Below are positions 1-64,000 of a stretch of DNA of 64,000 nucleotides, piece by piece. The notes below the pieces were generated by a model. The model searched no databases. It was given only the letters and a program-made list of their open reading frames with translations, and was not told where the DNA came from. The position numbers and the translations under genes are program-made. How positions within the stretch are numbered: the first letter of the stretch is position 1; each line of letters opens with the position of its first letter. Where the stretch lies: NCBI GenBank assembly GCA_965228045.1, contig OZ245789.1, forward strand, positions 3,522,616-3,586,615, read 5' to 3'. This stretch comes from Cyclobacteriaceae bacterium. GTDB taxonomy: Bacteria; Bacteroidota; Bacteroidia; Cytophagales; Cyclobacteriaceae.

Positions 1-1
1 T

Positions 2-83
2 GTTTGGAACAGGAGCAGTGGTCTTCTTGCTGACTGTGCTGGTGGTAGTTAAAGGGGCAAGAGAAAAAGAAATCCAATCCTGA
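2..83 (+). CDS. 3' end of a small hydrophobic ORF (partial, starts before the window)
   Basis: Frame is open from the window edge (...FGTGAVVFLLTVLVVVKGAREKEIQS*). Its TGA overlaps the ATG of the next gene (TGATG, 81-85). Confidence 0.3.
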   Translation, partial: FGTGAVVFLLTVLVVVKGAREKEIQS

Positions 84-1510
84 TGGTTGACCAGACTTAT
101 ATTGTTTCTCCAACCGTTGGTTGGATTTTACTGGCTACCCTGAGTGTCCTGTGGATTCTGCTTGGAATTTACTGGGGACGAAAAGCCAAAAACATGGAAG
201 GCTTCATGTTAGCAGGAAGAAATGTCGGGTTGGCATTTGGTGCCGCTACGGCAATGGCTACCTGGGTTACTTCCAACACCACCATGCTGGCTCCCCAGTT
301 CGCCCTGGAACTCGGTATCTGGGGTATGATTGCCTATTCCACCGCATCATTTGGATTGTTCCTGTTTGCGCCACTTGCCAAAAGAATAAGACACCTGATG
401 CCGGAAGGCTACACCAGTGGAGATTTTATACGACTGAGATACGGTAAAATTCCATGGCTTATCTTCCTGGCTATCAGTATTTTCTACGGATTTACATGGC
501 TTATAAGCATGGGCATGGCCGGAGGGATTCTGATGAACGCCATTGCAGGTATACCCTACCAGATCGGCATGACCGTAATTCTGACCGTATGCGTCATTTA
601 CACGCTTTTCGGTGGACTCTATGCTGTGATTGGTACTGACTATATTCAATCGCTGCTGATCCTGATCGGCATCGTGATAGTAGGGATCGGGGTTATAACC
701 CAAATAGACTTCTCAACCATTCATATGAACGTCCTGGATGAGAAGCCAATGTTGTTGAATGCTTTGATGCCTGCGGCACTCATGGCGATCTTCAATAATC
801 TGCTTTTCGGTCTGGGAGAGGTTTTTCATAGCAATGTATGGTGGAGCCGTGCATTCGCCATGCGAAAAAATATAGGTAGCAAGGCCTACACCCTTGCAGG
901 ATTCTTCTGGTTCCCTGTTCCTATCGCCGCGGGCTTCATCGCATTAACCAGTGGATCACTCGGAATCAACATTACCAGCCCGGATATGGTCGGTCCGCTT
1001 GTATCTGCCCATGTACTGGGCCAGGCCGGTGCTGTCATTGTATTTGCAGTGTTCTTTTGCTCACTCGCATCTAGTATTGACAGCCTGCTGGCAGCAACAG
1101 CAGACTTGATCACGGAAGATATTTACCGAAAACTGATCAAACCTGATGCCACAGAAAAATCATTAAGAAAAATGTCATCCAGGATCATCATAGGGTTGGG
1201 GGTGTTAGCATGGCTTGTCTGCCTGCCGAGAGTAGGTACGCTGGCTACCGTTTTGTTTTTTGCGGGGCCGATGGTAGGAAGCACTATTTGGCCGATAGCC
1301 ACAGGTCTTTTCTGGAAGAAGGCTAATGCCAAAGGCGCGCTCTGGGGTATGGTACTGGGAACATCCATCGGACTGATCTGTTATTTCCAACTCGGTTGGT
1401 ATACAGCATCACTGATTGGAGCGGCTGTTTCCATGATTACGGTAGTGGTCTTTACGCAACTGTATCCGGATGATTTTGATTGGAATAACCTAAACGAGTC
1501 TCACGCATGA
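83..1510 (+). CDS. sodium:solute symporter (SSS/SSF family) transporter
   Basis: 475-aa polytopic ORF. N-terminal GRKAKNMEGFMLAGRNVG motif and overall helix pattern are typical of SSF transporters. Confidence 0.85.
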   Translation: MVDQTYIVSPTVGWILLATLSVLWILLGIYWGRKAKNMEGFMLAGRNVGLAFGAATAMATWVTSNTTMLAPQFALELGIWGMIAYSTASFGLFLFAPLAKRIRHLMPEGYTSGDFIRLRYGKIPWLIFLAISIFYGFTWLISMGMAGGILMNAIAGIPYQIGMTVILTVCVIYTLFGGLYAVIGTDYIQSLLILIGIVIVGIGVITQIDFSTIHMNVLDEKPMLLNALMPAALMAIFNNLLFGLGEVFHSNVWWSRAFAMRKNIGSKAYTLAGFFWFPVPIAAGFIALTSGSLGINITSPDMVGPLVSAHVLGQAGAVIVFAVFFCSLASSIDSLLAATADLITEDIYRKLIKPDATEKSLRKMSSRIIIGLGVLAWLVCLPRVGTLATVLFFAGPMVGSTIWPIATGLFWKKANAKGALWGMVLGTSIGLICYFQLGWYTASLIGAAVSMITVVVFTQLYPDDFDWNNLNESHA

Positions 1511-1638
1511 AAACAGCATTTTTTCCTGAGAGTTTTCTGAGCATTCTGGTGGTGAGCGCCCTCATTGGGATTAGCATCGCTGTGGTTGTATTACTGGTTT
1601 TGCTTATCAAAGACATTAAATCCGACAAACTATGGTAG
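1507..1638 (+). CDS. small single-pass membrane protein (43 aa), translationally coupled
   Basis: Not in the ORF track (<60 aa). ATGA overlap with the symporter stop. Peptide MKTAFFPESFLSILVVSALIGISIAVVVLLVLLIKDIKSDKLW. Its stop overlaps the next gene's start by 7 nt. Confidence 0.4.
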   Translation: MKTAFFPESFLSILVVSALIGISIAVVVLLVLLIKDIKSDKLW

Positions 1639-2720
1639 GAGGAAAATTCAACCCAAAAGAGAATTTATTGTCAAAGGATCCTCTGGAGTCCAATGGTCTT
1701 CATCCGGATCCTGAAAAGCTTCTGGAGGAGCGCACGATTAATACGGAGATCCTGAAAAAATTAACAGGGCAAAGTATCCTGTCTGTGGATCAGTTTGACA
1801 AACAACTTGTGCTGGAAATCTGCAAGTTCGCTGCCCTTCTGGAGAGCACGGAGATTGCAAAGAGTCACCCCCTTGACGGTAAAATCGTGATCACCGCATT
1901 CTTCGAAGCCAGTACCAGGACCAGGATATCTTTTGAAAGTGCAGTGCTGAGGCTGGATGGTAAAATCATCAGTATTCCGGAAGGAAGTACCACCGGTCAG
2001 GCAAAAGGCGAGTCCCTTTCTGATATAGGCGAAATGTTCAATGCATACGCAGACTGCGTGGTAATGCGACATGGAGAAACAGATGCGCTGGATGAAATTA
2101 TGCAGAATCTTCGCATACCGCTTATCAATGCAGGAAATGGATCGGGTGAGCATCCCACACAGGCCCTTACCGACTGGTTTGCCATCCTAAAATGGAAGCC
2201 GGCTATCATGGATACGCTACCTCCTGAAGAGAAAATTCACCTCGGGATCCTGGGTACACCCGGAAGCATGCGTGCCGTCAACAGCTTTTTACGTATGTCA
2301 TTCCTGTTCAAGGAAAATATCAAACAAATTTCCATTGTATCCGAAATGGCAGATCCTCTCGGGGAGGAATTGACTAATAGGGTTAAAAAGTCAGGGATTG
2401 AGGTTCTTATCACTAATGATGTGAACGACGTAGTCGAAGATCTGGATGCCCTGTATATGAACTCAATAGCTTTCCTTGGCGACAGTTACAAATCACTCGA
2501 TTCCAGGTTCAAGCTCAACGAAAAAACTAAACTGAAAGAAGATGCGGTAGTGCTTCATCCATTGGCCAGGCTTGACGAACTGGATCCTATGCTGGATGGA
2601 ACTCACCATAATTTGTATTTCACACAAGCACACGGAGCTGTCTTCGTAAGACAGGCTCTTTTTATTTCGGTTTTGAACCGATTCAATCATTTACCAAAAG
2701 ATCAAATCAGAATAGCATAA
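1632..2720 (+). CDS. aspartate/ornithine carbamoyltransferase-family enzyme (ATCase-like, substrate uncertain)
   Basis: Carbamoyl-phosphate motif FFEASTRTRISFE, HPTQAL motif and LHPLARL (the HPLPR equivalent). The region aligning by eye to the PyrB YMTRVQ Asp-binding segment reads YMNSIA. Confidence 0.8.
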   Translation: MVGGKFNPKENLLSKDPLESNGLHPDPEKLLEERTINTEILKKLTGQSILSVDQFDKQLVLEICKFAALLESTEIAKSHPLDGKIVITAFFEASTRTRISFESAVLRLDGKIISIPEGSTTGQAKGESLSDIGEMFNAYADCVVMRHGETDALDEIMQNLRIPLINAGNGSGEHPTQALTDWFAILKWKPAIMDTLPPEEKIHLGILGTPGSMRAVNSFLRMSFLFKENIKQISIVSEMADPLGEELTNRVKKSGIEVLITNDVNDVVEDLDALYMNSIAFLGDSYKSLDSRFKLNEKTKLKEDAVVLHPLARLDELDPMLDGTHHNLYFTQAHGAVFVRQALFISVLNRFNHLPKDQIRIA

Positions 2721-4714
2721 TGTGCGGAATAACCGGATATTGGAAAAATAGCAGGCTGGAGCCAAATGCAGCGGAGATCCTGGCAAACATGACAGCCACT
2801 TTATACCATAGGGGGCCGGATGGATATGGGTACCACCAGGATAATGATCATGGTCTCGCCATGGGTCATGCCAGGTTGTCCATCATTGACTTGAACACCG
2901 GTGATCAGCCCCTTTTCAGCACAGACAATAAGAAAGTACTGACTGTGAATGGCGAGTTCTACGATTACAAAAGGATTAGAACCAACCTGAGGCTCGATGG
3001 ATTCCAGTTTCGCACAAAAAGTGATAGCGAAATAGCGCTTCCACTTTACGAAAAACACGGGCTTGAATTTATTGATCACTTGCGGGGAGAATTTGCCGGT
3101 GTGCTCCACGATACCACAAAAAACCGAACCATCCTTTTCCGGGACCGTTTTGGGATCAAACCGCTCTTCTACCACATCAAAAACGGAAATGTTTTCTGGG
3201 GGTCTGAGATAAAATCTCTTTTTGCACACCCCGAAGTACCCAGAGCTTTTGACAATAAGGCCCTGGTACATCAATTGATGCACACCATGGTACCCGGCAC
3301 AAGCGCATTTTCAGAAATTCATGCTTTAAAACCCGGCCACATGCTGATCCTTGACAGAAAAGGTGATAGCCTGGAGGTAACTGAAAAAACCTACTGGGAC
3401 ATGGATTTTCCGGAGGAGGATGCCCGTGATCTTAGCAAAACCGAAGATTACCATATCGGACGGGTGCAGGATGAACTGCTCAAGGCTGTGGAATTTCGCC
3501 TGGAAGCGGATGTTCCTGTGGGCTGTTACTTGTCAGGAGGTATCGACAGCTGCTCGATGTTGGGACTTGCTTCGTCCATGCAACAATCTCCGGTAAAGGC
3601 GTTTACGATCAGTTTTGACAACAAAGACTACGACGAGGCACACATCGCCCGCGAGATGGCAGAAAAAGTTAACGCCGACCAGGACCAGATCAACCTGTCA
3701 GCCACGGAACTGTATGGGGACAACTACATCAAAACCCTATGGCATGCGGAAAGAACCTTCTACAATACCCTTGGCGTAGCCAAATGGTGCATGAGTCGCA
3801 GGGTGAATGAATCCGGATACCGTGTGGTGGTTACTGGAGAAGGTTCTGATGAGCTTTTTGGGGGCTACCCTCAGTTTAAAAGGGATATGCTGCGCTTCGG
3901 ATACCAGAAGATGGAAGAAGGTGGCGCCCATAGCAAGGAGGAGGTCAAGAGCTACCAGGAGCTCATGGAGAAGACCAACAAGATATTTAAGGGTGCTATT
4001 CTTTCCGAGGAACAGATCACGCACCCAGCCATGGAGAGCATATGTGGGTTTACACCCTCATGGATACAACCCTGGATGCACACACTGGAGATCGCCCGCC
4101 CGTTATTGCATGACGACATACTCGATGATATTAAAGACTATGATCCTATTGAGGCGATTGCAAACTCCTTTGACAAGACACAGTTGGATGGACGCCATGT
4201 CCTGGATAAGGCCCAATATACCTGGAGTAAGACGATGCTCGAGTGTCAAATCCTCAACTGGGGCGGTGACAGGGTGGACATGGCCAATTCCATGGAATCA
4301 AGACCAGCATTCCTTGACCATCATGTGGCGGAAATGGCCCGCGACATCCCCCCTCACCTGAGAATTCACGGAAACACAGAGAAATGGGTACTAAGGGAAG
4401 CCATGAAAAATGTATTGCCAACCGTACTTTATGAACGCGAAAAATTTGCCTTCATGTCCCCTCCGGCTCACACGGAGAAAAAGAAGAAACTAGCATTAGA
4501 TGCGCTGATGGACCAGTTTATGAACGACTCTGCGGTGCAGGAAGCCGGAATATTTGATCCGGCTCGTCTAAAGACTTTTATTAATGACTACAAAAACGAC
4601 ACAGATCCGGTATCGTTAGTCCGTAAGGACGCGCTTATCAATCATTTACTTGGACTGCAGATCCTGAATGAACAATTCATCAAGGATCCATTAAAGGTCC
4701 CCAGCCCCACATGA
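2720..4714 (+). CDS. asparagine synthetase B-family glutamine-dependent amidotransferase
   Basis: Starts MCGITGYW (Ntn Cys2 nucleophile). PP-loop CYLSGGIDSC. 664 aa. Start overlaps the upstream stop (TAATG). Confidence 0.85.
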   Translation: MCGITGYWKNSRLEPNAAEILANMTATLYHRGPDGYGYHQDNDHGLAMGHARLSIIDLNTGDQPLFSTDNKKVLTVNGEFYDYKRIRTNLRLDGFQFRTKSDSEIALPLYEKHGLEFIDHLRGEFAGVLHDTTKNRTILFRDRFGIKPLFYHIKNGNVFWGSEIKSLFAHPEVPRAFDNKALVHQLMHTMVPGTSAFSEIHALKPGHMLILDRKGDSLEVTEKTYWDMDFPEEDARDLSKTEDYHIGRVQDELLKAVEFRLEADVPVGCYLSGGIDSCSMLGLASSMQQSPVKAFTISFDNKDYDEAHIAREMAEKVNADQDQINLSATELYGDNYIKTLWHAERTFYNTLGVAKWCMSRRVNESGYRVVVTGEGSDELFGGYPQFKRDMLRFGYQKMEEGGAHSKEEVKSYQELMEKTNKIFKGAILSEEQITHPAMESICGFTPSWIQPWMHTLEIARPLLHDDILDDIKDYDPIEAIANSFDKTQLDGRHVLDKAQYTWSKTMLECQILNWGGDRVDMANSMESRPAFLDHHVAEMARDIPPHLRIHGNTEKWVLREAMKNVLPTVLYEREKFAFMSPPAHTEKKKKLALDALMDQFMNDSAVQEAGIFDPARLKTFINDYKNDTDPVSLVRKDALINHLLGLQILNEQFIKDPLKVPSPT

Positions 4715-4775
4715 TTGAGATACTTAGGGTCCAACATTCCCATCTTTTTACAATCAAACCAAAATTATCAAACTT

Positions 4776-5591
4776 ATGGATGACAAACATTTACTAAACT
4801 TAAAAGACCAGGATTACGGGGAAAACCCCACCGAGGTCAGAGAAACCGAAAAATATAAGGAGGAGTATGTTCAGTCCTTTGTTGAGAAATGGGATGAACT
4901 AATCGACTGGGATGCCCGAAACAAAGGTGAAGAAGGCTTTTTCATCCGGGCACTTAAGGAAAAAAAGAAGCAAAAAATTCTCGATGTGGCCACTGGTACA
5001 GGATACCACACCATTCAACTTCTGAGAGAAGGATTTGATGTATGGAGTGGAGACGGTAGTCCAAATATGCTGGCCAAGGCATTTGAAAATGGTAGAAAAA
5101 GAGGATTTATCCTGAAAACCATGCAGGCAGACTGGAGAGAATTGAATAAAACAATATCTGGCCGATTTGATGCGGTTATCTGCCTGGGTAATTCATTCAC
5201 ACACCTTCACGACGAAAATGACAGAAGGAAAGCACTTGCAGAGTTCTACAGCGCATTGAAGTATAATGGTATCCTTATCCTTGATCACAGGAATTACGAT
5301 TCAATCCTGGATAATGGCTTCAGTTCAAAACATACCTATTACTATGCTGGCGATGAGGTGAAAGCCGAGCCTGAATATGTGGACGAAGGATTGGCCAGGT
5401 TCCAGTATGAGTTCCCGGACAAATCAAAGTACCACCTCAACATGTTCCCACTGAGAAAACAGTACATGACAAATCTCATGCAAGAGGTGGGGTTTCAGAA
5501 CATTGAGACCTATGGAGATTTCCAGGAAACGTATAAAACCGATGATCCTGATTTCTTTATTCACATAGCACATAAAGAATATCAAAAGTAA
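4776..5591 (+). CDS. glycine/sarcosine N-methyltransferase (GSMT)
   Basis: DYGENPTEVR, VEKWDELIDW, SAM motif ILDVATGTGYH, FDAVICLGNSFTHL and HTYYYAGDEVKAEPEYVDEGLARF all match what I recall of halophile GSMT/GNMT. Confidence 0.8.
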   Translation: MDDKHLLNLKDQDYGENPTEVRETEKYKEEYVQSFVEKWDELIDWDARNKGEEGFFIRALKEKKKQKILDVATGTGYHTIQLLREGFDVWSGDGSPNMLAKAFENGRKRGFILKTMQADWRELNKTISGRFDAVICLGNSFTHLHDENDRRKALAEFYSALKYNGILILDHRNYDSILDNGFSSKHTYYYAGDEVKAEPEYVDEGLARFQYEFPDKSKYHLNMFPLRKQYMTNLMQEVGFQNIETYGDFQETYKTDDPDFFIHIAHKEYQK

Positions 5592-5595
5592 GAAT

Positions 5596-6426
5596 ATGAG
5601 CGAACAGGAAGTAACTGATATTACCAAGGACTATTATGACAGCAAAAGCGCGGATGAGTTTTACAACCTAGTTTGGGGTGGTGAAGACATCCACGTTGGA
5701 TTATATGAAGATGGCTTATCCATCTCAGATGCCAGCAAGAAGACTGTACACACAATGGCCACTATGCTTAGCAACCTCGGTCCTGACTCCAGGGTACTGG
5801 ATGTCGGTGCCGGATATGGAGGGGCTGCCCGTCAAGTAGTAAGAAATTTTGGTCCTCATTTTACGTGTCTAAACCTCAGTGAGGTTGAAAACAAGCGTAA
5901 CGAACAAAAAAACGAAGAACAAAACCTGGCTGATAAAATCGATGTGGTACAGGGAGATTTTGAAAACCTGCCCTTCGAAGACAACAGCTTCGACTTTATC
6001 TGGTCCGAAGACGCAATCCTTCATAGCGGCAATAAGCCAAAAGTCTTTGAAGAAATCTCAAGAGTCTTAAAACCTGGAGGAGAATTTATATTCACGGATC
6101 CGATGCAGAGCGACGATTGCCCTGATGGTGTTTTGGAGGATATCCTGGCTAGAATCCACCTTAAGCAGCTCGGCTCCGTGAAACTTTATCGCGAATTGGC
6201 TGCCAAGACAGGTATGAAGGAAGTGGAGATCAGAGAGATGCCAGAACAACTGGTAAATCACTATTCCTCCGTCCTTCGGGACCTTACGGCAAAGGAAGAT
6301 GCACTTCTCGAAAGGGATTGCGAGCAGGAATATATCGACCGAATGAAGGTTGGTCTCAATCACTGGATAGAAGGTGGTAAAAAAGGATACCTGAATTGGG
6401 GTATTCTTAAGTTCAGAAAATCCTAA
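5596..6426 (+). CDS. sarcosine/dimethylglycine N-methyltransferase (SDMT)
   Basis: DYYDSKSADEFYNLVWGGEDIHVGLY, VLDVGAGYGG, FTDPMQSDDCPDGVLEDILARIHL and RMKVGLNHWIEGGKKGYLNWGILKF match the SDMT family. Confidence 0.8.
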   Translation: MSEQEVTDITKDYYDSKSADEFYNLVWGGEDIHVGLYEDGLSISDASKKTVHTMATMLSNLGPDSRVLDVGAGYGGAARQVVRNFGPHFTCLNLSEVENKRNEQKNEEQNLADKIDVVQGDFENLPFEDNSFDFIWSEDAILHSGNKPKVFEEISRVLKPGGEFIFTDPMQSDDCPDGVLEDILARIHLKQLGSVKLYRELAAKTGMKEVEIREMPEQLVNHYSSVLRDLTAKEDALLERDCEQEYIDRMKVGLNHWIEGGKKGYLNWGILKFRKS

Positions 6427-6430
6427 GAAC

Positions 6431-7669
6431 ATGGCACTAAAGGTAAATTTCGAACGGCTAAAAGATAATATCAACGAGCTTGCCCAGATCGGTCGAAGAA
6501 CTGATGGTGGAATTTACCGCATGGCCTTTACCAGTGAGGAATACGAAGCCAGAAAGTGGCTGGAAAAGAAGCTTACTGAGATTGATGTTGAGGTCCAAAG
6601 AGATGGAGCATTAAACATCATTGGGAAGCTCCATAGTTCTTCAAATCAGGACAAACCGGCACTTGTGGTGGGTTCCCATATCGATACTGTCCCCAATGCC
6701 GGGGCCCTGGATGGAGCATTAGGTGTGCTGGTGGGCCTGGAGTGCCTTAATAGAATAAAGGAAGAAAATCCCGAACTAAAGGTACCCCTGGAACTGATCG
6801 CCTTCAGTGATGAAGAAGGTCGTTTTGGGGGGATGTTTGGTTCAAGAGCATTTTCGGGTCAGCTAAATCCTGGCATTATCGAAGAAGCTGCCGACCTGGA
6901 GGGAAAACATTTGACTGATGTGATCCAGGAACTTGGCTTTGACGCGCATCGCGCACTTGATGCTTCGCGTAACCGTGAAACGGTCAAGAGTTACCTGGAA
7001 TTGCACATCGAACAAGGTCCGGTTCTGGATACCGAAAATCTCTCCGTTGGTGTGGTTTCTGACATTACCGGGCTCTTCAAGTGGCAGGTACAACTAACTG
7101 GTAGCGCCAACCACGCAGGCACAACGCCCATGGAGTTGCGAAAGGATGCATTTATGGGACTCGCAGATTTTGCGCATGAAATCCCCAGGATCATTGATGA
7201 AAATGGCAGTGAATACTCCAGGATCACCATAGGTAATGTGACCTTACATCCGGGTTCAGCCAATACTGTTCCCGGCCAGGTGGACTTCAGTATAGACGCC
7301 CGTGACATTAGTGTAGATGTCATGAGAGAGCTGCAGGATGCTTGTCGCAAAGCCCTGTCGGCCATAGTCAGACGGCGACAACTTCGATTTGACTTCAATG
7401 AGGTGAGCTGGATCAATCCCGTGGCTTGTGAGCCGGATTTACAAAAAATCATAGAAAGTCAGGCCAAAAACCTCAAGTTGCCATACAAGGTAATGCCCAG
7501 TGGCGCAGCACATGACGCACAAATGATGGCACACATATCACCCATTGCAATGATTTTCGTTCCAAGTAAAAATGGCATCAGTCACTCGCCTCATGAGTGG
7601 ACAGATTGGCATCATATCGAAAGTGGTGCTAACTTGATGCTCAATACCATAATTGAAATCTGTAAATGA
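6431..7669 (+). CDS. M20-family N-carbamoyl-L-amino-acid / allantoate-type amidohydrolase
   Basis: GSHIDTVPNAGALDGALGV, FSDEEG and HAGTTPM motifs typical of the AmaB/AllC-type Zn hydrolases. 412 aa. Confidence 0.8.
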   Translation: MALKVNFERLKDNINELAQIGRRTDGGIYRMAFTSEEYEARKWLEKKLTEIDVEVQRDGALNIIGKLHSSSNQDKPALVVGSHIDTVPNAGALDGALGVLVGLECLNRIKEENPELKVPLELIAFSDEEGRFGGMFGSRAFSGQLNPGIIEEAADLEGKHLTDVIQELGFDAHRALDASRNRETVKSYLELHIEQGPVLDTENLSVGVVSDITGLFKWQVQLTGSANHAGTTPMELRKDAFMGLADFAHEIPRIIDENGSEYSRITIGNVTLHPGSANTVPGQVDFSIDARDISVDVMRELQDACRKALSAIVRRRQLRFDFNEVSWINPVACEPDLQKIIESQAKNLKLPYKVMPSGAAHDAQMMAHISPIAMIFVPSKNGISHSPHEWTDWHHIESGANLMLNTIIEICK

Positions 7670-8448
7670 AAGACTTCGATAAAAACTTACTTCCTGACGA
7701 TTCCCATGATCCGTTAAAAGAATACTATCGTCATATTGTAGATGATCAGTCGAAGGAACGACTGAAAATTATTTCCCATCACGGGGCAGCTCTCCTGATC
7801 ATTGATCTGCAATACCTGGATGCTGCAAGAGGATATGGAGTCTTTCATGATTTGACTTCATCTGGTATCCCTGAGGAGCAGCAGAAGTATTACTTTGATA
7901 CCCTGGAGGAACGAGTAATTCCTAATGTTCAGAGATTGCTCAAGGTTTTCCGTGAAAAAAAGATGGAGGTTATTCATACCAGGATCCAGGCACTTACCAA
8001 AGATGGCAGGGATCGAAGCAATGGCCATAAGCGACTGGACCTGCTGGCGGCACCCGGATCAAAAGAAGCTGAATTCTTACCAGAGGTTGCCCCAAAAGAG
8101 GATGAAATCATTATCAACAAAACCGCAAGCGGAGTTTTTTCATCGACCAATCTCAACTATGTTCTTCAGAACCTTCAAATCAATGAATTATTTGTTTGCG
8201 GAGTTTACACCAATGAGTGTGTTGAAACCACCATTCGCGATGCTTGTGACCTGGGTTACCTGGTTACGTTAGTAGAGGATGCCTGCACAACTGTGACTCC
8301 TGAATTACACCAGGGCGCGATCAACAGTCTTAGAAACCGATATGCTGCCGTGCAAAGTACGGATGATATCGAGAACTTATTCAGGGTCATAGAAGATCAC
8401 CCTCCAATACCCGGAGCTCCTACCATTAGCAGAAGCATCAAAATATAG
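7666..8448 (+). CDS. isochorismatase-family cysteine hydrolase (amidase-type)
   Basis: ATGA overlap with the upstream gene. ALLIIDLQ, NKTASGVFSST and the catalytic-Cys segment LFVCGVYTNECVETTIRDA. Confidence 0.8.
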   Translation: MKDFDKNLLPDDSHDPLKEYYRHIVDDQSKERLKIISHHGAALLIIDLQYLDAARGYGVFHDLTSSGIPEEQQKYYFDTLEERVIPNVQRLLKVFREKKMEVIHTRIQALTKDGRDRSNGHKRLDLLAAPGSKEAEFLPEVAPKEDEIIINKTASGVFSSTNLNYVLQNLQINELFVCGVYTNECVETTIRDACDLGYLVTLVEDACTTVTPELHQGAINSLRNRYAAVQSTDDIENLFRVIEDHPPIPGAPTISRSIKI

Positions 8449-8449
8449 A

Positions 8450-9676
8450 TTAGTCGTAAAGCAGGTGTTTGGTTGTAGAGCTCCTTTCTGATATGAACCT
8501 AATCAGATAGTGGCCCTTTGTTATATCCGCTGGTAGTTCGATAGTCGGTTCAAAAGTAGCCTGCTCCATTATAATACTCCCCTTCTGATCATACAGCACC
8601 ACCTTATCCGGAATTTCACCGGAAAGGTGAATGGTTCTGTTCCACCCTACCGGGTTTGGATAAAAATCAAAATCACCGGTAGCATTATCAAAGTTGACGG
8701 ACTTTAGCGCGATGACTTCAGTGGTGCCATCAAAATCTGTTTGACTCAACCGGTAATAAACCAGTCCTGATTCTACGCCGTAATCCTCCCAATAATAGGT
8801 CTTTAATTCATCGGTGTTTCCATTTCCGTCAATTACGACTATTCCTGTAAATTCCTCTTTTCCGATTGACCTTTCGAGGGTAAAGTATTCGTTATTGATC
8901 TCTATTGCAGTGCTCCATTCCAACGCTACGTACCCACTTTCAATTGATGTTGTAAAGGACACCAACCTCACCGGTAGTGTCACACTACCCGGACAGTTAG
9001 CATTGGTACAGGAAGCCGCAGACATGGTGCCATTATTAGAAACTTGACCGCCGTAAGCAATATTCATTTCGTCCGCCACAGAAACGTTACCTGTTCCACT
9101 CACAGTCATGCTACCTGCTCCCGCCATTTCAAGATCATCGCCTATGTCCAGATCCCCATCGATATTGAAGTTATGGGGTCCACTGCTGATGTAAACATCC
9201 CCGGTAAAACTCGCTTCTCCATCAGAATACACATTGAAATTACCCCCATTTCCATTGGCCACGCTGAATGACCCACCATTGAGTGTCCCATATACATTAA
9301 TCGCAGCTGCCTGCTGCCACCCCATGGCGCCACCGAAGTTCAGGGTTGCTCCGGATGAGATGCTAATCGCCCCATCACTTTGACCATTTATTCCAATGGT
9401 GATGCCATTAGTAATAGACAAATTGCCTCCGGTAATATTTAAAATCCCAGCTATCCTTGGCCCCCAGGATGTACCCAGGCTTATGGATCCGGCTTGATTA
9501 GCACCTGATGAGGTAACTGTATGCTTTATGGTTACATCATCAGCCGAAGTAGGAATACATGCACAACTCCAGGTACTGGTACTTCCCCAGTCACCGGACT
9601 GAGAAGATGTAATATTCGCAGAATAGGCCATTGTGGAAACGGCCATGAAAATAGTGAGCGGTATAATTTTTTTCAC
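8450..9676 (-). CDS. secreted beta-helix-like protein with T9SS C-terminal sorting domain
   Basis: Signal peptide MKKIIPLTIFMAVSTMAYS. Gly/Asn/Ser-rich repeats. C-terminus FYPNPV...IHL...VLYDQKGSII...KGHYLIRF is typical of a Por/T9SS CTD. Confidence 0.65.
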   Translation of the reverse strand: MKKIIPLTIFMAVSTMAYSANITSSQSGDWGSTSTWSCACIPTSADDVTIKHTVTSSGANQAGSISLGTSWGPRIAGILNITGGNLSITNGITIGINGQSDGAISISSGATLNFGGAMGWQQAAAINVYGTLNGGSFSVANGNGGNFNVYSDGEASFTGDVYISSGPHNFNIDGDLDIGDDLEMAGAGSMTVSGTGNVSVADEMNIAYGGQVSNNGTMSAASCTNANCPGSVTLPVRLVSFTTSIESGYVALEWSTAIEINNEYFTLERSIGKEEFTGIVVIDGNGNTDELKTYYWEDYGVESGLVYYRLSQTDFDGTTEVIALKSVNFDNATGDFDFYPNPVGWNRTIHLSGEIPDKVVLYDQKGSIIMEQATFEPTIELPADITKGHYLIRFISERSSTTKHLLYD

Positions 9677-9872
9677 GGTAGTTCTAAAATTTGCATAACA
9701 TCACGCTGATCATGATATTATACTCAAATTTAAGTAGCAGAACGGTATAATGAATTATTTGCCAATAAGATCTACGTGATTGGCAGGTTAGCTAATGAAA
9801 TCGTCAAATTTTTGACTTCATTAACAATCCATTATCACCTTAAAATCGCATTAAACCTAAATAAGGAGTAAA

Positions 9873-10904
9873 ATGAAACGAATAAGATTACTTATTTCCG
9901 CGCTTCTTCTATTGGCTCTGGGAGTTCAGGCTCAGCCAGTAAAAGTTTCGAGCCTATCTGCTGAAGCTGATTCCCTTTTGAATTTCATCCAATCAATCTC
10001 CGGTATTAAAACATTGACCGGACAGCACTGCGCCCCATTGATGGGGTCCACCCGACTTTCCGTTGTTCACAGAATGACCGAAAAATATCCCGCCGTATTC
10101 GGACAGGATTTTGGCTTTAGTTTCCCGGGTTACTGGGATGGCATTAATTACAGGCAGGCTATCGTGGACGAGGCCATTAAGCGCCATAATGAAGGGTTTA
10201 TCATCACCCTTATGTGGCATGCCGTTTTACCTACACAAGATGAACCGGTCAAATTCAGTGAATCCATACAAGGGGAGCTATCTGATGCAGAATGGACCGA
10301 ACTCATAACACCAGGTACTAACCTCAATGAACGGTGGAAATCACAGGTCGATGTGATCGCATGGTTTCTGAAACAGCTGAAATTCGCCAGGGTGCCGGTG
10401 CTCTGGCGTCCGTATCATGAAATGAATGGAGGCTGGTTCTGGTGGGGAAAGAAGAAAGGTGACGACGGATACAAAAAGCTCTGGCTCATGATGTATGATA
10501 GGTTCGTAAACTTTCATGGTCTGGATAACCTGATCTGGGTCTACAATACCAATGAATTTAAGCCTGGAGTTGATCGACATGAGCTTTATTATCCGGGTGA
10601 CGACTATGTGCATATTGTCGCCACGGACGTTTACTCTCAGGGATTTGATAAAGAAAACTATCAGCAGCTCCTCGAACTGGCTGGAGACAAGCCAATGGCA
10701 CTTGGGGAAGTAGGAATGCTTCCTGATAAGAAAAAGCTGGAGGATCAACCCCGTTGGACCTGGTTTATGTACTGGTTTGACCCTGAAGGTCCATCCTTCA
10801 TAGAGAATCGGAATACATACCAGCTGGAGCAGTCCCTGACATATGATGAATTACCTTGGGTGAAAAATCGCGATCCGAGGGTGCACTACCCTGTGTTAAG
10901 GTAA
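9873..10904 (+). CDS. glycoside hydrolase family 26 (beta-mannanase-like)
   Basis: Signal peptide plus the diagnostic segment WRPYHEMNGGWFWWG. Confidence 0.75.
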   Translation: MKRIRLLISALLLLALGVQAQPVKVSSLSAEADSLLNFIQSISGIKTLTGQHCAPLMGSTRLSVVHRMTEKYPAVFGQDFGFSFPGYWDGINYRQAIVDEAIKRHNEGFIITLMWHAVLPTQDEPVKFSESIQGELSDAEWTELITPGTNLNERWKSQVDVIAWFLKQLKFARVPVLWRPYHEMNGGWFWWGKKKGDDGYKKLWLMMYDRFVNFHGLDNLIWVYNTNEFKPGVDRHELYYPGDDYVHIVATDVYSQGFDKENYQQLLELAGDKPMALGEVGMLPDKKKLEDQPRWTWFMYWFDPEGPSFIENRNTYQLEQSLTYDELPWVKNRDPRVHYPVLR

Positions 10905-11009
10905 CTTATCACCTTTTTAAAGGTTGCAGAAACTTCCTGAACCGCCCGTAATAATTTAAAATAGGATTACCATTTCTGTTTCCTAATTTGCCCATTCATT
11001 TTAAAGCCT

Positions 11010-12365
11010 ATGAGAAAGTTTATCATCATATTAATAACTGCACCATTTCTGGCTCTCGGCCAATCTGATTCTGCGGTAGTAAAAAGCATTTACGACGAAG
11101 CACTCTCCAACTCCCCTGTATATGAAAACCTGAGAGTACTTTGCAAGGATGTAGGAAACCGTCTGTCCGGTTCAACTGGTGCAGCGGCTGCCGTCGAGTA
11201 TACGCGTCAGCTAATGATGGAATACGATTTTGACACCGTGTTTCTGCAACCTGTCATGGTACCCTGGTGGGTTCGTGGGAAAAAAGAAATTGCGAGAGTA
11301 ACAGATTCAAAAGCGGGATCTTTGGAACTGGACATTCTGGCTCTAGGTAACAGTGTAGGGACCGGACCTGAAGGTGTTCGCGCACAAGTAGTTGAAGTGA
11401 GCGGTATGGAAGAGGTGGAAGAATTAGGCAAAGAACTTGAAGGGAAAATAGTGTTTTACAATGGACCCATGGATCGGACATTAACGGAGACCTTCAGAGC
11501 TTATGGTAATGCCGTAATTCAAAGAGCATATGGTGCCTCGGAAGCCGCCAAGTATGGTGCCAAAGCAGTGATCGTCAGGTCTATGACCCAGGCATTGGAT
11601 GACGTACCACATACAGGATCATTGCGGTACAAACCGAATATGCCAAGGATACCTGCGGTGGCAGTTAGTACAGAAGACGCGGAATTATTGAGTCTCCTGC
11701 TCAAGCAGGAGCAAGTGGAACTGTATTTGGAAACACATTGTGAAATCCGCGAGGATGTACTCTCCTACAACGTCATTGGGCAGTTAAACGGTAGCGAATT
11801 CCCGGATGAATATATAGCTGTTGGAGGACACCTCGACAGCTGGGATGTGGGAGAAGGCGCACACGATGACGGTTCTGGGTGTATGCAGGCCATTGAAGCT
11901 CTCAGGCTCTTCAAGGAGCTTGGTATCCAGCCGAAAAGGACGATTAGAGCAGTCATGTGGATGAATGAAGAAAATGGTCTTGCCGGAGGACGGGAATATG
12001 CCCGAGTTGCTGCAGAAGAGGGATTAAATCATATTGCAGCCATTGAATCAGACAGAGGTGGTTTCCTTCCTATTGGATTCTCTTCTACTGGAGACTCCGA
12101 AAGCCAAACGAAACTTCGGTCCTGGAAGTCATTATTCCTGCCCTACGGACTATACAATTTTGATAGAAATGGAGGTGGTGCAGACATTGGTCCGTTGGCA
12201 CAGAATGGAACCTTCCTCATAGGACTATTACCAGATGGTCAAAGATATTTCAGATACCATCATACACCGGCAGATGTATTTGAGGCCGTCGACAGAAGAG
12301 AACTCGAACTTGGTGCTGCGAGTATGTCGGCGCTCATTTACCTGATCGACCAGTACGGCCTTTAG
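11010..12365 (+). CDS. M28-family aminopeptidase
   Basis: Signal peptide. Metal-binding segments GGHLDSWDVGEGAHDDGSGC and WMNEENGLAG. Confidence 0.8.
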   Translation: MRKFIIILITAPFLALGQSDSAVVKSIYDEALSNSPVYENLRVLCKDVGNRLSGSTGAAAAVEYTRQLMMEYDFDTVFLQPVMVPWWVRGKKEIARVTDSKAGSLELDILALGNSVGTGPEGVRAQVVEVSGMEEVEELGKELEGKIVFYNGPMDRTLTETFRAYGNAVIQRAYGASEAAKYGAKAVIVRSMTQALDDVPHTGSLRYKPNMPRIPAVAVSTEDAELLSLLLKQEQVELYLETHCEIREDVLSYNVIGQLNGSEFPDEYIAVGGHLDSWDVGEGAHDDGSGCMQAIEALRLFKELGIQPKRTIRAVMWMNEENGLAGGREYARVAAEEGLNHIAAIESDRGGFLPIGFSSTGDSESQTKLRSWKSLFLPYGLYNFDRNGGGADIGPLAQNGTFLIGLLPDGQRYFRYHHTPADVFEAVDRRELELGAASMSALIYLIDQYGL

Positions 12366-12371
12366 AAGTTT

Positions 12372-12407
12372 TGCGATCAGGATTTACCCGGGTAAATCCT
12401 GATCGCA
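12372..12407. terminator. perfect 36-bp palindrome between convergent genes (bidirectional terminator candidate)
   Basis: TGCGATCAGGATTTACCC|GGGTAAATCCTGATCGCA lies between the stops at 12365 (+) and 12432 (-). Confidence 0.55.
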
Positions 12408-12431
12408 CGAATCCAAGCAACCATAACGAGA

Positions 12432-12818
12432 TCATTGCTGTTTGTTTTTTGAAGCCAGGACGGCTACCTGGTATTCCAGGTGCTTAATGTGCTTGATCAT
12501 CGCGTTCTTATCCATTTGCATCCAGCTCCAGATTTTCAACAGCGAGACTGTTATGAAGCCAAAAAAGAATCCGACAGACCAGAGTATCATTTCCCGCACG
12601 GTTTCTACCTGAAATATCATGTAGACGCTGTAAACGGCAATTCCAAGGAAGACGAAAATGAACACAAAACTCAATACCGCTACCCAGGCATTCTTTCCTT
12701 TATAGATACCCATTAGCTGTTCAGGAATAGAATCTTCTTCCAGGTCCTTAAAATACTCTGCCTCCTCCCGGGTCAGAGCCTCTTCGATCAGTCGATCGAT
12801 TTCTTCTACATTTTTCAT
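12432..12818 (-). CDS. two-TM membrane protein downstream of ECF sigma (possible anti-sigma partner)
   Basis: 128 aa with an acidic N-terminus and two hydrophobic helices. Sits 6 nt downstream of the sigma gene. Confidence 0.5.
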   Translation of the reverse strand: MKNVEEIDRLIEEALTREEAEYFKDLEEDSIPEQLMGIYKGKNAWVAVLSFVFIFVFLGIAVYSVYMIFQVETVREMILWSVGFFFGFITVSLLKIWSWMQMDKNAMIKHIKHLEYQVAVLASKNKQQ

Positions 12819-12824
12819 GCTATT

Positions 12825-13352
12825 CTATGTTAACAGTTCTTTCAATTGCTTTCTTGCGTTAAAAAGCCTGGATTTTACAGTTCCGGATGGTACTTCCAGT
12901 ACTGCAGAAATTTCATCTACGGAGTGCTTCTCCAGGTAAAACATCATGAGTATCAACCTCTGTTGATCAGGTAATTTCTTCATGGCCAGATTCAACCTTT
13001 CCACTACATCCTCCTCCCCATCGCCACCATCACTTTCCACCAGCTGAGGATACTCGATTTTCCGCTCCCTTTGATTCGACCTGATCCAGTCAACAGCTTT
13101 TCGTGTTGCGATTCTCAGCGCCCATATACCAAAAAGAGCTGGTTCGCGAAGGTTGTAAATACCCTTTAATATGGCTTCCCAAACTTCCTGAGCCAGATCC
13201 TCGGCTACCTCCTGCTCATATGTATGCCGGTTCAGCTGCCTTTTGATCTTCTGGTGCCACCGCTTGATCAGCAGCTCCATGGCCTTCTTATCGCCTTCAC
13301 GATATTTCAGAACAAGTAATTCATCAAAGATCTGATCAGCAGACTTTTTCAT
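12825..13352 (-). CDS. ECF-type RNA polymerase sigma-70 factor
   Basis: Region 2 (DLAQEVWEAILKGI...FGIWALRIATRKAVDWIR) and region 4 (EKHSVDEISAVLEVPSGTVKSRLFNARKQL). Confidence 0.85.
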   Translation of the reverse strand: MKKSADQIFDELLVLKYREGDKKAMELLIKRWHQKIKRQLNRHTYEQEVAEDLAQEVWEAILKGIYNLREPALFGIWALRIATRKAVDWIRSNQRERKIEYPQLVESDGGDGEEDVVERLNLAMKKLPDQQRLILMMFYLEKHSVDEISAVLEVPSGTVKSRLFNARKQLKELLT

Positions 13353-13438
13353 AATTCATATCAATAGTCGGCGTTATTCTTATGAGGTTCAATCAAAGTG
13401 GAATTATTTTTCATAAATATTCATTCTAGCTTTATATC

Positions 13439-14020
13439 ATGCGATCATCTCTATTTCTATTTTCAATCATAGCGTACCTGTTGGTGGGCCTAAACGGTTG
13501 CGATCAGGAGGATGTTAAGTCCCGGGCGAGGGCCAAACTTGTCTCTATAAACGCCACTTCCGATTCGACATATTTACCCGGTACAGAAGAGATTGGAGAG
13601 GCTGTTTTTACAGACCTCGGTGACCGGGTTCGCGTTTTTATACAGCTCTATGATATGATCCCAAACTGGGGGCATGCCGTTCACATTCACAATGGTTCTT
13701 GCGAGCAACCCACAAATCATTGGAATATGGGAGACACCATCAATTATTGCAACGAAATGAACCTGGGAGAACCATGGATGCGGCCAAAAGCCGGGGATAT
13801 CGGTAACGTGGAAACAGATGACTTTGGGGATGGTATCCTGATCGTAGAGAGTGAGTTCTGGGATCTGAATGGCTCCAGTGAAAAAAACCTGGAGGGACTG
13901 GTTGTGGTGATCCACGAAAAACCGGAGGATTTTGAGATTGAATGCGGTGAGATGCATACACACAAACACAATAATCGTAAATTGGCGTGCGGAACCATAT
14001 TCCTCGATGCCAATGATTAA
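13439..14020 (+). CDS. Cu/Zn superoxide dismutase-like lipoprotein
   Basis: Lipobox LNGC. HAVHIHNGSCE, GDIGNVETDDFGDG and VVVIHEKPED...LACGTI resemble SodC metal and active-site segments. Confidence 0.6.
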   Translation: MRSSLFLFSIIAYLLVGLNGCDQEDVKSRARAKLVSINATSDSTYLPGTEEIGEAVFTDLGDRVRVFIQLYDMIPNWGHAVHIHNGSCEQPTNHWNMGDTINYCNEMNLGEPWMRPKAGDIGNVETDDFGDGILIVESEFWDLNGSSEKNLEGLVVVIHEKPEDFEIECGEMHTHKHNNRKLACGTIFLDAND

Positions 14021-15179
14021 AAGAATTCTTCGTTACCTCATAGCAATCCTTATTATAGCACTAGTAGGCTTTTTCTTCCTTGCCGGAAAAATTGCGGATC
14101 GACAAATGAATGGCATAGAGGAAGTTGAGAATTATGAAGTCTCTTCTCGAGCTAAATCCCTTCACCCTACCATATATGTCAGTGACTTGCATTCTGATAA
14201 CCTGCTATGGGACAGAGATATGCTGGCTGATCATTCGCATGGACACGTGGATGTACCAAGGCTAATTGAAGGTGGATTTGCCATCCAGGTATTTGATGCT
14301 GTGATCAAAACACCCAAGAATCTGAACTACCAGTCCAACAACGGAGAGACAGATAACATCCGGACGCTTGCCATGGCAAACAGGTGGCCTATCGGTGCGT
14401 GGTTCAGCCTTTATCAGCGGGCCCTGCATCAAAGCGAGATTCTACATGAGGCAGCCAATCAGTCTTCATCACTGGAGATCATCAAATCCAAAAGCGATCT
14501 GGACCTGTTTATGAGTCTTAGAAAAAGCAACAGTTACCTCGTTGGAGGCATCCTTTCCATTGAAGGGCTTCATGCAGCCGAGGGCGAGATGCAAAAAATT
14601 GATGGCCTAATAGAAGCCGGATATCGAATCATAGGCCTCGTTCATTTCTTTGACAATGAAGTGGCCGGGTCTTCTGCCGGAGAAACCCAAGGTGGATTAA
14701 CAGACTTCGGAAAACGCGTAGTAAGAAGATTGGAGTCAGAAAATATTATTGTGGACCTTGCACATAGTTCTAATCAGACTATTTCAGAAGTATTGGATAT
14801 AGCCAAAAACCCTGTCGTGGTTTCGCATACTGGTGTGAAAGGAATCTATGACAGCCCCAGGAATCTATCGGATGGCGAGATCAGGAGGATCGCTGAAAAC
14901 GGCGGACTGATCGGTATTGGGTTCTGGAGTGAGGCCGTTGGCGGGACACATCCAACTAACATCGCCATGGCTATTCGGTATGTGGTGGACCTTGTTGGAA
15001 TCGAATATGTGGCATTGGGATCGGATTTCGACGGAGCGGTCACGGTAGGGTTTGATTCGTCTGAAATGATCTACCTCACCGAGGCACTCATTCAGGAGGG
15101 TTTCTCCAATGAGGAAATCCGTCAGATAATGGGTGGCAATCAGATCCGGTTTTTACAGGAAAATCTCCCTGTCCGGTAG
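14007..15179 (+). CDS. membrane dipeptidase (peptidase M19)
   Basis: Start chosen at MPMIKRILRYLIAIL (TM anchor). DLHSDNLLW, LVHFFDNEVAGS, VDLAHSS, VSHTG and LGSDFDG are M19 hallmarks. Confidence 0.8.
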   Translation: MPMIKRILRYLIAILIIALVGFFFLAGKIADRQMNGIEEVENYEVSSRAKSLHPTIYVSDLHSDNLLWDRDMLADHSHGHVDVPRLIEGGFAIQVFDAVIKTPKNLNYQSNNGETDNIRTLAMANRWPIGAWFSLYQRALHQSEILHEAANQSSSLEIIKSKSDLDLFMSLRKSNSYLVGGILSIEGLHAAEGEMQKIDGLIEAGYRIIGLVHFFDNEVAGSSAGETQGGLTDFGKRVVRRLESENIIVDLAHSSNQTISEVLDIAKNPVVVSHTGVKGIYDSPRNLSDGEIRRIAENGGLIGIGFWSEAVGGTHPTNIAMAIRYVVDLVGIEYVALGSDFDGAVTVGFDSSEMIYLTEALIQEGFSNEEIRQIMGGNQIRFLQENLPVR

Positions 15180-15181
15180 GA

Positions 15182-16237
15182 TCAATCGTCCTCTGAAGAT
15201 AATAACGATTCTATTTTAGCATCCTCGGAGGCATTATTCAAACCTAACCACTGCAAAGCAGAACGGTACATGATGTTTTCATAATCCTCAGCTCCAAGCT
15301 CCATTTCTTCAATGAACCGACCGATCTCCAGGTCTCCCAACGGAAAAGGATAATCTGAACCTAAACATACTTTATCCGAACCTACTATGTCCAGTACATA
15401 TTGCAGAAGCTTGGGATCGTGGGTAATGCTGTCAACCCAGAATTTTCCAAGATACTCCCGGGGATTAACATTATTATGAACAGCAACCAGGTCCGGTCGA
15501 CAGTTAAAGCCATGTTCCAGCCTTCCAATGGTAGGCAGGAACGAACCGCCGGCGTGGGCAAAACAAACTCGTAAGTCAGGATACCTATGAAAAACACCGC
15601 CAAAGATCATGGATGCTATGGCCCTGCTTGTTTCGGCCGGCATACCTACGAGCCATGGCAACCAGTATTTCTCTATCTGATCGGAGCCCATCATTTCCCA
15701 TGGATGAACCAGTACGGCCATGTCAAGTTTTTCACAGGCTTCGAAAAATTCGAAAAACCTGGGCTTGCTCAGGTTCTGTCCATTGATGTTACTACCAATC
15801 TGAACGCCCGGAAATCCAAGCTCCTTACAACGCTCCAGTTCTTCCAGTGCCAGGTCGATGTCCTGCATCGGGACAGTACCCAGGCCGAGGTAGTGATTAG
15901 GATACTTACTACAGGTCTCGGCGATATCATCATTCAAAAACTGGCTCAGTTGAAGACAATCATTGGGTTGGGCCCAATAACTAAACATGACAGGAATTGT
16001 GCAAACAACCTGGATGCGTGTATCAAATTCCTCGTATTCCTTAATTCGAATTTCAGGATCCCAGCAATTATCCGCGATTTCCCTGAAAAACTTATCTCCC
16101 TTCATCATCCGGGCATAACCAGGTTTATGATGAAGCAAACTGATAAAATCCCCGTAACCAAACTTGTCTGCGAAATTCGGCAGGTGCTTAGGGATAATAT
16201 GCGTATGCATATCTATTTTCAGCGAAGCTTTAGGCAT
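15182..16237 (-). CDS. ACMSD-like amidohydrolase-2 family decarboxylase
   Basis: KIDMHTHIIP, NCWDPEIRIKE, VPVMFSYWA, YWLPWLVGMPAETS, VCFAHAGGSF and LGSDYPFPLG closely follow 2-amino-3-carboxymuconate-6-semialdehyde decarboxylase. Confidence 0.8.
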   Translation of the reverse strand: MPKASLKIDMHTHIIPKHLPNFADKFGYGDFISLLHHKPGYARMMKGDKFFREIADNCWDPEIRIKEYEEFDTRIQVVCTIPVMFSYWAQPNDCLQLSQFLNDDIAETCSKYPNHYLGLGTVPMQDIDLALEELERCKELGFPGVQIGSNINGQNLSKPRFFEFFEACEKLDMAVLVHPWEMMGSDQIEKYWLPWLVGMPAETSRAIASMIFGGVFHRYPDLRVCFAHAGGSFLPTIGRLEHGFNCRPDLVAVHNNVNPREYLGKFWVDSITHDPKLLQYVLDIVGSDKVCLGSDYPFPLGDLEIGRFIEEMELGAEDYENIMYRSALQWLGLNNASEDAKIESLLSSEDD

Positions 16238-16262
16238 CTTACAAATTTAATAAATCGTAGGT

Positions 16263-17441
16263 CTATTGCCTGCAGGAATTCCAAAGAGATGAATTTGAGC
16301 TGATTTCGACACCGCGTTGGCTCGCATTTTGAAGACATTCGCATCCTCTTTGATCATCGTCAAGCTCAAAATAAGTTAGTGCCGCGTTATACCATACAGT
16401 GCCATTGCTACGATCGCGGGCCAGGTATTGCTCATAGTATGAAACGGATTGGGTGTATTCCTGTATTTGGTGAAAACTATTTCCCAGAAGATAATAGGCT
16501 TCAAATCTTGATGGGTCGACTTCCAGCACCTTTTTGAAAAAAGCGACAGCATCCCGGTAGTCCCCTCTTTGATAATTGAGTCTGCCGGAATTGATCAATA
16601 GCAAAGGATCGTTTGGTCTGAGCGCCAACGCCTCCCTGAACAGGCTCTCAGCAAGGTCATATTCCCTTGATTGATAGGCCTCCACTGCCCGATAGGATAT
16701 CATTGGAAAGAATTCCGCGTTATGCAAAATTCTGTTAGGCACGGGATGTTCCGGATCAAGTATGACCAGGTTATACCAACCAATGACCAGGTCAGGATCT
16801 ATTCGAACGGCTCGTTCCAGGTCATTCAAAGCAAGTTGTCTCTGGTTAGTTTCTTTGTATAACAGGGCCCTATTGACAAAATTCTGTGCCGAAGAATCTC
16901 TCTCAATTGAAGAATTTAAATCGTTAAGCGCCTTTTCATACTCTCCGATCGCCTGGAATGCCAATCCTCTCAATCCATAGACCTGGGCGCGCATGGTGGC
17001 AATTGTACTCAATTTCACCTGCTCCTGCCCGTTGGGGTCCAGCTGATAGTAGATGGCGGAAGTAGAGGCTTGCCCATCAAAATCCAGGACCATATTAAAA
17101 TCCTGGATCGCCTGGTTGTAAATCCCCTTATTGTAATAAAGTAAGCCGCGTTTAAAGTAGGACTCAAGATGACCGGGATCAAGCGCAACTGCATTGGTCA
17201 ATGAACTAATCGCACGGGTACTGTTGCCCATAGCTTCATAAATCATGGACTCCATGAAAAATCCCTGGGGATCGCGCTCCGTAAGCAGATACTTTTCGAT
17301 CTCCCTCAGTGCTTCTGAATACTGTGCTTCGTAATAGAGCCTCCTGGCTTCCGCAAATAACTCCTCAGGGGCATATCTGGACTGCGCCATAACTGTGCAG
17401 CCAACAAAAAACAAAAAACCTGCTACTAACTTCCTCGACAT
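16263..17441 (-). CDS. TPR-repeat protein (secreted)
   Basis: Start moved to MSRKLVAGFLFFVGCTVMAQ (signal peptide). Multiple A..Y/L..A...P TPR units. Confidence 0.7.
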   Translation of the reverse strand: MSRKLVAGFLFFVGCTVMAQSRYAPEELFAEARRLYYEAQYSEALREIEKYLLTERDPQGFFMESMIYEAMGNSTRAISSLTNAVALDPGHLESYFKRGLLYYNKGIYNQAIQDFNMVLDFDGQASTSAIYYQLDPNGQEQVKLSTIATMRAQVYGLRGLAFQAIGEYEKALNDLNSSIERDSSAQNFVNRALLYKETNQRQLALNDLERAVRIDPDLVIGWYNLVILDPEHPVPNRILHNAEFFPMISYRAVEAYQSREYDLAESLFREALALRPNDPLLLINSGRLNYQRGDYRDAVAFFKKVLEVDPSRFEAYYLLGNSFHQIQEYTQSVSYYEQYLARDRSNGTVWYNAALTYFELDDDQRGCECLQNASQRGVEISSNSSLWNSCRQ

Positions 17442-17499
17442 TGCTGAGTAGGTGTAACAGGTATTACGTAAAAAATCTGAAATTGATCCGAAAGGATTC

Positions 17500-18309
17500 C
17501 TAATATACTTCGTGGATGCGCATACCGCTGTATTTCGGAAGGTGCTTAAATCTTCCGCCTTCGTACTCATAAAAGCTAACCGCCATGATCAGGAACAAAC
17601 CAACGTTCTCTTTGATCATTTGAGCATCGGGAATCCTTACCTGTGCCGTCATAGGCTCCGTTGGGATTTTCAGAAGAGGCAGCATGGGGCTTTCGTATGA
17701 ACCAACCTGCCCATGAATTTCTTCATTCTGGGGGCTGTATGATTTCTCCGACGGATCAAAAGCAAAATCAGAAAGGGCTACAAGCCTTGCAGTGATTTTG
17801 AAGTTTGTAGTATTGTCAGGAGTATCAAATGCTTTTTCGGGAATAAACGAAGGAAAATGCAGAATTACCTGCCCTCTTCGGGAACCGGCCTTTACAAAAT
17901 ACTTCGCGTCAAAAATCTTATTATAGGGCGCCTCCGGATTAAACTCAAAACCGTTGAGATGATGTCCATGCTTACTGGGACACATGGGTCTGGTCCCTGT
18001 TTTTCCATCCTCGTGCTTGGCAAGATTGCGGAATTGGGCTGTAAGCTTTCCGGACGTGTAGGTGGCACAGATCTCCATCATTCTATCAGACAACGATTGT
18101 CTTATGACTTTCGACATCATGGATGCCACTCCAAATTCTTTCTGATTATTTCTTAGCTGTTCGTAATTTTTATCCGACTTGATCTGCTTGCTCGTAGGTC
18201 CCCCCTTCCTTGCTATTATGGTCTTTTCTACCCCTTTAATTTTATAGGATCTGTATCCTTCTGGTATGGTTGTGCTGGTGATGTTGGTTTCTTCGGATAG
18301 GCTCTTCAT
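17500..18309 (-). CDS. hypothetical protein
   Basis: 269-aa ORF with no recognisable motif. Followed upstream by a 310-bp AT-rich intergenic region. Confidence 0.45.
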   Translation of the reverse strand: MKSLSEETNITSTTIPEGYRSYKIKGVEKTIIARKGGPTSKQIKSDKNYEQLRNNQKEFGVASMMSKVIRQSLSDRMMEICATYTSGKLTAQFRNLAKHEDGKTGTRPMCPSKHGHHLNGFEFNPEAPYNKIFDAKYFVKAGSRRGQVILHFPSFIPEKAFDTPDNTTNFKITARLVALSDFAFDPSEKSYSPQNEEIHGQVGSYESPMLPLLKIPTEPMTAQVRIPDAQMIKENVGLFLIMAVSFYEYEGGRFKHLPKYSGMRIHEVY

Positions 18310-18619
18310 TAACTTTCTATAACTACGGTTCTTACTACGGTTTCTTAGATTCGGAATTTAGCGAATAGTTAGGGTTCCCCCAAAATTTACAGGTGATTTT
18401 TGATTTAAATCTTAAGATTTTAATCATTGATAACTAACTACTTATGTGTCCAATACAAATTTAAGAACTGTCAGGTAATCACCTGATGACTAAACGTCAA
18501 AAGGCGAATAACAAGCGCTGAATAAGTAAATCCTTTAAGTGAATGTTATGTAACCCCTTCAGGAAGCAGGATTATGTTAATTTAGCGACCTAATCCTAAG
18601 AGAACTTTTATTCACAGTT

Positions 18620-20320
18620 ATGAGAACAGCCCCTCTATTGACCCTTGCCTTTATACTGCTTTTGCAGGCATGCCAGCAACCCACTAAATCCGTCATCAAT
18701 CAAAAATCGGGTGCCATTGGTGATTCGGCAATGGTCACCTCTACCCATCCTCTCGCCACAGAGATCGGTTTGAAAGTATTAAGGAAAGGTGGAAACGCAT
18801 TTGATGCTACCGTGGCCGTTCACTTTGCCTTGCAGGTAGTGTTTCCGGAAGCTGGCAATATTGGTGGAGGTGGATTCGCAGTGGTGCGAACAAGTGAAGG
18901 AGAGACAGCGGCATTGGATTTCAGGGAGAAGGCCCCAAAATATGCCTCGCGTGACATGTACCTTGACGCAAACGGTGATGTGGTACCCATGAAAAGCAGG
19001 ATAGGTCATAAGGCAGCGGGAGTGCCCGGCTCAGTAGCGGGGATGTGGGAGCTACACCAAAAATATGGCTCGATGCCATGGTCGGACCTTGTTCAGTATT
19101 CCATAGAACTGGCCTACAATGGCCATGTTCTCACCGAAAATGCAGCATATAACCTCAATGACAAGCAGGATGACTTCAGGGAAGCGAACAGATATACACC
19201 ATGGGTAGTAAATGAATCGGGCTGGAACGCAGGTGACACTGTGAAGCAGCCGGAACTTGTCGCAACTTTTGTACAGATACAGCAAAACGGGCGTGATGGC
19301 TTCTACAAAGGAATAGTAGCGGATCAAATTGCTCGGGAAATGCTGGCCGGAGGTGGACTGATCCTGGAGGAAGATCTGGAGAAATACCAACCTGTCTGGC
19401 GTGAACCTGTTATTGGAAGCTACAAAGGTCACAAAGTGATATCCATGCCTCCCCCATCCAGCGGTGGCGTAGCAGTCATCCAACTGCTTCAGGGTGCCGA
19501 ACAGTTGAAACTTGGAAACAAGGACCATAATACACCCGAGATGATCCATATCAAGACAGAGCTGGAGCGACGGGTATATGCCGATCGTGCCACCCATCTT
19601 GGTGATCCCGATTACTATGACGTGCCGATGGAAATGCTATTGGACAAGAAGTACAATAAAGAGCGCTTCAGCAACATCAGCTCCCATGAGAAAACTCCTT
19701 CCCAGGAAATCAAGGAAGGTGAGGTAGAAATCATCGAAAGTGTCCAGACTACTCATTACTCCATCGTGGATCAGAAAGGTAATGCCGTATCGGTTACCAC
19801 CACACTTAATGGGTATTTTGGATGCAAAGTGATGGTCAAGGGAGCCGGATTCTTCCTGAACAATGAGATGGATGACTTTAGTGCCAAGCCAGGTGTGCCC
19901 AACATGTTTGGACTCGTGGGCGGAGAAGCAAACGCCATCGCGCCAGGAAAAAGAATGTTGAGCTCCATGACTCCCACCATCGTGGAAAAAGACGGAAAGC
20001 TGTTTATGGTGACGGGTACCCCGGGAGGTGCCACCATCATCACTTCCGTATTTCAGAGCATCATAAATGTGGTAGACTATGGCATGAGCATGCAGGAAGC
20101 TGTGGAGGCCAAGCGATTTCATAGTCAGTGGCTACCTGATGTGGTGCTTTATGAAAAAGGTGCCATCAACACAGCGGATTCCACCAGACTCACAGAAATG
20201 GGCCATGAACTAAGAATGAGGAATGCCTGGGGCAAAATCGATGCGATCCTGGTCAGAGAGGACGGTTCCTATGAAGGAGCTGCCGACCCCAGAGGAGACG
20301 ACTTCGCCGCAGGCTATTGA
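18620..20320 (+). CDS. ggt: gamma-glutamyltransferase
   Basis: Signal peptide, GGGGFAVV, the autoprocessing and nucleophile region TTHYSIVDQKGNAVSVTTTLN, and GTPGGATII. Confidence 0.9.
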   Translation: MRTAPLLTLAFILLLQACQQPTKSVINQKSGAIGDSAMVTSTHPLATEIGLKVLRKGGNAFDATVAVHFALQVVFPEAGNIGGGGFAVVRTSEGETAALDFREKAPKYASRDMYLDANGDVVPMKSRIGHKAAGVPGSVAGMWELHQKYGSMPWSDLVQYSIELAYNGHVLTENAAYNLNDKQDDFREANRYTPWVVNESGWNAGDTVKQPELVATFVQIQQNGRDGFYKGIVADQIAREMLAGGGLILEEDLEKYQPVWREPVIGSYKGHKVISMPPPSSGGVAVIQLLQGAEQLKLGNKDHNTPEMIHIKTELERRVYADRATHLGDPDYYDVPMEMLLDKKYNKERFSNISSHEKTPSQEIKEGEVEIIESVQTTHYSIVDQKGNAVSVTTTLNGYFGCKVMVKGAGFFLNNEMDDFSAKPGVPNMFGLVGGEANAIAPGKRMLSSMTPTIVEKDGKLFMVTGTPGGATIITSVFQSIINVVDYGMSMQEAVEAKRFHSQWLPDVVLYEKGAINTADSTRLTEMGHELRMRNAWGKIDAILVREDGSYEGAADPRGDDFAAGY

Positions 20321-20325
20321 TGTGC

Positions 20326-22944
20326 TTATTCGTTCCTGAGATATCGTACCGGATTGGAAAGAGCGGCTTTGATGGTATTGAAACCGATCGTAAGCCAGGC
20401 GATGATTACGGCTGTAAGGGCTGAACCAATTATGACAGCAACTGAAATATCAACACGATAAGGAAACTGTTGTAACCACTCCCTGAGTAGCAAGGTCGCC
20501 ACCGGAATCGCTATTACCGATCCGAGTAATACAAGTAATGTAAACTCCGTCCCGATCAGTCGAATCAGCCTGCCGACGGATGAGCCAAGCACTTTTCGTA
20601 TGGATATTTCCTTGGTCCTTTCGTTGATGACAAATACAATCATTCCGAAAAGGCCTATACACGAGATGAGGATGCTCAACATGGAGAAAATTGTGAAAAG
20701 CTGAAAAAACCTTTCCTCTTTTTCATACTGTAAGGCATACATGTCTGAAACATATCTGAAATCAAATTGCTCGGCACTGGTGAATTGGTCCCAGATGCCT
20801 TGTAATGCAGTAAGGGTTTCGGCCTTCTTATCCGGATCTATTCTTATTAGAAAATTGTCTGCACTGGATCTGAATCCCGGACGACCCACAAAGTAGGCCA
20901 CAGCTTCTACTTCCTCTTTCATAGACCTGTAATGGAAGTCGCGGACCACCCCAATGATTTCGCGATCCCTGCCGCCGATGTTCACTTTCATTCCTATCAC
21001 ATCCGGGATTCCCATTTTGATTACAGCGGCTTCATTGATCACCACAGACCTTCCGGAATCTGCAGGATACGGTTTTGTGAAGTTTTCTCCATCAACGATC
21101 CTGGCACCGATGGTTTCCAAATATTCATGATCCACTGTTACGATGTTGATGCCCAAGCGCTGCTCTCTGGAGGGTGCATCCCAATAAAATCCCCAGCCAT
21201 TGTTCATTTCACTGGGAAGGGCCTCGCCCGAGATGGCAATTTTACTAACCCCTGACACCGATCGGAACTCCTCCCGGACTACCTCGATTCTTTCCTGCAT
21301 CATTTTATCCTCGGTCTTAATGGCGATCAGGTTTTCCGGATCAAAACCAGGATCTCTGTCTTTCATAAAGTAGAGCTGCTGGAAAATTACCGTTGTACTT
21401 ATGATCAGGAAAACTGAAATGGAAAACTGTATCACCACCAGTGCTCGACGTAAGCGAGATGTGCGTTTGCCTTTACTACGTCCGGCCAGCGCGATGATCG
21501 ATTGCTGACTGGCCATTCCAATCGATGGATAAACCCCTGCGATCAGGACGGTGACAATGAAAATAATACCATAGACTGACAGTGTCTCCCATGAAAAAAT
21601 ATACATCATTGAAAAACTACTTCCCGTAAGGGATGCCAAAGGCTCCCAAACCAGGGCGATCACGATCATCGCCAGCAATCCGCTTATAACATAGAGTAAA
21701 ACAGACTCCGTAATGAACTGCCAGAATATTTGTCTTTGATTGGCACCGGATACCTTCCTGATCCCGACTTCGAGAGATCTCCTGTTGGTGATGGCCGTCG
21801 TAAGATTGATGTTGTTGATCATGGCAATTAGCACGATGAAGGCACCAATCACCCCAAACATCAGGATGTTCTTAAACCGGTTTCCCTGCTCATTTAGCCC
21901 TCCTGCCGAGTAAAGGTGCACCTCCGTCAGAGGCTGGAAAATGTAAGTCCTGTCCTCGGCCAATGCTTTCGAATTTTGCTCAAGGAGGCCAGGCATTTGT
22001 TCCTCAATCCTTTTCGCTGTGGCCTCATCGGTTACCACAAACGTCCTCAACCAGCTAAATCCCCATGATTCATTGAACTGCTGGTACATGTCAAATGCAT
22101 TGGATATAGAACCTATCAATTGGAATGGTAGCATGGTATTGGACGGCAGATCCTCCATGACCCCATCTATCCGCATGCTGAATTCTCTGTCACCATCGTA
22201 AACTTTGATAGGAAGAATCTGTCCTACAGGGTCAGTTCCCGGACCAAAATACTTGTTGCTGACAGTCTCCGTGATGACTACGGTGTTTGGCTTTTGTAAT
22301 GCGGAAGATGGATCTCCATATTTGAATGGTAAATCAAAAACCTCAAATAACTCCGCATCTCCCCAATAGAACTCTTCTTCATAGAATTGCCGCTCCCCCA
22401 GCTCCACATAAACCGGATCATTGCCATACCTGGCTACCAAAACTTCCGAACCAAATTCATTTCGAAGTAAGTTTCCGAGGGGAGTCTGAGTAGCGTGACT
22501 GGCAGAAGATTCTTTTAGATAATGTGTATGTAAAAAATAGGTGTCATTTGCATTTTCATGATACCGATCAAAACTTATCTCGTGGTGGAGATAAGCAATG
22601 ATGAAAAGGGCACAGCACAAGGCAGAGGTCAATCCTATTACATTGATCCCAGAGATCAATTTGTGCTTGAAAAGGGATCTGATCCCGATTTTGATGTTGT
22701 TGTGTAGCATAGTAACGTCCATTATTTTGAGTAGTATTTGAGAGAATCCCCTCAATTGATAAGTTTTGATTTCCCGGATGCCCTGCAGGCTGTAGCCAAA
22801 TGATTTGAAAAAATCATGAGTGGATCTTTGGTCCTGGTGATACCATTCATGGAGATCACCGATTACCTCGTCATGAAACCGATCCCGGATGAGCAATTCC
22901 AGCATCCGATCCACCCAGCCCGGAGGAGATTGTTTATTGACCAT
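20326..22944 (-). CDS. FtsX/MacB-like ABC transporter permease with N-terminal prefix domain
   Basis: 872 aa. Two FtsX-type 4-TM modules separated by a periplasmic domain. Overlaps the PadR gene stop. Confidence 0.8.
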   Translation of the reverse strand: MVNKQSPPGWVDRMLELLIRDRFHDEVIGDLHEWYHQDQRSTHDFFKSFGYSLQGIREIKTYQLRGFSQILLKIMDVTMLHNNIKIGIRSLFKHKLISGINVIGLTSALCCALFIIAYLHHEISFDRYHENANDTYFLHTHYLKESSASHATQTPLGNLLRNEFGSEVLVARYGNDPVYVELGERQFYEEEFYWGDAELFEVFDLPFKYGDPSSALQKPNTVVITETVSNKYFGPGTDPVGQILPIKVYDGDREFSMRIDGVMEDLPSNTMLPFQLIGSISNAFDMYQQFNESWGFSWLRTFVVTDEATAKRIEEQMPGLLEQNSKALAEDRTYIFQPLTEVHLYSAGGLNEQGNRFKNILMFGVIGAFIVLIAMINNINLTTAITNRRSLEVGIRKVSGANQRQIFWQFITESVLLYVISGLLAMIVIALVWEPLASLTGSSFSMMYIFSWETLSVYGIIFIVTVLIAGVYPSIGMASQQSIIALAGRSKGKRTSRLRRALVVIQFSISVFLIISTTVIFQQLYFMKDRDPGFDPENLIAIKTEDKMMQERIEVVREEFRSVSGVSKIAISGEALPSEMNNGWGFYWDAPSREQRLGINIVTVDHEYLETIGARIVDGENFTKPYPADSGRSVVINEAAVIKMGIPDVIGMKVNIGGRDREIIGVVRDFHYRSMKEEVEAVAYFVGRPGFRSSADNFLIRIDPDKKAETLTALQGIWDQFTSAEQFDFRYVSDMYALQYEKEERFFQLFTIFSMLSILISCIGLFGMIVFVINERTKEISIRKVLGSSVGRLIRLIGTEFTLLVLLGSVIAIPVATLLLREWLQQFPYRVDISVAVIIGSALTAVIIAWLTIGFNTIKAALSNPVRYLRNE

Positions 22945-23257
22945 TTTGTGGCATTAGTTTCCAAAGACTATCACGCATTTGCTTAGCTTCCTCCAACGCT
23001 TTATTGCCATCGTCGGTGATGGTGTACAGCCGCTTACTCCTGCCGCCCCTTTCCTTGCTGGCCCCTCCTACCTCGGACTGAACGAATCCTTTTTGCTCCA
23101 GTCGGTAGAGCGCTGTATGAATGGTGCTGACGGTCACTTTTCTTCCGGTCTTATCTTCAATTTCATTGAGAATGGATATGCCATAAGCTTCTCCCGTGAG
23201 GATGGCGACCATGAGTAGAATGAGCTCCTCAAATTCTCCTAAATGGGTTCCTTTCAT
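22934..23257 (-). CDS. PadR-family transcriptional regulator
   Basis: Start moved to MKGTHLGEFEELILL. Winged-helix segment YGISILNEIEDKTGRKVTVSTIHTALYRLEQKGFV. Confidence 0.8.
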   Translation of the reverse strand: MKGTHLGEFEELILLMVAILTGEAYGISILNEIEDKTGRKVTVSTIHTALYRLEQKGFVQSEVGGASKERGGRSKRLYTITDDGNKALEEAKQMRDSLWKLMPQNGQ

Positions 23258-23355
23258 ATTATATTCGTAAATGCCAATGTAATAATAATGTATTATCTTC
23301 TTATTTGCCAAACTAATAATAAAAACTACAAGTCTGAGCTGCTGTCAAGAAATAA

Positions 23356-24885
23356 TCAATTGGAAATAATGGTGAACTCCACGCGTCGGTTCAGGCGTCG
23401 GTTCTCCTCGGTATCATTGGGTGCTATGGGGTCATTTCCACCATAGCCTCTACCCTGGATCCTGTCGTAATCGATACCCGTGGACAGCAGATACTCCTGC
23501 ACCACTTTTACCCTTTCGCGGGAAAGCTCGAGATTCAGGGCAGGATCTCCCCGATTGTCCGTGTGACCTTTCAGTAGGATTTTGACCTTCGGATTTTCTT
23601 TCAACATTTCCGACACTACATTTAACTCCGTCTCCGAACCTTCTATAAAATTGGCTGTACCCTGGTAAAAAAGCACATGCTCCAGGTTAATGGTATTACC
23701 CACTTTCAATTCGTCAACGGAAATGAAAATTGAATCGGTATTCTGAAGCTCCGAACCCGTAATGTTTGTCATATGATTTAGATACCCCTGTGCCCTGGTC
23801 TCGATCACAAGGTCTTCATAGTTTTCAAAAGACAGATTTTCTCCTGATTGCAATTCCTCATTTGTATTCTCGCCAAGAAGAAGAATCGTACCTTCGACTT
23901 TGTTGTTGTCCTCGTCGACGAGTGTAAAAACTTTCGCCGTTGGGTCAACCTCCGCCTCGAGCTGGAAGTCTGTCTGGGACTGTTCCACGAGTTGAATGTC
24001 GCTGGTGATCCTGATCCGCTTTACGTCGCCGTATCCATCGCTGTCCGTGGTGGAAACATAATACGCATAATCCGATCCCGGCAAAAACGAAAAAGACGTT
24101 TCCGACCCACGTGTGTTGACAGATCCAAGGTTCACCGGCTCCGTCCAATTCTGCCATGTATCATCGATCCTCCTGGATACATATAGATCAAAACTCCCAT
24201 TCGTATCCGGACGTCCATTGGTGGCAAAAATCAGGGTCTCATTATCAGGGGCCAGGAAAGGCGTGTATTCCTGGAATGCTGTATTGATCCTGTATCCGAG
24301 GTTCCTGGGACTGCTCCATTTGCCATCACTGTTCAGGTGCGAAACATAAAGGTCCTCCACGCCATAGGTGAAATTGCCCTCCATGCTAAAAAGTATATGC
24401 TTTCCATCTGCCGAAATGGATGCAGACTGGTGCTCGCTAAGATTATTGAAATTAGTAATGTCCATTCTACGATGGTTGACCAGTGTGTCACCATCCAGCT
24501 CCGCCACCCAAATCTCTCCCCTGAAAACGCCCACATCGAACATGGTCGTGCTGTACAGCAAGTATCGACCTGAGTTGACAAAACCGATAGGTGATACCAT
24601 TTTACTCGGATGTACATTGATAGAAGGTTTGGGACTGTGCCATGCTGAGTCCAGTGAAGTGATCCATAAATCGCCAGGATTGTGCTTTCCGCCAATGTTT
24701 CCGGGATGGATCCTACGCGTAATGATCATTCTTTCTCCCGAGGGATGTAGCGCAAGAAAGCTTTCATCGTATTGTGAGTTTACAGCCCTTATAGGTTCTG
24801 GTTCGCCAAATAGGCTAATAGCCGCATCCTGAGCGATGATTGAGTTTAGAAAAAAGCAAAACAGAACGAAGAATAAAGAGCGCAT
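23356..24885 (-). CDS. OmpA-family protein with TolB-like beta-propeller repeats
   Basis: Signal peptide. Repeated S.DG....F motifs. C-terminal OmpA domain (GHTDNRGDPALNLELSRERV...NRRVEF). Confidence 0.75.
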   Translation of the reverse strand: MRSLFFVLFCFFLNSIIAQDAAISLFGEPEPIRAVNSQYDESFLALHPSGERMIITRRIHPGNIGGKHNPGDLWITSLDSAWHSPKPSINVHPSKMVSPIGFVNSGRYLLYSTTMFDVGVFRGEIWVAELDGDTLVNHRRMDITNFNNLSEHQSASISADGKHILFSMEGNFTYGVEDLYVSHLNSDGKWSSPRNLGYRINTAFQEYTPFLAPDNETLIFATNGRPDTNGSFDLYVSRRIDDTWQNWTEPVNLGSVNTRGSETSFSFLPGSDYAYYVSTTDSDGYGDVKRIRITSDIQLVEQSQTDFQLEAEVDPTAKVFTLVDEDNNKVEGTILLLGENTNEELQSGENLSFENYEDLVIETRAQGYLNHMTNITGSELQNTDSIFISVDELKVGNTINLEHVLFYQGTANFIEGSETELNVVSEMLKENPKVKILLKGHTDNRGDPALNLELSRERVKVVQEYLLSTGIDYDRIQGRGYGGNDPIAPNDTEENRRLNRRVEFTIISN

Positions 24886-25030
24886 ATATAACTATTTCAA
24901 TAATAAATTTTGATTTCTATAGAATTATCCTTACTTTTATAAATAAATCAATAAAATTTTGCACTTTATTGATTTAACATTCTTAACACAAAGATATACT
25001 TCTTAAGGTGTTAATGAATAGAATTTGTGG

Positions 25031-25064
25031 CCCACCTGCTCGCATGTATTTGTTGAGAGGTGGG
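25031..25064. terminator. hairpin abutting the ghrA-like stop codon
   Basis: CCCACCT-N20-AGGTGGG flanked by a T/A run. Which strand it serves is ambiguous. Confidence 0.3.
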
Positions 25065-25068
25065 TTTT

Positions 25069-25995
25069 TTAATACCCTTTCTGCCTATCCACAAGGCCCG
25101 TTAATTCACCACCATTCACAGTACTTCTATGATTGGCAACAATCTGCGGAATAGCCGCATCAGGTTTGGTCACAACCGCAATATGTGGAGTGATAAATAC
25201 TTTTGGGTGGTCCCAAAGACGGCTTTCCTTTGGTAAAGGCTCTGAAGGAAACACGTCCAGGAAAGCCCCGGCCAGCTGACCGGAATCCAGCGCAGCCAGA
25301 ATATCCTCATCTACCTGGTGATGCCCGCGTGCCACGTTGATCAGGAACGAACCTTTCGGTAAACGGTCAAAAAGATCCTTTGACAAGATGTTCTTAGTTT
25401 CGGGTGTAGCAGGCAACATGCAGATCAGGAGGTTGATTTCAGCAAGAAATTCATCCATCTCTTCCATCACATAGGATTTCACACCCTTAATTTCCTTCCT
25501 CGATTGGCTCATTCCCGATACTTCAAAGCCAAGCGGAACCAATTTGGAGGCAAGGTCTCCGCCTAGCTCACCCAGTCCCAGGATACCCACCCTGATGGAC
25601 CGCTCCGGATCAAATTCCTGTTCCCATTTCCGATTCAGCTTATCCCCGGCATATTTATCAAATTGTTTTTTATAATAGAGCACTGCTCCAATACAGTAAT
25701 TGGACATAGGCTCTGACAATATCGGGCTGATGATCCTGGAAACTTTGGCTCCCTTTGGTAGCTTCGGATCGGATAGGATATGATCCACACCGGCTCCAAG
25801 CGACGCCACCAGTTTCACATCCGGGATCCTGTCAAAAAGGTCCGACCGATGGTTCCAAACGACTGCCGTCGAAACTTTGGACGGGTCATCCATTTGATCA
25901 AACAGGATCACCTGGTCCTCTCCCAATTCTTTGCGAAAAGCCTCGGCCCATGGTCCCAGATCTTTGGTCACCGAATCTATCAGTAGTAAACTCAT
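25069..25995 (-). CDS. ghrA: glyoxylate/hydroxypyruvate reductase A-like D-2-hydroxyacid dehydrogenase
   Basis: GILGLGELGG NAD motif. LPATPETKNI, NVARGHHQVDEDILAALDSGQLAGAFLDVF, ITPHIA and the terminal VDRQKGY parallel E. coli GhrA. Confidence 0.75.
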   Translation of the reverse strand: MSLLLIDSVTKDLGPWAEAFRKELGEDQVILFDQMDDPSKVSTAVVWNHRSDLFDRIPDVKLVASLGAGVDHILSDPKLPKGAKVSRIISPILSEPMSNYCIGAVLYYKKQFDKYAGDKLNRKWEQEFDPERSIRVGILGLGELGGDLASKLVPLGFEVSGMSQSRKEIKGVKSYVMEEMDEFLAEINLLICMLPATPETKNILSKDLFDRLPKGSFLINVARGHHQVDEDILAALDSGQLAGAFLDVFPSEPLPKESRLWDHPKVFITPHIAVVTKPDAAIPQIVANHRSTVNGGELTGLVDRQKGY

Positions 25996-26001
25996 CGAAT
26001 A

Positions 26002-26634
26002 TTATTTCATTGGTTTCTGCACGCCCCTACTCACATAAGGATTACCTTCTGCAAAAAAGCGCCAGGGCAATTTAGCATCCTCCCTTGCATAATCCACACC
26101 TACCCGTCGGTCGGCGGTGATTTTCAGGTCTTGCCGGTATGCTGCGATCCAGATGGTATCTCCCAGCAGATCAGTGCCCGTCTGGGAAGTATGAAAACCA
26201 AACGCCTTCCCCAATGAACCCGGTCCGGAAGTGAGCCGGTGTCCCTTTGCCCCTCCTCTGCGCAGCTCCATGACCTCCTGTCCGGCAACAGGTTCTGCCG
26301 CGCGCACCAGTATGGCGTCCGCATTTCCATTTTCATTGGTGACAATATTAAACATCTGGTGGATGCCATAGCAGAGGTAAACATATGCATGACCAGGTGA
26401 ACCGTACATAACTTCCGTCCGCGACGTGCGTTTGCCGTAAGCGTGACTTGCCCGGTCAGTGGCACCCTGATAGGCCTCCACCTCCACGATCATACCGGCC
26501 GTATAATCACCATCAATGTGACTAATCAGTAATTTTCCTATCAAATCCCGGGCAATTTCTACTACATTCGAGCGATGATAAAACGCTCGAGGCAGTTTTT
26601 CGTATTCTGATATATCTATTTGATCAATAACCAA
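26002..26634 (-). CDS. mpg: DNA-3-methyladenine glycosylase (Mpg/AAG family)
   Basis: IVEVEAY...DRASHAY.GKRT.RTEVMYG.PGHAYVYLCYGIH.MFN is the family signature. Confidence 0.85.
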   Translation of the reverse strand: MVIDQIDISEYEKLPRAFYHRSNVVEIARDLIGKLLISHIDGDYTAGMIVEVEAYQGATDRASHAYGKRTSRTEVMYGSPGHAYVYLCYGIHQMFNIVTNENGNADAILVRAAEPVAGQEVMELRRGGAKGHRLTSGPGSLGKAFGFHTSQTGTDLLGDTIWIAAYRQDLKITADRRVGVDYAREDAKLPWRFFAEGNPYVSRGVQKPMK

Positions 26635-26650
26635 AAAACAATTTTATAGA

Positions 26651-27517
26651 ATGACAAAAATTACTAAGCTAACGTTAATCTGTTTATTGGCAAGTTTTGG
26701 TGCTTTCGCACAAATCACTACGCCGATAGCCAGCCCTTCCGGATCGTTCAGCACACGTGTGGGATTAACCGATGTAACCATTGACTATTTCCGACCAGGT
26801 GTTAAAGGAAGGAAAATATTCGGAGAAGGTTCTGATTTCCTACAGCCTTACGGCCAATTCTGGAGAGCAGGTGCCAACACCGGTACTACCATCACATTCA
26901 CCTCTGACGCGAAAGTTGGCGGTGTGGACATCGAAGGCGGTACTTACCTGATCCTGGCTACTCCGGGCAAAGACAACTGGAGGTTTGTTCTTTATTCTGA
27001 TCCCAGCATAGGCGCTAACCTGTCTGCCGTGGAAGATGACAAGATCGCTGTGGATGTGAATGTACCCAATGTGATGCTTTCTTCACCGGCAGAGAGCCTT
27101 ACCTACCTGGTATCTGATATTTCAGCGGACAATACGACTGCCAACATTCACTTCATGTGGGCGGATCACTCGTACAAGGTGCCCATCGAGGTGTCTTACG
27201 ACGAAATGGTGATGGCAGACATTAAAGCCAAAACCACTGTGAACCCAGGCAACTACATGCAGGCGGCTAACTATTACCTAACGACTGGTAAAGATCTTAA
27301 CCAGGCGCTGGAGTGGGCCAACATGTACCTGGCCATAGAAGGCAATGAGCGGCAGTTCTGGAATGTCCACACCAAGGCTCAGATCCTTGCAAAACTTGGA
27401 AAGAAGAAAGAAGCGATCGCTGCGGCTGAAAAGTCCATCGAAATCGCAAAAGGTAACGAAGGCGGAGACTTCGGTTACGTAAAAAGAAACCAGGACCTGA
27501 TCGATTCTTTGAAATAA
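26651..27517 (+). CDS. DUF2911-like secreted protein with C-terminal TPR-like helix region
   Basis: Signal peptide. Segment YFRPGVKGRKIFG...PYGQFWRAGANTGTTITF. Confidence 0.55.
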   Translation: MTKITKLTLICLLASFGAFAQITTPIASPSGSFSTRVGLTDVTIDYFRPGVKGRKIFGEGSDFLQPYGQFWRAGANTGTTITFTSDAKVGGVDIEGGTYLILATPGKDNWRFVLYSDPSIGANLSAVEDDKIAVDVNVPNVMLSSPAESLTYLVSDISADNTTANIHFMWADHSYKVPIEVSYDEMVMADIKAKTTVNPGNYMQAANYYLTTGKDLNQALEWANMYLAIEGNERQFWNVHTKAQILAKLGKKKEAIAAAEKSIEIAKGNEGGDFGYVKRNQDLIDSLK

Positions 27518-27540
27518 GAGCAGATCAACCTACGAAATTA

Positions 27541-27567
27541 AAAGGCGTCCCTCAGGCGCCTTTTTTT
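27541..27567 (+). terminator. rho-independent terminator
   Basis: AAAGGCG-tccctcagg-CGCCTTTTTTT, 24 nt after the stop at 27517. Confidence 0.6.
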
Positions 27568-27758
27568 ATGTCCGATATTCGATTAATCGTTGTTCGAAAT
27601 TATATTTGCTTAGACATTGGAAAATATCAACCATGGTGGTTATCACACCCAATAGGCAGTATATCAACCATGGTAGAATTTGGTATTTTAGGGGTTAACC
27701 CGCTTATTTTTAACATATGATAAATGATTAAACTTTCAGATCTTATCAACGTGCCACT

Positions 27759-28031
27759 ATGGAAGAACTGATAGATTATATCCTGCAATTTGGCACGCTC
27801 AATACACAGCAATTAAAACTTTTGACCCGGGATGCAATTGAAATTGATCTTCAAAAAGACAGATATTTCTCCAAGGCCGGAAAAATCCCAAGGCAAGTTG
27901 GTTTTATAAAGGAACAACATATTCAAATATCGGAGAACAAAGCTGAACTTGAGAAATGCATTGAAGCCAATCTAACTCAAATTTTAGCTAACTGTAGACG
28001 AACTCCGTTTCGGACCCTTATGTTTCTCTAA
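27759..28031 (+). pseudogene. N-terminal fragment of a Crp/Fnr-family (cNMP-binding) regulator
   Basis: MEELIDYILQFGTLNTQQLKLLTRDAIEIDLQKDRYFSKAGKIPRQVGFIKE matches the first ~50 aa of common Bacteroidota Crp-family proteins. The frame then diverges and stops at 90 aa (full length is about 190 aa). Confidence 0.5.
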
Positions 28032-28113
28032 TGAAGGGAGGAGTAAATTTTTCAGCAAGTTTGGTTCTACCAGATAAGTATATTTCTCCGTTGAGAATTG
28101 CTAAATTTACTTG

Positions 28114-28638
28114 ATGGCAAAGGAGCAGGAGAAACTTGATTTTTGGATTGATGATTTGACTGATTCTATTCGCAATAGAATTTCAGGTGACAGCTTTCAA
28201 ACAGAAGTTTCCAGGTTAACGAAAAAGGATTTAAAAATAGTAACTAAAAAAGCAGGATGGAACTTTAGTTGGAATACTGAATTGGCAGACAATTCACGGG
28301 AAGTTTTCAAACTGACTATTGTCAATAACCCATCGGTGATCCAAGGTTTAATGAGTGTAACTATTGAAAGCGATCACGTTTACATGAACTTGCTAGAAAG
28401 TGCGCCGTTCAACACAGGAGAAGACAAGCTTTATGAAGGAGTTCCAGGAAACATGGTTGCATATGCTTGTAAGCTCTCATTTCGGCATGGTCATGATGGC
28501 TTTGTGGCTTTCACTGCTAAAACCAAGTTGATTAAGCACTATGAGGCAACTTTGGGTGCATATCATTTTGGAGGGCATAAAATGATTTTACCGACAGATG
28601 CTTCGAAGAAGCTGGTAGAGAAGTACTTTAAAACTTAA
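28114..28638 (+). CDS. hypothetical protein (possibly acyl-CoA N-acyltransferase-like fold)
   Basis: 174-aa ORF from the ATG at 28114. No firm motif. Confidence 0.45.
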   Translation: MAKEQEKLDFWIDDLTDSIRNRISGDSFQTEVSRLTKKDLKIVTKKAGWNFSWNTELADNSREVFKLTIVNNPSVIQGLMSVTIESDHVYMNLLESAPFNTGEDKLYEGVPGNMVAYACKLSFRHGHDGFVAFTAKTKLIKHYEATLGAYHFGGHKMILPTDASKKLVEKYFKT

Positions 28639-28642
28639 AGAC

Positions 28643-28792
28643 ATGGGATATATAAAAGAGCCGAAAGGTGTGGATTTCATAATTGATAGTAAACCCTTAA
28701 CGGAAAAGGACAGAAAGGATATTGGTAAATTTATAGCCGAATATAAGCGTAAATCCAAAAAAAGAACATCTCGAATAAAAGAAACGGAATAG
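28643..28792 (+). CDS. small basic ORF (49 aa)
   Basis: Not in the ORF track. MGYIKEPKGVDFIIDSKPLTEKDRKDIGKFIAEYKRKSKKRTSRIKETE, 4 nt after the upstream stop. Confidence 0.3.
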   Translation: MGYIKEPKGVDFIIDSKPLTEKDRKDIGKFIAEYKRKSKKRTSRIKETE

Positions 28793-28873
28793 CTATCTTC
28801 AACGGCTGCGGGATGGATGTATCCGACTACCAACGGACGCCTTTTAGTTTGACGATATCACAGGAAAACGCAG

Positions 28874-29371
28874 CTAAAATAATTTTGATATGGTTTTCAT
28901 GGTTATGAACATCTTACCACTTGATGGAAGATGAATAAAACCATACTTCCCGTAGAAATTAACCGCAGTCTGGTCTATTGGATCAACCACAACTGCCATC
29001 GAAGCAACGGTACCAGTAGTATCATAACTTCTTTTAAGAGCATCCATTAATAAAATCTCACCCATTCCTTCCCCAATGTTTTTAACATTTCTAGCCAATC
29101 TTCCTAACAAAGTAACTGGTAAGTTTTCATACGAGGGAGGGAGAATCTTTATCACCTCTTCTGGCAATTCATCTCTATCAATGCTCGAACTTGATAAAGT
29201 ATAATAACCTTTTACAATATTCGATTCATCAGAAAGAACAAAGCAAGCTGACAATTTCCGCTTAACATCCTGACCTGCTTGCTTGCGTAGATAACCATCT
29301 AATAGTTGGTTTCCAGAGGAGAATTCGGACTTTTTATGTGACTTGGATAATGGGTTAGTTAAGTAACTCAT
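28874..29371 (-). CDS. GNAT-family acetyltransferase toxin (TacT/KacT-like)
   Basis: 165 aa. GNAT core LLGRLARNV...GEGMGEILLMDAL...FYGKYGF. 4-nt overlap with the upstream DUF1778 antitoxin gene. Confidence 0.75.
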   Translation of the reverse strand: MSYLTNPLSKSHKKSEFSSGNQLLDGYLRKQAGQDVKRKLSACFVLSDESNIVKGYYTLSSSSIDRDELPEEVIKILPPSYENLPVTLLGRLARNVKNIGEGMGEILLMDALKRSYDTTGTVASMAVVVDPIDQTAVNFYGKYGFIHLPSSGKMFITMKTISKLF

Positions 29372-29649
29372 TTATCGCCTAACGCATCATTGTATTTTTT
29401 GGCGGCCGTTGCCAAGGCCTCGTTTGGTTCTGATTCGCTTAGAAGGGCATTAAAAAAAATCTCCTTGTCCTTTTCAGATGACACGATCCTATTGTGCTCA
29501 TCAATGATTGCCTTAGCCTTATCTTGAACAGAATTAATCACAAATTCTGTTAGAGTACGGTAACCACCAAGTACAGCCGCTCTTTCAAAAAATTCCTTTT
29601 GCTGCTTAGTTAACCTGGTATCAAATCTCGCTTCTGAAGTCTTCATCAT
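29368..29649 (-). CDS. DUF1778 (RHH) antitoxin, TacA-like
   Basis: RFDTRLTKQQKEFFERAAVLGGYRTLTEFVINSVQDKAKAII is typical of DUF1778. Confidence 0.75.
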   Translation of the reverse strand: MMKTSEARFDTRLTKQQKEFFERAAVLGGYRTLTEFVINSVQDKAKAIIDEHNRIVSSEKDKEIFFNALLSESEPNEALATAAKKYNDALGDK

Positions 29650-29671
29650 TTTGAACTTCTGTTTTACAAAT

Positions 29672-29722
29672 GTACGTATAATAACCGTACCGTTGGGATA
29701 TATGTACGAATATTAACCGTAC
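29672..29722. promoter_or_regulatory. two 19-bp direct repeats with palindromic ends upstream of the TacAT-like operon (operator candidate)
   Basis: GTACGTATAATAACCGTAC (29672-29690) and GTACGAATATTAACCGTAC (29704-29722). Each is GTACG...CGTAC, spaced 32 bp start to start. Confidence 0.5.
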
Positions 29723-29775
29723 AAGGTTAAGGATTCTCCAGGATGTGCTTTTTGTGCTTTTGGAGATCTATGATG

Positions 29776-30189
29776 CTAATTTCTCCATGGGTCTACCTGG
29801 TAATCATCCATATAGTTCTGCTTTTGAATGATCATCGCCTTGCTCGTGCCGTTGTCATTTATGGCTGCAAAACCATAATCATAGCAGATGTAATACAATA
29901 GTTTGGGCGAACGATAGGTAGCCGAAAAATATCTGAAATCATATCCCAACTGCAGTAGAACATCTTTTCTGACAGAGGCTTTGCCCTGGGGTGAAAGGGT
30001 TTTGAGAATTCTCCGATTCTGCCTGATGATTCTGTTCACTTCCTGAATATATAATTCATCCTGTCTTTTGACCTGATTGTTAAAAGTGTTTCTGCAGTAA
30101 GCGTCACAAAATTTCTTATCCAGACGACCCACTATTGGTCTTCCGCATTGGAGACATGATCGTCTTACTGCAGCATTCAAATTTTCCAT
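29776..30189 (-). CDS. hypothetical Zn-ribbon protein divergent from the recombinase gene
   Basis: CLQCGRPI...KKFCDAYCRN (a four-Cys cluster) followed by a basic region. 137 aa. Confidence 0.45.
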   Translation of the reverse strand: MENLNAAVRRSCLQCGRPIVGRLDKKFCDAYCRNTFNNQVKRQDELYIQEVNRIIRQNRRILKTLSPQGKASVRKDVLLQLGYDFRYFSATYRSPKLLYYICYDYGFAAINDNGTSKAMIIQKQNYMDDYQVDPWRN

Positions 30190-30271
30190 AGCTAATTTTT
30201 TAAATGCTTATTGTCGAATATAAATGTTTATAAACATAGTTGTGTCTTTTGTTTCTATCTCTTTTAACCCC

Positions 30272-31429
30272 ATGAATTCGCAATCGCACACCAGGGAGCG
30301 CCAGATCACGCTTAAGCATCTGTATTTCGAGGATCAAAAGATGATCGGAATCAAATTTTATCCTGATAAAGTCATCCAGCACATCATCAGGCAGCTACCC
30401 GAACCGAGGTGGAGCGAAAAATACGGGATGGTCTACATCAAAAACAATCCTGAAAACCTGAAGGCTATTTTTGATGGGTTCAAAGGTGTTTGCTGGATCA
30501 ATTGCACCCATTTCTATACCAATCGCCCGGTTAATTTCCATAATACACCATTGGACATAGACGGCTACAGGAAGCGAAAATCTATTCCGGGACGGAGAAT
30601 GGTGCCGGAGGAGTTTTTACAGAAGCTGGAGATTCGAAAATATGCTTTCAACACGGCACGATCCTACATCAGTCATTTTGAGAAGTTCATGAATCACTAT
30701 GGTCAGGTACAGAACCTGATGCAATTAGGCGAACATGAAATCAACGAATACATCAGTCACCTTTTCCGGTCAAAACGTTCGGAGGCATTTATTAAAATGT
30801 CTATCAATGCTATCAAATTCTACTATGAAGTGGTGATGGAGATGCCCAACCGTTTTTACGCTATCAAACAGGTTCAACAGAAGGAATCCCTGCCGAAAGT
30901 CCTTTCAAAGAAAGATATCAATAGAATGATCGATGTGACCACTAATATCAAGCACAAGTGCATTATAAGCCTGTTATACTCATCAGGGCTAAGGAGGCAG
31001 GAATTGCTAAATCTGGAAATAAGTGATATTGACAGTGTGCGAATGACGATCACGGTCAGAGAGGGCAAGGGTAGAAAGGACAGGATCACCCTTCTAAGTC
31101 ATCGCCTTTTGGAGCAGCTCAGAATGTATTATAAATCACACATGCCAAAGAAATTCCTTTTTGAAAGCGCAGCCGGAGAAAGGTATAGCGGATCTAGTGT
31201 AAGGCAGATAGTGCACAAAGCCAGTAGAAAAGCAGGCATCAGACAGAAGGTGACCCCCCACATGCTACGACATAGTTTCGCCACCCATTTATTGGAATCC
31301 GGAACAGATTTGAGGCATATTCAGACCCTTCTTGGGCATTCCACGACCAGAACAACGGAAATATATACCCATGTGAGTACGACACATTTTAATCAGATCA
31401 AAAATCCATTAGATTTGGAGGACATATGA
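30272..31429 (+). CDS. tyrosine site-specific recombinase (Xer-like catalytic domain, ~110-aa N-terminal extension, no IntI insertion)
   Basis: Start taken at MNSQSH. LLYSSGLRRQELLNLEISDID, REGKGRKDR, HMLRHSFATHLLESGTDLRHIQTLLGHSTTRTTEIYTHV (R-H-R-Y set). Only about 50 aa lie between KDR and HMLRH. Confidence 0.85.
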   Translation: MNSQSHTRERQITLKHLYFEDQKMIGIKFYPDKVIQHIIRQLPEPRWSEKYGMVYIKNNPENLKAIFDGFKGVCWINCTHFYTNRPVNFHNTPLDIDGYRKRKSIPGRRMVPEEFLQKLEIRKYAFNTARSYISHFEKFMNHYGQVQNLMQLGEHEINEYISHLFRSKRSEAFIKMSINAIKFYYEVVMEMPNRFYAIKQVQQKESLPKVLSKKDINRMIDVTTNIKHKCIISLLYSSGLRRQELLNLEISDIDSVRMTITVREGKGRKDRITLLSHRLLEQLRMYYKSHMPKKFLFESAAGERYSGSSVRQIVHKASRKAGIRQKVTPHMLRHSFATHLLESGTDLRHIQTLLGHSTTRTTEIYTHVSTTHFNQIKNPLDLEDI

Positions 31430-31432
31430 TAG

Positions 31433-31457
31433 TTATCCGCAATAAACGTGCGGATAA
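31433..31457 (+). other. 9-bp perfect inverted repeat directly after the recombinase stop
   Basis: TTATCCGCA-ATAAACG-TGCGGATAA, followed by CTTGT...ACAAGG and a T6 run. Terminator or protein-binding site. Confidence 0.35.
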
Positions 31458-31933
31458 CTTGTTGTTGGGGCACAAGGCTTTTTTGAAAAATGTACTTTTT
31501 AATTTTTGTGAAAATCATCCCTTACTTCAAACCCATTTAAGCACTTAATGATGACTTTTAAAATGCAGTTGTGTTATGATTTGGACCAGAATCTTCTGTG
31601 GTTACCTGTATCCTTCCAAAACTTTTCTGCTACCTGAACTTTCCCCTGCTTACCCAGCCGAGGGGTTGAGCACAAGCCTGTACTTATCTGATGCTTCTCG
31701 TCAATTGGATTGAAAGTTTTGAAAGGTTAGTGGTAAATCTAAGCTGCTCGTCTCTTTATATCGGTAGTGTGCTCAGATTTATCCCTAGTGGCTCGCGCTG
31801 GCCGATTCCGTGGATACCAAAATAATGATGTCAAAAAGTGCCTGTGCTTTTGCTGGTAAAATATGTGCCCAACATTGCCTATGTTTAAAAGCGTGGTAGT
31901 GAATTACGAGGCTTCTTCCCTATTTGATACTCC

Positions 31934-31996
31934 GCGATTTCTGCGAAATCGCAAAATTAGCTCTTGAAATATGTTTTGCGATTTCGCAGAAATCGC
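31934..31996. promoter_or_regulatory. pair of 19-bp palindromes (23-bp perfect inverted repeat arms) in the array leader
   Basis: GCGATTTCTGCGAAATCGCAAAA (31934-31956) and its exact reverse complement TTTTGCGATTTCGCAGAAATCGC (31974-31996). Confidence 0.5.
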
Positions 31997-32081
31997 TACT
32001 TTGGTAATACAAACAGTTTGGCTATTTAATACGCTTCAAAACATAGCCTTAACGTTATGTGGAATTAGCGCAACTCAAGAA

Positions 32082-32744
32082 ATGGATGAAGATGAAATAA
32101 AGATACTCGATCAATTCATTGCGGAACTCAACCAGAACCTTGAAAAGAATCTTCCCAAGATTGCTGCTCAGTTTGTGAACGACTATGAATCCCCTGAATT
32201 TGACCCTCTGAGGGATGAGATAACCAAATGTTTGTTATGTGATTTTTGCCAAGCTGCAATAACACTAACGAACCATCTAACTGAGAATTTCCTAAAAACA
32301 ATGCTGGTTTACCATGAGTCTCTTGAGAACGGTGAACACAACGACCTAACAACACTATTTTCGAAAGGGCTAGACATCTATGACAATATGAATTTAGTCG
32401 ATACGATTGATAAGGCCTGTGAACATCAAATCATCAATGAAGAGCAGAAAGCAACGCTTCACAAATTTCGTCATGACTTCAGGAATCCCTACTCTCATGC
32501 GAGTAAGCGGAAAATCTTCAAAGACTCCAAAATTCGAACACAAAAGCTATCCCTGAACAAGGAATTGAAGTACGAACTGGAAGAACCGAAAGAATCATTG
32601 GCATCTAACCTTGTATTTGCACAGGGACTAATTCAGACTCTTCTAAGCAAACAAATTGCATTTGACTACTTCAAAACTGTGGACAAAATTATCAGAGATG
32701 CCTTGGCTGAATTCTATAAAAACAACGATAAAACATCCACATAA
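32082..32744 (+). CDS. cassette 1 ORF, hypothetical (contains an RNxxxH, HEPN-like motif)
   Basis: Start moved to MDEDEIK, because the track start at 31971 lies inside the palindrome and upstream of the GTT core at 32054. Motif FRHDFRNPYSHAS. Confidence 0.5.
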   Translation: MDEDEIKILDQFIAELNQNLEKNLPKIAAQFVNDYESPEFDPLRDEITKCLLCDFCQAAITLTNHLTENFLKTMLVYHESLENGEHNDLTTLFSKGLDIYDNMNLVDTIDKACEHQIINEEQKATLHKFRHDFRNPYSHASKRKIFKDSKIRTQKLSLNKELKYELEEPKESLASNLVFAQGLIQTLLSKQIAFDYFKTVDKIIRDALAEFYKNNDKTST

Positions 32745-32976
32745 CAGACGCTGATCGGGCATATGTCTTAGTGCTTTCTGGCTGGTTTCAGTGGAACTCG
32801 ACCGTGATATCTGCCGCTGAGAAACGGCTGTGCTTTCCACCATCTTTTGCTCGCAGGAGTTTTTGACTTTCAGAACGCAGTGCCATTTAGAACCGTTGTG
32901 AGCTTCGGCAGATTTCACTACATTCGTGCTATTCACTAGCTGCGGGACATACGCCCGATAGCTGGTCGTTAGCACC
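32737..32976 (+). repeat. attC-like structured repeat of cassette 1
   Basis: Starts CCACATAAC (the stop codon lies inside it) and ends GTTAGCACC. Outer arms CAGACGCTGATCGGGCATATGTC / GACATACGCCCGATAGCTGGTCG and inner arms GTGATATCTGCCG / CGGCAGATTTCAC are inverted repeats. Confidence 0.7.
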
Positions 32977-32994
32977 AATATTCCTAAGTCGCAT

Positions 32995-33570
32995 ATGACA
33001 GACCTAATTCAACGAATCCAGAACTGGTACATGATTAACTGCAATGGCGACTGGGAACACAATTTTGGTTACTCAATTGCAACATTGGACAATCCTGGAT
33101 GGACAATTAGGATTGACTTAGACGGAACTCCTTTAGACACTCTGGAATTCAAACGAAACTACCAAAATCCGAACGACGAACAGGATTGGTTCAACATCAA
33201 GACCAAGAACATGGTTTTAGAGATTTTCTGTGGCCCATCGAACCTCGAAACGGTCTTTAAGCTTTTCTTTGATGAAATCATTCCTAACCACTCAGATTCC
33301 AACTTTTGGTATGACGTTTACTTAGAACTCGAAGGAACTTCGAACAAAATATGGACTCCAGCCAAAGCCAAACTTATCAACGAGGTAACACTAGAACTTG
33401 TGGAAATTAAGGAGCCAGTTTACAAGGAACTGAAGGCTAAAACATGGGAAAATTTTGACCAAGTTGAAAGCCTTCTGCCAACTCTCAAACATCGGTTTAA
33501 CATTGGAGACCGAGTGCGAACTGAACTAACGGAAGTTCATGACGGACTGATCCAAGTGGCGGTAAAATAA
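32995..33570 (+). CDS. cassette 2 ORF, Imm53-like immunity protein
   Basis: IQNWYMINCNGDWEHNFGYSIATLDNPGWTIRIDLDGT matches the immunity-53 family pattern as I recall it. ATG is 20 nt after the GTT core. Confidence 0.6.
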   Translation: MTDLIQRIQNWYMINCNGDWEHNFGYSIATLDNPGWTIRIDLDGTPLDTLEFKRNYQNPNDEQDWFNIKTKNMVLEIFCGPSNLETVFKLFFDEIIPNHSDSNFWYDVYLELEGTSNKIWTPAKAKLINEVTLELVEIKEPVYKELKAKTWENFDQVESLLPTLKHRFNIGDRVRTELTEVHDGLIQVAVK

Positions 33571-33572
33571 CT

Positions 33573-33757
33573 GGTGCTAACAGACGCTGATCGGGCATAT
33601 GTCTCAGTGCTTTCTGGCTGGAATCAGTGCAACTCGACCGTGATATCTGCCGCTGAGATATGGTAGTGCTTTCTACAGACTTTTGCTCGCAGGATTTTTT
33701 GATTTTCAGAACGCAGTGCCATTTGGAACCGTTGTGAGCTTCGGCAGATTTCACTAC
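33573..33757 (+). repeat. attC-like repeat of cassette 2, 5' part (interrupted by IS110 element)
   Basis: Starts GGTGCTAAC. Nearly identical to 32746-32926 up to ...CGGCAGATTTCACTAC, then diverges into the IS. Confidence 0.7.
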
Positions 33758-35108
33758 TTCCTATGTTACAAAACGATTACCAAAGGATCATTTATTTTGG
33801 TAAGTAGTGGGGAGAAATGAGAGCAAATTCGCTAGTAAATAGTCTAAAGACATATTCACACTAAGGTATCGCCTCATTTCTTTCTTTCTCTTAGAGTTTA
33901 AACAGAATGTAAAGCGGGATTTTCCCCAGCTAGAATATCAGACAGGAGGTAAAACGAAGGGAGACATCCGCTATTATCTTTTTATTCAACCCTTTGAAAA
34001 TGAAAACTATTAAGCAAGTCGTTGGTGTGGATGTAGCTCAGAATGAGTTGGTCTGTACCTTTGGTCAGTTGTATGAAGATTTAAGTATTGGCCGGTATAT
34101 TCACCGGGTTTTTGATAACAACCTTAAAGGATTCAAGAACATTATTCGGTGGATTCAATCGGTCAAGTCCGATGATTTATCAATACAAATAGTAATGGAA
34201 CCCACCGGGGTATATCATGAGAAATTTGCTCATTGGCTCTTTGATCAAGCTCACAATGTTGCCATTGTACTACCTAACAAAGTCAGTAATTATGCCCGGA
34301 CTTTATCTATAAAAACAATCACTGATAAAACGGCTTCCCAAACTATTGCTCAGTTTGGATTGGAGAGAAAGCTGGATCTATGGAATCCTCCAAAACCTGT
34401 TTTCCGAACCATGAAGCAGTTAACCAGGGAACGTGATCAGATTGTGGCAGAGCGAGTTACGATCAAAAATCAGATCCATGCTGAAAATGCTGAAGCATAT
34501 CCTAATCCAAACTCTCTTAAGCGACTCAAAGCCAGAAAGGCTCTCCTATCAAAACAAGAGCAAGAGATTAAGAACGAAATCCAACAATTAGTAAAAAGTG
34601 ATTTGGAGATTGAAAAAGACATTGGATTGATGACTACTATCCCAGGAGTAGGTAATCTCACAGCAGCTATTGTTCTGGCTGAAACAAATGGTTTTGAACT
34701 TATCCGCAACAAAAAGCAATTGACTAGTTATGCGGGTTTGGACGTCAGAGAAAAGCAATCAGGAACTTCAGTCAAAGGAAAACCCAGGATATCCAAACAA
34801 GGAAACAGATTTTTAAGAAAAGCTATGCACCTGCCATCATTATCAGCCATTCGACATTGTCATATGTACAAAAGCAACTTTGCAATGCATGTCGGTAAAC
34901 ATGGTATCAAAATGAAAGCAGCAGTGGCCGTTCAGCGTAAAATTCTGGAACTGATGTATGTGCTTTATAAAACCAAAGTCCCATTCGACCCATATTATCA
35001 ATTTAAAAAGGGACAACAATCCGATGTTGATGCCCCTTTACAATCTAGCTTATGCTGATTTTACTTAAAGTTAGAAAATATCATTTCTATCTTTGGTTTT
35101 TAACACAG
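33758..35108 (+). mobile_element. IS110-family insertion sequence (copy 1) inside an attC-like repeat; ends approximate (+/-10 bp)
   Basis: The flanks rejoin into one attC-like repeat when compared with 32926-32976. About 240 nt of non-coding 5' end and about 50 nt of 3' end. Confidence 0.65.
34000..35058 (+). CDS. IS110-family (DEDD) transposase/recombinase
   Basis: MKTIKQVVGVDVAQ (N-terminal GxDxxK-type start), EPTGVYHE, and the C-terminal IPGVGNLTAAIVLAE...SYAGLDVREKQSG module. Confidence 0.85.
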   Translation: MKTIKQVVGVDVAQNELVCTFGQLYEDLSIGRYIHRVFDNNLKGFKNIIRWIQSVKSDDLSIQIVMEPTGVYHEKFAHWLFDQAHNVAIVLPNKVSNYARTLSIKTITDKTASQTIAQFGLERKLDLWNPPKPVFRTMKQLTRERDQIVAERVTIKNQIHAENAEAYPNPNSLKRLKARKALLSKQEQEIKNEIQQLVKSDLEIEKDIGLMTTIPGVGNLTAAIVLAETNGFELIRNKKQLTSYAGLDVREKQSGTSVKGKPRISKQGNRFLRKAMHLPSLSAIRHCHMYKSNFAMHVGKHGIKMKAAVAVQRKILELMYVLYKTKVPFDPYYQFKKGQQSDVDAPLQSSLC

Positions 35109-35166
35109 AATCTTAGTGCTTTCTGCCAACTGTGGGCACACAAACCGATAGTTAGGCGTTGAGCGC
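35109..35166 (+). repeat. attC-like repeat of cassette 2, 3' part
   Basis: TCTTAGTGCTTTCTGCCAACTGTGGGCACACAAACCGATAGTTAGGCGTTGAGCGC aligns with 32927-32976. Ends in tandem cores GTTAGGC and GTTGAGCGC. Confidence 0.65.
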
Positions 35167-35190
35167 AATTGGCGCAACTCGAATCTGATT

Positions 35191-35589
35191 ATGAACTATC
35201 CAACTTTATCTCTTGTCATCAACTTCGGGTTAATTCTAACCTTTGCATTCCTACTGCTTCGATACAACAATTTTAAGTATGTGATTTTTCTGCTGATTGC
35301 AATTGGACTTGCTTACTATGGATATACTGAACGACTGAACCCCGAACTTCAACAAGTAAGAGGTCACGCCAGTAATTACTTTTACTTACCCATACTAATG
35401 CTCATTTATTGGCAAATATTTCGAACTGTTTACAAAGCGTTCTATAAACAGGAACCATCAATCACTTGGCCTGGAGCAACAACCAAGAGCATGGACATTT
35501 TGAACGAACGGAGAATAACATACGGAGATGGCTTCTTCACAATTGGAATATTTATAGCCCCAATCCTTACCATAATCCTTTTGGGTTAA
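35191..35589 (+). CDS. cassette 3 ORF, small integral membrane protein
   Basis: 132 aa with about four hydrophobic helices. ATG is 24 nt after the GTTGAGCGC core. Confidence 0.55.
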   Translation: MNYPTLSLVINFGLILTFAFLLLRYNNFKYVIFLLIAIGLAYYGYTERLNPELQQVRGHASNYFYLPILMLIYWQIFRTVYKAFYKQEPSITWPGATTKSMDILNERRITYGDGFFTIGIFIAPILTIILLG

Positions 35590-35600
35590 CAACTAAAACT

Positions 35601-35839
35601 GCGCTCAACAATGTGTATGGACGCATGTGCGAACTGAGCATTTAGCCGGTTTCTGTGGAACTCGACCGTGAATCAGCCGCTGAAGATACTTTTCTGCTTT
35701 CTACCAATCTAAGTTCGCAGGAGTTTTTAATCTTCTGAACGCACTCTCTTTGATACTTTGGAAGCACCGGCAGATTTCATTATTTTGCTGCTATTAGCCA
35801 TTGGGGCGCACACAGCGCCATACACAGGCGTTGGAGCGC
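35601..35839 (+). repeat. attC-like structured repeat of cassette 3
   Basis: GCGCTCAACAATGTGTATGGACGCATGTGCG ... CGCACACAGCGCCATACACAGGCGTTGGAGCGC (inverted arms). Contains the CGGCAGATTTCA internal module. Confidence 0.7.
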
Positions 35840-35850
35840 ATCACTGCATC

Positions 35851-36462
35851 ATGAAAGAACTTCTACTAATTACTTTGGGACTGATGAACTTCACTATTCA
35901 GGCACAAATTGTGAAACCTGAAAAAGGTCATTATGTCCGGGAGATTTTGGTCGAACCTGACACCTTGTTTTTCAATTCACTTCCACTTTTTATACATCCA
36001 CATGGAACCGTATTCATAACAACTAACGACACCTCGTCATTTGAACTTAGTGAAGTAGAATTCGTTGAAGGGGCATTTGTGTTTAAAACTGACTCACACT
36101 TCTACGTTTTTTATGAAGAAACCGATATGCTAAGTGGGACCAGCTATTTAGAAGTTTTCGGATCTGTCAATTTGGAACATCTCTACCGAACTCATATTCC
36201 CGGATTCAATCTTGGACAACCTGTAATCAAAGATCAATTCGCATATGTTTCTACAATTGGACTTGTTGGCAAGATCGATTTAACTACAGGTGAATTCGTT
36301 TGGAAGTTTGACGACCTCTATGACCATCAAACATACGACTTTAACAACTTTGATGCCGCTGAACTCATAGGCGAACAGGTAATATTCAGCTCTCCTAACA
36401 GAATTAAGAACCGAACCCGAACGATTCTGGTGAACGACCAAACTGGAGAACGAATAGAATAA
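35851..36462 (+). CDS. cassette 4 ORF, secreted hypothetical protein
   Basis: Start moved to MKELLLITLGLMNFTIQAQ (signal peptide), 11 nt after the GTTGGAGCGC core. The track start at 35758 lies inside the repeat. Confidence 0.55.
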   Translation: MKELLLITLGLMNFTIQAQIVKPEKGHYVREILVEPDTLFFNSLPLFIHPHGTVFITTNDTSSFELSEVEFVEGAFVFKTDSHFYVFYEETDMLSGTSYLEVFGSVNLEHLYRTHIPGFNLGQPVIKDQFAYVSTIGLVGKIDLTTGEFVWKFDDLYDHQTYDFNNFDAAELIGEQVIFSSPNRIKNRTRTILVNDQTGERIE

Positions 36463-36472
36463 ACGCGCTCCA

Positions 36473-38314
36473 ATCGAGTAGACGGCCGTGAGCCATAAGC
36501 CCACGGTGCGCCTCTCACACCACCCAGCGTACGGTTCTCGTACTGGGCGGTTCATTGAATTTCGGGTTGAGTTTTAAGGTAATAGGAAAGCATCGACTTG
36601 TACCCTCGCCTTCTAAGTCTGGACAGTGTAATAGTGGTCCGTAGAATCGGACTTTGAGCCACAAACCAGCCACCTCTACGGGTACGACTGTATGCATAGG
36701 CTCTATCCTTATCCAAATCTAGCCGGATCAGATTCTTACACTTCCTATCAGGCTTCTTCCAGTGATGCCAGATGCAGTATCTCAGACGATTCCTCAGCCA
36801 TTCGTCTAGTGCTTTGAGTTTGGCTGAAATGTTCGCTAAGCGAAAGTTGTTCACCCATCCTCGCCACACTTCGGCAAGCTGCTGTAAACGCTCATCGAAA
36901 CTCATCGGTCTGGTCTTCCTGGAAATGTCCTTCAGTTTGCGCTTGAGGTTTCCCCACGCTTTCTTTGATACTACCAGCTGGTATTGCCCTTTCATCCCCT
37001 TCTTATACACTGCGGCAAAACCGTGCCCCAGCAACTCGAAGTTTACAGGTCTGCGAATGCCTGATTTCTCCCTATTGATAGGTAATCGCAATGTGTCCCT
37101 AAGGAACTTGTAGATGGCATTACCTATCTCACGGGCTTCTGCTTTTGACTTGGCATAGATGCTGAAGTCATCGGCATAACGGACATATCGCAACCCTTTC
37201 CTTGCCAACTCCTTATCCAGCTCATCCAGCAGGATATTGGACAGTAGTGGGCTAAGTGGTGATCCTTGCGGCATCCCTTTACGGCGTTTGTGCAATCTAC
37301 CCTTTATCCAGATTGGTGCTCTCAGCCATTTGCGGATCAGCCGCAGGGTTGTTGGGCATTTTACCCGTTTGTAGATCAGGTGTAACAGCTTCGCATGGTC
37401 TACTTCATCGAAGAACCCTTTAAGGTCTATGTCTACAATATCCTGATACCCATTGTTGATGTAGTTCAGGGCTTGGGTCACTGCCTGTTGGGTGTTCTTT
37501 TCCGGCCGAAAACCATAGCTAAATGGCTCAAAGTCTAATTCAAACTTTGTGGCCAATACCTGGCTAACCGCCTGCTGTAACCAGCGGTCTGTTAAGTGTG
37601 GGGATTCCTAGTAATCTAGTCTTCCCATTCCCCTTGGGTATTTCTATCCCAAGGATAGCATTAGGTACATACGTGTGGTTCAGGACTTCCGTGATGATCT
37701 TCTCACGGTTGGCTTCCAAATGTTTTGGGAGTTCCCTGACTGTCATCCCGTCAATCCCTGCAGCTCCTTTGTTGTTTACCACCTGTCGGCAGGCCACATA
37801 AAGGTTCTTACGTTTTAGTACTTCTGCTATCATAAAACTTAATTCCCTATCCCTCTAAGGACAGGCTCTGATCCTATCCGAATCGGGACGCAATTCATTG
37901 TTCAGTCCTTCCCTGACTTGTGAGTCTTCCATCTCTTTCAATGGCTCGTGGCTGTCAGGTACTACGACTTCTGCTGACTTCTCGATCCGCATCTCGTGCG
38001 GTCCGAGACCTCCCCGGGTAAGACACTTATCCTTCTACTGACTCCCGCCGTATCTACCAACCGAAGTTTGTTGACCATGTACTTTACAGTGATGTGCCTG
38101 CTTGTACACTTCGGTTGGCCTCTGTATACGATTCCTGTTCGTCAGTGCCAGTATTTGCAGTCCTGCTTCCCTGCCTGCGGCAGGCAGGCTTCAGTGCTGA
38201 CCTCACGGTCAACCACCTTGCAGCTTGCTAGTGACTTCTGTCAACTTCGTCACACGGATCTTTCATCCGCTGGATATTTTGGCTATCTTCATAGCCGTGC
38301 CATGCCGGGCACAC
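36473..38314 (-). mobile_element. group II intron, class C-like, copy 1 (IEP frameshifted)
   Basis: Minus-strand 5' end GTGTGCCCGG and 3' end ...CTACTCGAT. Domain V-like hairpin CCGCCCAGTACG-AGAA-CCGTACGCTGGGTGG near 36520-36555. About 99% identical to 39108-40951. Confidence 0.75.
36552..37833 (-). pseudogene. group II intron reverse transcriptase/maturase, disrupted
   Basis: Two ORFs (36552..37556 and 37564..37833) correspond to the intact 426-aa ORF of copy 2. C is replaced by AG at 37595-37596 (net +1 nt). Confidence 0.8.
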
Positions 38315-38429
38315 ACAGACACTAAAATGAATATGCGAACTGAGTCATTTGAAAGGACAATGCAGAGAGGAAACTTTGGTGCTTTTAGCAACTGGGACGC
38401 ATACTCATTTTAGTTGAGCGTTACCTGTC
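38315..38429 (+). repeat. attC-like repeat of cassette 4, 3' part (the 5' 8 nt are at 36465-36472, left of the intron)
   Basis: Rejoined 5' end is GCGCTCCA+ACAGACACTAAAATGAATATGCG. It pairs with CGCATACTCATTTTAGTTGAGC. Ends GTTACCTGTC. Confidence 0.65.
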
Positions 38430-38477
38430 AGCACTGCATGGCGAACAGTAAACATGAATTTTTCGTAACTTTATCTC

Positions 38478-38717
38478 ATGGATGCTAATATGAATCTTTC
38501 TTTCGCTCAAATACTTGAACTGGTTAGGAACTTACCAGGTGAACAGAAGATCAAGATTTCACAAGAACTTGAGAAGGAGACTATTGGGTCTAAACTGACA
38601 GAACTTCTAACTGCATTCCGAACTGACAAAATTTCGATGAATGAGATAACTGCTGAAGTTGAGCAAGTCCGCCAAGACCTTTATGACAAACAAACATCGA
38701 ACAAAGGTCATAATTGA
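38478..38717 (+). CDS. cassette 5 ORF a, putative antitoxin
   Basis: 79-aa acidic ORF overlapping the start of the PIN toxin gene. Confidence 0.5.
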   Translation: MDANMNLSFAQILELVRNLPGEQKIKISQELEKETIGSKLTELLTAFRTDKISMNEITAEVEQVRQDLYDKQTSNKGHN

Positions 38718-39108
38718 CACCAACATTTGGATTAGTTATCTAATAGGTATTCAACTCGGTGGACTAACCGAACTCCTATCAACGAGACAAATTGAACTCG
38801 TCCTATCCGAACAACTTTTGACAGAGATTAAGGAAGTAACAGCAAGAAAGAAATTTCGAAAATATTTCGGTGAACATGAGGTGAATGAACTCTTAAAACT
38901 CATGGAGATTTTAGGAACGAGGTTTGAGGTTATTGAGTATCCCAATATTTGTAGAGATGCCAAGGATAACTTCTTGCTTGGCTTAATCAGAGCTTCTCAA
39001 GCTGACATACTTGTAACTGGTGACCAAGATCTTCTGGAACTGAACCCCTTCGAAGGAACCGAAATAATCGAGGCGGGCCAACTGTTGGAGAAAATAGCCG
39101 ACAGGTAA
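38683..39108 (+). CDS. cassette 5 ORF b, PIN-domain toxin
   Basis: KVIIDTNIWISYL, RDAKDNFLLGL and ADILVTGDQDLL (the acidic PIN residues). ATG at 38683 chosen over the TTG at 38659. Confidence 0.8.
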   Translation: MTNKHRTKVIIDTNIWISYLIGIQLGGLTELLSTRQIELVLSEQLLTEIKEVTARKKFRKYFGEHEVNELLKLMEILGTRFEVIEYPNICRDAKDNFLLGLIRASQADILVTGDQDLLELNPFEGTEIIEAGQLLEKIADR

Positions 39109-40951
39109 TCGAGTAGACGGCCCCACCAGCGATAACTGATGGGGTGCGCCTCTCACACCACCCAGCGTACGGTTCTCGTACTGGGCGGTTCATTGAATTT
39201 CGGGTTGAGTTTTAAGGTAATAGGAAAGCATCGACTTGTACCCTCGCCTTCTAAGTCTGGACAGTGTAATAGTGGTCCGTAGAATCGGACTTTGAGCCAC
39301 AAACCAGCCACCTCTACGGGTACGACTGTATGCATAGGCTCTATCCTTATCCAAATCTAGCCGGATCAGATTCTTACGCTTCCTATCAGGCTTCTTCCAG
39401 TGATGCCAGATGCAGTATCTCAGACGATTCCTCAGCCATTCGTCTAGTGCTTTGAGTTTGGCTGAAATGTTCGCTAAGCGAAAGTTGTTCACCCATCCTC
39501 GCCACACTTCGGCAAGCTGCTGTAAACGCTCATCGAAACTCATCGGTCTGGTCTTCCTGGAAATGTCCTTCAGTTTGCGCTTGAGGTTTCCCCACGCTTT
39601 CTTTGATACTACCAGCTGGTATTGCCCTTTCATCCCCTTCTTATACACTGCGGCAAAACCGTGCCCCAGCAACTCGAAGTTTACAGGTCTGCGAATGCCT
39701 GATTTCTCCCTATTGATAGGTAATCGCAATGTGTCCCTAAGGAACTTGTAGATGGCATTACCTATCTCACGGGCTTCTGCTTTTGACTTGGCATAGATGC
39801 TGAAGTCATCGGCATAACGGACATATCGCAACCCTTTCCTTGCCAACTCCTTATCCAGCTCATCCAGCAGGATATTGGACAGTAGTGGGCTAAGTGGTGA
39901 TCCTTGCGGCATCCCTTTACGGCGTTTGTGCAATCTACCCTTTATCCAGATTGGTGCTCTCAGCCATTTGCGGATCAGCCGCAGGGTTGTTGGGCATTTT
40001 ACCCGTTTGTAGATCAGGTGTAACAGCTTCGCATGGTCTACTTCATCGAAGAACCCTTTAAGGTCTATGTCTACAATATCCTGATACCCATTGTTGATGT
40101 AGTTCAGGGCTTGGGTCACTGCCTGTTGGGTGTTCTTTTCCGGCCGAAAACCATAGCTAAATGGCTCAAAGTCTAATTCAAACTTTGTGGCCAATACCTG
40201 GCTAACCGCCTGCTGTAACCAGCGGTCTGTTACTGTGGGGATTCCTAGTAATCTAGTCTTCCCATTCCCCTTGGGTATTTCTATCCCAAGGATAGCATTA
40301 GGTACATACGTGTGGTTCAGGACTTCCGTGATGATCTTCTCACGGTTGGCTTCCAAATGTTTTGGGAGTTCCCTGACTGTCATCCCGTCAATCCCTGCAG
40401 CTCCTTTGTTGTTTACCACCTGTCGGCAGGCCACATAAAGGTTCTTACGTTTTAGTACTTCTGCTATCATAAAACTTAATTCCCTGTCCCTCTAAGGACA
40501 GGCTCTGATCCTATCCGAATCGGGACGCAATTCATTGTTCAGTCCTTCCCTGACTTGTGAGTCTTCCATCTCTTTCAATGGCTCGTGGCTGTCAGGTACT
40601 ACGACTTCTGCTGACTTCTCGATCCGCATCTCGTGCGGTCCGAGACCTCCCCGGGTAAGACACTTATCCTTCTACTGACTCCCGCCGTATCTACCAACCG
40701 AAGTTTGTTGACCATGTACTTTACAGTGATGTGCCTGCTTGTACACTTCGGTTGGCCTCTGTATACGATTCCTGTTCGTCAGTGCCAGTATTTGCAGTCC
40801 TGCTTCCCTGCCTGCGGCAGGCAGGCTTCAGTGCTGACCTCACGGTCAACCACCTTGCAGCTTGCTAGTGACTTCTGTCAACTTCGTCACACGGATCTTT
40901 CATCCGCTGGATATTTTGGCTATCTTCATAGCCGTGCCATGCCGGGCACAC
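39108..40951 (-). mobile_element. group II intron, class C-like, copy 2 (intact IEP)
   Basis: Same termini as copy 1. Inserted at the PIN stop codon inside GACAGGTA^AC. Confidence 0.8.
39190..40470 (-). CDS. group II intron-encoded reverse transcriptase/maturase (no endonuclease domain)
   Basis: RT motifs GIPTVTDRWLQQA, SYGFRP, DIDLKGFFD, GMPQGSPLSPLLSNI and YVRYADDF, followed by a maturase X region. 426 aa. Confidence 0.9.
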   Translation of the reverse strand: MIAEVLKRKNLYVACRQVVNNKGAAGIDGMTVRELPKHLEANREKIITEVLNHTYVPNAILGIEIPKGNGKTRLLGIPTVTDRWLQQAVSQVLATKFELDFEPFSYGFRPEKNTQQAVTQALNYINNGYQDIVDIDLKGFFDEVDHAKLLHLIYKRVKCPTTLRLIRKWLRAPIWIKGRLHKRRKGMPQGSPLSPLLSNILLDELDKELARKGLRYVRYADDFSIYAKSKAEAREIGNAIYKFLRDTLRLPINREKSGIRRPVNFELLGHGFAAVYKKGMKGQYQLVVSKKAWGNLKRKLKDISRKTRPMSFDERLQQLAEVWRGWVNNFRLANISAKLKALDEWLRNRLRYCIWHHWKKPDRKRKNLIRLDLDKDRAYAYSRTRRGGWFVAQSPILRTTITLSRLRRRGYKSMLSYYLKTQPEIQ

Positions 40952-41175
40952 ACATGTGCTATGGCGAATGGCCAAACTGCCTATCGGATATTTCAATGCA
41001 ACTCGTCCGTTTCATCTGCTGCCGGGGCAACAGATGTGGAATTTGCCAGAGCAAATCCCGGAGGAGTGGATTAACAGAACGCATGGCCATTTGAACCGTT
41101 GTGAGCTTCAGCAGATTTCACTACTTTAGGTGCTGTTTAGAAAGGATATGGCCACATCGCCATATCTGATCGATA
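40952..41175 (+). repeat. attC-like repeat of cassette 5 (lacks a recognisable GTT core at its 3' end)
   Basis: ACATGTGCTATGGCGAATGGCC ... GGCCACATCGCCATAT inverted arms. Shares GAACCGTTGTGAGCTTCAGCAGATTTCACTAC with the cassette 1 and 2 repeats. Confidence 0.6.
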
Positions 41176-42229
41176 TCTATGGTAAAATCAAGCCATTTCA
41201 ACTTTTTTAAATACAATTTTATCCTGATAGGGTGTTCCACGTTTGACCACTGCCACGATCCGATGCAATAGTTTGTTTCTGATCGCATTAAGGATGGTCA
41301 TTTTACCTTTACCTTCTTCACGTTTTCGTTGATAATATTCCTTTAACTCCGGACAATGTCGAATGGCGCTCATGGCAGCCATGTGCAAATGATACTTTAA
41401 GACTTTGTTAGCAAAACTTGAGGTCCCTGGTGTTCCTTTGATGCTCGAACCACTACTGTACTCAAATGGAGCTACACCACAATAACAAGCCAGTTTCTTG
41501 CCATCCAACATTCTCGTAAATCCATGAGTGTAAACAATCAGATCTGTGGCCAGCACCTTACCCACACATTTCACTGAGGTAATGAGTTCATACAGTGCTC
41601 GCACCTCTCGGTCCATCTGGATTACTTCCAACATTTTCTCTTCAACTTTCTTCAATGACTTGGCCAATCCTTCCAGGGCCGTCTTACTAAGTCGTTTCAT
41701 CTCCCTGGCTGCCTTTTTATCGAAGTGTTCGGTCTCACTGATGGCCAGTTCCTGACACTGTTTACTTTTCAGTAATCTGGCTCTCAGGCGCATCAGGTAC
41801 TGTAATCGCTGCAATGTAGGATGTGTGAGTTTTACCAGCTTGGCCTGATGGTGGTGGACCAAAGCAAATCTGGCAATGCGCTCAGCATCGATCTTATCAC
41901 TTTTGCCTCTGACTAAACCAATACTACGCTTGATATGTAGAGAGGACTCCAACCAGACCTTACCACCACGACTTATTAAGTACTTGACCAGGTTCTGGGT
42001 GTAAATACCCATGTGCTCCATGCAAAACAATGTCCTTTCATGATCATCGTTCCCATGTTGTTTCATCCATCTTTTCAGCTTGGTATAACCTTCTGAGGTA
42101 TTTGTCAGGACGGTGGTACATTGACGCTGTGATACCATCTCGATCATGCATACGTCCATACTTTCTTTACTCACATCTATCCCTACAATAAAGGGATATA
42201 TCAATTGTGGAGTTGATTCTTTCTTCATT
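41176..42229 (-). mobile_element. IS110-family element, copy 2; essentially ORF only, ends not definable
   Basis: The transposase ORF is bounded within about 12 nt by the attC-like repeat on one side. On the other side it meets the higB remnant directly. Confidence 0.45.
41188..42228 (-). CDS. IS110-family (DEDD) transposase/recombinase
   Basis: PFIVGIDVSKESMDV, MEHMGIYT and the C-terminal VKCVGKVLATDLIVYT...CYCGVAPFEYSSGSS module. Divergent from copy 1. Confidence 0.85.
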   Translation of the reverse strand: MKKESTPQLIYPFIVGIDVSKESMDVCMIEMVSQRQCTTVLTNTSEGYTKLKRWMKQHGNDDHERTLFCMEHMGIYTQNLVKYLISRGGKVWLESSLHIKRSIGLVRGKSDKIDAERIARFALVHHHQAKLVKLTHPTLQRLQYLMRLRARLLKSKQCQELAISETEHFDKKAAREMKRLSKTALEGLAKSLKKVEEKMLEVIQMDREVRALYELITSVKCVGKVLATDLIVYTHGFTRMLDGKKLACYCGVAPFEYSSGSSIKGTPGTSSFANKVLKYHLHMAAMSAIRHCPELKEYYQRKREEGKGKMTILNAIRNKLLHRIVAVVKRGTPYQDKIVFKKVEMA

Positions 42230-42304
42230 AACGACCAATGGAGAATTATTTTCCTATGGGAAGATGGAAATGCCAGTAAAGTTGAAATTATTGATTATCA
42301 CTAA
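42227..42304 (+). pseudogene. higB: 3' remnant of higB (RelE/ParE-superfamily killer)
   Basis: INDQWRIIFLWEDGNASKVEIIDYH* matches the C-terminal ~25 aa of HigB toxins. The N-terminal ~65 aa are missing at the IS junction. Confidence 0.65.
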
Positions 42305-42307
42305 AAA

Positions 42308-42622
42308 ATGAAGAATATGGAAAAGCTACCGAACATACATCCAGGCGAAGTACTATCAGAAGAATTTTTGAAACCATTGGGAATTTCTGCTTATCGCTTA
42401 TCCAAGGATTTACATATTCCCCAAACACGAATAAGCGAAATTCTAAAAAAGAATCGACGGATAACTGCAGATACAGCTTTGAGATTAAGTAGATACTTCG
42501 GAACAACTCCGAAATTCTGGCTAGGGCTCCAAGATGACTTTGATATAGAAGAGGAACTTGGAACCAAGACTGACGAACTAGAATCAATAGAAAAAGTGAC
42601 GACAGACCAACAGACGATATAG
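42308..42622 (+). CDS. higA: HigA-family antitoxin (XRE HTH)
   Basis: IHPGEVLSEEFLKPLGISAYRLSKDLHIPQTRISEILKKNRRITADTALRLSRYFGTTPKFWLGLQ. Confidence 0.85.
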   Translation: MKNMEKLPNIHPGEVLSEEFLKPLGISAYRLSKDLHIPQTRISEILKKNRRITADTALRLSRYFGTTPKFWLGLQDDFDIEEELGTKTDELESIEKVTTDQQTI

Positions 42623-42712
42623 CACATATCTCTACTGAGTTACTTGAAATTGAAGTGCAAAACCGAAACTTTAGTGATATTTGAAAGGCCAGAGGCACGC
42701 GCCATATCTAGG
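42603..42712 (+). repeat. attC-like repeat after higA (degenerate)
   Basis: Starts GACCAACAGACG inside the higA 3' end. Shares ACTGAGT.A.TTGAAA and GAAACTTT.GTG with the cassette 4 repeat. Ends ...CGCCATATCTAGGCATTGTGTGG (ATT rather than GTT). Confidence 0.4.
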
Positions 42713-42736
42713 CATTGTGTGGAATAAAGCACTCTA

Positions 42737-43030
42737 ATGAAAGACCTCTCCCCAGACTATAATTCAACATATATAAGCATTAACCTAATTGATGAATTAG
42801 ATTATGTTGTTGGAGGATATGGTCAATCGAATGCGGTTTTCATTTATTCCTTAAATGCTTTTTTAGAGGCATTTATATTTAACAACCATTTCTATGTTTC
42901 TGGACAGGAAGCATCCCATTTCCAAATTGTATAGAAAGCAATGTTTCCTAATGGCAGGCCAATTCTTGAACTCATTACTAAAACAAAGAGCGCAATCCCG
43001 GTGGAGTTTCAAGAGCTATGGTTGTTCTTG
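42737..43030 (+). pseudogene. frame-broken remnant of an unknown gene
   Basis: Three short ORFs in different frames abut each other (42737..42934, then MFPNGRPILELITKTKSAIPVEFQELW...). Confidence 0.25.
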
Positions 43031-43136
43031 TTCCATTATTAATCCTTACTTCATTGATAGCGTATTTGTGGATTTTGATATTTGGAGGATATACTGATAG
43101 GATTATCTTATTAATATACTATAATGATATACCTTT

Positions 43137-43388
43137 GTGGTATTAAAATTTGTTGTTGTGAAAACAGTATCTTTAAAAATAGATGATTCAATTTTCGGTG
43201 AGACTGAAAAAATACTTGCTCGGATTAAGAAACCACGGAATCGATATATAAACGAAGCGATTGAATTTTATAATAAAATTCAGCGTAAAGAGATTCTTGA
43301 GAAAAAACTTAAAAAAGAATCTGGATTAGTTAAAGCGGATTCAATGTCCGTGCTAAAAGACTTTGAGGAGATGGATTATGTCGATTAA
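43137..43388 (+). CDS. ribbon-helix-helix antitoxin (MazE/CopG-like)
   Basis: VSLKIDDSIFGETEKILARIKKPRNRYINEAIEFYN. GTG start is uncertain. Overlaps the toxin start by 11 nt. Confidence 0.6.
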   Translation: MVLKFVVVKTVSLKIDDSIFGETEKILARIKKPRNRYINEAIEFYNKIQRKEILEKKLKKESGLVKADSMSVLKDFEEMDYVD

Positions 43389-43725
43389 GCAATTTGAAAT
43401 TTGGATTGCAGATTTAAATCCACAGCTTGGAACTGAACCCGGTAAAACAAGACCAGTTTTGGCGATACAGACAAATCTGCTAAACAAGATACCTCACCCA
43501 TCAACTATTATTTGTCCAATTACAACAAACGTAACAAAGGATTCTGAGATATTAAGAGTGCATCTAAAAAAGGGAACAGCCAATTTACATCAAGCCTGTG
43601 ATGTCATGATTGACCAAATTCGTGCGATAGATAATAAACGATTAACAAAAAGACTAGGGATTTTACCTGATGCACTGATTAATATAGTGAAAGAAAATAT
43701 TCAGATTGTACTTGACCTAGAATAA
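43378..43725 (+). CDS. mazF: PemK/MazF-family endoribonuclease toxin
   Basis: FEIWIADLNPQLGTEPGKTRPVLAIQTN, ICPITTN and VMIDQIRAIDNKRL. Confidence 0.8.
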   Translation: MSIKQFEIWIADLNPQLGTEPGKTRPVLAIQTNLLNKIPHPSTIICPITTNVTKDSEILRVHLKKGTANLHQACDVMIDQIRAIDNKRLTKRLGILPDALINIVKENIQIVLDLE

Positions 43726-43822
43726 TGCACGAGACCACAACATCAGCTATAAACAAGCAGGCGAACAATGAAAGACTAAATGATAATACTTTTAACAAAC
43801 AGACAATTACGAAAGCAAACGA

Positions 43823-45982
43823 ATGCAACAGATCTCTTTTTGGAAACCATGGGTAGCGGCAGGCTTAATAATAGCAACGCACGCCACAGTCACAGCACAG
43901 GAAGGTGAACTCACGCTTGATGACCTGTTCGCAACGCCAAAACTAACGGGAACAACCCCATCCCGGCCGGCGTGGGCTCCGAACAGCAAGAACTTCGCCT
44001 TTTCCTGGAGTGAACCGGGAAATTCCGGGCGTGGTCTTTGGATATCCACCAGCGATGGACAGGAAGTGCGCCTCAGTTCCGATACTGCATCTGCGTCCGT
44101 GCGTGATATTGTCTGGGCCAACGCGAACACGATCCTCAGCCTTCGGGGTAACAGCCTTTGGCAGACATCGCTGAGCCAGGGAAATGACCTCGAGTTCATG
44201 CCCGTAGAGTCGGATGCAAGTAACCTGTCCATATCGCCAAGCGGGAAGCAAGCGGCATATCTACGGAACGGTGATCTGTGGCTCGCTGACTTCCCCTCCA
44301 AACAGAATCGCAAGCTCACCGAGATCGGCATCGCCAGTCTATCGAGCTTGCAGAAGGGGCGCTACAGCCGACCGGAACGTGAAATCGGTCCGGGTATCTG
44401 GAGTGGGCCAACGTATAAGTGGTCCCCGGATGGTAAGATAATCGCGTTTCACGTCGTTGACCGACGTGAGATGCGAAAGGTGCCGTTCCCGGATTACCTT
44501 GCTGCCGAAACCAATCCCAACGAGGTACGCAGAGGCTACCCGGGAGATCCAAACGAGATTCGCAGGGTTGGCCTCCTCGATGTAGAAAGCGGTAACATCA
44601 CCTACCTCGATTTGCCAGACCCACATGCCAACCAGGTCATCGACTTCAACTGGTCACCTGACGGAGCTCTGCTGGTTGATACCGCATCCGACACGGCGGT
44701 TGAACGTAAATTGTACGTCGTTGCACCCGGAGAAAGCCAACTGAGTGAGATCTGGCGAGGTGCTCGGGAGAGCCGCATGTACACATCTTTTGGATCTACC
44801 TGGCATCCGGATGGAGAGAAGGTTGTTTTCTTAAGCGATATGGGTGATCGCTACGGCCTTTATACGATCGATGCCTCACCGTCCGGAGATCGTCCGCAGC
44901 TTCTGACAGATCCGTCCTACGATGTGCTATCCGCCCCAAGTATCGCTGATGATGCACTATTTTATGAAGGCAACGGCGTTAATCCGTACGAACAACACGT
45001 TTATCGATTGAATTTGTCCGGTGGCGATCCCGAGCAGGTAACGCGTCTTTCCGGCCGGAACGATGGCTATCCCTCACCGGATGGCCGACACCTGGTGTTC
45101 ATGCACAGTAACGACACATCACCGCCCGAGCTTTACGTGATGAGTAGCAAGGGTGGTGACGCTACACGAGTGACCCACTCGCCTTTGCCCGCTTTCACGG
45201 AGCGAACCTGGGCGGCTGCGGAATACGTTAGTTTTCCCAGTCTTGTAGATGACTACACCCTGCATGCCCGGATTTTAAAACCTGCCAACATGCAACCCGG
45301 TAAGAAGTATCCAGTGCTGTTTGGGCCTGTGTATTCGAATACAGCAAGGAACCGATGGGCCGGCAACTACAGCCTCGTACAACATCTTTTGGCCCGGAAG
45401 GGATATATTATTGTGCAGGTGGATTCACGTGGCAGCAACGGTTATGGCCGGGCATTCCGCGAGGAGTTCCTGTTGGGCTTTGCCGACCAGGACATTGAGG
45501 ATTATGCAAGTGCCGTAGCCCACATGGAGTCTCTGGATTATGTCGATCCCGATCGTATCGGCATCTGGGGCAGCAGTTACGGTGGCACCCTCTCCGTTTA
45601 TTCGCTGTTGATGAAGCCGGGTTTATTCCAGGTGGGTGTAGCTGCAGCGGCGGCTGTTGACCCAATGTTCTTTGGCACGGACGATGTTGCGATCGTTCGT
45701 CGCCCACAGACACACCCTGATATTTTTGAAAGAAAAGCCCTCAACCATGCAGCGAATCTGGAGGACAAACTCCTGTTCATCCACGGCATTCAGGACCATG
45801 TGGTACCATTCAAGACCACGGCCGTGTTGGCTGAAGAGCTGATTAAACAGGGCAAGGACTTCGACTTTGCGTTTGCACCAGGAGCTACACATGGATGGAG
45901 CCGTGAGCAGCATTACGATCGCTACCTGTTTGGCAAGATGATCGAATACTTTGACCGACACCTGGCCGTGCCGTCCGAGTAG
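43823..45982 (+). CDS. S9-family serine peptidase (beta-propeller plus prolyl oligopeptidase/DPP catalytic domain)
   Basis: TolB/DPP-like propeller repeats (WSPDGK..AF). Nucleophile elbow GIWGSSYGG. Late D and H segments (IHGIQDHVV, GATHGW). Visibly more GC-rich than its flanks. Confidence 0.85.
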   Translation: MQQISFWKPWVAAGLIIATHATVTAQEGELTLDDLFATPKLTGTTPSRPAWAPNSKNFAFSWSEPGNSGRGLWISTSDGQEVRLSSDTASASVRDIVWANANTILSLRGNSLWQTSLSQGNDLEFMPVESDASNLSISPSGKQAAYLRNGDLWLADFPSKQNRKLTEIGIASLSSLQKGRYSRPEREIGPGIWSGPTYKWSPDGKIIAFHVVDRREMRKVPFPDYLAAETNPNEVRRGYPGDPNEIRRVGLLDVESGNITYLDLPDPHANQVIDFNWSPDGALLVDTASDTAVERKLYVVAPGESQLSEIWRGARESRMYTSFGSTWHPDGEKVVFLSDMGDRYGLYTIDASPSGDRPQLLTDPSYDVLSAPSIADDALFYEGNGVNPYEQHVYRLNLSGGDPEQVTRLSGRNDGYPSPDGRHLVFMHSNDTSPPELYVMSSKGGDATRVTHSPLPAFTERTWAAAEYVSFPSLVDDYTLHARILKPANMQPGKKYPVLFGPVYSNTARNRWAGNYSLVQHLLARKGYIIVQVDSRGSNGYGRAFREEFLLGFADQDIEDYASAVAHMESLDYVDPDRIGIWGSSYGGTLSVYSLLMKPGLFQVGVAAAAAVDPMFFGTDDVAIVRRPQTHPDIFERKALNHAANLEDKLLFIHGIQDHVVPFKTTAVLAEELIKQGKDFDFAFAPGATHGWSREQHYDRYLFGKMIEYFDRHLAVPSE

Positions 45983-46599
45983 ATGCCTGCCAGATCGCTG
46001 ACGCTGAAGCTTTAGCGAAAGAGTCCGGCAGGCTGGTTTGCTGGTGTCTCTTTGTACGGCGTTGAGGAGCGCCTGGTGGATTTTCATAACGTCGTATGTG
46101 TCCGCCAGCGATTACATGGACTGGCGGTAACAAGTATGTTAGATTTCTTATCTATAAACCCCTGGAGTCAGCATGTTGACGGCATCAAACTCTCCAGATT
46201 TGAATTTGATCTGACTGGATACGATAGATAATCTTATAGTCCTTCGCAATCTTGGCGTACACGTTTTTGGGGGTGGTTGCTGTCCCGATATGAGCTAACT
46301 ATTAAAAACGCAATACTGACCAGAAGTAAAATGAAATCTAACGCCAGATATGGCGTTGTGCCATAGCTTTTAAGGGACTCAAAACCAGCAATATTTACAG
46401 CAAAACATTCCTGTTTGGATATTCCATAAAACGATGAAGAATTCAAGTATTTGCTTCATAGTTTATATCCCGGCTGCATAGTTTTTATGACTTCCTTAAA
46501 ATTTATGGATTTGGCTTCATAGGTCATAAGCCTCTCTTTCTCACCTCCCAGACCTTTGTAAAAATCAATTAATCACATAGTACATAAAAAATTAAGATC

Positions 46600-47253
46600 A
46601 TGAAAAGTTTATTAACAATGCTGCTGTTTTCTTGCGCACTTAGTGCTTTTGCTCAAAAGGACTCAATGGCAGATAATGAAACCACAGTAGCCCATAAGTG
46701 GAGGGTAAGTACACCTTATTTTATTATTACAGATCCTATCGGTGGGGGTTGGTTAGACGATAGAACAAGTACACAAATGATTGAACTTCATGTAAAACGC
46801 AACCTGGATAATAAAAATATCGTGGGTGTGAAGTTTGCCACCTGGCGATTATTTCAACCCATGGGAATCCTATGGTGGGATGGTCTTTTGGACAAATTAG
46901 AGACAGAAAGCGAGTTCTATCCAGGGTATGTACGAGAAACAGGAATAGGAATGACGTACCAACGAATGTTGTGGAAAGGGTTATTTGCAACCGTTGAAGT
47001 GTTGCCGCAATTCCAAACCTATCTGGATCTAGACGGCAATAAACTTGGAAATGGATTTAAAGTGTACAATTCGTATCATTTGGGCTACCATTTCGCATTT
47101 GGTAAGAAAAAACGAATTTTTATTGAACCACAGGTCCATTCCCAGCACTGGATGTTTGGCAACAATGCTCCTGAGGGGTTTAAAGGGCTGGACGATAAAT
47201 GGAGGAAGTACTTTCTTTTGGAGCCAAATATATACGTAGGGGTGAATTTTTAA
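46600..47253 (+). CDS. hypothetical secreted/outer-membrane protein
   Basis: Signal peptide MKSLLTMLLFSCALSAFAQ. Aromatic-rich and ends in F. Confidence 0.5.
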   Translation: MKSLLTMLLFSCALSAFAQKDSMADNETTVAHKWRVSTPYFIITDPIGGGWLDDRTSTQMIELHVKRNLDNKNIVGVKFATWRLFQPMGILWWDGLLDKLETESEFYPGYVRETGIGMTYQRMLWKGLFATVEVLPQFQTYLDLDGNKLGNGFKVYNSYHLGYHFAFGKKKRIFIEPQVHSQHWMFGNNAPEGFKGLDDKWRKYFLLEPNIYVGVNF

Positions 47254-47408
47254 TTCTATAGTCGGACAAGTCAGGATGTATAATTCCTGGCTTGACAGAC
47301 TGTATTGTACAACCTAGAATTGAATATGCACTTACGAATAGGGTATAGATTTTAACGTGAATAAAAACGATGATAACGAGTCAAAACAAATTCAAAAACT
47401 TAGAAACA

Positions 47409-47831
47409 ATGAGCAAAGCAAGAATCTCTAAAAAGTTATATATAATAGGATTGTTAGTGTTATTCATAACATCCTCCTGTTCTATAAGCTTACCAAGAAT
47501 TACAACAACTACGCCAAGTGAAACAGTTACAAATGATATTTCGCAAGTAGCATCATTAAAAAGGGAAGAGTATACTATTTTGGGAACTACGACGGGTAAA
47601 GCCTCAACAACGAGATTTTATGTACTGTTTATACCTATAGGAAAACATAAAACGAATAGCGAATTATTCGATAATGCTTATTATGAAGCAGTTGAAAATT
47701 TACCAAATGCAGATGCCATGATATTTCCACGTCAAAGGACAAATAAACTTACAATACCATTGCTACTCCTTAACTATAATAAAAGAACAACTACAGTAAC
47801 AGGAGTAGGAATATCAGTAGACGCACGCTAA
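47409..47831 (+). CDS. hypothetical lipoprotein
   Basis: Start at MSKARISKKLYIIGLLVLFITSSCS (lipobox). Confidence 0.45.
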   Translation: MSKARISKKLYIIGLLVLFITSSCSISLPRITTTTPSETVTNDISQVASLKREEYTILGTTTGKASTTRFYVLFIPIGKHKTNSELFDNAYYEAVENLPNADAMIFPRQRTNKLTIPLLLLNYNKRTTTVTGVGISVDAR

Positions 47832-47903
47832 GAGTAAAGAATCGATAACAGACCGCTTCCGGGTTTAGATAGATGTCATTCTATACTTAACAATTAAACC
47901 AGG

Positions 47904-48944
47904 ATGCAAAAATCCGACAAGATGAAAAAGCGTGTTACATCAATCATTTCATCCATGGCATTTGCCTTCGTTACGGTTATTATTTCGAGCTGTTCCTTTG
48001 GTCTACAGCCACTGCCAGACTCTGTCCAGGAACAACTGGATGATGCGGTAGATCAGGGCATGGATGGTATTATCGTCTGTGTCAATCGGTCGGAGGACAT
48101 TCAGCTGTACGCTGCGGGGTGGAAAAATCGTGAAAATCAGATCTCAGCCGATCCGCATGCATTGTTCAAGATTGCAAGCATCAGCAAGCTATACATCGCG
48201 GCTGCAACTGCCCGATTGGTTGCAAATGAGAAATTGTCATTGGACAAAACGCTATCGGAGTATATTCCAGAGGTAACAGGTCGTATTGAATTTGCGGATC
48301 AGATCACCTTGAAGATGATGCTCCAACACCGAAGCGGGATACTGGATTACAGTGCTGAACCGGAAATTACAGGTGAAACATTTGATGATTACCTCTCATT
48401 CGCTGCCCGGATTTACGATAAGCCAGCAGTATTTTATCCCAACAAGAAATATGGATATTCTAATACCAATTATTTGCTTATAGGGGAAATCATAGATCGT
48501 TCATTAGGCTACTCTCATCATACCTATATTCAAGATGAGCTGTTGACACCACTTGGTTTAATCAATACCTACAATGTCCCGGGAGACGTAGATATGGAAG
48601 AGCTGATGAGTGGTTACCTGAAAGGTTGGGAACCTGATGTAAAGGATTGGGAGTTTCCACTTCCCGGTGGATCGATGATCTCTACTGCAGAAGATGTGAG
48701 TGTTTTTCTAAGAGCACTTATCGATGGGACCCTATTTTCACCTGAGGAGCAGAGCATTTACACATCGGTATATCCATATGAACATACCGGCTGGTTGCCA
48801 GGCTATACCAGCATCGCTCGCTACCATCCTGACTTAGATGCGGTAGTGGTCCAGTTTGTCAGTACCAGCGGTAAGGAAATCTACTGGCTCGAACTCAAAA
48901 GTCTCTATAAGCGAATTGTCCGAATCCTCGAAATAAAATGCTAA
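47904..48944 (+). CDS. beta-lactamase-fold serine hydrolase (class C/PBP4*-like)
   Basis: S-x-x-K motif FKIASISKLY and a YSNTNY segment. 346 aa. Confidence 0.8.
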   Translation: MQKSDKMKKRVTSIISSMAFAFVTVIISSCSFGLQPLPDSVQEQLDDAVDQGMDGIIVCVNRSEDIQLYAAGWKNRENQISADPHALFKIASISKLYIAAATARLVANEKLSLDKTLSEYIPEVTGRIEFADQITLKMMLQHRSGILDYSAEPEITGETFDDYLSFAARIYDKPAVFYPNKKYGYSNTNYLLIGEIIDRSLGYSHHTYIQDELLTPLGLINTYNVPGDVDMEELMSGYLKGWEPDVKDWEFPLPGGSMISTAEDVSVFLRALIDGTLFSPEEQSIYTSVYPYEHTGWLPGYTSIARYHPDLDAVVVQFVSTSGKEIYWLELKSLYKRIVRILEIKC

Positions 48945-48961
48945 TCCATAAAAATCAGATC

Positions 48962-49513
48962 ATGATACGACCCGTGCTAATCATCCTAATCCTATTGTTG
49001 CCGTTGGCGCATCAGGCACAAACAAGTAATACGGAAAACACGGGTAAATTGGGTTTTAGTTTAAATACAGGTTATAATGGAGAGCTATTCGCCTTTCAGG
49101 TTACTCCGAGTCTGGCATATTTGAAGAGAAATAGTCAGTTCGAATTAGGCCTGGGTTTCAATCCATTTGGTCGTACTGACCAGACACTTTTTAGTGGGGA
49201 CATAAACCACAAGTATTTCCCTAACGGCACAGGACGGAAATTTAACCTCTATTTCGTCTCACAACTAATCATTATTCACAATGAACGAAACACCTACTAT
49301 CCTGCAACCTACAACTATCTTTTTCTGAATGCCGGCTACGGTTTTCAAATTAAGCTCTTTGAAGGTGCATATCTAGGCACCAATGTTAAAATTGGTACTT
49401 TCACATATAATAAATCCTCTACCAATCCCTATGAAGGGTTTTATTCAACAGGTTTTCTTGATGAGACCGGATTCAATTTTGACTTTCAATTACACCTTAA
49501 CTATTTCTTTTAA
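48962..49513 (+). CDS. hypothetical outer-membrane beta-barrel-like protein
   Basis: Start at MIRPVLIILILLLPLAHQAQ. Alternating hydrophobic pattern. Terminal YFF. Confidence 0.45.
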   Translation: MIRPVLIILILLLPLAHQAQTSNTENTGKLGFSLNTGYNGELFAFQVTPSLAYLKRNSQFELGLGFNPFGRTDQTLFSGDINHKYFPNGTGRKFNLYFVSQLIIIHNERNTYYPATYNYLFLNAGYGFQIKLFEGAYLGTNVKIGTFTYNKSSTNPYEGFYSTGFLDETGFNFDFQLHLNYFF

Positions 49514-49552
49514 ACCACCCTGTTTTCCTCAGATAACAAGTCCTAAACCTAC

Positions 49553-50581
49553 ATGACCATGACCTCTCGAAAAACCATAGTAATTAGAATCATACTCTTT
49601 GTTGGAACCGTCATTTCCTTATTTTTTGTCCCATGGCTGCTGGTAAAAGCTTGGATAATGCCGCTACCTGATACCATCCAGGAACAAGCCAATGAGGCCA
49701 TTGGTCATGGATTTGACGGAATGATCGTTTATGTAGATCAAGCTGGTCAATCGCCCCAATATGTTGCTTCAGGTTGGCATGATCGGGACGCGAAAATACC
49801 GGCCAAACCTGACGCACTATTTAAGATAGCCAGCATTGGCAAGCTATATGATGCTGTAGCTGTTACCAAATTGGTAAGCTCCGGGCTATTGTCTTTGGAT
49901 AAAACCCTCGCTGATTACATGCCTGAACTGACAGGTACGATCGACAATGCCGGGCAGATCACGTTGCGAAACATGATCCAGCACCGAAGCGGGATTCCCA
50001 ATTACACAGACGCGCCAAATTACTGGGCTGCACCTGCCATAACCTATGAGGAAATGCTCGCCTCGATTCAAGACCTACCGGCCAACTTTGAACCGGGTGA
50101 AGATTACGAGTACTGTAACACCAATTACCTGCTACTAGGTAAGATCATGGATAAGGTACTGGGGTATGAGAACGCCCGATTCAAACAGGAAGAAATCCTG
50201 ACTCCACTCAAGCTGACCAATACTTTTGGTTCATTGAACGATGTGAATATGGATGATGTCATGAGTGGTTATCACGTTGGACATCCACACGATTTAAAGG
50301 CGGACGATCTTGGAATGATAGCAACTGCCGAGGACGTAGGCATCTTCCTCAGAGCGCTGAACGATGGTTCGTTGTTTGATGAAGGAGAGCAGGAGATATA
50401 TTCTTCCATCTATGAATACAAACATGGGGGTTGGGTCCCCGGCTATCAAAGCTTTGCGGAATACTACGAAGACATTGATGCAGTAGTGGTTGCATTCTAC
50501 AATACAACAGACCCTAAACTGTACAATTGGAACTTATCAGAAATCATCAATAGTAGAATTGTTAAAATATTGAGAAAGTAA
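49553..50581 (+). CDS. beta-lactamase-fold serine hydrolase, paralog of 47904..48944
   Basis: FKIASIGKLY and YCNTNYLLLGKIMDKVLGY. Colinear with the upstream paralog. Confidence 0.8.
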   Translation: MTMTSRKTIVIRIILFVGTVISLFFVPWLLVKAWIMPLPDTIQEQANEAIGHGFDGMIVYVDQAGQSPQYVASGWHDRDAKIPAKPDALFKIASIGKLYDAVAVTKLVSSGLLSLDKTLADYMPELTGTIDNAGQITLRNMIQHRSGIPNYTDAPNYWAAPAITYEEMLASIQDLPANFEPGEDYEYCNTNYLLLGKIMDKVLGYENARFKQEEILTPLKLTNTFGSLNDVNMDDVMSGYHVGHPHDLKADDLGMIATAEDVGIFLRALNDGSLFDEGEQEIYSSIYEYKHGGWVPGYQSFAEYYEDIDAVVVAFYNTTDPKLYNWNLSEIINSRIVKILRK

Positions 50582-50663
50582 AAGAGCTCATAACACACAA
50601 CACTATCATCCGGAGGCTTTGCCACTAACCATCATCTTTCTGAAAGCACCAGAACTTGATCAA

Positions 50664-50912
50664 ATGAAGAAAAGAGTACCTAAGGCGATAAAATTAGTAG
50701 TTGCTTTTTTGCTACTTGTTGTATTAATAACAGTTTTTGCCATTTTATCACCCATGCCGGATATTCCTAAGCCTGAAAAGCATGATCGAATTCTTATCAA
50801 ATCAATTAATGTAGTTGACGTTACAACCGGAGAAATTATTCCAAATCAAAACGTATTTAAAGAACAGAACAGAATTACGTCAATAAAAAGTGCTGATACT
50901 AGTAAAGCCTAA
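50664..50912 (+). pseudogene. N-terminal fragment of an amidohydrolase-family protein
   Basis: TM anchor followed by ILIKSINVVDVTTGEIIPNQNVFKEQNRITSI, typical of the first strand-turn of metal-dependent amidohydrolases. Stops after 82 aa. Confidence 0.35.
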
Positions 50913-50952
50913 ATGTATCCAAGTGAATACACCTGCGTATGTATTTTGTTGA

Positions 50953-51073
50953 AAGACGGAGGTATTTGATTGGTGGTTAAAGAAACTCAAAGATCAACGG
51001 ATAAAAGCTAAAATCCTCTTCAGAATTCAACGAGTTCAAGAAAAAGGAAATTTTGGGGATTGCGAACCGGTAG
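50953..51073 (+). pseudogene. remnant of an addiction-module killer (RelE/ParE-superfamily) toxin
   Basis: KTEVFDWWLKKLKDQRIKAKILFRIQRVQEKGNFGDCEPV matches the N-terminal half of that family. There is an in-frame stop just upstream, and similarity is lost after EPV. Confidence 0.5.
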
Positions 51074-51098
51074 AGATTCTAGCAACTCGGACGCATTC

Positions 51099-51506
51099 TC
51101 ATTTTTGGATAGCCGTTATGTGGTCCGACTGTATCGATTGAAGCTTTGTCCGTAATTCAAAATAGAACTCAAATGCCAATTCTCTGACAGAATATAAATC
51201 TCCCAGGTCAACCTTTTCAGAGTAGATACACAGCTTTTCAAAATACCAGTTCCATAGTTCATCTGTTCTCACGCCGAAACCCATAAGTGAAAGAATAAGT
51301 ACTCCGAGATCCGGTGTATACAAGGAAGTATCGAAACCTACATTTCCTAATTCTACCGTAAACTTTGTTCCCTGAAGTTCCTTTTTGATCAGGAACAAGA
51401 TCATATCATGACTATCTGACAGTTTAAATAACGGTAAGTTTTCAACCTGATTTTCATTTTCATATACAATATAAATATGGTAGTAAATATATCTAAATAT
51501 TTTCAT
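51099..51506 (-). CDS. hypothetical protein
   Basis: 135-aa ORF with no motif recognised. Confidence 0.35.
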   Translation of the reverse strand: MKIFRYIYYHIYIVYENENQVENLPLFKLSDSHDMILFLIKKELQGTKFTVELGNVGFDTSLYTPDLGVLILSLMGFGVRTDELWNWYFEKLCIYSEKVDLGDLYSVRELAFEFYFELRTKLQSIQSDHITAIQK

Positions 51507-51522
51507 TAAATATCATTGGCAC

Positions 51523-51723
51523 GTGAAACATGAAATCACTGACAAGCAACGCGACATATTGGAGCTCCTGGCAGAAGGTCTGAGCAGTGATGAAATTGCC
51601 AAAAAACTGGGGAACAGTAAGAAAACCATTGACTCCGTTCGGATAGATATGCTCAGAAGATTCCAGGTTAAAAATGTAGCCCACCTTGTTGCTTATGGAT
51701 TCCGTAAAGGCTGGTTGAAATAA
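51523..51723 (+). CDS. stand-alone LuxR/GerE-type HTH protein (66 aa)
   Basis: ITDKQRDILELLAEGLSSDEIAKKLGNSKKTIDSVRIDMLRRFQVKN. GTG start. Confidence 0.65.
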   Translation: MKHEITDKQRDILELLAEGLSSDEIAKKLGNSKKTIDSVRIDMLRRFQVKNVAHLVAYGFRKGWLK

Positions 51724-51920
51724 CGGCACATAACAAATCGCCCAAGAGGGTCTCAATACCTGGTTAGCGCCGGGACGCCTAGTCAGGGTTCTTTGCCTGC
51801 ATTTCCTATCTTTAAGTTAATCATTTACACTTCCTGGTATAATTATAGCACAGAAAGCGAAAGGTTATGTGTCAATCCACACAAGTAAAGACCCCGCATG
51901 AGTGTAACAGAAATTTTAGA

Positions 51921-52313
51921 ATGAACCCGATAAGTATCCCGATCCATTTAGTAACTCCAACTGCTATTGCATTGATTGGAATCATTCTACTACTAATCTA
52001 TAGACGAAGAATCAACAAGAGTTTACTTATCGGAATTCTAACATTCCTAGGTTTTTATGTAATTACTGTGGGGATGGCTGTTTATGATGACATTTTCAGT
52101 CAATGGCATTTGAACCAATTTGACTTGAACCAGGATGGCGTTTTCTCGGGTGACGAACTAACACCTGAACAGGACGCAGCAATGTCTGAACTAATCAACG
52201 ATGTTGGACGGAATTTCTCATTCATAACTGGAGGAATTGCAGGTTTTATCCTTGGACTTGCTGTCTATATCTTTAGTCGAATTTTCGAACGTATTAAAAT
52301 AAAAAGACAATGA
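51921..52313 (+). CDS. hypothetical membrane protein
   Basis: Start at MNPISIPIHLV. Three hydrophobic helices and an EF-hand-like DLNQDGVFSGDEL segment. Confidence 0.45.
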   Translation: MNPISIPIHLVTPTAIALIGIILLLIYRRRINKSLLIGILTFLGFYVITVGMAVYDDIFSQWHLNQFDLNQDGVFSGDELTPEQDAAMSELINDVGRNFSFITGGIAGFILGLAVYIFSRIFERIKIKRQ

Positions 52314-52334
52314 CAACCATCAAGCCAATTAGAA

Positions 52335-52727
52335 ATGAATCCGGATATTCAAACGTATAATGACAAGCAGACATTTGCAGATAAGGAAATTTGCGACCTG
52401 CTCCTCAGAGTCATTAATGATGAACTTAAACAGGCTGAAAACAAAATTTGGCACTCCCATCCAGTTTGGTTCCTGGATGGCAATCCGATTGTCGGATATA
52501 GCAAACAGAAAAAAGGGATACGCCTAATGTTTTGGAGTGGAGCGGACTTTGAAGAAGAAGGCTTAAACATATTAGGTGAGAAATTTAAAGACGCTTCCAT
52601 TTTTTACAACAACGTTTCAGAAATCAATACAATGGACCTGAAACGTTGGCTTGAAAAAGCGACGGAAATACAATGGGATTACAAAAACATCGTAAAGCGA
52701 AAAGGTAAGTTGAAGCGAATAAAATGA
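52335..52727 (+). CDS. DUF1801 (YdhG-like) domain protein
   Basis: ICDLLLRVINDEL...IWHSHPVWFLDGNPIVGYSKQKKGIRLMFWSG pattern. Confidence 0.55.
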   Translation: MNPDIQTYNDKQTFADKEICDLLLRVINDELKQAENKIWHSHPVWFLDGNPIVGYSKQKKGIRLMFWSGADFEEEGLNILGEKFKDASIFYNNVSEINTMDLKRWLEKATEIQWDYKNIVKRKGKLKRIK

Positions 52728-52873
52728 TCAAAGTACAAATCTCATTTAACCGAAAGTATTCTTATGGCTATGACCTTCCACATGCATTTTAAAGGAGAAG
52801 TTGGTGACGAAATGGATGCTCGTTTCACCAAGCTACCACTATTCAATTCAGACAATTAAAGCGAAAATAACCT

Positions 52874-53449
52874 GTGTCATCAGAAAACACCTTTTGTCCA
52901 AAAGACCCGTCAGACTGGCGGGAATGGTTAAAGAAAAACCATAAGTCGGAACAGTCGGTCTGGCTTATTTATTACAAGTCCGCTTCCGAGCATTTCAATC
53001 TCAGCTGGAGTCAGGCAGTGGATGAAGCGCTGTGTTTTGGATGGATCGACAGCAGAAAGGACACGATCGATGAGGAGCGTTACAAGCAGCTTTTCAGCAA
53101 AAGAAAACCCAAAAGCCCCTGGTCCAGAATCAACAAAGAAAAAGTAGAGCGGCTGATCAAGAAGAAGCTTATAGCAAAAGCCGGACATGAAGCCATCGAG
53201 GTCGCCAAAGAGAACGGTTCATGGAGTAAGTTCGACCACGTAGATCAACTGATCGTACCGGAAGACCTGGATCAGGCCCTAACTGAAAGTCCTAAAGCAA
53301 AACACTTTTTTGAAAACTTAAGTCCTAGTAGCAAAAAAGCCATACTGGCCTGGGTTGCCATGGCCAAAAGACCGGAAACCCGTAAACGCAGAATCGATGA
53401 AGTAATTCGTCGCGCAGAACAAGATCTGAAGCCAAAGCAGTTTACTTAG
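52874..53449 (+). CDS. YdeI/OmpD-associated family protein
   Basis: WREWLKKNH...VWLIYYK...LSWSQAVDEALCFGWIDS...PWSRINKEKVERLI. GTG start. Confidence 0.6.
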   Translation: MSSENTFCPKDPSDWREWLKKNHKSEQSVWLIYYKSASEHFNLSWSQAVDEALCFGWIDSRKDTIDEERYKQLFSKRKPKSPWSRINKEKVERLIKKKLIAKAGHEAIEVAKENGSWSKFDHVDQLIVPEDLDQALTESPKAKHFFENLSPSSKKAILAWVAMAKRPETRKRRIDEVIRRAEQDLKPKQFT

Positions 53450-53462
53450 TGAGACAAGGAAT

Positions 53463-53726
53463 TCAATACCGTGCAAACTGCTCATCTACATAGCACCATA
53501 CCCATTTTTCGTTAGGTTCTGCAGAAATAACTAGGCTATGACCGGGATGGGCATGATAATGTTTGGTCATGTGTTTATTGGGTGAAGAGTCACAGCAAAG
53601 TGTGGCGCCACATTCCTGACAAGTCCGTAAATGAACCCATCGGTCTCCATTTTTCACACATTCCTCACACTCATATTCTTGAGGGAGCTTTTTTGGTTTG
53701 AAATTCTCTACGTGTTCGCAACTCAT
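53463..53726 (-). CDS. UBP-type zinc-finger protein
   Basis: CEECVKNGDRWVHLRTCQECGATLCCDSSPNKHMTKHYHAHPGH. Confidence 0.75.
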   Translation of the reverse strand: MSCEHVENFKPKKLPQEYECEECVKNGDRWVHLRTCQECGATLCCDSSPNKHMTKHYHAHPGHSLVISAEPNEKWVWCYVDEQFARY

Positions 53727-53732
53727 GATAAA

Positions 53733-55394
53733 CTAGTTTTCTGATAAATACTCATGGACAAATTTGATGGCCATAGAACCCTCCCCCACAGCTGAAGCCA
53801 CCCGGTTCATAGCCCCGGACCGAACATCTCCTGCTGCAAAAATTCCAGGCACGCAAGTCTCCAGTAGGTACGGTTCCCTGTCCAGTTTCCATATCTTTTT
53901 GAAGTTCGGATACCGTGTCAGGGAGTTACCAGTTTCCAGAAAACCTTTTCCATCTTTCAGGAGATCCAACTGCAGCCAATCCGTGATGGGTTTGGCCCCA
54001 ATGAATATAAATAACGCTCCCGCATTGACCTTTCTTTTTTCACCGGAAACAGTACTTTCGAGTTCTATTTCCTTAAGTCTTTCGTCTCCCGAAACTGCTG
54101 TCACTTCCGTTTCGCCTAGCACTTCAATGTTTGGAGTTCCCGCAATTTGATCAATCAGATAGGAAGACATGCTGGCTGTTAGGTCTTTTTTACGGATGAC
54201 AATGGAAACTTTCCGGGCAAACTTGGAAAGATACATAGCTGCCTGCCCGGCGCTGTTTCCTCCGCCGACGATGTAAACATCTTCATTTTTGCAGGACTGG
54301 GCTTCAGTGGTGGCGGCTCCATAATAGATACCTGCTCCCGTAAAATCATCGATCCCCTTAGCAGGATGCTTGCGGTAATCCACTCCAGTGGTGATGATGA
54401 TGCTCCTGGTATTGACCGTGGAACCATCGGACAGCTCCACGATCTTATAGCCATCCTGGATCTTGATCCCGGTCACGGATTGGGGAGATAGAAACTCGAT
54501 CCCAAATCGTGTTGCCTGCGTAATGGCCCTTCGTGACAGGTCTGCCCCACTGAGTCCATTGGGAAAACCCAGGTAGTTCTCAATCCGCGAGCTGGTTCCC
54601 GCCTGTCCTCCAGGCGCGCGCTTTTCTATCAGCAGGGTATTCAACCCCTCTGATCCTCCGTAAACAGCACTTGCCAGGCCAGCAGGTCCCGCGCCAACAA
54701 TCACTACGTCATACATCTTTTGCTTTGCGGTAGCGCTCATTCCGGCTTTGCTGCCAATCTCGGGAAGCGTAGGACGCTTCAGATGGCTTCCATCTTCGAA
54801 GAATACCACCGGCAAATGATGATCATCGAGTTTGTTAAGATCCAGCAATTGCCGCCCTTCAGCGGAAGTTTCGATATCCATCCAATGGTAAGGGATGAGA
54901 TTGCCAGAAAGAAAATCCTTTATAAGATGCGACTCCGGGGACCATTGAAATCCAATGATCTTAATGCCACTGAAAGCAGGACGATAATGGCTTTGCCATT
55001 CTTCCAGCTGGTCCTTTATTACCGGGTAGAGCTTCTCCTCCGGTGGGTCCCATGGTTTCATCAGGTAGTAATCCAGCTGTACATCATTTATGGCCTTGAT
55101 GGCGGCATCTGTGTCAGAATATGCCGTCAAAAGTACACGTCTGGCTGAAGGAAAAATTTCCTTTGCCTTTTCCAAAAATTCAACTCCCAGCATTTCGGGC
55201 ATTCTTTGGTCTGAAATGAACAGCGCAATGATCTCTCCCTTGTTTTTCAGTTCTACCAGGTAATCCAGACCCTCTGATGCGGATTCTGTCGCGAGCACTC
55301 TATAGTCCTTTCTGAATTCAGATTTGATATCACGAACCACCGCTTTCAATACGGCCGGATCATCATCAATAAGAAATATGATTGGTTTTTTCAT
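53733..55394 (-). CDS. fused response-regulator receiver / Grx-like / thioredoxin-reductase-like flavoprotein
   Basis: REC domain (FLIDDD...ISDQRMP...LTAY.D). FAD motif YDVVIVGAGPAGLASA. NAD(P) motif VYIVGGGNSAGQAA. GIFAAGDV. No CxxC anywhere in the 553 aa. Confidence 0.85.
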   Translation of the reverse strand: MKKPIIFLIDDDPAVLKAVVRDIKSEFRKDYRVLATESASEGLDYLVELKNKGEIIALFISDQRMPEMLGVEFLEKAKEIFPSARRVLLTAYSDTDAAIKAINDVQLDYYLMKPWDPPEEKLYPVIKDQLEEWQSHYRPAFSGIKIIGFQWSPESHLIKDFLSGNLIPYHWMDIETSAEGRQLLDLNKLDDHHLPVVFFEDGSHLKRPTLPEIGSKAGMSATAKQKMYDVVIVGAGPAGLASAVYGGSEGLNTLLIEKRAPGGQAGTSSRIENYLGFPNGLSGADLSRRAITQATRFGIEFLSPQSVTGIKIQDGYKIVELSDGSTVNTRSIIITTGVDYRKHPAKGIDDFTGAGIYYGAATTEAQSCKNEDVYIVGGGNSAGQAAMYLSKFARKVSIVIRKKDLTASMSSYLIDQIAGTPNIEVLGETEVTAVSGDERLKEIELESTVSGEKRKVNAGALFIFIGAKPITDWLQLDLLKDGKGFLETGNSLTRYPNFKKIWKLDREPYLLETCVPGIFAAGDVRSGAMNRVASAVGEGSMAIKFVHEYLSEN

Positions 55395-55406
55395 TACTCA
55401 GTGCTC

Positions 55407-56792
55407 TTACTTTTTTGGAAAACAAATGGTAAACTCTGTCTTACCTGGTTGTGTGGTGAAAGTTACAGTACCATTGTGTTGATTGGTTACGATTCTATGC
55501 ACCACCTCCATACCCAATCCTGTTCCTTTGCCGATTTCCTTGGTGGTAAAAAATGGATCAAAAATTTTGTCCTGAACCTCCTCCGGGATACCTGTTCCCG
55601 TATCACTGATCTTCACGTAGATGTACTCAGAGTCCTGGCTTGTTTTTATTCCAAGTTCACGATTTTCCGTAGTTTCCATGGCATCAATGGCGTTGTCAAT
55701 GAGATTGGTCCAGACCTGGTTCACCTCACTGGCCAGAAGATCAGGTTTGGGAAGACTTTCGTCAAAATCCCGGTTGACCTTGATATTTGATCGATTGATT
55801 TTATGTGCCAGCATGGTCAAAGTATTTTCAATGCCCGCGTGAATATCGGTAGGTTTCTTCTCCGGAGCCTGATCCATATGCGTGTAGCTCTTCACTGACG
55901 AAACAAGCTTGTTGATGCGCTGCGAAGCTTCTTCGATCTCGTCCACAAGTCTTTCTGTCGTCAGGTTTTGGTTGACCCAACCAATAATCCCTTCCAAATA
56001 TTCCGAATCGACCTGGTCCGCTATTTTATCCAGGATATCCGTATCAAACCCGAAAAGAACAAGGTTCTCCGCAATCGTATCATCATCCTCAATATCATGA
56101 TTTTCAAGCCAATCGATAATGTCATCTTCACGCTCCGATTTCTCCATCATGGAAAAAGTCTGAATTCCTTTACTAATCCTTTCTGTGAGAAATGCATTTA
56201 GGGTATCCACATGCTCATCGCTGATGTTCATTTTTATGACCGTCTTAAAACTATCCGGTCCCAATTTCAGATGGGAACTAAGAATTTGGGCACTCCTGAC
56301 AATGGCTGCTGATGGATTGTTTAATTCATGTGCAAGACCGGCTGAAAGCTTACCCAGAGCCATCATCTTGTCATTTTGCTGCTGGTTCTTCGTGAACTCC
56401 CTGATCCTTGAACTCATCAGGTGAACCAGTACGGTCGTCAATTCTTCCTGTGTCCGAACCATCTCATGAAACTTGTCCCTGTGAACGGCAAGAATCTTAA
56501 TTGGCTCGATGACCTGGGCCAATCCAAATGCTTCCTTAGCCCTGGAGTAAGGCAGCAAACCCGTGACCATCCCCTTTCCAAATTCAGATACAACCCTGTA
56601 CTGGTTACCCTGCTGCACCTTTATCAAAGCCTTCCCTTCCAATACCACCAGTAATCGATCGATCGGATCTCCGGGCTTAAAAACGGACTCGTCTTTCCCG
56701 AAATGGAGGATTTCACCATTGTCGATCAACCACTGCAGACCTGAATCCTGAACACCCTCCAGGGCAGGGATTGCCTTTAAAACATCTATCAT
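55407..56792 (-). CDS. cyclic-nucleotide-binding-domain sensor histidine kinase
   Basis: N-terminal cNMP-binding fold (FKPGDPIDRLLVVLEGK), H-box LSAGLAHELNNP, and N/G boxes (NLIDNAIDAM, DTGTGIP, GTGLGM). Confidence 0.8.
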   Translation of the reverse strand: MIDVLKAIPALEGVQDSGLQWLIDNGEILHFGKDESVFKPGDPIDRLLVVLEGKALIKVQQGNQYRVVSEFGKGMVTGLLPYSRAKEAFGLAQVIEPIKILAVHRDKFHEMVRTQEELTTVLVHLMSSRIREFTKNQQQNDKMMALGKLSAGLAHELNNPSAAIVRSAQILSSHLKLGPDSFKTVIKMNISDEHVDTLNAFLTERISKGIQTFSMMEKSEREDDIIDWLENHDIEDDDTIAENLVLFGFDTDILDKIADQVDSEYLEGIIGWVNQNLTTERLVDEIEEASQRINKLVSSVKSYTHMDQAPEKKPTDIHAGIENTLTMLAHKINRSNIKVNRDFDESLPKPDLLASEVNQVWTNLIDNAIDAMETTENRELGIKTSQDSEYIYVKISDTGTGIPEEVQDKIFDPFFTTKEIGKGTGLGMEVVHRIVTNQHNGTVTFTTQPGKTEFTICFPKK

Positions 56793-56980
56793 AAAAGTCT
56801 TTGCTAAGGACTTACCAATTTACAACCTGAATAAGTTAATTCAGTTGAATCTGAGAAATTCTACGGATTTGAAATTGCTGCTGATTAAAAGAAGTACACA
56901 ATGGTAGCCGGTATGACAAATGGTTAAACCTTCCCCATCCTTATCAGACGCCTGAACTTCAACTTTCCTTACAGAATGAA

Positions 56981-58684
56981 TTAAGCTTCGGTTTTACCCC
57001 TCCTGTCAAACAAACTAAAGATCATTGCGAGTAATACCACTAACACGCAACCAATGGCATTGTACCACAGGTATCCTAGTTTGAAAAGACCGGCGAGCGT
57101 AGCAAAATGACAGGCGATGACAAATGCCTGCGAAATCAGCCCTGCCGTAAAGACCGCCGTTCCCCTGATCCATTTAAGGAAAAAGGCCACCAGGAATATT
57201 CCCAGGATCGGCCCATAGAAAATAGAGCCAACAATGTTGACTGCTTCAATCAGATTTTCGGACTTATCTGCAATGAATGCAAAAATGATCGCGATGATAC
57301 CCCATATGAATGTAAGCACCCTGGATGCCACCAGGTATTGATGATCAGTTCCTCCCCTATTGACAAGTCTGCGATATACGTCCACAGCTGTTGTCGAGGC
57401 CAAAGAGTTAAGTTCTGAAGAGGTAGATGACATGGCCGCAGAAAGTATAACCGCTATTAATAAACCAATCAGACCATGCGGTAGATAGGACATAATAAAA
57501 GACAAGAAAACATAATCAGCATCCTTTGTCTCTACAAACTCATCCACTTCATTAATTAAGACTTTTACTTCCTGTCTTACTTCCTCGGACCTACGATCCA
57601 CATCCCTTAGATTGTCTGCCATTAACTGACGCCTGGAGGGATCATCTGTTTCAGTCATCGAAAGAGCTGCAGCTTTTCTTTCCTTCAGCAATGCTTCATA
57701 CCGGTCTTCAAGTATGACAAGCTCACTGGCCCGGTCACTGTTTCGAACCATCTCAAGAGACTTCTCTTTAAAGTGAACTGGAGGTGTATAAAAAATGTAA
57801 AACACATAAACCAGTACACCTACAAATAGAATAAAGAACTGCATGGGGATCTTGAAGATGGCATTGAACATCAGACCCATCTTGCTTGCCGCGATGTTCT
57901 TTCCACCAAGGTAGCGCTGTACCTGTGACTGATCCGTACCAAAGTATGAAAGTGAAAGGAACAATCCTCCCGTGATCCCGCTCCAGAACGTGTATCTTTT
58001 CTCCGTATTAAGATCAAAATCAATCGCCTGGGTTTTATTCAAAACAGAGGCAACTTCCACGGTTTGACCGAATGTCAGAAAATCCGCCAGATACCAGATC
58101 AGCATTCCGAATGCGATGAACATCCCTCCCATAATTACCGCCATCTGTTGCTTTTGAGTAATACTTACAGCCTTTGTTCCACCGGATACAGTGTAGATGA
58201 TCACCATTCCTCCTGTGATCAGGATCGTAATTGAAAGGTTCCATTCCAGGATGGTGGACAGGATGATCGCCGGAGCATAAATGGTAATGCCTGCCTGCAG
58301 TCCTCTCTGTATCAGGAAGAGCATTGCGCCAAGCAAACGTGTCTTCAGATCAAATCTCTTTTCAAGGAATTCATAAGCGGTGTACACCTTGAGCTTATAG
58401 TACAACGGAATAAAAATCGTGGAAACAATGACCAGTGCGATAGGTAGACCAAAATAGTTTTGCACAAAACCCATCCCGCTTTCGTAAGCCTGACCGGGTG
58501 TTGAGATGAATGTGATGGCACTCGCCTGGGTGGCCATCACTGAAAGGCCGATGGTACTCCATTTGAGGGTGTTGTCTCCGAGTAGATAACCCTGAATATT
58601 TTGTTGACCACGTGTTTTGTATACACCGTATGCCACAATGAATATCAGTGTCCCAAAGAGAACCAGTAAATCAATGTTGTTCAT
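56981..58684 (-). CDS. sodium:solute symporter (SSS family)
   Basis: 567-aa polytopic ORF with SSF-type N-terminus (GYLLGDNTLKWSTIGLSVMATQASAITF). Confidence 0.85.
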   Translation of the reverse strand: MNNIDLLVLFGTLIFIVAYGVYKTRGQQNIQGYLLGDNTLKWSTIGLSVMATQASAITFISTPGQAYESGMGFVQNYFGLPIALVIVSTIFIPLYYKLKVYTAYEFLEKRFDLKTRLLGAMLFLIQRGLQAGITIYAPAIILSTILEWNLSITILITGGMVIIYTVSGGTKAVSITQKQQMAVIMGGMFIAFGMLIWYLADFLTFGQTVEVASVLNKTQAIDFDLNTEKRYTFWSGITGGLFLSLSYFGTDQSQVQRYLGGKNIAASKMGLMFNAIFKIPMQFFILFVGVLVYVFYIFYTPPVHFKEKSLEMVRNSDRASELVILEDRYEALLKERKAAALSMTETDDPSRRQLMADNLRDVDRRSEEVRQEVKVLINEVDEFVETKDADYVFLSFIMSYLPHGLIGLLIAVILSAAMSSTSSELNSLASTTAVDVYRRLVNRGGTDHQYLVASRVLTFIWGIIAIIFAFIADKSENLIEAVNIVGSIFYGPILGIFLVAFFLKWIRGTAVFTAGLISQAFVIACHFATLAGLFKLGYLWYNAIGCVLVVLLAMIFSLFDRRGKTEA

Positions 58685-58825
58685 TTAAAACCAATAGGGG
58701 TAAAAGTGAAGAATTAGTAGCGTGGCGATGAAAAAAGCGATGACGACGGTGTAGATGTGTTTCCATTTCTTAAATAATGGCGGTGTATCTACATACTTTT
58801 CTTGCCCGTACTCAGGTTCACTCAT
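58685..58825 (-). CDS. small membrane protein (46 aa) coupled to the symporter
   Basis: Not in the ORF track. MSEPEYGQEKYVDTPPLFKKWKHIYTVVIAFFIATLLILHFYPYWF. Its TAA is immediately followed by the symporter ATG. Confidence 0.4.
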   Translation of the reverse strand: MSEPEYGQEKYVDTPPLFKKWKHIYTVVIAFFIATLLILHFYPYWF

Positions 58826-58830
58826 TCTAA

Positions 58831-61317
58831 TTATTGTTGTTTGTTTTGACCTATTGAAATTAAATTGACGAACAAGCGATAGGCTCCCGGTACACCTGCT
58901 GGTAACTCCCTGAACCAGGAATAACCTGAATATATGTAATATCCCTCTCCATAGCTTGCGACAAGCAGTCCCCCATCCCTGGGATCTTCCCCGGGATCAT
59001 TTGAACTTAGAATGGCTTTGAAGTTTTCGTCCCACTTGTCAGGAAAATAAAGTCCACGTTCCTGAACCCAGCCCTCGAAGTCTTTGTTTGTAATCTTATT
59101 TGGGGAGTTGAGCACGGCATGTTGTGGTTCCAATATCCGCACCTCAGCTTCTTCAACTGCCACCCTGTCTCTGGAAATCTGTAGGTCATATGGTGCAACC
59201 TCTTCTGTTACCAATCCACGATTTGTGTTGTATTGAACAATTACGGTCCCTCCCTTTTCCACATATTTAAATAGCTCCTGGTTCTTGTATGAAAGCCAAT
59301 CAATCGTATTGAATGCGCGAATTCCAAGAATCACAGCATCATAAGACTGAAGATTTTCTGCAGTCACCTCATCTTTGCTGAGGATATTGACGTCATATCC
59401 AATCTGACGTAAATTTTCCGGAATGACATCTCCGGCACCCTCAATATAACCTATCAGATTACCTCTTTTTTGCAAATCAAGTTTTACAAGTTTGGTTGAG
59501 GACAGAGGGTAAAGCGTCTGAACAGGAATGTGATCATAGTCTATGATGTCACGACCCCGTGAAAAGGTACTTCCATCCTCCATTTCGATTACTGCCGTCA
59601 GCGTAGATTCATCAGCCCCGGTTGGTGGTTTCAGTGAAAATGTAAAGAGCTTCTCCTGGTTCTCCTGCACCAACTGAAAATCAACCTGCTCCGGTGTAAT
59701 TTTCCAGCCTTCCGGCAAATCAAACTTTAGTGTTCCTGCTGCACCGGCTTTTCCTGCAATCACCCGTGCCTCGATCTGCCTGGCTTCGTCATTCCCGAAT
59801 ATGACGATATCATCGCTAAGGTTGACCATCGCCGGGGGGGCGATTTCCACCGGACGATATACTTCACCATCTACGGGATCCCTGCGCTTGAAGAAAACCG
59901 GTCTCTCAAATTCCAGGTATTGATCCTCCCATTTGATTGTGAATCTTGCGTTAAATACAGGATCATTTTCAGGTTTGCCAATTTTGCTTTCGTCTTCTAC
60001 ATGATACATCCCAAGGGTTGCCTGTTCGTTTAACCAATACGGATGCGAAAACGGTAGCTCCGGCACAACTGCAAAAAAATCGGCGGTGATCTTCTCATTG
60101 GACTCCAGAGATTGATTGAATTCATTTCTGAAACCTATAGGATCAATAGATAACTCTACCAATTCAAAATCTACATCACCCCTGGAGATCACCTCCATTT
60201 CAAATCCAATTGAGTCTCCTTTTACATAAGAATAGTCATCAGCGATGACTTCGAGGTAAGTCCCCGTAATGGCGGCAACTGCCTCGTCTATTTCCTTAAG
60301 CTTGATCTCCTTCCAAAACTGATCGGGAAGCTTCATCAGCTCCTCACGACCTTTATAGAGGTTGGCCAATGCGTCATAAGGATTACGTGGATCATAACTT
60401 TCGGAGGCCTTTTTCAGGAACTCAGAAACACCTTCAGAACCTTTTACCCGGTTCCATGTAAAATCTATCCCATCCAGCATTTCACCCGTGTCCTCTCCGT
60501 CCCACTGCTCAAAAAACTGCATATCACTTCCACGGGAGCCCACCGACCCAAATCCCTGACTTTTGTGCATAGACCTGCTTAGCGCTGATATTTCATTATA
60601 GGATTGACCTAATAGCGGATTAAATGCACCTATCTCGAGACTCTTGTAGGCAGCAGTATCAAACTCCATATCAGACCGGGCAAAAAACCATGGGCTTGTG
60701 TTCCAAAATATCTTTTGTGGCTGCCAGGGTTCCAATTCCTTCAATTGATCCGGAAAAGCATTCGGATCACCTGCTTTTTCAAATGCCTCCTTTGCCAACA
60801 TGGCAGATGTAGTATGGTGGCCATGGGTCTCGCCAGGTGCAATGTTGAACCTGGTAATAATAATGTCTGGCCTGAACTGTCGGTAAACTCTCACAAAATC
60901 CGCCAATACCTTATCCTTCTCCCAAATAGTCAAAGTCTCATCAGGATGCTTGGAATAACCAAAATCATTGGCCCTTGAGAAAAATTGCTGTCCTCCATCT
61001 GTTCTTCTGGCGGCCAGCAGCTCCTGTGTTCTGATCAAACCCAGACCTTCCCTGATTTCCGGTCCTATCAGGTTCTGTCCACCGTCACCTCTGGTAGCCG
61101 ATAAGTAGGCAGTTCTAAATAATTCCTCATTCGCGAAATAGGCAATCACACTTGTATTTTCATCATCCGGATGAGCGGCGACATAGAGGACTGTGCCTAG
61201 GACGTTTAATTTGTTTAGCTTTTGCTGTATTTCTCCTGCGTGGTAGGATGGAGGTTTTTGAGCACTCAGACAAAGTGATAAGAGCAATGAAAAGACTAAA
61301 CCTGGAAGCTTGTTCAT
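58831..61317 (-). CDS. PIG-L/LmbE-family deacetylase with large C-terminal extension
   Basis: Signal peptide. VLYVAAHPDDENTSVIAYF and HGHHT zinc-site motifs. 828 aa. Confidence 0.8.
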   Translation of the reverse strand: MNKLPGLVFSLLLSLCLSAQKPPSYHAGEIQQKLNKLNVLGTVLYVAAHPDDENTSVIAYFANEELFRTAYLSATRGDGGQNLIGPEIREGLGLIRTQELLAARRTDGGQQFFSRANDFGYSKHPDETLTIWEKDKVLADFVRVYRQFRPDIIITRFNIAPGETHGHHTTSAMLAKEAFEKAGDPNAFPDQLKELEPWQPQKIFWNTSPWFFARSDMEFDTAAYKSLEIGAFNPLLGQSYNEISALSRSMHKSQGFGSVGSRGSDMQFFEQWDGEDTGEMLDGIDFTWNRVKGSEGVSEFLKKASESYDPRNPYDALANLYKGREELMKLPDQFWKEIKLKEIDEAVAAITGTYLEVIADDYSYVKGDSIGFEMEVISRGDVDFELVELSIDPIGFRNEFNQSLESNEKITADFFAVVPELPFSHPYWLNEQATLGMYHVEDESKIGKPENDPVFNARFTIKWEDQYLEFERPVFFKRRDPVDGEVYRPVEIAPPAMVNLSDDIVIFGNDEARQIEARVIAGKAGAAGTLKFDLPEGWKITPEQVDFQLVQENQEKLFTFSLKPPTGADESTLTAVIEMEDGSTFSRGRDIIDYDHIPVQTLYPLSSTKLVKLDLQKRGNLIGYIEGAGDVIPENLRQIGYDVNILSKDEVTAENLQSYDAVILGIRAFNTIDWLSYKNQELFKYVEKGGTVIVQYNTNRGLVTEEVAPYDLQISRDRVAVEEAEVRILEPQHAVLNSPNKITNKDFEGWVQERGLYFPDKWDENFKAILSSNDPGEDPRDGGLLVASYGEGYYIYSGYSWFRELPAGVPGAYRLFVNLISIGQNKQQ

Positions 61318-61477
61318 TTTTGTTTGGTTAAAGTGATTACGGATCGATGGCCCGAAAGTTATCCGAATTTTACGGACGGACTTTTCTTAAGAGCTTGTCG
61401 CAAAAATCAATAAAATAGATAGACAGCAGAGATCGGAGGGATTATTTCTGATGAGCGGTTCAGACTGAAAAAAATCT

Positions 61478-61981
61478 TTAATCTGCTATTTTCACCCCTG
61501 TTGCGACAAAGGTTAGTTCCGTTTTTGGCTCTGTGATGGCCATAATCTCATCTTCATCCGCTCCTGCATCGCTGGCATAGTGTCTTTGCGTTTCAACGTC
61601 GATGATGTCTTTCTTCACTACGCCTTCAAATACAGCAGTTTTACCTTCGGCACCTTGCTTGGGCACAAAAAATCCGTAGTCCTTGAAAGTGACTCTCATC
61701 TCTTCACCCTCACCGGTATCTATTGTCATCCAGCAACCTTTTGCCTTGCAGGTAGCATTGATGGTACCGGAAACCCTGACGATAAGTGAGTCAGAATCCC
61801 CCACAAGAGTTGCCAGATTCTCTGCATTAACTTCATCCGTCAGTGTCAGGTCAGCACCATATAAATTGCTGCTGGCCAGATCTTTCTGTTCGGCATTCGC
61901 GGAGGTTACTTCCGATTTACTCTTATCCTGACCACAGGCAAAAATCACCAGGGTCAAAAGGGTAGCTACTAAGATTCTCAT
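61478..61981 (-). CDS. DUF4920-like lipoprotein
   Basis: Start at MRILVATLLTLVIFACGQ. Segment CKAKGCWMTIDTGEGEEMRVTFKDYGFFVPK. Confidence 0.55.
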   Translation of the reverse strand: MRILVATLLTLVIFACGQDKSKSEVTSANAEQKDLASSNLYGADLTLTDEVNAENLATLVGDSDSLIVRVSGTINATCKAKGCWMTIDTGEGEEMRVTFKDYGFFVPKQGAEGKTAVFEGVVKKDIIDVETQRHYASDAGADEDEIMAITEPKTELTFVATGVKIAD

Positions 61982-62001
61982 GTTACAAAAGTAATCAAGG
62001 A

Positions 62002-64000
62002 TCACTCTTGTTTCAAGGCATTGACAGGATTGTCCGTTGCTGTCACATAGGACTTATATCCGATGGTGAGAATGGCCATTAATGAAACCAGTAGTATAGG
62101 TACAATGATTAAAATCGGGTCTATCGTAATTCGATAGTCATAATTCTCCAGCCAGTTGTTGCCCAGGTAAATGACAACCGGAATGGCAATGATCGAACCG
62201 ATGATAATCAGTTTTAAAAAGTCCCAGATGATAATGGTAACCACTTTTGTAACTGTGGCTCCCAGTACTTTTCGTATGGCTATTTCTTTCATCCTTCTCT
62301 CCAATGTGAAGGCAGCCAGGGCAAAAAGACCTATAGATGCTATCAAAATGGCCAGTCCTGAAAAGGTTGTAAATACCTTCCCAAATCTCCTTTCGGAATT
62401 ATAGAGTCGATCAAATGAATCATCAAGGAAAAACCCATCAAAGGGATATCCTGGCACAAATTGATCCCATGTGGCTTCTATTTTCTTAATCGCTTCCTGA
62501 TAATTTCCGGATACCTTCATCAGCATATAGGTGCCACCCGACATATCCTCTGCCTTACTGTATCTGTACAATCCCGGTCTGATGTTACGACCTCCTGTTC
62601 TTAGCACTACATCCTTTACCACTCCTATAACCCTATAGTTTTCTCCTCCTCCACGTTCTACTATCTGGCCGATAGCATCATCCCAGCCGGCCATAGAAAC
62701 GAATTTCTCATTCACCAGGACGGCAGCAGTGTCCGTTGCTATTCCGCTGAAAAATTTTCCTTCGACCAGTTCCATACCCAATGCCTGCATGGCATATTCA
62801 TCCGAGAACACATGATCTGGCGAAAGTGTAATGGCATTTTCACCTGTGGTCTGATAATTCCAGTCCGGGATCATTCCGGATGGATAATTGCTGACAACAC
62901 CCATCTCAGCAATATTGGAATTAGAAATAAGCTCAGTTCGGAAAGTATTCAACTGATCCTTAATCTTGTTTCCCCCTGTCAGAACGAAAACCTGTTCCGA
63001 GTTGAGACCGAGATTGCGTTTTGTCATATGCGAAACCTGCTGATACACAATGATGGTCCCCGTGATTAGGAAGATTGACACTGCAAACTGGAAAATGACC
63101 AGTCCCATTCTCATTTTAGAGCTTCCACCTCTAACCGATTCACCTCGTAGAGCAGTTATCGGCGAAAAAGAAGACAAATAAAGCGCTGGGTAGCTCCCTG
63201 CCAGCAATCCGATCAAAACTAAAAGGCCAAGAATCCAAAGACTATTTTGAAGGCTGAACAAATTACTTACGGTGTAACTCATTTCTGTCAACTGATTAAA
63301 ATAGGGTAGAATCAGAATAGATAAGAGTATGCCTATGATTACAGAAATGACGGTGATCATCATGGATTCAACCAAAAACTGCTGCATGATGGTACTTCGC
63401 ACGGATCCCATCACTTTTCTCATGCCTACCTCCTTCGCCCGAAGGGAAGATCGAGCGGTGGACATGTTGACGTAATTGATACAGGCGATCAGCAGAATAA
63501 AAAATGCGACAACTGAAAAAATAATGATGTTATTATAGCTACCTCCATTTCCCAGATCCAGCCTGGGCTGATGTAAATGCACATCAGCCAGTGGTATAAG
63601 TTCCAGAGATCGGTAATTGCCATCAGCCAGGTAATCATCCCAGGAGTCATAACCCGCCATATAGGACATCATTTCTGGTGCAATGTATTGTCTCACGAAC
63701 TCCGGAAACTTTATTCTTAAGCCTTGTGGGTCCGCATTTTCTTTAAGCTTCAGAAAAGAAAAAAAGCTATTTCCGGTCCACCAGCCATCAGTGACCCAAT
63801 ACTCATGAGGCATGCTGGCAATTACCTTGTAAGGAACAGTACTATTATTAGGTACATCCTCAACTACACCAGTAACCTGGTATTCTTCGTCATCAGCGTT
63901 GAGCATCTTTCCGAAGGCATCTTCATCAGGAAATAACTTATCCGCCACACTTTTGGTAAGCACTACGGAATTGGGTTCATTAAGTGCGGTTTCCGACGTA
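62002..64000 (-). CDS. FtsX/MacB-like ABC transporter permease (partial; N-terminus beyond the window end)
   Basis: Frame stays open to the window edge (...SETALNEPNSVVLTKSVADKLF). Two FtsX 4-TM modules. Paralog of 20326..22944. Confidence 0.8.
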   Translation of the reverse strand, partial: TSETALNEPNSVVLTKSVADKLFPDEDAFGKMLNADDEEYQVTGVVEDVPNNSTVPYKVIASMPHEYWVTDGWWTGNSFFSFLKLKENADPQGLRIKFPEFVRQYIAPEMMSYMAGYDSWDDYLADGNYRSLELIPLADVHLHQPRLDLGNGGSYNNIIIFSVVAFFILLIACINYVNMSTARSSLRAKEVGMRKVMGSVRSTIMQQFLVESMMITVISVIIGILLSILILPYFNQLTEMSYTVSNLFSLQNSLWILGLLVLIGLLAGSYPALYLSSFSPITALRGESVRGGSSKMRMGLVIFQFAVSIFLITGTIIVYQQVSHMTKRNLGLNSEQVFVLTGGNKIKDQLNTFRTELISNSNIAEMGVVSNYPSGMIPDWNYQTTGENAITLSPDHVFSDEYAMQALGMELVEGKFFSGIATDTAAVLVNEKFVSMAGWDDAIGQIVERGGGENYRVIGVVKDVVLRTGGRNIRPGLYRYSKAEDMSGGTYMLMKVSGNYQEAIKKIEATWDQFVPGYPFDGFFLDDSFDRLYNSERRFGKVFTTFSGLAILIASIGLFALAAFTLERRMKEIAIRKVLGATVTKVVTIIIWDFLKLIIIGSIIAIPVVIYLGNNWLENYDYRITIDPILIIVPILLVSLMAILTIGYKSYVTATDNPVNALKQE

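Follow-up and report, generated by a model that had tools for sequence, protein, structure and literature searches.

The operon at the start of the window (the 64,000-nucleotide stretch of contig OZ245789.1 from a Cyclobacteriaceae bacterium that was analysed here) is a mosaic, composed of a conserved gene module and an inserted GSMT-SDMT methyltransferase cassette. The core of the module encodes a protein with a signal peptide, an FN3-like domain and a transmembrane (TM) segment, an SSS-family symporter, a TM peptide of about 40 residues, a carbamoyltransferase and an AsnB-like amidotransferase, and it occurs in at least six phyla. Judging from gene content and motifs, this widespread module may serve to synthesise, import and turn over a solute of the N-carbamoyl amino-acid amide type, e.g. 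N-carbamoyl-glutamine amide, a tentative assignment to which we give a probability of about 0.45.

All eight complete ORFs from position 83 to 8448 lie on the plus strand. They encode the symporter (83-1510, 475 residues), the TM peptide (1507-1638, 43 residues), the carbamoyltransferase (1632-2720, 362 residues), the AsnB-like amidotransferase (2720-4714, 664 residues), the two cassette proteins GSMT (4776-5591, 271 residues) and SDMT-like (5596-6426, 276 residues), an M20 hydrolase (6431-7669, 412 residues) and an isochorismatase-family protein (7666-8448, 260 residues). They are preceded on the same strand by the 3' end of a truncated gene (3-83), whose stop overlaps the symporter start in the sequence TGATG (81-85). 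Overlaps of the type ATGA join the symporter to the peptide gene (1507-1510) and the M20 to the isochorismatase gene (7666-7669), the peptide and carbamoyltransferase ORFs share 7 nt (1632-1638), and the carbamoyltransferase/AsnB junction reads TAATG (2718-2722). Gaps of 4 nt follow the GSMT (5592-5595) and SDMT (6427-6430) genes, and the only larger gap within the unit is a spacer of 61 nt (4715-4775, plus strand), which forms the upstream boundary of the inserted cassette. Inside the unit, an Rfam search identified no elements, and no intergenic terminator-like sites were found. The unit ends at 8448, as the next gene, encoding a T9SS-tailed protein (8450-9676), is on the minus strand; the operon begins upstream of the window, since 3-83 is the tail of a longer gene. 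The ORFs and junctions of the original prediction, including the 61-nt gap, were reproduced by ORF listing and sequence check, as were its family assignments by Pfam and NCBIfam profile matches.

The core was found in Bacteroidota, Verrucomicrobiota, Calditrichota and Ignavibacteriales, and also in Planctomycetota, Nitrosomonas, a cyanobacterium and a more distant relative with 43% identity. The AsnB-like enzyme is an obligate partner of the carbamoyltransferase, its gene lying downstream of the carbamoyltransferase gene at every eligible locus (75/75); the symporter gene (54-83% identity) is upstream of the carbamoyltransferase gene in 72/72. In one metagenome relative the pair forms a carA-carB-carbamoyltransferase-AsnB operon, adjoining a GT20/S6PP sugar-solute synthase gene, and this arrangement suggests an anabolic direction. 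A MarR regulator is encoded upstream in 25/80 loci. A Pfam scan of 68 flanking genes revealed none that are conserved next to the module, and carbamate kinase was not among their commonest families; neither did ORF clustering of the 80 loci yield a conserved carbamate kinase family. Many hosts are non-saline, such as Chitinophaga japonensis, Sphingobacterium, Saprospiraceae from activated sludge and Verrucomicrobiota from soil.

The truncated gene at 3-83 encodes the C-terminal TM anchor of a protein of about 140 residues that is cut by the window edge. Its full-length homologues (136-207 residues) consist of a signal peptide, an FN3-like extracytoplasmic beta domain with weak FN3-type Pfam matches (Pur_ac_phosph_N), and a C-terminal TM helix; they have the C-terminal ...VVKGA... 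anchor in common with the window ORF and directly precede the symporter in 64/80 related loci. This anchored protein probably serves the symporter as an accessory subunit. The symporter itself matches PF00474 (SSF) with 118 bits and stays below all specific NCBIfam cut-offs (PutP, PanF, ActP). The SSS family includes the osmoprotectant importer OpuE, and we propose uptake or recapture of the solute, or of a precursor, as the task of the module symporter. The peptide encoded at 1507-1638 (MKTAFFPESFLSILVVSALIGISIAVVVLLVLLIKDIKSDKLW) has one TM segment and is translationally coupled at both ends; tblastn identified it in about 35 loci (38-67% identity), and the gene is called at 39-54 residues in Chitinophaga, Nitrosomonas, Stieleria and the 43%-identity relative (L088). 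Thus, of the two small TM ORFs originally described as flanking the transporter, the 43-residue ORF is a genuine conserved gene, while ORF 3-83 is only the tail of a larger one.

The carbamoyltransferase has the fold and the OTCace_N and OTCace domains of PyrB, and ATCases are its best PDB matches (about 130-148 bits), but it scores under the TIGR00670 cut-off (171 versus 237 bits). In the family alignment (60-82% identity across phyla) the STRTR, HPTQ and HPLAR motifs and the equivalents of K84 and R167 are invariant; an R105 equivalent is also kept, and PyrB has HPLPR in place of HPLAR. RxQxER is the signature of ATCase (PMC4581275). An equally invariant sequence, NSIAFLGDSY, takes the place of this 240s loop, with the beta-carboxylate binders R229 and Q231 replaced by Ser and Ala. 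The enzyme lacks the aspartate-binding loop and is therefore not PyrB; it also differs from PyrB in an N-terminal extension of about 45 residues and in its context, which is never a pyr cluster and in which an SSS symporter and an AsnB homologue are constant partners. The R167 equivalent, which binds the alpha-carboxylate, is retained along with every carbamoyl-phosphate motif, a pattern suggesting that the substrate may be an alpha-amino acid whose side chain is uncharged and differs from that of aspartate. We propose a transcarbamylase of the ATCase branch with a new specificity, N-carbamoylating an alpha-amino acid. Actinobacterial relatives with about 40% identity (39-42%) are found in pyrimidine-type clusters with TenA, ThyA-like, dCMP deaminase, deoxyribosyltransferase-like and HMP-kinase-like genes, and the wider clade is therefore not confined to one role.

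The amidotransferase combines GATase_7 and Asn_synthase domains, starts with MCG and exceeds the cut-off of TIGR01536 (414 versus 267 bits), but not that of the AsnB model (271 versus 499 bits). To our knowledge, all characterised members of the AsnB family activate a carboxylate, and we propose that this glutamine-hydrolysing enzyme amidates the carboxylate of an N-carbamoyl amino acid.

The M20 protein exceeds the cut-offs of TIGR01879 (hydantoinase/carbamoylase, 374 versus 204 bits) and of NF006771 (518 versus 399 bits), a model named allantoate amidohydrolase being among those it passes, and falls under that of an ErtE-like model (377 versus 520 bits). Its best solved relative is the N-carbamoyl-L-amino-acid hydrolase of Geobacillus (3n5f, 280 bits), an L-N-carbamoylase of the hydantoinase pathway, although hydantoinase and racemase genes are absent nearby in the window. 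We propose that it hydrolyses an N-carbamoyl-L-amino acid. The isochorismatase-family protein (PF00857, 136 bits) has 6xix/6xj4 and the biuret hydrolase 6xjm as best solved relatives, placing it nearest to hydrolases of amides and ureides. It retains the nucleophile Cys of the biuret, triuret and N-carbamoylsarcosine cysteine hydrolases, the Cys of its TNEC motif aligning with a position occupied by Cys in 6xix and by Ser in 6xj4, but it has an N-terminal extension and scores at most 73 bits with any characterised enzyme. It is proposed to be an amidase acting on the carboxamide, with removal of the ureido NH2 as another possibility. In 24/55 loci, and also in Stieleria, the M20 gene adjoins the module, and the isochorismatase-type gene is found in 21/55, always with M20, so that about 40% of core loci, from several phyla, also carry the pair; both are missing within 10 kb in more than half. 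The carbamoylase-type gene occurs in three forms or positions, i.e. beside the isochorismatase-type gene, between the symporter and peptide genes, and as a fusion of 965 residues. These recurrent hydrolases would provide exactly the two activities for undoing a carbamoylation and an amidation.

The GSMT-SDMT route leads from glycine to glycine betaine. As in other such pairs, the two genes are adjacent and in the usual order, and GSMT exceeds the equivalog cut-off of NF051855 (465 versus 350 bits); the SDMT-like protein matches NF041675 over its full length and by far best, but stays under the cut-off (350 versus 550 bits). Unlike the usual pair, this one is embedded in another operon. Its closest GSMT relatives (79-81% identity) belong to stand-alone GSMT-SDMT pairs in unrelated contexts, the SDMT relatives in L083-L085 and L092 have a GSMT partner in every case, and the G+C content of the cassette region is lower (0.425-0.436). 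In relatives from Reichenbachiella the AsnB gene is followed directly by M20, at 45-115 nt with no gene between, and GSMT-SDMT is present in none of the 55 further loci whose flanks are long enough for comparison, the three closest Reichenbachiella genomes among them. We propose that a mobile cassette was inserted between the amidotransferase and the hydrolases in this Reichenbachiella-like genome. As it landed inside the module operon, two osmolyte routes are probably co-transcribed. The idea of one coherent nine-gene pathway operon is thus only partly right: the ATCase-like/AsnB/GSMT/SDMT block in its exact form occurs in no genome but this one and fails as a conserved unit, whereas the ATCase-like/AsnB-like pair within it is kept at every eligible locus.

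We infer the substrates, the order of the steps and the osmotic role as follows. The ATCase-like enzyme would use carbamoyl phosphate to carbamoylate a free amino acid other than aspartate at its alpha-amino group; the AsnB-like enzyme would then adenylate the carboxylate of the product and amidate it with glutamine-derived ammonia, giving an uncharged N-carbamoyl amino-acid amide. The symporter, together with its FN3-like anchored partner and the TM peptide, would import or recapture this solute or a precursor. In loci that have them, the M20 carbamoylase and the isochorismatase-type amidase would reverse both biosynthetic steps, and the solute would therefore be recyclable as a source of nitrogen and carbon. 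Two independent links join the module to GSMT-SDMT: besides this genome, the planctomycete Stieleria maiorica has GSMT-SDMT-BCCT genes directly upstream of it on the same strand. By a rough estimate, about 0.06 such adjacencies would be expected by chance among about 115 loci. In addition, the module adjoins a gene for an MscK-type mechanosensitive channel in the marine Nitrosomonas marina. A carbamoylated, amidated osmolyte co-regulated with betaine had been one of the two readings originally offered, and it is the best fit to the comparative data, i.e. the invariable enzyme pair, the recurrent hydrolases, the carAB-coupled relative and the osmotic neighbours.

Against this reading, only about 4 of roughly 150 loci, window included, show a direct link to osmotic genes, hosts are often non-saline and flanking genes are not conserved; a leading transporter gene is unusual in a biosynthetic solute operon, and synthesis and breakdown genes in one operon would require post-transcriptional control against a futile cycle. 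The same breadth of host ecology and lack of conserved neighbours, as well as the actinobacterial paralogues and the MarR gene (such regulators being typical of operons that respond to small molecules), favour a carbamoylated, amidated molecule with a non-osmotic role, such as a nitrogen store, signal, antimetabolite or cofactor precursor, next to which the betaine genes would be incidental. We regard this as possible but doubtful, as a GSMT-SDMT fusion that arose twice independently, in one case together with BCCT, and an MscK neighbour are unlikely by chance, and the dedicated carAB genes of one relative suggest high flux. In a variant, N-carbamoylation would mask the amine during amidation and M20 would unmask it to yield an amino-acid amide, but as more than half of the loci lack the hydrolases within 10 kb, deprotection is not an obligatory step.

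The leading transporter and the MarR-type regulator would also suit catabolism, in which an imported ureido or amide compound would be hydrolysed by the isochorismatase-type and M20 enzymes, and phosphorolysis by the carbamoyltransferase would yield carbamoyl phosphate, to be used in making ATP or in pyrimidine and arginine synthesis. Catabolic transcarbamylases are known (catabolic OTCase, PTCase and UGTCase; PMC4581275), and the allantoate amidohydrolase match of M20 points the same way. Still, this is improbable: an ATP-consuming, glutamine-hydrolysing AsnB partner has no catabolic place, no conserved carbamate kinase emerged from the ORF clustering or among the commonest families of the flank scan, the carAB-coupled relative points to consumption of carbamoyl phosphate, and most loci lack the hydrolases. 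Even less credit can be given to the other original reading, salvage, in which M20 and the isochorismatase-type enzyme would convert an imported compound of the N-carbamoylglycine or N-carbamoylsarcosine type into glycine or sarcosine, for methylation by GSMT and SDMT to betaine. N-carbamoylsarcosine amidase is an isochorismatase-family enzyme, the four genes are tightly packed in the window (gaps of at most 4 nt), and glycine might be the amino acid handled. However, the match to that amidase (1nba) is weak (49 bits only), the methyltransferases are a stand-alone cassette elsewhere and absent from the 55 comparable loci, the hydrolases accompany the carbamoyltransferase and AsnB across phyla without them, and these two universally conserved enzymes would have no role. 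Synthesis of a guanidino compound, with the AsnB-like enzyme adenylating and aminating the carbonyl of a ureido product by analogy to argininosuccinate synthetase or GMP synthetase, appears very remote. It is chemically plausible and would agree with the strict pairing and with the QueC and LarE matches of the AsnB synthetase domain, which belongs to the PP-loop ATP-pyrophosphatase superfamily, but it conflicts with the carboxylate activation described above for the AsnB family, the hydrolases that recur with the module are of carbamoylase and amidase type rather than guanidine-acting, and no supporting gene context was found.

The osmolyte reading finds its closest known counterpart in the NAGGN system (N-acetylglutaminylglutamine amide; asnO-ngg plus an M42 hydrolase), in which an AsnB-family enzyme neutralises a carboxylate and the gene trio includes a hydrolase. 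The logic proposed for the module is shared: an amine would be capped and a carboxylate amidated by an AsnB-family enzyme to give a neutral solute, a hydrolase is encoded alongside, and the module amidotransferase matches the AsnO/NAGGN model TIGR03104 with 287 bits, though under the cut-off of 570. The module differs in that it is without an Ngg (GNAT/ATP-grasp) gene, would cap with carbamoyl phosphate rather than acetyl-CoA, has its own symporter accompanied by two small membrane proteins, and has hydrolases of the M20 and isochorismatase types. As to the product, the sole natural precedent for such an amide that we know of is N-alpha-carbamoyl-L-glutamine 1-amide, a compatible solute of Ectothiorhodospira marismortui, for which no genes are reported in the literature searched. 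The one N-carbamoylation and one carboxyl amidation that this solute requires correspond exactly to the activities proposed for the module's two invariant enzymes.

The nine open reading frames and all the junctions of the original prediction were reproduced as listed: TGATG at 81–85, ATGA at 1507, a 7-nt overlap at 1632, TAATG at 2718–2722, a 61-nt gap at 4715–4775, 4-nt gaps at 5592 and 6427, and ATGA at 7666. Domain and family scores likewise bear out its assignments to the SSS, OTCace, AsnB, GSMT, SDMT-like, M20 and isochorismatase families. The unit ends at 8448, since the next gene (8450–9676, encoding a T9SS-tailed protein) lies on the other strand. Only one base separates these two convergent stops (8448 and 8450), and each transcript must therefore terminate within the coding sequence of the other. 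The upstream end of the operon probably lies beyond the start of the window, judging from its Reichenbachiella relatives. A search of the window and seven related loci yielded no riboswitch or other RNA element tied to the module, and a scan of the unit for sigma-70 promoters and terminators was uninformative, this promoter type not being expected in Bacteroidota. The region further downstream (9873–20320) is unrelated to the module and encodes a GH26 protein, an M28/PA peptidase, an ECF sigma factor, a Cu/Zn superoxide dismutase, an M19 dipeptidase, an Amidohydro_2 protein, a TPR protein and a gamma-glutamyltranspeptidase.

The SSS symporter is bracketed by two small genes, one for a signal-peptide-bearing, FN3-like, TM-anchored protein of about 140–200 residues and one for a single-TM peptide of about 40 residues (window 3–83 and 1507–1638; related loci L006:8038-8448 and L092:6737-7279, 8865-8987). 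Both are translationally coupled to the symporter gene. They had been described as small TM ORFs, which holds for the conserved 43-residue ORF after the symporter, but the first ORF encodes the C-terminal anchor of a protein whose gene, of about 140 codons, is truncated by the start of the window. Directly 5' of the symporter, 64 of the 80 related loci encode a protein of 136–207 residues with a signal peptide, an FN3-like beta domain and a TM tail (...VVKGA...) in common with window ORF 3–83. The two small proteins may be hitherto undescribed accessory subunits of the transporter.

Aspartate transcarbamylases (ATCases) are characterized by the carbamoyl-phosphate motifs SxRT, HPxQ and HxLP and by RxQxER in the 240s loop (PMC4581275). 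In an alignment of 12 homologues of the carbamoyltransferase, S94-T-R-T-R98 and H174-P-T-Q177 are invariant, and the third carbamoyl-phosphate motif reads H309-P-L-A-R, with Ala replacing the usual Pro (HPLPR to HPLAR). The equivalents of K84, R105 and R167 are also invariant in the family. The 240s loop aligns as Y-M-N-S-I-A-F-L-G-D-S-Y, of which N-S-I-A-F-L-G-D-S-Y is invariant in the 12 members; RxQxER is absent, with R229 replaced by S278 and Q231 by A280. In ATCase, R229 and Q231 bind the beta-carboxylate of aspartate, and R167 binds the alpha-carboxylate. As the arginine that contacts the alpha-carboxylate is retained and the residues binding the beta-carboxylate are not, the simplest guess for the second substrate would be an alpha-amino acid whose side chain is not acidic.

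The protein scores well above the gathering thresholds of PF02729 (122.3 bits versus 29.9) and PF00185 (46.5 versus 29.4), and in the PDB it matches ATCases best, at about 130–148 bits. A canonical PyrB identity was ruled out by the absence of RxQxER together with scores under the cut-offs of the PyrB equivalogs (TIGR00670, 171.2 versus 236.95 bits; NF002032, 170.2 versus 263). On these sequence criteria the enzyme is an ATCase-branch transcarbamylase and, by its defining motif, not PyrB. Its nearest named relatives, from Reichenbachiella (Cytophagales), are 80–81% identical, and a protein search found hundreds of others with identities above 70%. Databases label family members from genomes of many phyla as 'aspartate carbamoyltransferase', which is a mis-annotation if our reading is right. 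Among 1.84 billion representatives the family proper forms a single 50% cluster, alongside a few remoter clusters that have a Y-x-N-S/A loop in common. Four ATCase-like metagenome proteins of about 355 residues (P0258, P0261, P0266, representing a 36-member cluster, and P0270) have degenerate catalytic motifs, with STRTR partly lost and HPL-R changed to HPE or NPE. These could be pseudo-enzymes or enzymes of another specificity. Carbamoyltransferase paralogues of 39–42% identity, also with the Y-x-N-S/A loop, were found in Actinophytocola sp. (L086:8001-17080) and in a metagenome (L090:1-15700). The surrounding clusters encode JmjC/cupin_8, TenA, APH-type kinases, a dCMP/cytidine deaminase, and thymidylate-synthase-like, nucleoside deoxyribosyltransferase-like and ThiD-like kinase proteins, with an AsnB homologue in L086 and an Amidohydro_1 gene instead in L090. 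They look like an uncharacterised biosynthetic cluster of pyrimidine or thiamine-antimetabolite type.

The amidotransferase begins with MCG, providing the Cys nucleophile, and matches the class II GATase domain PF13537 (125.6 bits) and the Asn_synthase domain PF00733 (267.6 bits). It passes only the broad TIGR01536 model (414 versus 267) and scores under the AsnB, AsnO and PEP-CTERM cut-offs, reaching 287.6 bits against 570.1 required for AsnO (TIGR03104). Its best solved relative is TsnB9 (7ylz).

The M20 protein (6431–7669) exceeds the cut-offs of TIGR01879 (374.3 versus 204 bits) and NF006771 (517.8 versus 399), and its closest solved relative is the Geobacillus N-carbamoyl-L-amino-acid hydrolase 3n5f (280 bits). 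TIGR01879 and this nearest structure identify it, at the level of homology, as a hydantoinase/carbamoylase-family amidase. Its second-best NCBIfam family, N-carbamoyl-L-glutamate amidohydrolase ErtE, scores 377 bits, under the cut-off. The last protein of the unit (7666–8448) carries an isochorismatase domain (136.5 bits) and aligns best with the cysteine hydrolases 6xix (73 bits) and 6xj4 and the biuret hydrolase 6xjm, while N-carbamoylsarcosine amidase 1nba reaches just 49 bits. In this alignment the nucleophilic Cys (TNEC) falls at the position that is Cys in 6xix and Ser in 6xj4, and a Lys is also aligned; the putative catalytic Asp is placed from the LLIIDLQ motif only.

Carbamoylase-type genes accompany the module in two other forms. 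In loci L041, L052 and L053 the gene lies between the symporter and peptide genes, and in six loci a carbamoylase-type domain is internal to a 965-residue protein, encoded in L021 and L033 between carbamoyltransferase and AsnB. This protein of about 965 residues (L021:11113-14010, L020:13321-16218, L033:11957-14080, L012:4805-7744, L042:5027-7960, L057:2641-5553) has no Pfam match; its divergent hydantoinase/carbamoylase-like domain, at residues ~380–780, scores about 110–135 bits against carbamoylase models.

Conservation was assessed in 80 loci with up to 10 kb of flank, collected by scanning one genome per species, from Bacteroidota (Cytophagales, Chitinophagales, Sphingobacteriales), Calditrichota, Ignavibacteriales, Verrucomicrobiota, KSB1 and GN15. 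The nine products of the window served as tblastn queries, and only loci with enough flank were counted. An AsnB homologue lies downstream of the carbamoyltransferase on the same strand in 75 of 75 loci, and the symporter lies upstream in 72 of 72. M20 is found near the carbamoyltransferase in 24/55 loci and the isochorismatase-type gene in 21/55, always with M20. Clustering the ORFs of all 80 loci brought out a single additional recurrent neighbour, a MarR regulator gene located upstream in 25 of them; a Pfam scan of the 68 genes bordering the module found no conserved flanking gene, each family occurring in at most three loci.

A further protein search extended the carbamoyltransferase relatives to Nitrosomonas marina, N. 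aestuarii, Stieleria and Roseiconus (Planctomycetes), an oscillatorian cyanobacterium (where the locus consists of the core alone), Spirochaetota, Zixibacteria and Holophagales. When metagenomes were scanned with the Stieleria protein, the core, MarR and M20/isochorismatase-type genes were confirmed in about 20 longer loci, many of them of ocean origin. In a 43%-identity relative the genes for a 148-residue protein, the symporter, the peptide, the carbamoyltransferase and AsnB are retained, and M20 is encoded on the opposite strand. In Nitrosomonas marina (L091) the five-gene core is followed by a convergent gene for a 1155-residue MscK-type mechanosensitive channel (12180–15647). Upstream of this module, on the opposite strand, lies an Asparaginase_2 gene (Ntn-type asparaginase/isoaspartyl peptidase, L091:5576-6586), whose product could be an alternative amidase where the M20 and isochorismatase-type genes are absent. 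A 45%-identity relative on a 225-kb metagenome scaffold is part of a carA-carB-carbamoyltransferase-AsnB operon (L089:3568-10929), which argues that the carbamoyltransferase uses up carbamoyl phosphate, in quantity. On the other strand, 2.4 kb upstream of this operon, lies a fused GT20 and S6PP/Hydrolase_3 gene, for a sugar-solute synthase of the trehalose- or glucosylglycerol-phosphate synthase/phosphatase type. No gene resembling the carA, carB or GT20 genes of L089 turned up in any of the other loci.

The nine-gene composition proposed for the window is upheld in part: the core recurs across phyla, but the full set is a mosaic of one genome. GSMT (4776–5591) scores 465.2 bits against NF051855 (cut-off 350; model positions 1–259), and the SDMT-like protein (5596–6426) reaches 350.3 of the 550 bits set for NF041675, over its full length and at five times the next match; its gene is paired with GSMT in the window and in loci L083–L085 and L092. 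Neither methyltransferase was detected by tblastn near the carbamoyltransferase in the 55 loci with enough flank. In three Reichenbachiella genomes AsnB is followed directly by M20, 45–115 nt apart, and the closest GSMT relatives (79–81% identity) are in stand-alone GSMT-SDMT pairs in unrelated neighbourhoods. The cassette region has the lowest G+C of the unit (0.425–0.436), and its upstream edge coincides with the one true spacer in the operon, of 61 nt. Taken together, these sequence features indicate that the window holds a conserved module with an inserted two-gene betaine cassette. A second betaine link is found in Stieleria maiorica, where GSMT (67% identical to that of the window), SDMT (53%), a BCCT gene, two small ORFs, symporter, peptide, carbamoyltransferase, AsnB, M20 and isochorismatase-type genes follow each other on one strand, with a divergent MarR gene upstream. 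Position and phylum differ between the two cases, and the cassette has thus become linked to this module on at least two occasions. Two GSMT adjacencies among about 115 loci compare with about 0.06 expected by chance, a rough order-of-magnitude estimate rather than a computed statistic. The association is rare, as the metagenome scan with the Stieleria protein added no GSMT or BCCT adjacency to these two cases.

We propose, at slightly less than even odds (roughly 0.45), that the module serves the synthesis, uptake and turnover of an N-carbamoyl amino-acid amide solute. The carbamoyltransferase would convert an amino acid and carbamoyl phosphate to the N-carbamoyl amino acid, which the AsnB-like enzyme would amidate with ATP and glutamine, giving a neutral product with both charges capped. 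The symporter and its two small membrane partners would take up or recapture the solute; OpuE is a precedent for osmoprotectant uptake in the SSS family. For turnover, the isochorismatase-type amidase would strip the amide, after which M20 would hydrolyse the N-carbamoyl-L-amino acid, an order chosen because L-carbamoylases require a free carboxylate. In the window genome, the GSMT-SDMT cassette would add glycine-betaine synthesis to the same transcription unit.

Several other readings have to be weighed against this one. The product could be a metabolite without an osmotic role, or the genes could form a protect-amidate-deprotect route; the broad host ecology, including soil, gut and sludge, and the actinobacterial paralogues (about 40% identity) inside pyrimidine-type clusters speak for this, and we regard it as somewhat doubtful yet the rival to be taken most seriously. 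A catabolic route, with carbamoyl transfer running in reverse, appears improbable, as it leaves the invariant AsnB without explanation, lacks a conserved carbamate kinase and is opposed by the direction to which the carAB-coupled relative points. Salvage of an imported ureido compound to betaine, the first of the two readings offered originally, fails on the absence of GSMT-SDMT from the comparable loci and is now very improbable. Least credible of all is a conversion of ureido to guanidino groups, which is chemically conceivable, with nothing found in its support. A route through allantoin or ureidoglycine, for which UGTCase is a precedent, was rejected, as allantoinase and cupin genes were lacking and AsnB would have no role.

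On the N-carbamoyl amino-acid amide reading, the module would be a cluster of the compatible-solute type, with genes for both synthesis and turnover and a novel transcarbamylase specificity at its base. If this reading is true, genes would be assigned to an orphan class of compatible solutes, a well-studied transcarbamylase family would gain a new substrate specificity, and a nitrogen-rich osmolyte would be widespread in marine Bacteroidota, Planctomycetota, Verrucomicrobiota, Nitrosomonas and the Saprospiraceae of activated sludge. Should the osmotic role prove wrong, the module still stands as a set of four to seven tightly conserved genes.

Literature searches for this gene combination and for carbamoyl osmolytes yielded no description, and in the searched papers no genes are assigned to N-alpha-carbamoyl-L-glutamine 1-amide, a nitrogen-rich neutral solute previously found in a single purple sulfur bacterium. 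The structure of this compound needs exactly the two steps proposed for the module, N-carbamoylation and carboxyl amidation. It is a rather unlikely possibility that the module is its missing pathway, or that of a close analogue, which would then be made, imported and recycled in at least 8–10 phyla, among them marine Bacteroidota, Planctomycetota and Verrucomicrobiota as well as marine ammonia oxidisers, by means of a transcarbamylase of new specificity and an SSS transporter that has two hitherto unrecognised small subunits. Cultivable strains, namely Reichenbachiella spp., Stieleria maiorica, Nitrosomonas marina and Chitinophaga japonensis, now allow a direct test of where N-carbamoyl-glutamine amide comes from. 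The asnO-ngg system for NAGGN differs in its genes, as the amidotransferase of the module is not AsnO by score and the GNAT/ATP-grasp (Ngg) gene was absent from the module in all of about 150 loci. Although not a member of that system, the module would follow the same logic, in which both charges are capped to yield a neutral solute.

Follow-up and report, generated by a model that had tools for sequence, protein, structure and literature searches.

Can a cassette array be served by a tyrosine recombinase that is not an integron integrase (IntI)? A locus on a Bacteroidota chromosome raises this question: in the stretch of DNA that we analyzed (64,000 nucleotides from a Cyclobacteriaceae bacterium, hereafter the window), a cassette array and an adjoining recombinase are laid out in the style of an integron, and the recombinase lacks the segment that defines integron integrases. 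From comparison of sequences we consider it highly probable that the locus is a sedentary chromosomal cassette-capture platform, an integron analogue built around a different, Xer-like tyrosine recombinase. The unit comprises a divergent zinc-ribbon gene, the recombinase, a primary (attI-like) site 35–65 nt past the recombinase stop codon and a co-oriented array of cassettes. We found no published description of such a platform in the literature.

The recombinase gene (30272–31429, + strand; the start codon may be 30224, 30242 or 30272) is intact, and all the catalytic residues are present in its product (R241, K266, H330, R333, H356, and Y365). The protein consists of an N-terminal domain (aa 1–112) with no match in Pfam or PDB, a SAM-like core-binding domain and a catalytic domain, the SAM_4 and Phage_integrase matches beginning at residue 113. 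The first-pass annotation had described R-H-R-Y boxes, a short catalytic spacing and an N-terminal extension of about 110 aa, and it described them correctly: 58 aa separate REGKGRKDR from HMLRH, and the region of the IntI insertion spans 88 aa, compared with 130 in true IntIs, so that the insertion is absent. The protein scored 191.5 bits with the integron integrase model TIGR02249, below its cut-off of 265, and just passed the NCBIfam XerA_Arch model (224 vs 220). Placed among tyrosine recombinases in a rough neighbor-joining tree of only 269 columns, it fell outside IntI, with which it never clustered (0/200). Archaeal XerA (PDB 4a8e, 5hxy) is the best match to its core in both sequence and fold, but XerA resolves chromosome dimers at dif and has neither the extra N-terminal domain nor a cassette array. 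According to Messier & Roy 2001, as cited in PMC9668308, the IntI insertion is necessary for attC recombination, which counts against our main reading. The N-terminal domain may replace the hairpin-recognition role of this insertion, perhaps together with the zinc-ribbon protein. The latter (137 aa; 29776–30189, − strand) is encoded divergently from the recombinase and gave only a weak match in Pfam, to the treble-clef family DUF2116. It is a conserved companion: in 14 loci of the family tblastn placed a divergent homolog, 100–550 bp upstream of the recombinase, and it placed none beside distant recombinase homologs.

The boundaries of the cassettes sit at a GTT/AAC core, and the nucleotides that follow the core G had been claimed to be the exact reverse complement of those preceding the AAC core at the end of the same unit. 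The rule survived an exact check in 5/5 pairs: GTTATGTGG (32054–32062) with CCACATAAC (32737–32745), GTTAGCACC (32968–32976) with GGTGCTAAC (33573–33581), GTTGAGCGC (35158–35166) with GCGCTCAAC (35601–35609), GTTGGAGCGC (35830–35839) with GCGCTCCA^AC (36465–36472 plus 38315–38316, ^ marking an intron), and GTTACCTGTC (38420–38429) with GACAGGTA^AC (39100–39107 plus 40952–40953). Each pair is a match of 6–7 nt beyond the fixed triplet, for which chance is about 4^-6, and the rule does not simply follow from the palindromes, since the two flanks of any one site lack mutual complementarity. All cassettes lie on the + strand. The first (31465–31873, from the attI core to the AAC of site S0) contains no + strand ORF of at least 50 aa, and gene-less cassettes also occur in two related loci, L082 and L087. 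Cassette 1 (32055–32745) encodes a 220-aa protein without assigned function (ORF 32082–32744), cassette 2 (32969–33581) an Imm53 immunity protein (32995–33570), cassette 3 (35159–35609) a hydrophobic, probably membrane protein of 132 aa (35191–35589), and cassette 4 (35831–36472) a 203-aa protein (35851–36462), the last two matching no family. Cassette 4 ends in GCGCTCCA, its AAC core being split by intron 1. Cassette 5 (38421–39107) carries a VapB15-like antitoxin (38478–38717) and a PIN toxin (38659–39108), and a cassette remnant (42233–42622) carries a higB fragment (42233–42304) and higA (42308–42622). The last cassette (42715–43741) holds short ORFs, a putative antitoxin (43137–43388) and a PemK/MazF toxin (43363–43725), and terminates in CCACAAC, which only faintly preserves the expected CCACACAAC; nhmmer found no further site past it in the window, and the array ends there. 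Reading frames start 19–56 nt after the GTT rather than the 10–25 nt given at first, and the original list of sites lacked S0, the complete S5, the degenerate S6 and the attI-like site.

The cassette-end (attC-like) sites, likewise on the + strand, are indeed long imperfect palindromes running from AAC to GTT (110–228 nt), with the top-strand form N7-AAC-A-spacer-L''...L'-spacer-C-GTT. S0 (31871–32056, 186 nt) forms a hairpin and has a cassette-rule link of k=7 to 32743. S1 (32743–32970, 228 nt; nhmmer E = 3e-55), S3 (35607–35832, 226 nt; supported by the complement pair, the hairpin and nhmmer) and S5 (remainder 40952–41172, complete up to the core G at 41172; nhmmer 40952–41172, E = 1e-26) belong to a long type. 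S2 is divided into a left part (33579–33757), 92% identical to S1, and a tail (35111–35160) ending in the core GTT at 35158–35160, while the remainder of S4 (38315–38422) makes a site of 110 nt once rejoined with 36471–36472. In the degenerate S6 (42609–42716; nhmmer tail match 42668–42715) the core GTT is mutated to ATT, and the arms fit GATAT[A/G]GC...[A/G]T, the pattern seen in related sites. The conserved internal module noticed at the outset belongs to a second covarying helix found in the long type, of which it forms one arm.

Covariation in the sites is strong. Pairing cells reached 94.5%, compared with 72% in shuffles and only 28–43% in slid controls, and compensatory changes occurred at 21/27 pairs, a value attained by 0/500 shuffles. 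The hairpin has been selected to be better on the bottom strand: the conserved G·T wobbles exist on that strand only, one of them being invariant in 15/15 sites; arm mismatches are polarized (A/G 46 times vs G/A 4 times); and the bottom strand is the more stable in 25/32 sites (Wilcoxon p = 1.6e-4), a set of statistics that overstates independence because the copies are related by descent. In the sequence covered the sites keep to the arrays, unlike generic REP-like elements: nhmmer gave no match outside the array in the window and, for 12 related loci, 51 matches downstream of the recombinase and 0 in the upstream flanks.

Recombinase, primary site and array are physically linked. The attI-like site (31432–31466, + strand) consists of an 11-bp hairpin, GTTATCCGCA...TGCGGATAAC (31432–31458), a 5-nt spacer and the core GTT (31464–31466), 35 nt past the recombinase stop codon. 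Its position and form are homologous in 9/11 relatives, where the GTT lies 39–65 nt past the stop and the next 6–7 nt pair, as reverse complement, with the first cassette's end (by our own estimate, made without a tool, about 0.03 such links per locus are expected by chance); no recognizable primary site was found in L003 and L004. The gene was rightly described as transcribed toward the cassettes, but this is no novelty, since an attI downstream of a co-oriented integrase is already known from "inverted" and archaeal integrons (PMC9668308, PMC4889954).

The proposal that a non-IntI, Xer-like recombinase runs this cassette platform is supported by the comparison of related genomes. Twelve recombinase homologs with 49–90% identity, from Cytophagales, Flavobacteriales and Balneolaceae, share the layout of recombinase, attI-like site and downstream array; their cassette contents differ, and some occupy different chromosomal neighborhoods. 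Links of 6–7 nt join consecutive sites in L081, L082, L001, L002, L004, L005, and L084–L088, and seven shuffled loci scored at ≥3 nt gave 0–1 links each. Across 80 recombinase loci from a genome scan, those below ~47% identity had isolated links at most, with the sole exception of L072, a canonical IntI locus. Moreover, cassettes turn over between related genomes, and the turnover sets in exactly at the primary site: L081, L087, and L088 are 82–84% identical over 11 kb with 100% coverage up to ...CCAAATGTT, and past the attI GTT they share just 12–20%, all in attC-sized pieces. A 727-bp cassette is present three times in L082 and three times in L087, and a cassette with a 160-aa ORF, 84% identical between L084 and L087, stands at different positions in the two.

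As in classical integrons, group IIC introns and IS110 elements occupy the sites. The interruptions marked as introns in the first-pass annotation prove to be genuine − strand group II introns, as judged from Rfam RF02001 matches (38023–38212 and 40660–40849) and an RT/maturase ORF, with ends GTGTG...AT. Copy 1 (36473–38314) has a frameshifted RT and interrupts the bottom strand at GT^T; copy 2 (39108–40951) has an intact RT/maturase (39190–40470). Introns of this group target folded bottom strands and are parasites of classical attC sites (PMC3001079). One IS110-family element (33758–35110, + strand, right boundary approximate; transposase 33994–35058) lies in the S2 loop, and the flanking halves of the site fail to pair with each other, suggesting an IS-associated deletion. 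A second (41173–42231, − strand; transposase 41188–42228) is inserted exactly after the core G of S5 and is truncated on the transposase-upstream side; the same IS is present twice in L083, at the identical site position. The attI right flank is CTTGTTGTT instead of the CCAAATGTT of relatives and matches the end of the first cassette, GTGCCCAAC (31865–31873), with a 1-nt indel. With this mutated flank and two IS elements and two introns in its sites, the copy in the window may be partly decayed. It might even be a frozen relic of a family that is or was active, no longer exchanging cassettes, as the mutated S6 core and the deletions adjacent to the insertions would also allow; we regard this as possible but rather doubtful, considering that the recombinase ORF is intact with every catalytic residue, that five cassette links are perfect and that the two introns show 100% identity over the 300-nt stretches compared, a sign of recent activity in folded sites.

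For the cassette platform that we favor, we propose that a site's bottom strand forms a hairpin presenting an R box and an L box, that recombinase molecules would bind it and cut at the conserved triplet (top-strand G|TT), and that a single strand would be exchanged with the primary site or another folded site, the junction being resolved by replication. Single cassettes would thereby leave as circles and re-insert preferentially at the primary site. Recombination itself, a single-stranded substrate, replicative resolution and the role of the adjoining recombinase as catalyst are all inferred from sequence comparison. A comparable reaction was reportedly described by Val et al. in 2005 for the CTX phage, integrated by XerCD at dif1 via folded single-stranded DNA: there too an enzyme of Xer type, lacking the IntI insertion, recombines a one-strand hairpin with a duplex site and one strand pair is exchanged, with the junction resolved by replication as proposed here, but a whole phage genome enters the chromosomal dif through housekeeping enzymes of the host, with no array, cassettes or dedicated recombinase. 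The pdif modules of Acinetobacter plasmids, reportedly described by Blackwell & Hall in 2017, are likewise small gene modules between Xer-type sites, and their movement is attributed to Xer-like recombination; however, pdif sites are duplex XerC/XerD sites of 28 bp whose orientation alternates, without long hairpins, the R''/R' complement rule, a dedicated adjacent recombinase or a primary site. A protein Xer/XerA-like throughout its core, and a primary site in which two short inverted elements can also be read, flanking a spacer of 5 nt (ATAAC-CAAAT-GTTAG), would suit cassette movement via double-stranded sites in the manner proposed for pdif modules, the palindromes serving, for example, in transcription termination. 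We consider this improbable. The complementary R'' and R' of one cassette lie 60–220 nt apart, as a folded site needs, and group IIC introns, whose targets are folded bottom strands, insert in these sites (PMC3001079). Furthermore, duplex sites would not select for pairing on one strand, so the invariant G·T wobbles and the A/G polarity on one strand only speak against them.

The name CALIN denotes attC clusters without an integron integrase, and under IntegronFinder rules these arrays would count at best as CALIN, there being no adjacent IntI, but in these loci the array consistently comes with a primary site and with a recombinase of one particular family. The other suggestion made at first, a CALIN-type array (an integron remnant) beside an unrelated recombinase, is very unlikely from the loci compared, as is a genuine integron array on which a canonical IntI encoded elsewhere acts in trans, the recombinase again being unrelated: the neighbor has no IntI insertion and such neighbors were regarded as non-IntI in a published analysis (PMC4889954), yet recombinase, primary site and array stay together in 12 loci of differing cassettes and, in part, differing neighborhoods, the first cassette boundary keeps a fixed distance from the stop codon, conservation among close relatives stops exactly at that boundary, the attI GTT, and IntegronFinder surveys found almost no IntI in Bacteroidetes (PMC9024848).

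Finally, the system that we describe shares with IntI integrons, including inverted and archaeal ones, the cassette geometry with crossover at G|TT, R''-L''...L'-R' sites with AAC-A...C-GTT (seen also in the true IntI locus L072), an extra base on the '' arm (here in roughly half the sites), cassette ORFs that are co-oriented and have no obvious promoters, toxin-antitoxin genes as cassettes, group IIC introns and IS110 elements as parasites of the sites, and strain-level turnover; the attI just downstream of a co-oriented integrase is common to the inverted and archaeal forms (PMC9668308). It differs from them in an integrase that lacks the insertion, fails TIGR02249 and falls outside the IntI cluster, in an additional N-terminal domain for which no relative is known, in the conserved zinc-ribbon companion, in conserved G·T wobbles that largely stand in for extrahelical bases, in an asymmetric spacer (about 3 vs 4.5 nt), and in many sites of ~225 nt with a second conserved helix. 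As the recombinase lacks the IntI segment and yet the gene-plus-array unit recurs in related genomes, integron surveys that demand this segment would miss such systems.

Exact comparison bore out all five complement pairs that the first-pass annotation had proposed for the array lying downstream of the recombinase gene (30272..31429, + strand) and co-oriented with it. The two flanks of any one repeat are mutually non-complementary, and the rule joins the 3' flank of a repeat to the 5' flank of the next. Such complementarity across intervening genes is the signature of units that were once circularised and joined at the GTT/AAC triplet. As in IntI-based integrons, the boundary falls at G|TT and the first bases of each cassette are complementary to the R'' arm of that same cassette, both in the window and in the relatives of the recombinase described below. 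The ORF starts, first put at 10-25 nt after the GTT, were measured at 19-56 nt. The repeats originally listed stand, but the list was incomplete, and we added an attC-like site (S0, 31871-32056), the complete site S5 (40952-41172), a degenerate site with the core ATT (S6, 42609-42716) and an attI-like site at 31432-31466. The cassettes encode a 220-aa protein, an Imm53 immunity protein, a small hydrophobic protein, a 203-aa protein, VapB15/PIN, a higB fragment with HigA, and a PemK/MazF pair; a search of the window cassettes against the PADLOC defence-protein library returned no significant match. The possibility that the units are MITE-like elements with terminal inverted repeats was rejected because the termini beyond the triplet differ in every cassette. 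Directly past the end of the array lies an S9/DPP-IV-type peptidase gene (43823-45982, + strand), most of which falls in a 2-kb bin (44001-46000) with 54.5% G+C against 37-38% in the neighbouring bins; this region could be of foreign origin or could be the chromosome's original flank.

The sites resemble classical attC in being imperfect palindromes with R'', L'', L' and R' arms and AAC/GTT cores, and the top-strand layout across 32 of them is N7-AAC-A-(2-3 nt)-L''...L'-(3-5 nt)-C-GTT-N7. Mismatches between the arms are polarised: the 5' arm carries A where the reverse-complemented 3' arm carries G 46 times, and the opposite occurs 4 times, so that the bottom strand forms G·T wobbles where the top strand has A·C mismatches. 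In about half of 31 sites the 5' arm is one base longer at the first mismatch position, the others having a G·T wobble there; in the folded bottom strand this base would be extrahelical and on the '' arm, where classical attC sites also carry theirs. Folding with DNA parameters gave the bottom strand the greater stability in 25/32 sites, by a mean of 2.1 kcal/mol (Wilcoxon p = 1.6e-4), a statistic that overstates independence since the site copies are related by descent. The same AAC-A/C-GTT asymmetry, with extra bases on the same arm, was found at L072, a true IntI locus.

We examined covariation in 15 copies, from five genomes, of a 225-nt site type represented in the window at 32743-32970 and 35607-35832 and by 13 homologous sites in the related loci L001, L081, L082 and L084. 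Covariation supports two helices: 94.5% of cells are paired, compared with 72% in shuffles and 28-43% in slid controls, both-sided changes occur in 21/27 pairs (reached by 0/500 shuffles), and one G·T pair is invariant in 15/15 copies. The internal module noted at first reading is indeed conserved, and is now recognised as one arm of the second helix. This covarying helix, of 10 bp, and a conserved centre of ~95 nt have no counterpart in classical attC. A profile built from the sites matched the window inside the array only, and in the related loci gave 51 matches downstream of the recombinase and 0 in the upstream flanks. The repeats, within the available sequence, are therefore not generic genome-wide REP-like elements, the alternative raised in the first-pass annotation. 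A detector of AAC...GTT hairpins was by itself unspecific, with 17-36 matches per shuffled 64 kb at a threshold of 10, and was useful only in combination with the cassette rule.

Group II introns interrupt two of the repeats, both on the - strand (RF02001 matches at 38023-38212 and 40660-40849), and an Rfam search of the window returned nothing else. Copy 1 (36473-38314) has a frameshifted RT/maturase gene (36552-37833) and copy 2 (39108-40951) an intact RT/maturase ORF (39190-40470); the copies are 100% identical across the 300-nt stretches compared. Both were inserted into the bottom strand, at GT^T of R'', and run against cassette transcription. Group IIC-attC introns are class C introns that insert into the bottom strand of attC, opposite to the direction of cassette transcription (PMC3001079), and the window introns share their defining insertion feature (RF02001, RT/maturase, GT^T). 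The repeats also contain two IS110-family transposases with DEDD transposase and Transposase_20 domains. One IS110 type sits directly after the core G in three independent copies, at 41172|41173 in the window (41173-42304 with the adjoining higB fragment) and twice in the related locus L083 (13645-14715 and 18089-19163); in its site-specific insertion and, at the family level, its domains it resembles the IS110 elements that target attC. The window copy lacks its far end (about 200 nt upstream of the transposase) and abuts a higB fragment whose 5' part is missing, which indicates that a deletion occurred there. On either side of the other IS110 element (33758-35110) lie site halves (33579-33757 and 35111-35160) that differ in type and do not pair with each other, which suggests that cassettes were lost there through an IS-associated event.

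The recombinase itself has a complete set of catalytic residues (R241, K266, H330, R333, H356 and Y365), and its interval from the K hairpin to HxxR is 88 aa, as in Xer/XerA-like proteins, compared with 130 aa in three bona fide IntIs (from loci L069, L072 and L079) and in IntI1. Its alignment to the VchIntIA structure breaks at chain residues 179-247, leaving out 180-246. Taken together, the short interval and the alignment gap indicate that the IntI insertion is absent, as had been read from the sequence: unlike the integrases of IntI-based integrons, the protein has no IntI-specific additional domain near patch III. It reached 191.5 bits, in two stretches, on the NCBIfam integron integrase model TIGR02249 (cut-off 265; the three IntIs score 373-467 bits), and stayed under both equivalog cut-offs of the chromosome-dimer resolvases, with 191.4 bits for XerC (cut-off 335) and 189.1 bits for XerD (cut-off 330). 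It passed XerA_Arch NF040815 marginally (224 bits, cut-off 220), and differs from archaeal XerA in its bacterial host, its extra N-terminal domain and its array context. In a neighbour-joining tree of 269 columns, a rough method, IntI was monophyletic in 200/200 replicates and grouped with the family of the window recombinase in 0/200. The platform would function like an integron, yet it falls outside the integrons wherever membership is decided by the integrase.

The SAM-like and catalytic domains begin at residue 113, and the N-terminal extension of ~110 aa reported at first reading corresponds to residues 1-112. These are confidently predicted to form an α/β domain (pLDDT 84.5) that had no match in Pfam and no significant one in a PDB fold search (best E = 0.048); resemblances to MutS domain I, the XPB damage-recognition domain and the HARP domain were faint and below significance. 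The domain returned only 164 matches among 1.84 billion representative proteins, and this part of the protein is conserved across a 60-sequence homologue alignment. By eye, an N-terminal domain of similar pattern seems to be present also in recombinases of other phyla that are 34-38% identical to this one, in Firmicutes UBA5388 (L024), Anaerophaga (L039) and Spirochaetota (L018); those of their loci that were checked gave no cassette array.

All of the best 120 homologues have lengths of about 360-440 aa, and those with a named source belong to Cytophagales (Reichenbachiella, Marinoscillum, Ekhidna, Cyclobacteriaceae) and Balneolaceae. A genome scan with the pattern LRHSFATHL was too generic, only about 6/80 loci being close relatives, and closer ones were obtained by exact-protein look-ups; the look-up with the window's own recombinase gave no match. 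We fetched 12 related loci at 49-90% identity (L001, L002, L004, L005 and L081-L088). Small genes co-oriented with the recombinase follow it in all of them, with differing contents that include RES/Xre, TIR, DMP19, YARHG, RT, MerT/ArsR, cation efflux, HEPN_AbiU2 and ParE; overall, the arrays carry toxin-antitoxin pairs, immunity and defence-like genes, and metal-resistance genes. In L086, from a Balneolaceae MAG, a run of co-oriented small genes (1-9729), among them Shedu-like (SduA_C) and AbiEii-like genes, also lies upstream of the recombinase. The cassette rule holds between consecutive repeats, where complementarity extends 6-7 nt past the triplet, in every related locus except L083, where the primary-site link alone was found; shuffled controls of seven loci gave 0-1 links each when scored at >=3 nt. 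Homologues at 30-46% identity showed at most isolated links, the exception being L072, with its canonical IntI, and those that also have an N-terminal domain (L018, L027 and others) showed no arrays. On the loci compared, the array link is confined to the recombinase clade of at least about 47% identity. Among the plasmids and phages searched there was no close homologue (the best on plasmids being 40% identical), and so no sign that the platform itself is mobile. A divergently oriented gene for a 137-aa zinc-ribbon protein (29776-30189, - strand in the window) lies upstream of the recombinase across the array-linked clade, in 14 loci of the family, and in 0 distant loci, and its product may be a regulator or accessory factor. 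Upstream of this gene, outside the platform, are a TacA-like antitoxin (29368-29649) and a GNAT-type toxin (28874-29371) gene, both on the - strand.

In 9/11 relatives the recombinase gene is followed by a covarying hairpin of 8-11 bp, then 4-6 nt, then GTT, which lies 39-45 nt past the stop codon (65 nt in L005). Immediately 3' of this primary GTT, again in 9/11 relatives, lie 6-7 nt whose reverse complement precedes the AAC closing the first cassette; the chance expectation is about 0.03 per locus by our own estimate. Three of the loci, L081, L087 and L088, are 82-84% identical over the whole 11.2 kb that spans the upstream genes, the recombinase and the hairpin. Their common sequence stops at ...CCAAATGTT, the next bases being AGAGCCC, ATATGCC and GGCATTA, respectively, and further downstream they share merely 12-20% of sequence, entirely in attC-sized pieces. 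Cassettes also recur at other positions elsewhere: a cassette with a 160-aa ORF is 84% identical between L084 and L087 at different genomic positions, and a 727-bp cassette without an ORF, about 80% identical between genomes, has three copies each in L082 (11177-11934, 11904-12661 and 14661-15418) and L087 (about 12090-13565 and 17050-17605). In L082 the copies of this gene-less cassette, which could hold a promoter or a small RNA, include the first array position. The turnover of cassettes anticipated in the first-pass annotation is thus borne out. As in IntI-based integrons, a fixed platform carries variable cassette content, and an attI beside the integrase gene is the preferred insertion point, the match in the window having a 1-nt indel. 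There, the hairpin is followed on the right by TTGTT, compared with CAAAT in the relatives, and the link to the first cassette is also altered, so the window copy may be less active than its relatives.

Of the two readings first offered, a CALIN beside an unrelated integrase is made unlikely by the primary-site links in the relatives and the break in conservation at the primary site, which tie the array to the neighbouring recombinase. The other, a cassette platform run by a non-IntI, Xer-like recombinase, is supported: anatomy and comparative data fit an integron-like platform. Cassettes would be excised and inserted singly at the GTT/AAC core, insertion being favoured beside the recombinase gene. 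A folded single-stranded substrate is suggested by pairing on the bottom strand alone, by the distance between the complementary R'' and R', and by the insertion of group IIC introns into the sites. We infer that the neighbouring recombinase is the catalyst and that hairpin recognition is supplied by its N-terminal domain or by the zinc-ribbon protein. XerCD integration of the folded CTX phage genome is a precedent for a Xer-type enzyme acting on a hairpin without the IntI insertion. On balance, and with moderate confidence, we favour a second recombinase lineage, in which a Xer/XerA-like enzyme without the IntI insertion evolved or retained integron-type cassette capture; its new N-terminal domain, possibly with a zinc-ribbon partner, would recognise sites in their folded bottom-strand form, with the G·T wobbles as marks, and the platform would occur regularly among marine and soil Bacteroidota (Cytophagales, Flavobacteriales, Balneolaceae), missed by surveys because these require the IntI insertion.

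Integron surveys do pick integrases by this insertion (PMC2426708, PMC4889954). One of them counted only 21 cases of such non-IntI neighbours in genomes without IntI, four of which were placed between IntI and Xer and had <3 sites each (PMC4889954). IntegronFinder 2.0 notes In0 elements in Bacteroidetes from an earlier survey, complete integrons of the wider Bacteroidetes/Chlorobi group in Chlorobi and Ignavibacteriae, and one named complete integron in Bacteroidetes proper, in Salinibacter ruber (PMC9024848). The insertion has been called 'not fully conserved' in an integron-like recombinase subgroup, with no arrays described (Smyshlyaev et al., PMC8138268), and archaeal and 'inverted' integrons already provide examples of a co-oriented integrase with a downstream attI (PMC9668308, PMC4889954). 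Full-text searches of the literature outside subscription journals returned no description of this platform.

The case is comparative. The IntI insertion is the basis on which integrons are defined, searched for and explained, and it is credited with making folded attC sites recombinable. A naturally occurring cassette platform that lacks it would demonstrate that at least one other solution exists, and would offer a second system for studying how the recognition of single-strand sites arose from Xer; the enzyme and its sites could possibly serve as a second structure-specific recombination tool. If our reading is true, cassette arrays are undercounted by surveys of the IntegronFinder type, and integron-type arrays would be present in a phylum thought to be almost integron-free.

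Follow-up and report, generated by a model that had tools for sequence, protein, structure and literature searches.

A 64,000-nucleotide stretch of a Cyclobacteriaceae genome (the window) contains two group II introns, inserted at corresponding bases of two different attC-like sites and both antisense to the gene cassettes around them. The explanation that best accounts for them, to which as a whole we give a probability of roughly 0.85, is that they are class C introns that home into attC-like sites, the two being recent copies of one apparently mobile element. This choice of site is one already known, whereas the lineage and the host platform appear to be new: a habit of integron-targeting introns is met in an apparently separate lineage and in a phylum thought to be almost free of integrons, the Bacteroidetes having almost none in standard censuses (bioRxiv 10.1101/2022.02.28.482270). 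An earlier sequence-only reading of this DNA had recognized the introns and proposed that they treat the cassette repeats as attC sites; its observation is confirmed and its interpretation supported.

Two class C introns in one cassette array

The introns lie on the minus strand (copy 1 reads from 38314 to 36473, copy 2 from 40951 to 39108), with ends exactly where the sequence-only reading had placed them. Both begin GTGTGCCCGG and end CTACTCGAT; the RNA of copy 2 has 5' GUGUG and 3' CUACUCGAU. Their identity, put earlier at about 99%, is 99.1% (17 differences in 1845 columns of the pairwise alignment). Thirteen of these differences are confined to 20 nt that form the distal tip of the domain VI hairpin, and the four others (T/C at intron position 466, CT/G at 719-720, T/C at 1575) are few enough to point to recent copying. 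The CT/G change frameshifts the RT gene of copy 1 into ORF pieces at 37564-37833 and 36552-37556. The RT/maturase lacking an endonuclease domain that the earlier reading reported is intact in copy 2; the damage to copy 1, which it did not mention, has to be added.

Table 1. Features of the introns, their target sites and the array recombinase (positions in the window; a slash marks an insertion point or cassette boundary)
Feature	Position	Strand	Description
Tyrosine recombinase	30224-31429	plus	401 aa; head of array, oriented like cassettes; Pfam Phage_integrase and SAM_4
attC4 R'', left part	36465-36472	plus	GCGCTCCA/; 3' exon side of copy 1
Intron copy 1	36473-38314	minus	group II, 1842 nt; ribozyme looks intact, RT gene frameshifted near 37595, domain VI tip swapped (36488-36504)
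Predicted EBS1 loop, copy 1	38090-38096	minus	same loop as copy 2
attC4, remainder	38315-38429	plus	AC, AGAC, L'' ACTAAAATGAATATGCG, loop, L' CGCATACTCATTTTAGT, TGAGC, G/TTACCTGTC
attC5 R'', left part	39100-39107	plus	GACAGGTA/; overlaps PIN gene stop codon 39106-39108
Intron copy 2	39108-40951	minus	group II, 1844 nt, intact
Domain VI	39111-39154	minus	bulged branch-site A at 39114, 7 nt from 3' end; RF00029 alignment and sequence
Domain V	39158-39188	minus	CGC catalytic triad; RF00029 alignment
RT/maturase of copy 2	39190-40470	minus	426 aa, YADD present, no D/En domain
Predicted EBS1 loop, copy 2	40727-40733	minus	CACAUCA; loop of Rfam D1D4-3 hairpin
attC5, remainder	40952-41170	plus	AC, ATGT, L'' GCTATGGCGAATGGCC, conserved inner module (~180 nt), L' GGCCACATCGCCATA, TCTGATC, G

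The assignment to class C, implied in the earlier reading, is supported by ribozyme and protein alike. The Rfam model group-II-D1D4-3 (RF02001), which also matches reference class C introns, scores 99.9 bits on each copy (40660-40849 in copy 2), and RF01998 matches copy 2 with 43.7 bits (40542-40635). Intron_gpII (RF00029, domains V and VI) is covered in full at 39108-39190, ending exactly at 39108, with 37 bits (E = 3.6e-5), just below its gathering score of 40; this alignment and the sequence agree with the GTGTG start, the domain V and the domain VI with its bulged A 7 nt from the end that had been described, the bulged A of copy 1 lying likewise at 36479. Pfam finds RVT_1 (5e-42) and GIIM (1e-13) in the RT/maturase and nothing further, and TIGR04416 gives 369 bits (cut-off 300). 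The nearest solved structures are class C RTs, those of the E.r. intron (7uim, 2e-92) and GsI-IIC (6ar1, 2e-90), with weaker matches to LtrA of class IIA (3e-36) and T.el4h of class IIB (1e-31). The CGC triad and the position of the RT in a tree, within the sampled class C sequences and separate from the two outgroups, support the same class. The ACA of the predicted EBS1 loop (40730-40732 in copy 2) would pair with the UGU of IBS1, and in all five members of the clade that were inspected (the window, L009, L011, L023 and L026) the loop reads GCACAUC(A/U). A search of the window introns for EBS3 did not locate it, and one for an outward promoter detected none.

On the cassette strand, both introns are simple insertions at A/AC of the inverse core (R''), which on the intron strand is TGT/T, opposite to the cassette ORFs as originally reported; the junctions restored by their removal, GCGCTCCA/ACAGAC and GACAGGTA/ACATGT, are likewise as described. 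The cassette to which attC4 belongs starts at 35831-35840 with GTTGGAGCGC, whose reverse complement is the R'' of attC4; the R'' of attC5 matches GTTACCTGTC at 38420-38429 in the same way. All five cassette starts in the window, after G/TT, are the reverse complement of their own R''. With their AAC...GTT cores and bottom strands that fold into long imperfect hairpins, the repeats are attC-like, as had been argued; the predicted folding energy is -16.4 kcal/mol for attC4 and -35 kcal/mol for attC5, in each case 6 nt separate the end of the stem from the insertion point, and there is a U-tract at neither. Uninterrupted copies of the attC4 family number 14 in other genomes, and an IS110-family element occupies the place where the R' TT of attC5 is expected. 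The last base of copy 2 supplies the third letter of the TAA that ends the PIN gene. Since a second, 100% identical and intron-free copy of this cassette ends GACAGGTAAC at genome position 2,811,786-2,811,795, the stop codon is native, and the earlier statement that it stays a stop with or without the intron was correct.

Judged by its sequence, the host array is integron-like, with cassettes bounded at G/TT beside an Xer-like recombinase. Its sites share with integron attC sites, sedentary chromosomal integrons and CALINs the R'' ...AAC and R' G/TT... cores and the imperfect palindromic L''/L' arms, and its cassettes, like those of integrons and CALINs, start with the complement of their own R'', look promoterless, run in one direction and in many cases carry toxin-antitoxin pairs. 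Several sites, however, with about 230-250 nt, are much longer than integron attC and have a conserved inner module in common, and the recombinase, unlike that of integrons, is oriented like the cassettes. It scores 223.9 bits against NF040815 (cut-off 220) and 191 bits against the integron integrase model TIGR02249, under the curated cut-off of 265; the name attC for these targets therefore refers to their architecture rather than to a shown relationship between enzyme and site. Homologues of the recombinase adjoin intron-bearing arrays in two other genomes.

A common site rule and its explanation

The relatives recovered by protein search are 62-87% identical and nearly all labelled Bacteroidota. 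The 22 distinct target-site 5' junctions among them, leaving out L009 and L014, where intron directly follows intron, all end TGT, and the 3' exon begins with T, intron-abutting junctions aside, in every case but L016 (C). Fourteen of the 16 testable relatives occupy a cassette's R'' end: in these, a 10-mer, the reverse complement of GT + T + 7 nt, is found again 148-2467 nt downstream (about 0.1 expected by chance per locus). In most, a hairpin ends 4-6 nt before the site, its span being mostly 94-173 nt. The proposed attC homing is thus supported by copies elsewhere, the test that the earlier reading had itself named as able to refute it. One Draconibacterium genome holds ten copies of a single intron, at ATTGT, TTTGT, CGTGT, AATGT, CTTGT, TATGT or TGTGT, and the invariance of TGT alone fits an IBS1 of 3 bp. 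On sequence grounds, the element is a member of a clade of sporadic occurrence, almost confined to Bacteroidota, that shares one site rule, from which L016 departs; having a 3' exon C and no cassette signature, this locus indicates that the rule is not absolute.

Two simpler accounts of the window introns have to be weighed against homing, and we regard both as very improbable. Had the pair arisen by duplication or rearrangement of one old insertion at the DNA level, leaving inert relics, the distance of only 2.6 kb between the copies and the broken RT gene of copy 1 would be readily understood, as would their presence in an array otherwise rearranged by IS110 insertions and the duplication of one cassette. 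On either side, however, the flanks show no relationship as far as the intron ends themselves, TGT/T excepted, which excludes segmental duplication; each copy occupies the equivalent base of a different attC, the gene of copy 2 is intact with its YADD motif, and so little divergence lies outside the domain VI tip. The copies are, as far as their sequences tell, two independent insertions. That they are generic class C introns which insert after any stem-loop, a terminator for example, and lie in cassette repeats by accident, would accord with the terminator hairpins that class C introns in general target (PMC4424553) and with L016, but a U-tract is present at none of the target sites, the target is TGT/T throughout save for the 3' C of L016, and both window copies and 14 of 16 relatives sit at a cassette R'' end. 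Terminator-type relatives, moreover, have different EBS1 loops and follow GC-rich stems with T-runs (L035, for example, after ...GGGCTTTTTCTTTTG/). The terminator-targeting class C introns (B.h.I1, O.i.I1, GsI-IIC, the E.r. intron) share with those of the window the Rfam D1D4-3 model, the CGC triad, about 560 nt of non-ORF RNA, recognition of a stem-loop with a very short IBS1, and the nearest solved RT structures. They insert at intrinsic terminators with U-tracts, usually in sense orientation after genes, whereas the target here is a recombination hairpin with a fixed TGT/T, antisense to genes.

Relation to the IIC-attC introns

The IIC-attC introns (S.ma.I2 of Serratia marcescens, Kl.pn.I3 and relatives, from the work of Quiroga, Centron, Leon and Roy) likewise combine a class C ribozyme with an En-less RT/maturase, recognize a short IBS1 ending TGT with a hairpin upstream, and enter the bottom strand of attC, in R'' between GT and T. 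Their reported site, TTGT/T, antisense to the cassettes (PMC3001079; PMC7923331), was re-derived as TTGT/TA in all 15 of the 19 reference copies whose two junctions were readable, two of them in class 1 integrons. The window introns work as these do; to say that they belong to them, as the sequence-only reading implied, is more than the comparison shows.

In the RT tree, the window intron and its Bacteroidota relatives form a clade of their own on a long stem (1.27 changes per column), and in the best tree IIC-attC joins the proteobacterial class C introns of terminator type, with this clade left outside (88/95 for the excluding branch). Window RT identity is 36.6-38.3% to IIC-attC proteins, yet up to 42.6% to Firmicutes class C. 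The RNA of the Bacteroidota clade runs from GUGUG to CUACUCGAU, against GUACG to CUACCCGAU in IIC-attC; the protein has 426 aa here, against 444-451 aa there, where an N-terminal extension of roughly 20-25 aa is present that the clade lacks; and the EBS1 loop has ACAU in place of ACAA, only TGT of the 5' exon being fixed here, whereas the reference introns, with target TTGT, have the loop GCACAAGA. The host sites differ too, as attC-like hairpins of about 109-250 nt in an array whose recombinase is under the IntI cut-off. The clade is thus probably distinct from the proteobacterial lineage of the S.ma.I2/Kl.pn.I3 type. Ordinary descent from the lineage of S.ma.I2, Kl.pn.I3, G.s.I1 and others, with attC homing arising once and the Bacteroidota clade a deep branch, is the less likely course but a serious one: the two groups agree in target position, strand and orientation, their EBS1 loops resemble each other (GCACAUCA and GCACAAGA), the class C backbone is poorly resolved, and a joint clade is not rejected by the AU test (p = 0.08, lnL difference 13.1).

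A possible route of insertion

The intron RNP would recognize the bottom strand of an attC-like site in its single-stranded, folded form, in which a long imperfect hairpin (the L box) is followed by a 4-6 nt spacer ending TGT. Its position may be set by 3-4 bp of EBS1-IBS1 pairing, ACA(U) with (A)UGU, helped by one EBS3-IBS3 pair with the next T, and the RNA would then reverse-splice into the bottom-strand R'' core, between its GT and T. For En-minus introns, priming takes place at replication forks (PMC4424553), and DNA copying here could likewise start from a primer that replication provides. With the origin near 0.30 Mb and the terminus near 2.75 Mb, as judged by GC skew, the minus strand, and with it the target strand, is the lagging-strand template at the window (3.52-3.59 Mb).

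The search of the rest of the genome suggested by the earlier reading found no complete copies beyond these two, both at attC-like sites; since TGT/T is available at five or more attC sites of the window, activity may be low. RNA runs under the same species label contain none of this region. Copy 2 may be autonomous, and copy 1 could splice or move only with help in trans from it. The outcome of insertion would be an intron antisense to the cassette genes and an R'' parted by 1.84 kb from the rest of its attC, which should no longer recombine.

The introns and their class

Both intron copies were read to exact ends (see the table of features): each begins GTGTGCCCGG and ends CTACTCGAT, and the pairwise alignment of copy 1 (1842 nt) with copy 2 (1844 nt) holds 17 differences in 1845 columns, 13 of them within one 20-nt block and 4 elsewhere. 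This bears out the sequence-only reading, which had placed two near-identical introns here on the minus strand. It had also assigned them an RT/maturase lacking an endonuclease domain. That description holds for copy 2, whose ORF is intact and whose intron-encoded protein (IEP) has the Pfam domains RVT_1 and GIIM and nothing else, with no D/En; it made no mention of the broken gene in copy 1, which is frameshifted by a CT versus G difference at intron position 719-720. The proposed genome-wide search for further copies returned only these two full copies and one truncated ORF-less relative. A segmental duplication as the source of both copies was ruled out because their flanks are unrelated.

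Judged from their sequences, both copies are class C group II introns, an assignment already implied in the earlier reading and on which the Rfam match, the domain V triad, the endonuclease-less IEP, the structure matches and the placement in the RT tree agree. The terminal motifs, GUGUG ... CUCGAU, satisfy the group II 5' GUGYG / 3' AY rule. Rfam group-II-D1D4-3 (RF02001) scores 99.9 bits on both copies against a gathering score of 32; reference class C introns, among them Kl.pn.I3-type and Firmicutes ones, score 130-143 bits with this model. A permissive Rfam scan also gave matches to D1D4-1 (43.7 bits) and to RF00029, which models domains V and VI (37 bits, E = 3.6e-5). The RF00029 match lies under that model's gathering score of 40, spans the model in full and stops exactly at 39108. 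The RF00029 alignment gives the domain V triad as CGC instead of AGC, a variant noted in some introns (PMC4424553), and places a bulged A in domain VI 7 nt from the 3' end. The IEP scores 369 bits with the NCBI group II RT/maturase model (cut-off 300), and the closest solved structures are two class C RTs, from E.r. (7uim, 2e-92) and GsI-IIC (6ar1, 2e-90); LtrA (IIA, 3e-36) and T.el4h (IIB, 1e-31) match more weakly.

The 3' end of copy 1 is a chimera, since the domain VI tip of copy 2 resembles the tips of other clade members, whereas copy 1 carries a swapped tip that it shares, at 100% identity, with a third element lying at a distance of 0.74 Mb, an intron relative that is truncated at its 5' end and lacks an ORF. 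Copy 1 and this element match throughout their last 52 nt (GGTGGTGTGAGAGGCGCACCGTGGGCTTATGGCTCACGGCCGTCTACTCGAT) but not in domain V. Such an end could have come from recombination (gene conversion) between two intron types, or from a template switch between them as reverse transcription began.

Features of the cassette array, its introns and related loci (window coordinates; C1, same genome in outside-window numbering; a slash marks an insertion or cut point)
Feature	Coordinates	Strand	Details
Tyrosine recombinase gene	30224-31429		401 aa, upstream of cassettes
Cassette 1			start TTATGTGG; own inverse core CCACATAA-C
Cassette 2			start TTAGCACC; own inverse core GGTGCTAA-C
Cassette 3			start TTGAGCGCA; own inverse core TGCGCTCAA-C
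Cassette 4			start TTGGAGCGC; own inverse core GCGCTCCA/A-C, split by intron 1
Cassette 5			start TTACCTGTC; own inverse core GACAGGTA/A-C, split by intron 2
Conserved inner module of long attC sites	32742-32921, 33578-33757, 35645-35786, 41000-41127		attC1, 2, 3, 5
Different IS110 element	33758-35108		within inner module of attC2
Intron copy 1	38314 to 36473	-	in attC4 (site 1)
Copy 1 ORF pieces	37564-37833, 36552-37556	-	RT gene frameshifted
Copy 1 swapped domain VI tip	36488-36504	-	
VapB-PIN (VapBC) cassette	38418-39108		before attC5
Intron copy 2	40951 to 39108	-	in attC5 (site 2)
Copy 2 ORF	39190-40470	-	426 aa
IS110-family element, window	41171-42232		81% identical between loci
Second VapBC cassette	C1:2,811,105-2,811,795		in another array
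IS110-family elements, genome	C1:2,812,016-2,813,076, C1:2,809,111-2,810,171		81% identical between loci
Third intron element	C1:2,816,267-2,816,760	-	truncated, ORF-less

The host array and the occupied sites

The recombinase at the head of the array scores 191.3 bits with the integron integrase model TIGR02249, below its cut-off of 265 and with the match split in two stretches; it scores 120 bits with NF011946, below 435, and an integron integrase with the IntI-specific domain is not recognised beside the array. With NF040815 (Xer-like/integron integrase) it scores 223.9 bits, which passes the cut-off of 220. Each of the five window cassettes opens, after G/TT, with the reverse complement of its own inverse core. 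The sites are laid out as R''-AAC, 4 nt, L'', loop, L', 5 nt, G/TT (R'', L'', L' and R' being the attC boxes), and in attC1, attC3, attC4 and attC5 the AAC and G/TT cores surround an imperfect palindrome. The bottom strands of these sites were folded; the predicted hairpins are long and imperfect, and at the occupied sites the stem stops 6 nt (GTCTGT, ACATGT) before the insertion point. The description of the repeats as attC-like is upheld by these cores, by the complementarity of cassette starts to their own R'' and by the folding of the bottom strands.

Both introns lie at A/AC of R'', in CTGT/T and ATGT/T on their own strand, the first T of the TTGT/T consensus not being retained. The cassette ORFs run on the plus strand, opposite to the minus-strand introns, which makes this a bottom-strand attC insertion antisense to the cassettes; placement within the AAC inverse core, at TGT/T and opposite to the cassette ORFs, is as first described and was read directly. 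The empty site-1 attC family has the form AAC AGAC ACTAAAATGAATATGCG ... GCGCATACTCATTTTAGT TGxxC GTT (~109 nt) and occurs uninterrupted in 14 other genomes, mostly Cytophagales, with different cassette-specific flanks in each.

One of these 14 copies (L153, at 3837-3853) is on a contig labelled as a Gammaproteobacteria MAG, the other 13 being from Bacteroidota; a binning error or a cross-phylum cassette transfer could explain it. The long attC sites have in common an inner module of ~180 nt with 73-92% identity, which sits where attC loops normally vary and is missing from the short (109 nt) attC4. A different IS110 element lies within this module in attC2.

Relatives, targeting and lineage

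A protein-guided scan yielded 30 loci with related introns, nearly all labelled Bacteroidota (Cyclobacteriaceae, Reichenbachiella, Draconibacterium, Lewinellaceae, Maribacter and others), whose IEPs are 62-87% identical except in two distant ones (L031, L032). The clade is sporadic, with 5 positives among 401 sampled Bacteroidota genomes. Copies at sites lacking a hairpin or an AAC core had been named as evidence that would speak against attC targeting; the relatives instead follow the site rule. With 5' ends placed by alignment and pattern, and intron-on-intron junctions (L009, L014) left out, 22 of 22 distinct target-site 5' junctions end in TGT; most relatives have a hairpin, usually with a span of 94-173 nt, whose end lies 4-6 nt before the insertion site; and in 14 of the 16 testable relatives a cassette signature, the 10-mer rc(GT + T + 7 nt), is found again at a distance of 148-2467 nt downstream, where chance would give ~0.1 per locus. 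The 3' exon starts with T, save in L016 (C), unless a second intron abuts. One Draconibacterium genome carries ten copies of one intron, at ATTGT, TTTGT, CGTGT, AATGT, CTTGT, TATGT or TGTGT, with TGT alone invariant. Such a target, a stem-loop with a short IBS1 and no IBS2, fits class C, as the 22 junctions have only TGT in common. Homologues of the 401-aa recombinase adjoin intron-bearing arrays in two genomes: in Draconibacterium the gene is at 1,610,065 and the introns extend across 1,574-1,609 kb, and in Reichenbachiella, from contig numbering, recombinase and introns appear to be on one contig. The same hairpin base is occupied in many Bacteroidota genomes by a retroelement that would read a folded single DNA strand under RNA guidance, which supports, independently and as anticipated, the idea that these repeats form hairpins and act as attC sites do.

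For targeting, we infer from sequence a scheme with pairing, hairpin and priming steps. Five clade members (window, L009, L011, L023, L026) were compared, and in each the predicted EBS1 loop, part of the D1D4-3 hairpin, reads GCACAUC(A/U); its ACA would pair with UGU of the 5' exon. The same loop reads GCACAAGA in reference IIC-attC introns, at TTGT sites, and GCCAAUAU in a terminator-type intron after ...UUUUG. Set against the exon sequences, these readings suggest that 3-4 bp of EBS1-IBS1 pairing, together with the upstream DNA hairpin, would account for specificity; EBS3 was not located in the intron. Because the IEP has no endonuclease domain, the priming of DNA synthesis would have to be supplied by replication (PMC4424553). 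By genome-wide GC skew, replication starts near 0.30 Mb and terminates near 2.75 Mb. In the window, at 3.52-3.59 Mb, the minus strand (the attC bottom strand) is therefore the template for lagging-strand synthesis, where single-stranded DNA and available primers are to be expected.

The IIC-attC introns are a monophyletic IIC subset inserting in the attC bottom strand at R'', at TTGT/T and antisense to the cassettes (PMC3001079, PMC7923331), and the homing behaviour itself is textbook for them. Our reference set comprised Kl.pn.I3-type introns from plasmids with class 1 integrons, where they lie opposite blaIMP-4 or within a dfrA12 array, and 17 chromosomal relatives, mostly from Gammaproteobacteria; all 15 copies with both junctions readable lie at TTGT/TA, and the other readable junctions agree. 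The window introns are like these in lying in the attC bottom strand at R'', antisense to cassettes. They differ at their ends: the references start GUACG and end CUACCCGAU, whereas the window introns start GUGUG and end CUCGAU. In a maximum likelihood IEP tree of 44 sequences (LG+C20), the Bacteroidota clade (the window introns and their close relatives) has support of 100/100 and the IIC-attC clade 99/100, and the latter groups with proteobacterial terminator-type class C introns (88/95), leaving the Bacteroidota clade outside. A single clade joining the two gave p = 0.08 in the AU test, which does not reject it. The IIC-attC interpretation offered earlier is therefore retained for site, strand and orientation and weakened for lineage: the element works like an IIC-attC intron, and its membership of that lineage is somewhat disfavoured.

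L031, from Verrucomicrobiota, was rejected as an IIC-attC reference and used as an outgroup only, because it belongs to another class (Rfam D1D4-6). In Aeromonas hydrophila pR148 (L124), a class 1 integron carries a class C intron between aadA1 and qacEdelta1, in the sense orientation. This top-strand arrangement is the rarer one, with a single report, from Enterobacter cloacae, cited in PMC7923331.

Possible remodelling of the array, and neighbouring elements

The boldest reading, with a probability that we put at about 0.4, is that Bacteroidota possess an integron-like cassette platform of their own and a class C parasite whose homing to the bottom-strand R'' (TGT/T) would have evolved independently of the proteobacterial IIC-attC introns, the arrays being remodelled by the swapping of attC bodies. 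In the literature searched we found no Bacteroidota class C lineage with an attC-homing habit and no attC-like arrays whose head recombinase falls short of the curated cut-off for integron integrases; the IntegronFinder 2.0 survey lists almost no integrons from Bacteroidetes (bioRxiv 10.1101/2022.02.28.482270). Were the lineage indeed distinct from IIC-attC, homing to attC would have arisen twice in class C, a possible convergent specialisation, and would show how a 3-nt guide with a DNA hairpin suffices for a specialised niche. The introns are also a practical marker of cassette arrays that current integron finders miss.

The hint of remodelling comes from the VapBC cassette, of which a 100% identical copy exists elsewhere in the genome. 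Identity runs from G/TT to R'', where the second copy ends in an uninterrupted GACAGGTAAC; intron 2 is therefore an insertion and the TAA of the PIN gene native, confirming that this codon is a stop with or without the intron. The attC bodies that follow are of equal length (about 220 nt) and unrelated in sequence, and in the window the break falls exactly where intron 2 is inserted. The pattern is compatible with, though no proof of, an exchange of attC bodies by recombination between intron copies residing in different sites; gene conversion at the conserved core could also have made the difference. Leon and Roy reportedly proposed such recombination between intron copies for cassette formation. 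Because they cut R'' off from the remainder of the attC, the introns probably either freeze cassettes in place or reshuffle them. Among the sequencing runs examined as Logan contigs, the RNA runs under this species label contained no sequence from the region, and the DNA runs gave repeat-collapsed contigs only. A 39108-to-41171 joint in these contigs was considered as an intron-less allele and rejected, since it derives from the second genomic cassette copy.

The search for an outward promoter gave 9 sigma-70-like sites against 6.3 ± 2.7 in shuffled sequence, that is, no excess; the exact Bacteroidota -7 box TAnnTTTG was absent, with a relaxed match only, at 38275 and 40912.

Other elements share these sites. 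At many of the related loci (L011-L015, L018 and L027 in Draconibacterium, L026 in Maribacter, L030 in Psychroflexus) another group II intron, of a different type, comes directly after the class C intron. It starts GTGTGCTGTGAG, matches Rfam D1D4-2 and in Draconibacterium L014 encodes a 424-aa IEP; its TGT/ junction seems to have been occupied already when the class C intron inserted there. The class C intron itself stands in head-to-tail tandem at L009 and L014. In the attC of both VapBC copies, IS110-family elements start exactly after the G of R', with TT replaced, and look like attC-core-specific elements of the IS110/IS1111 type.
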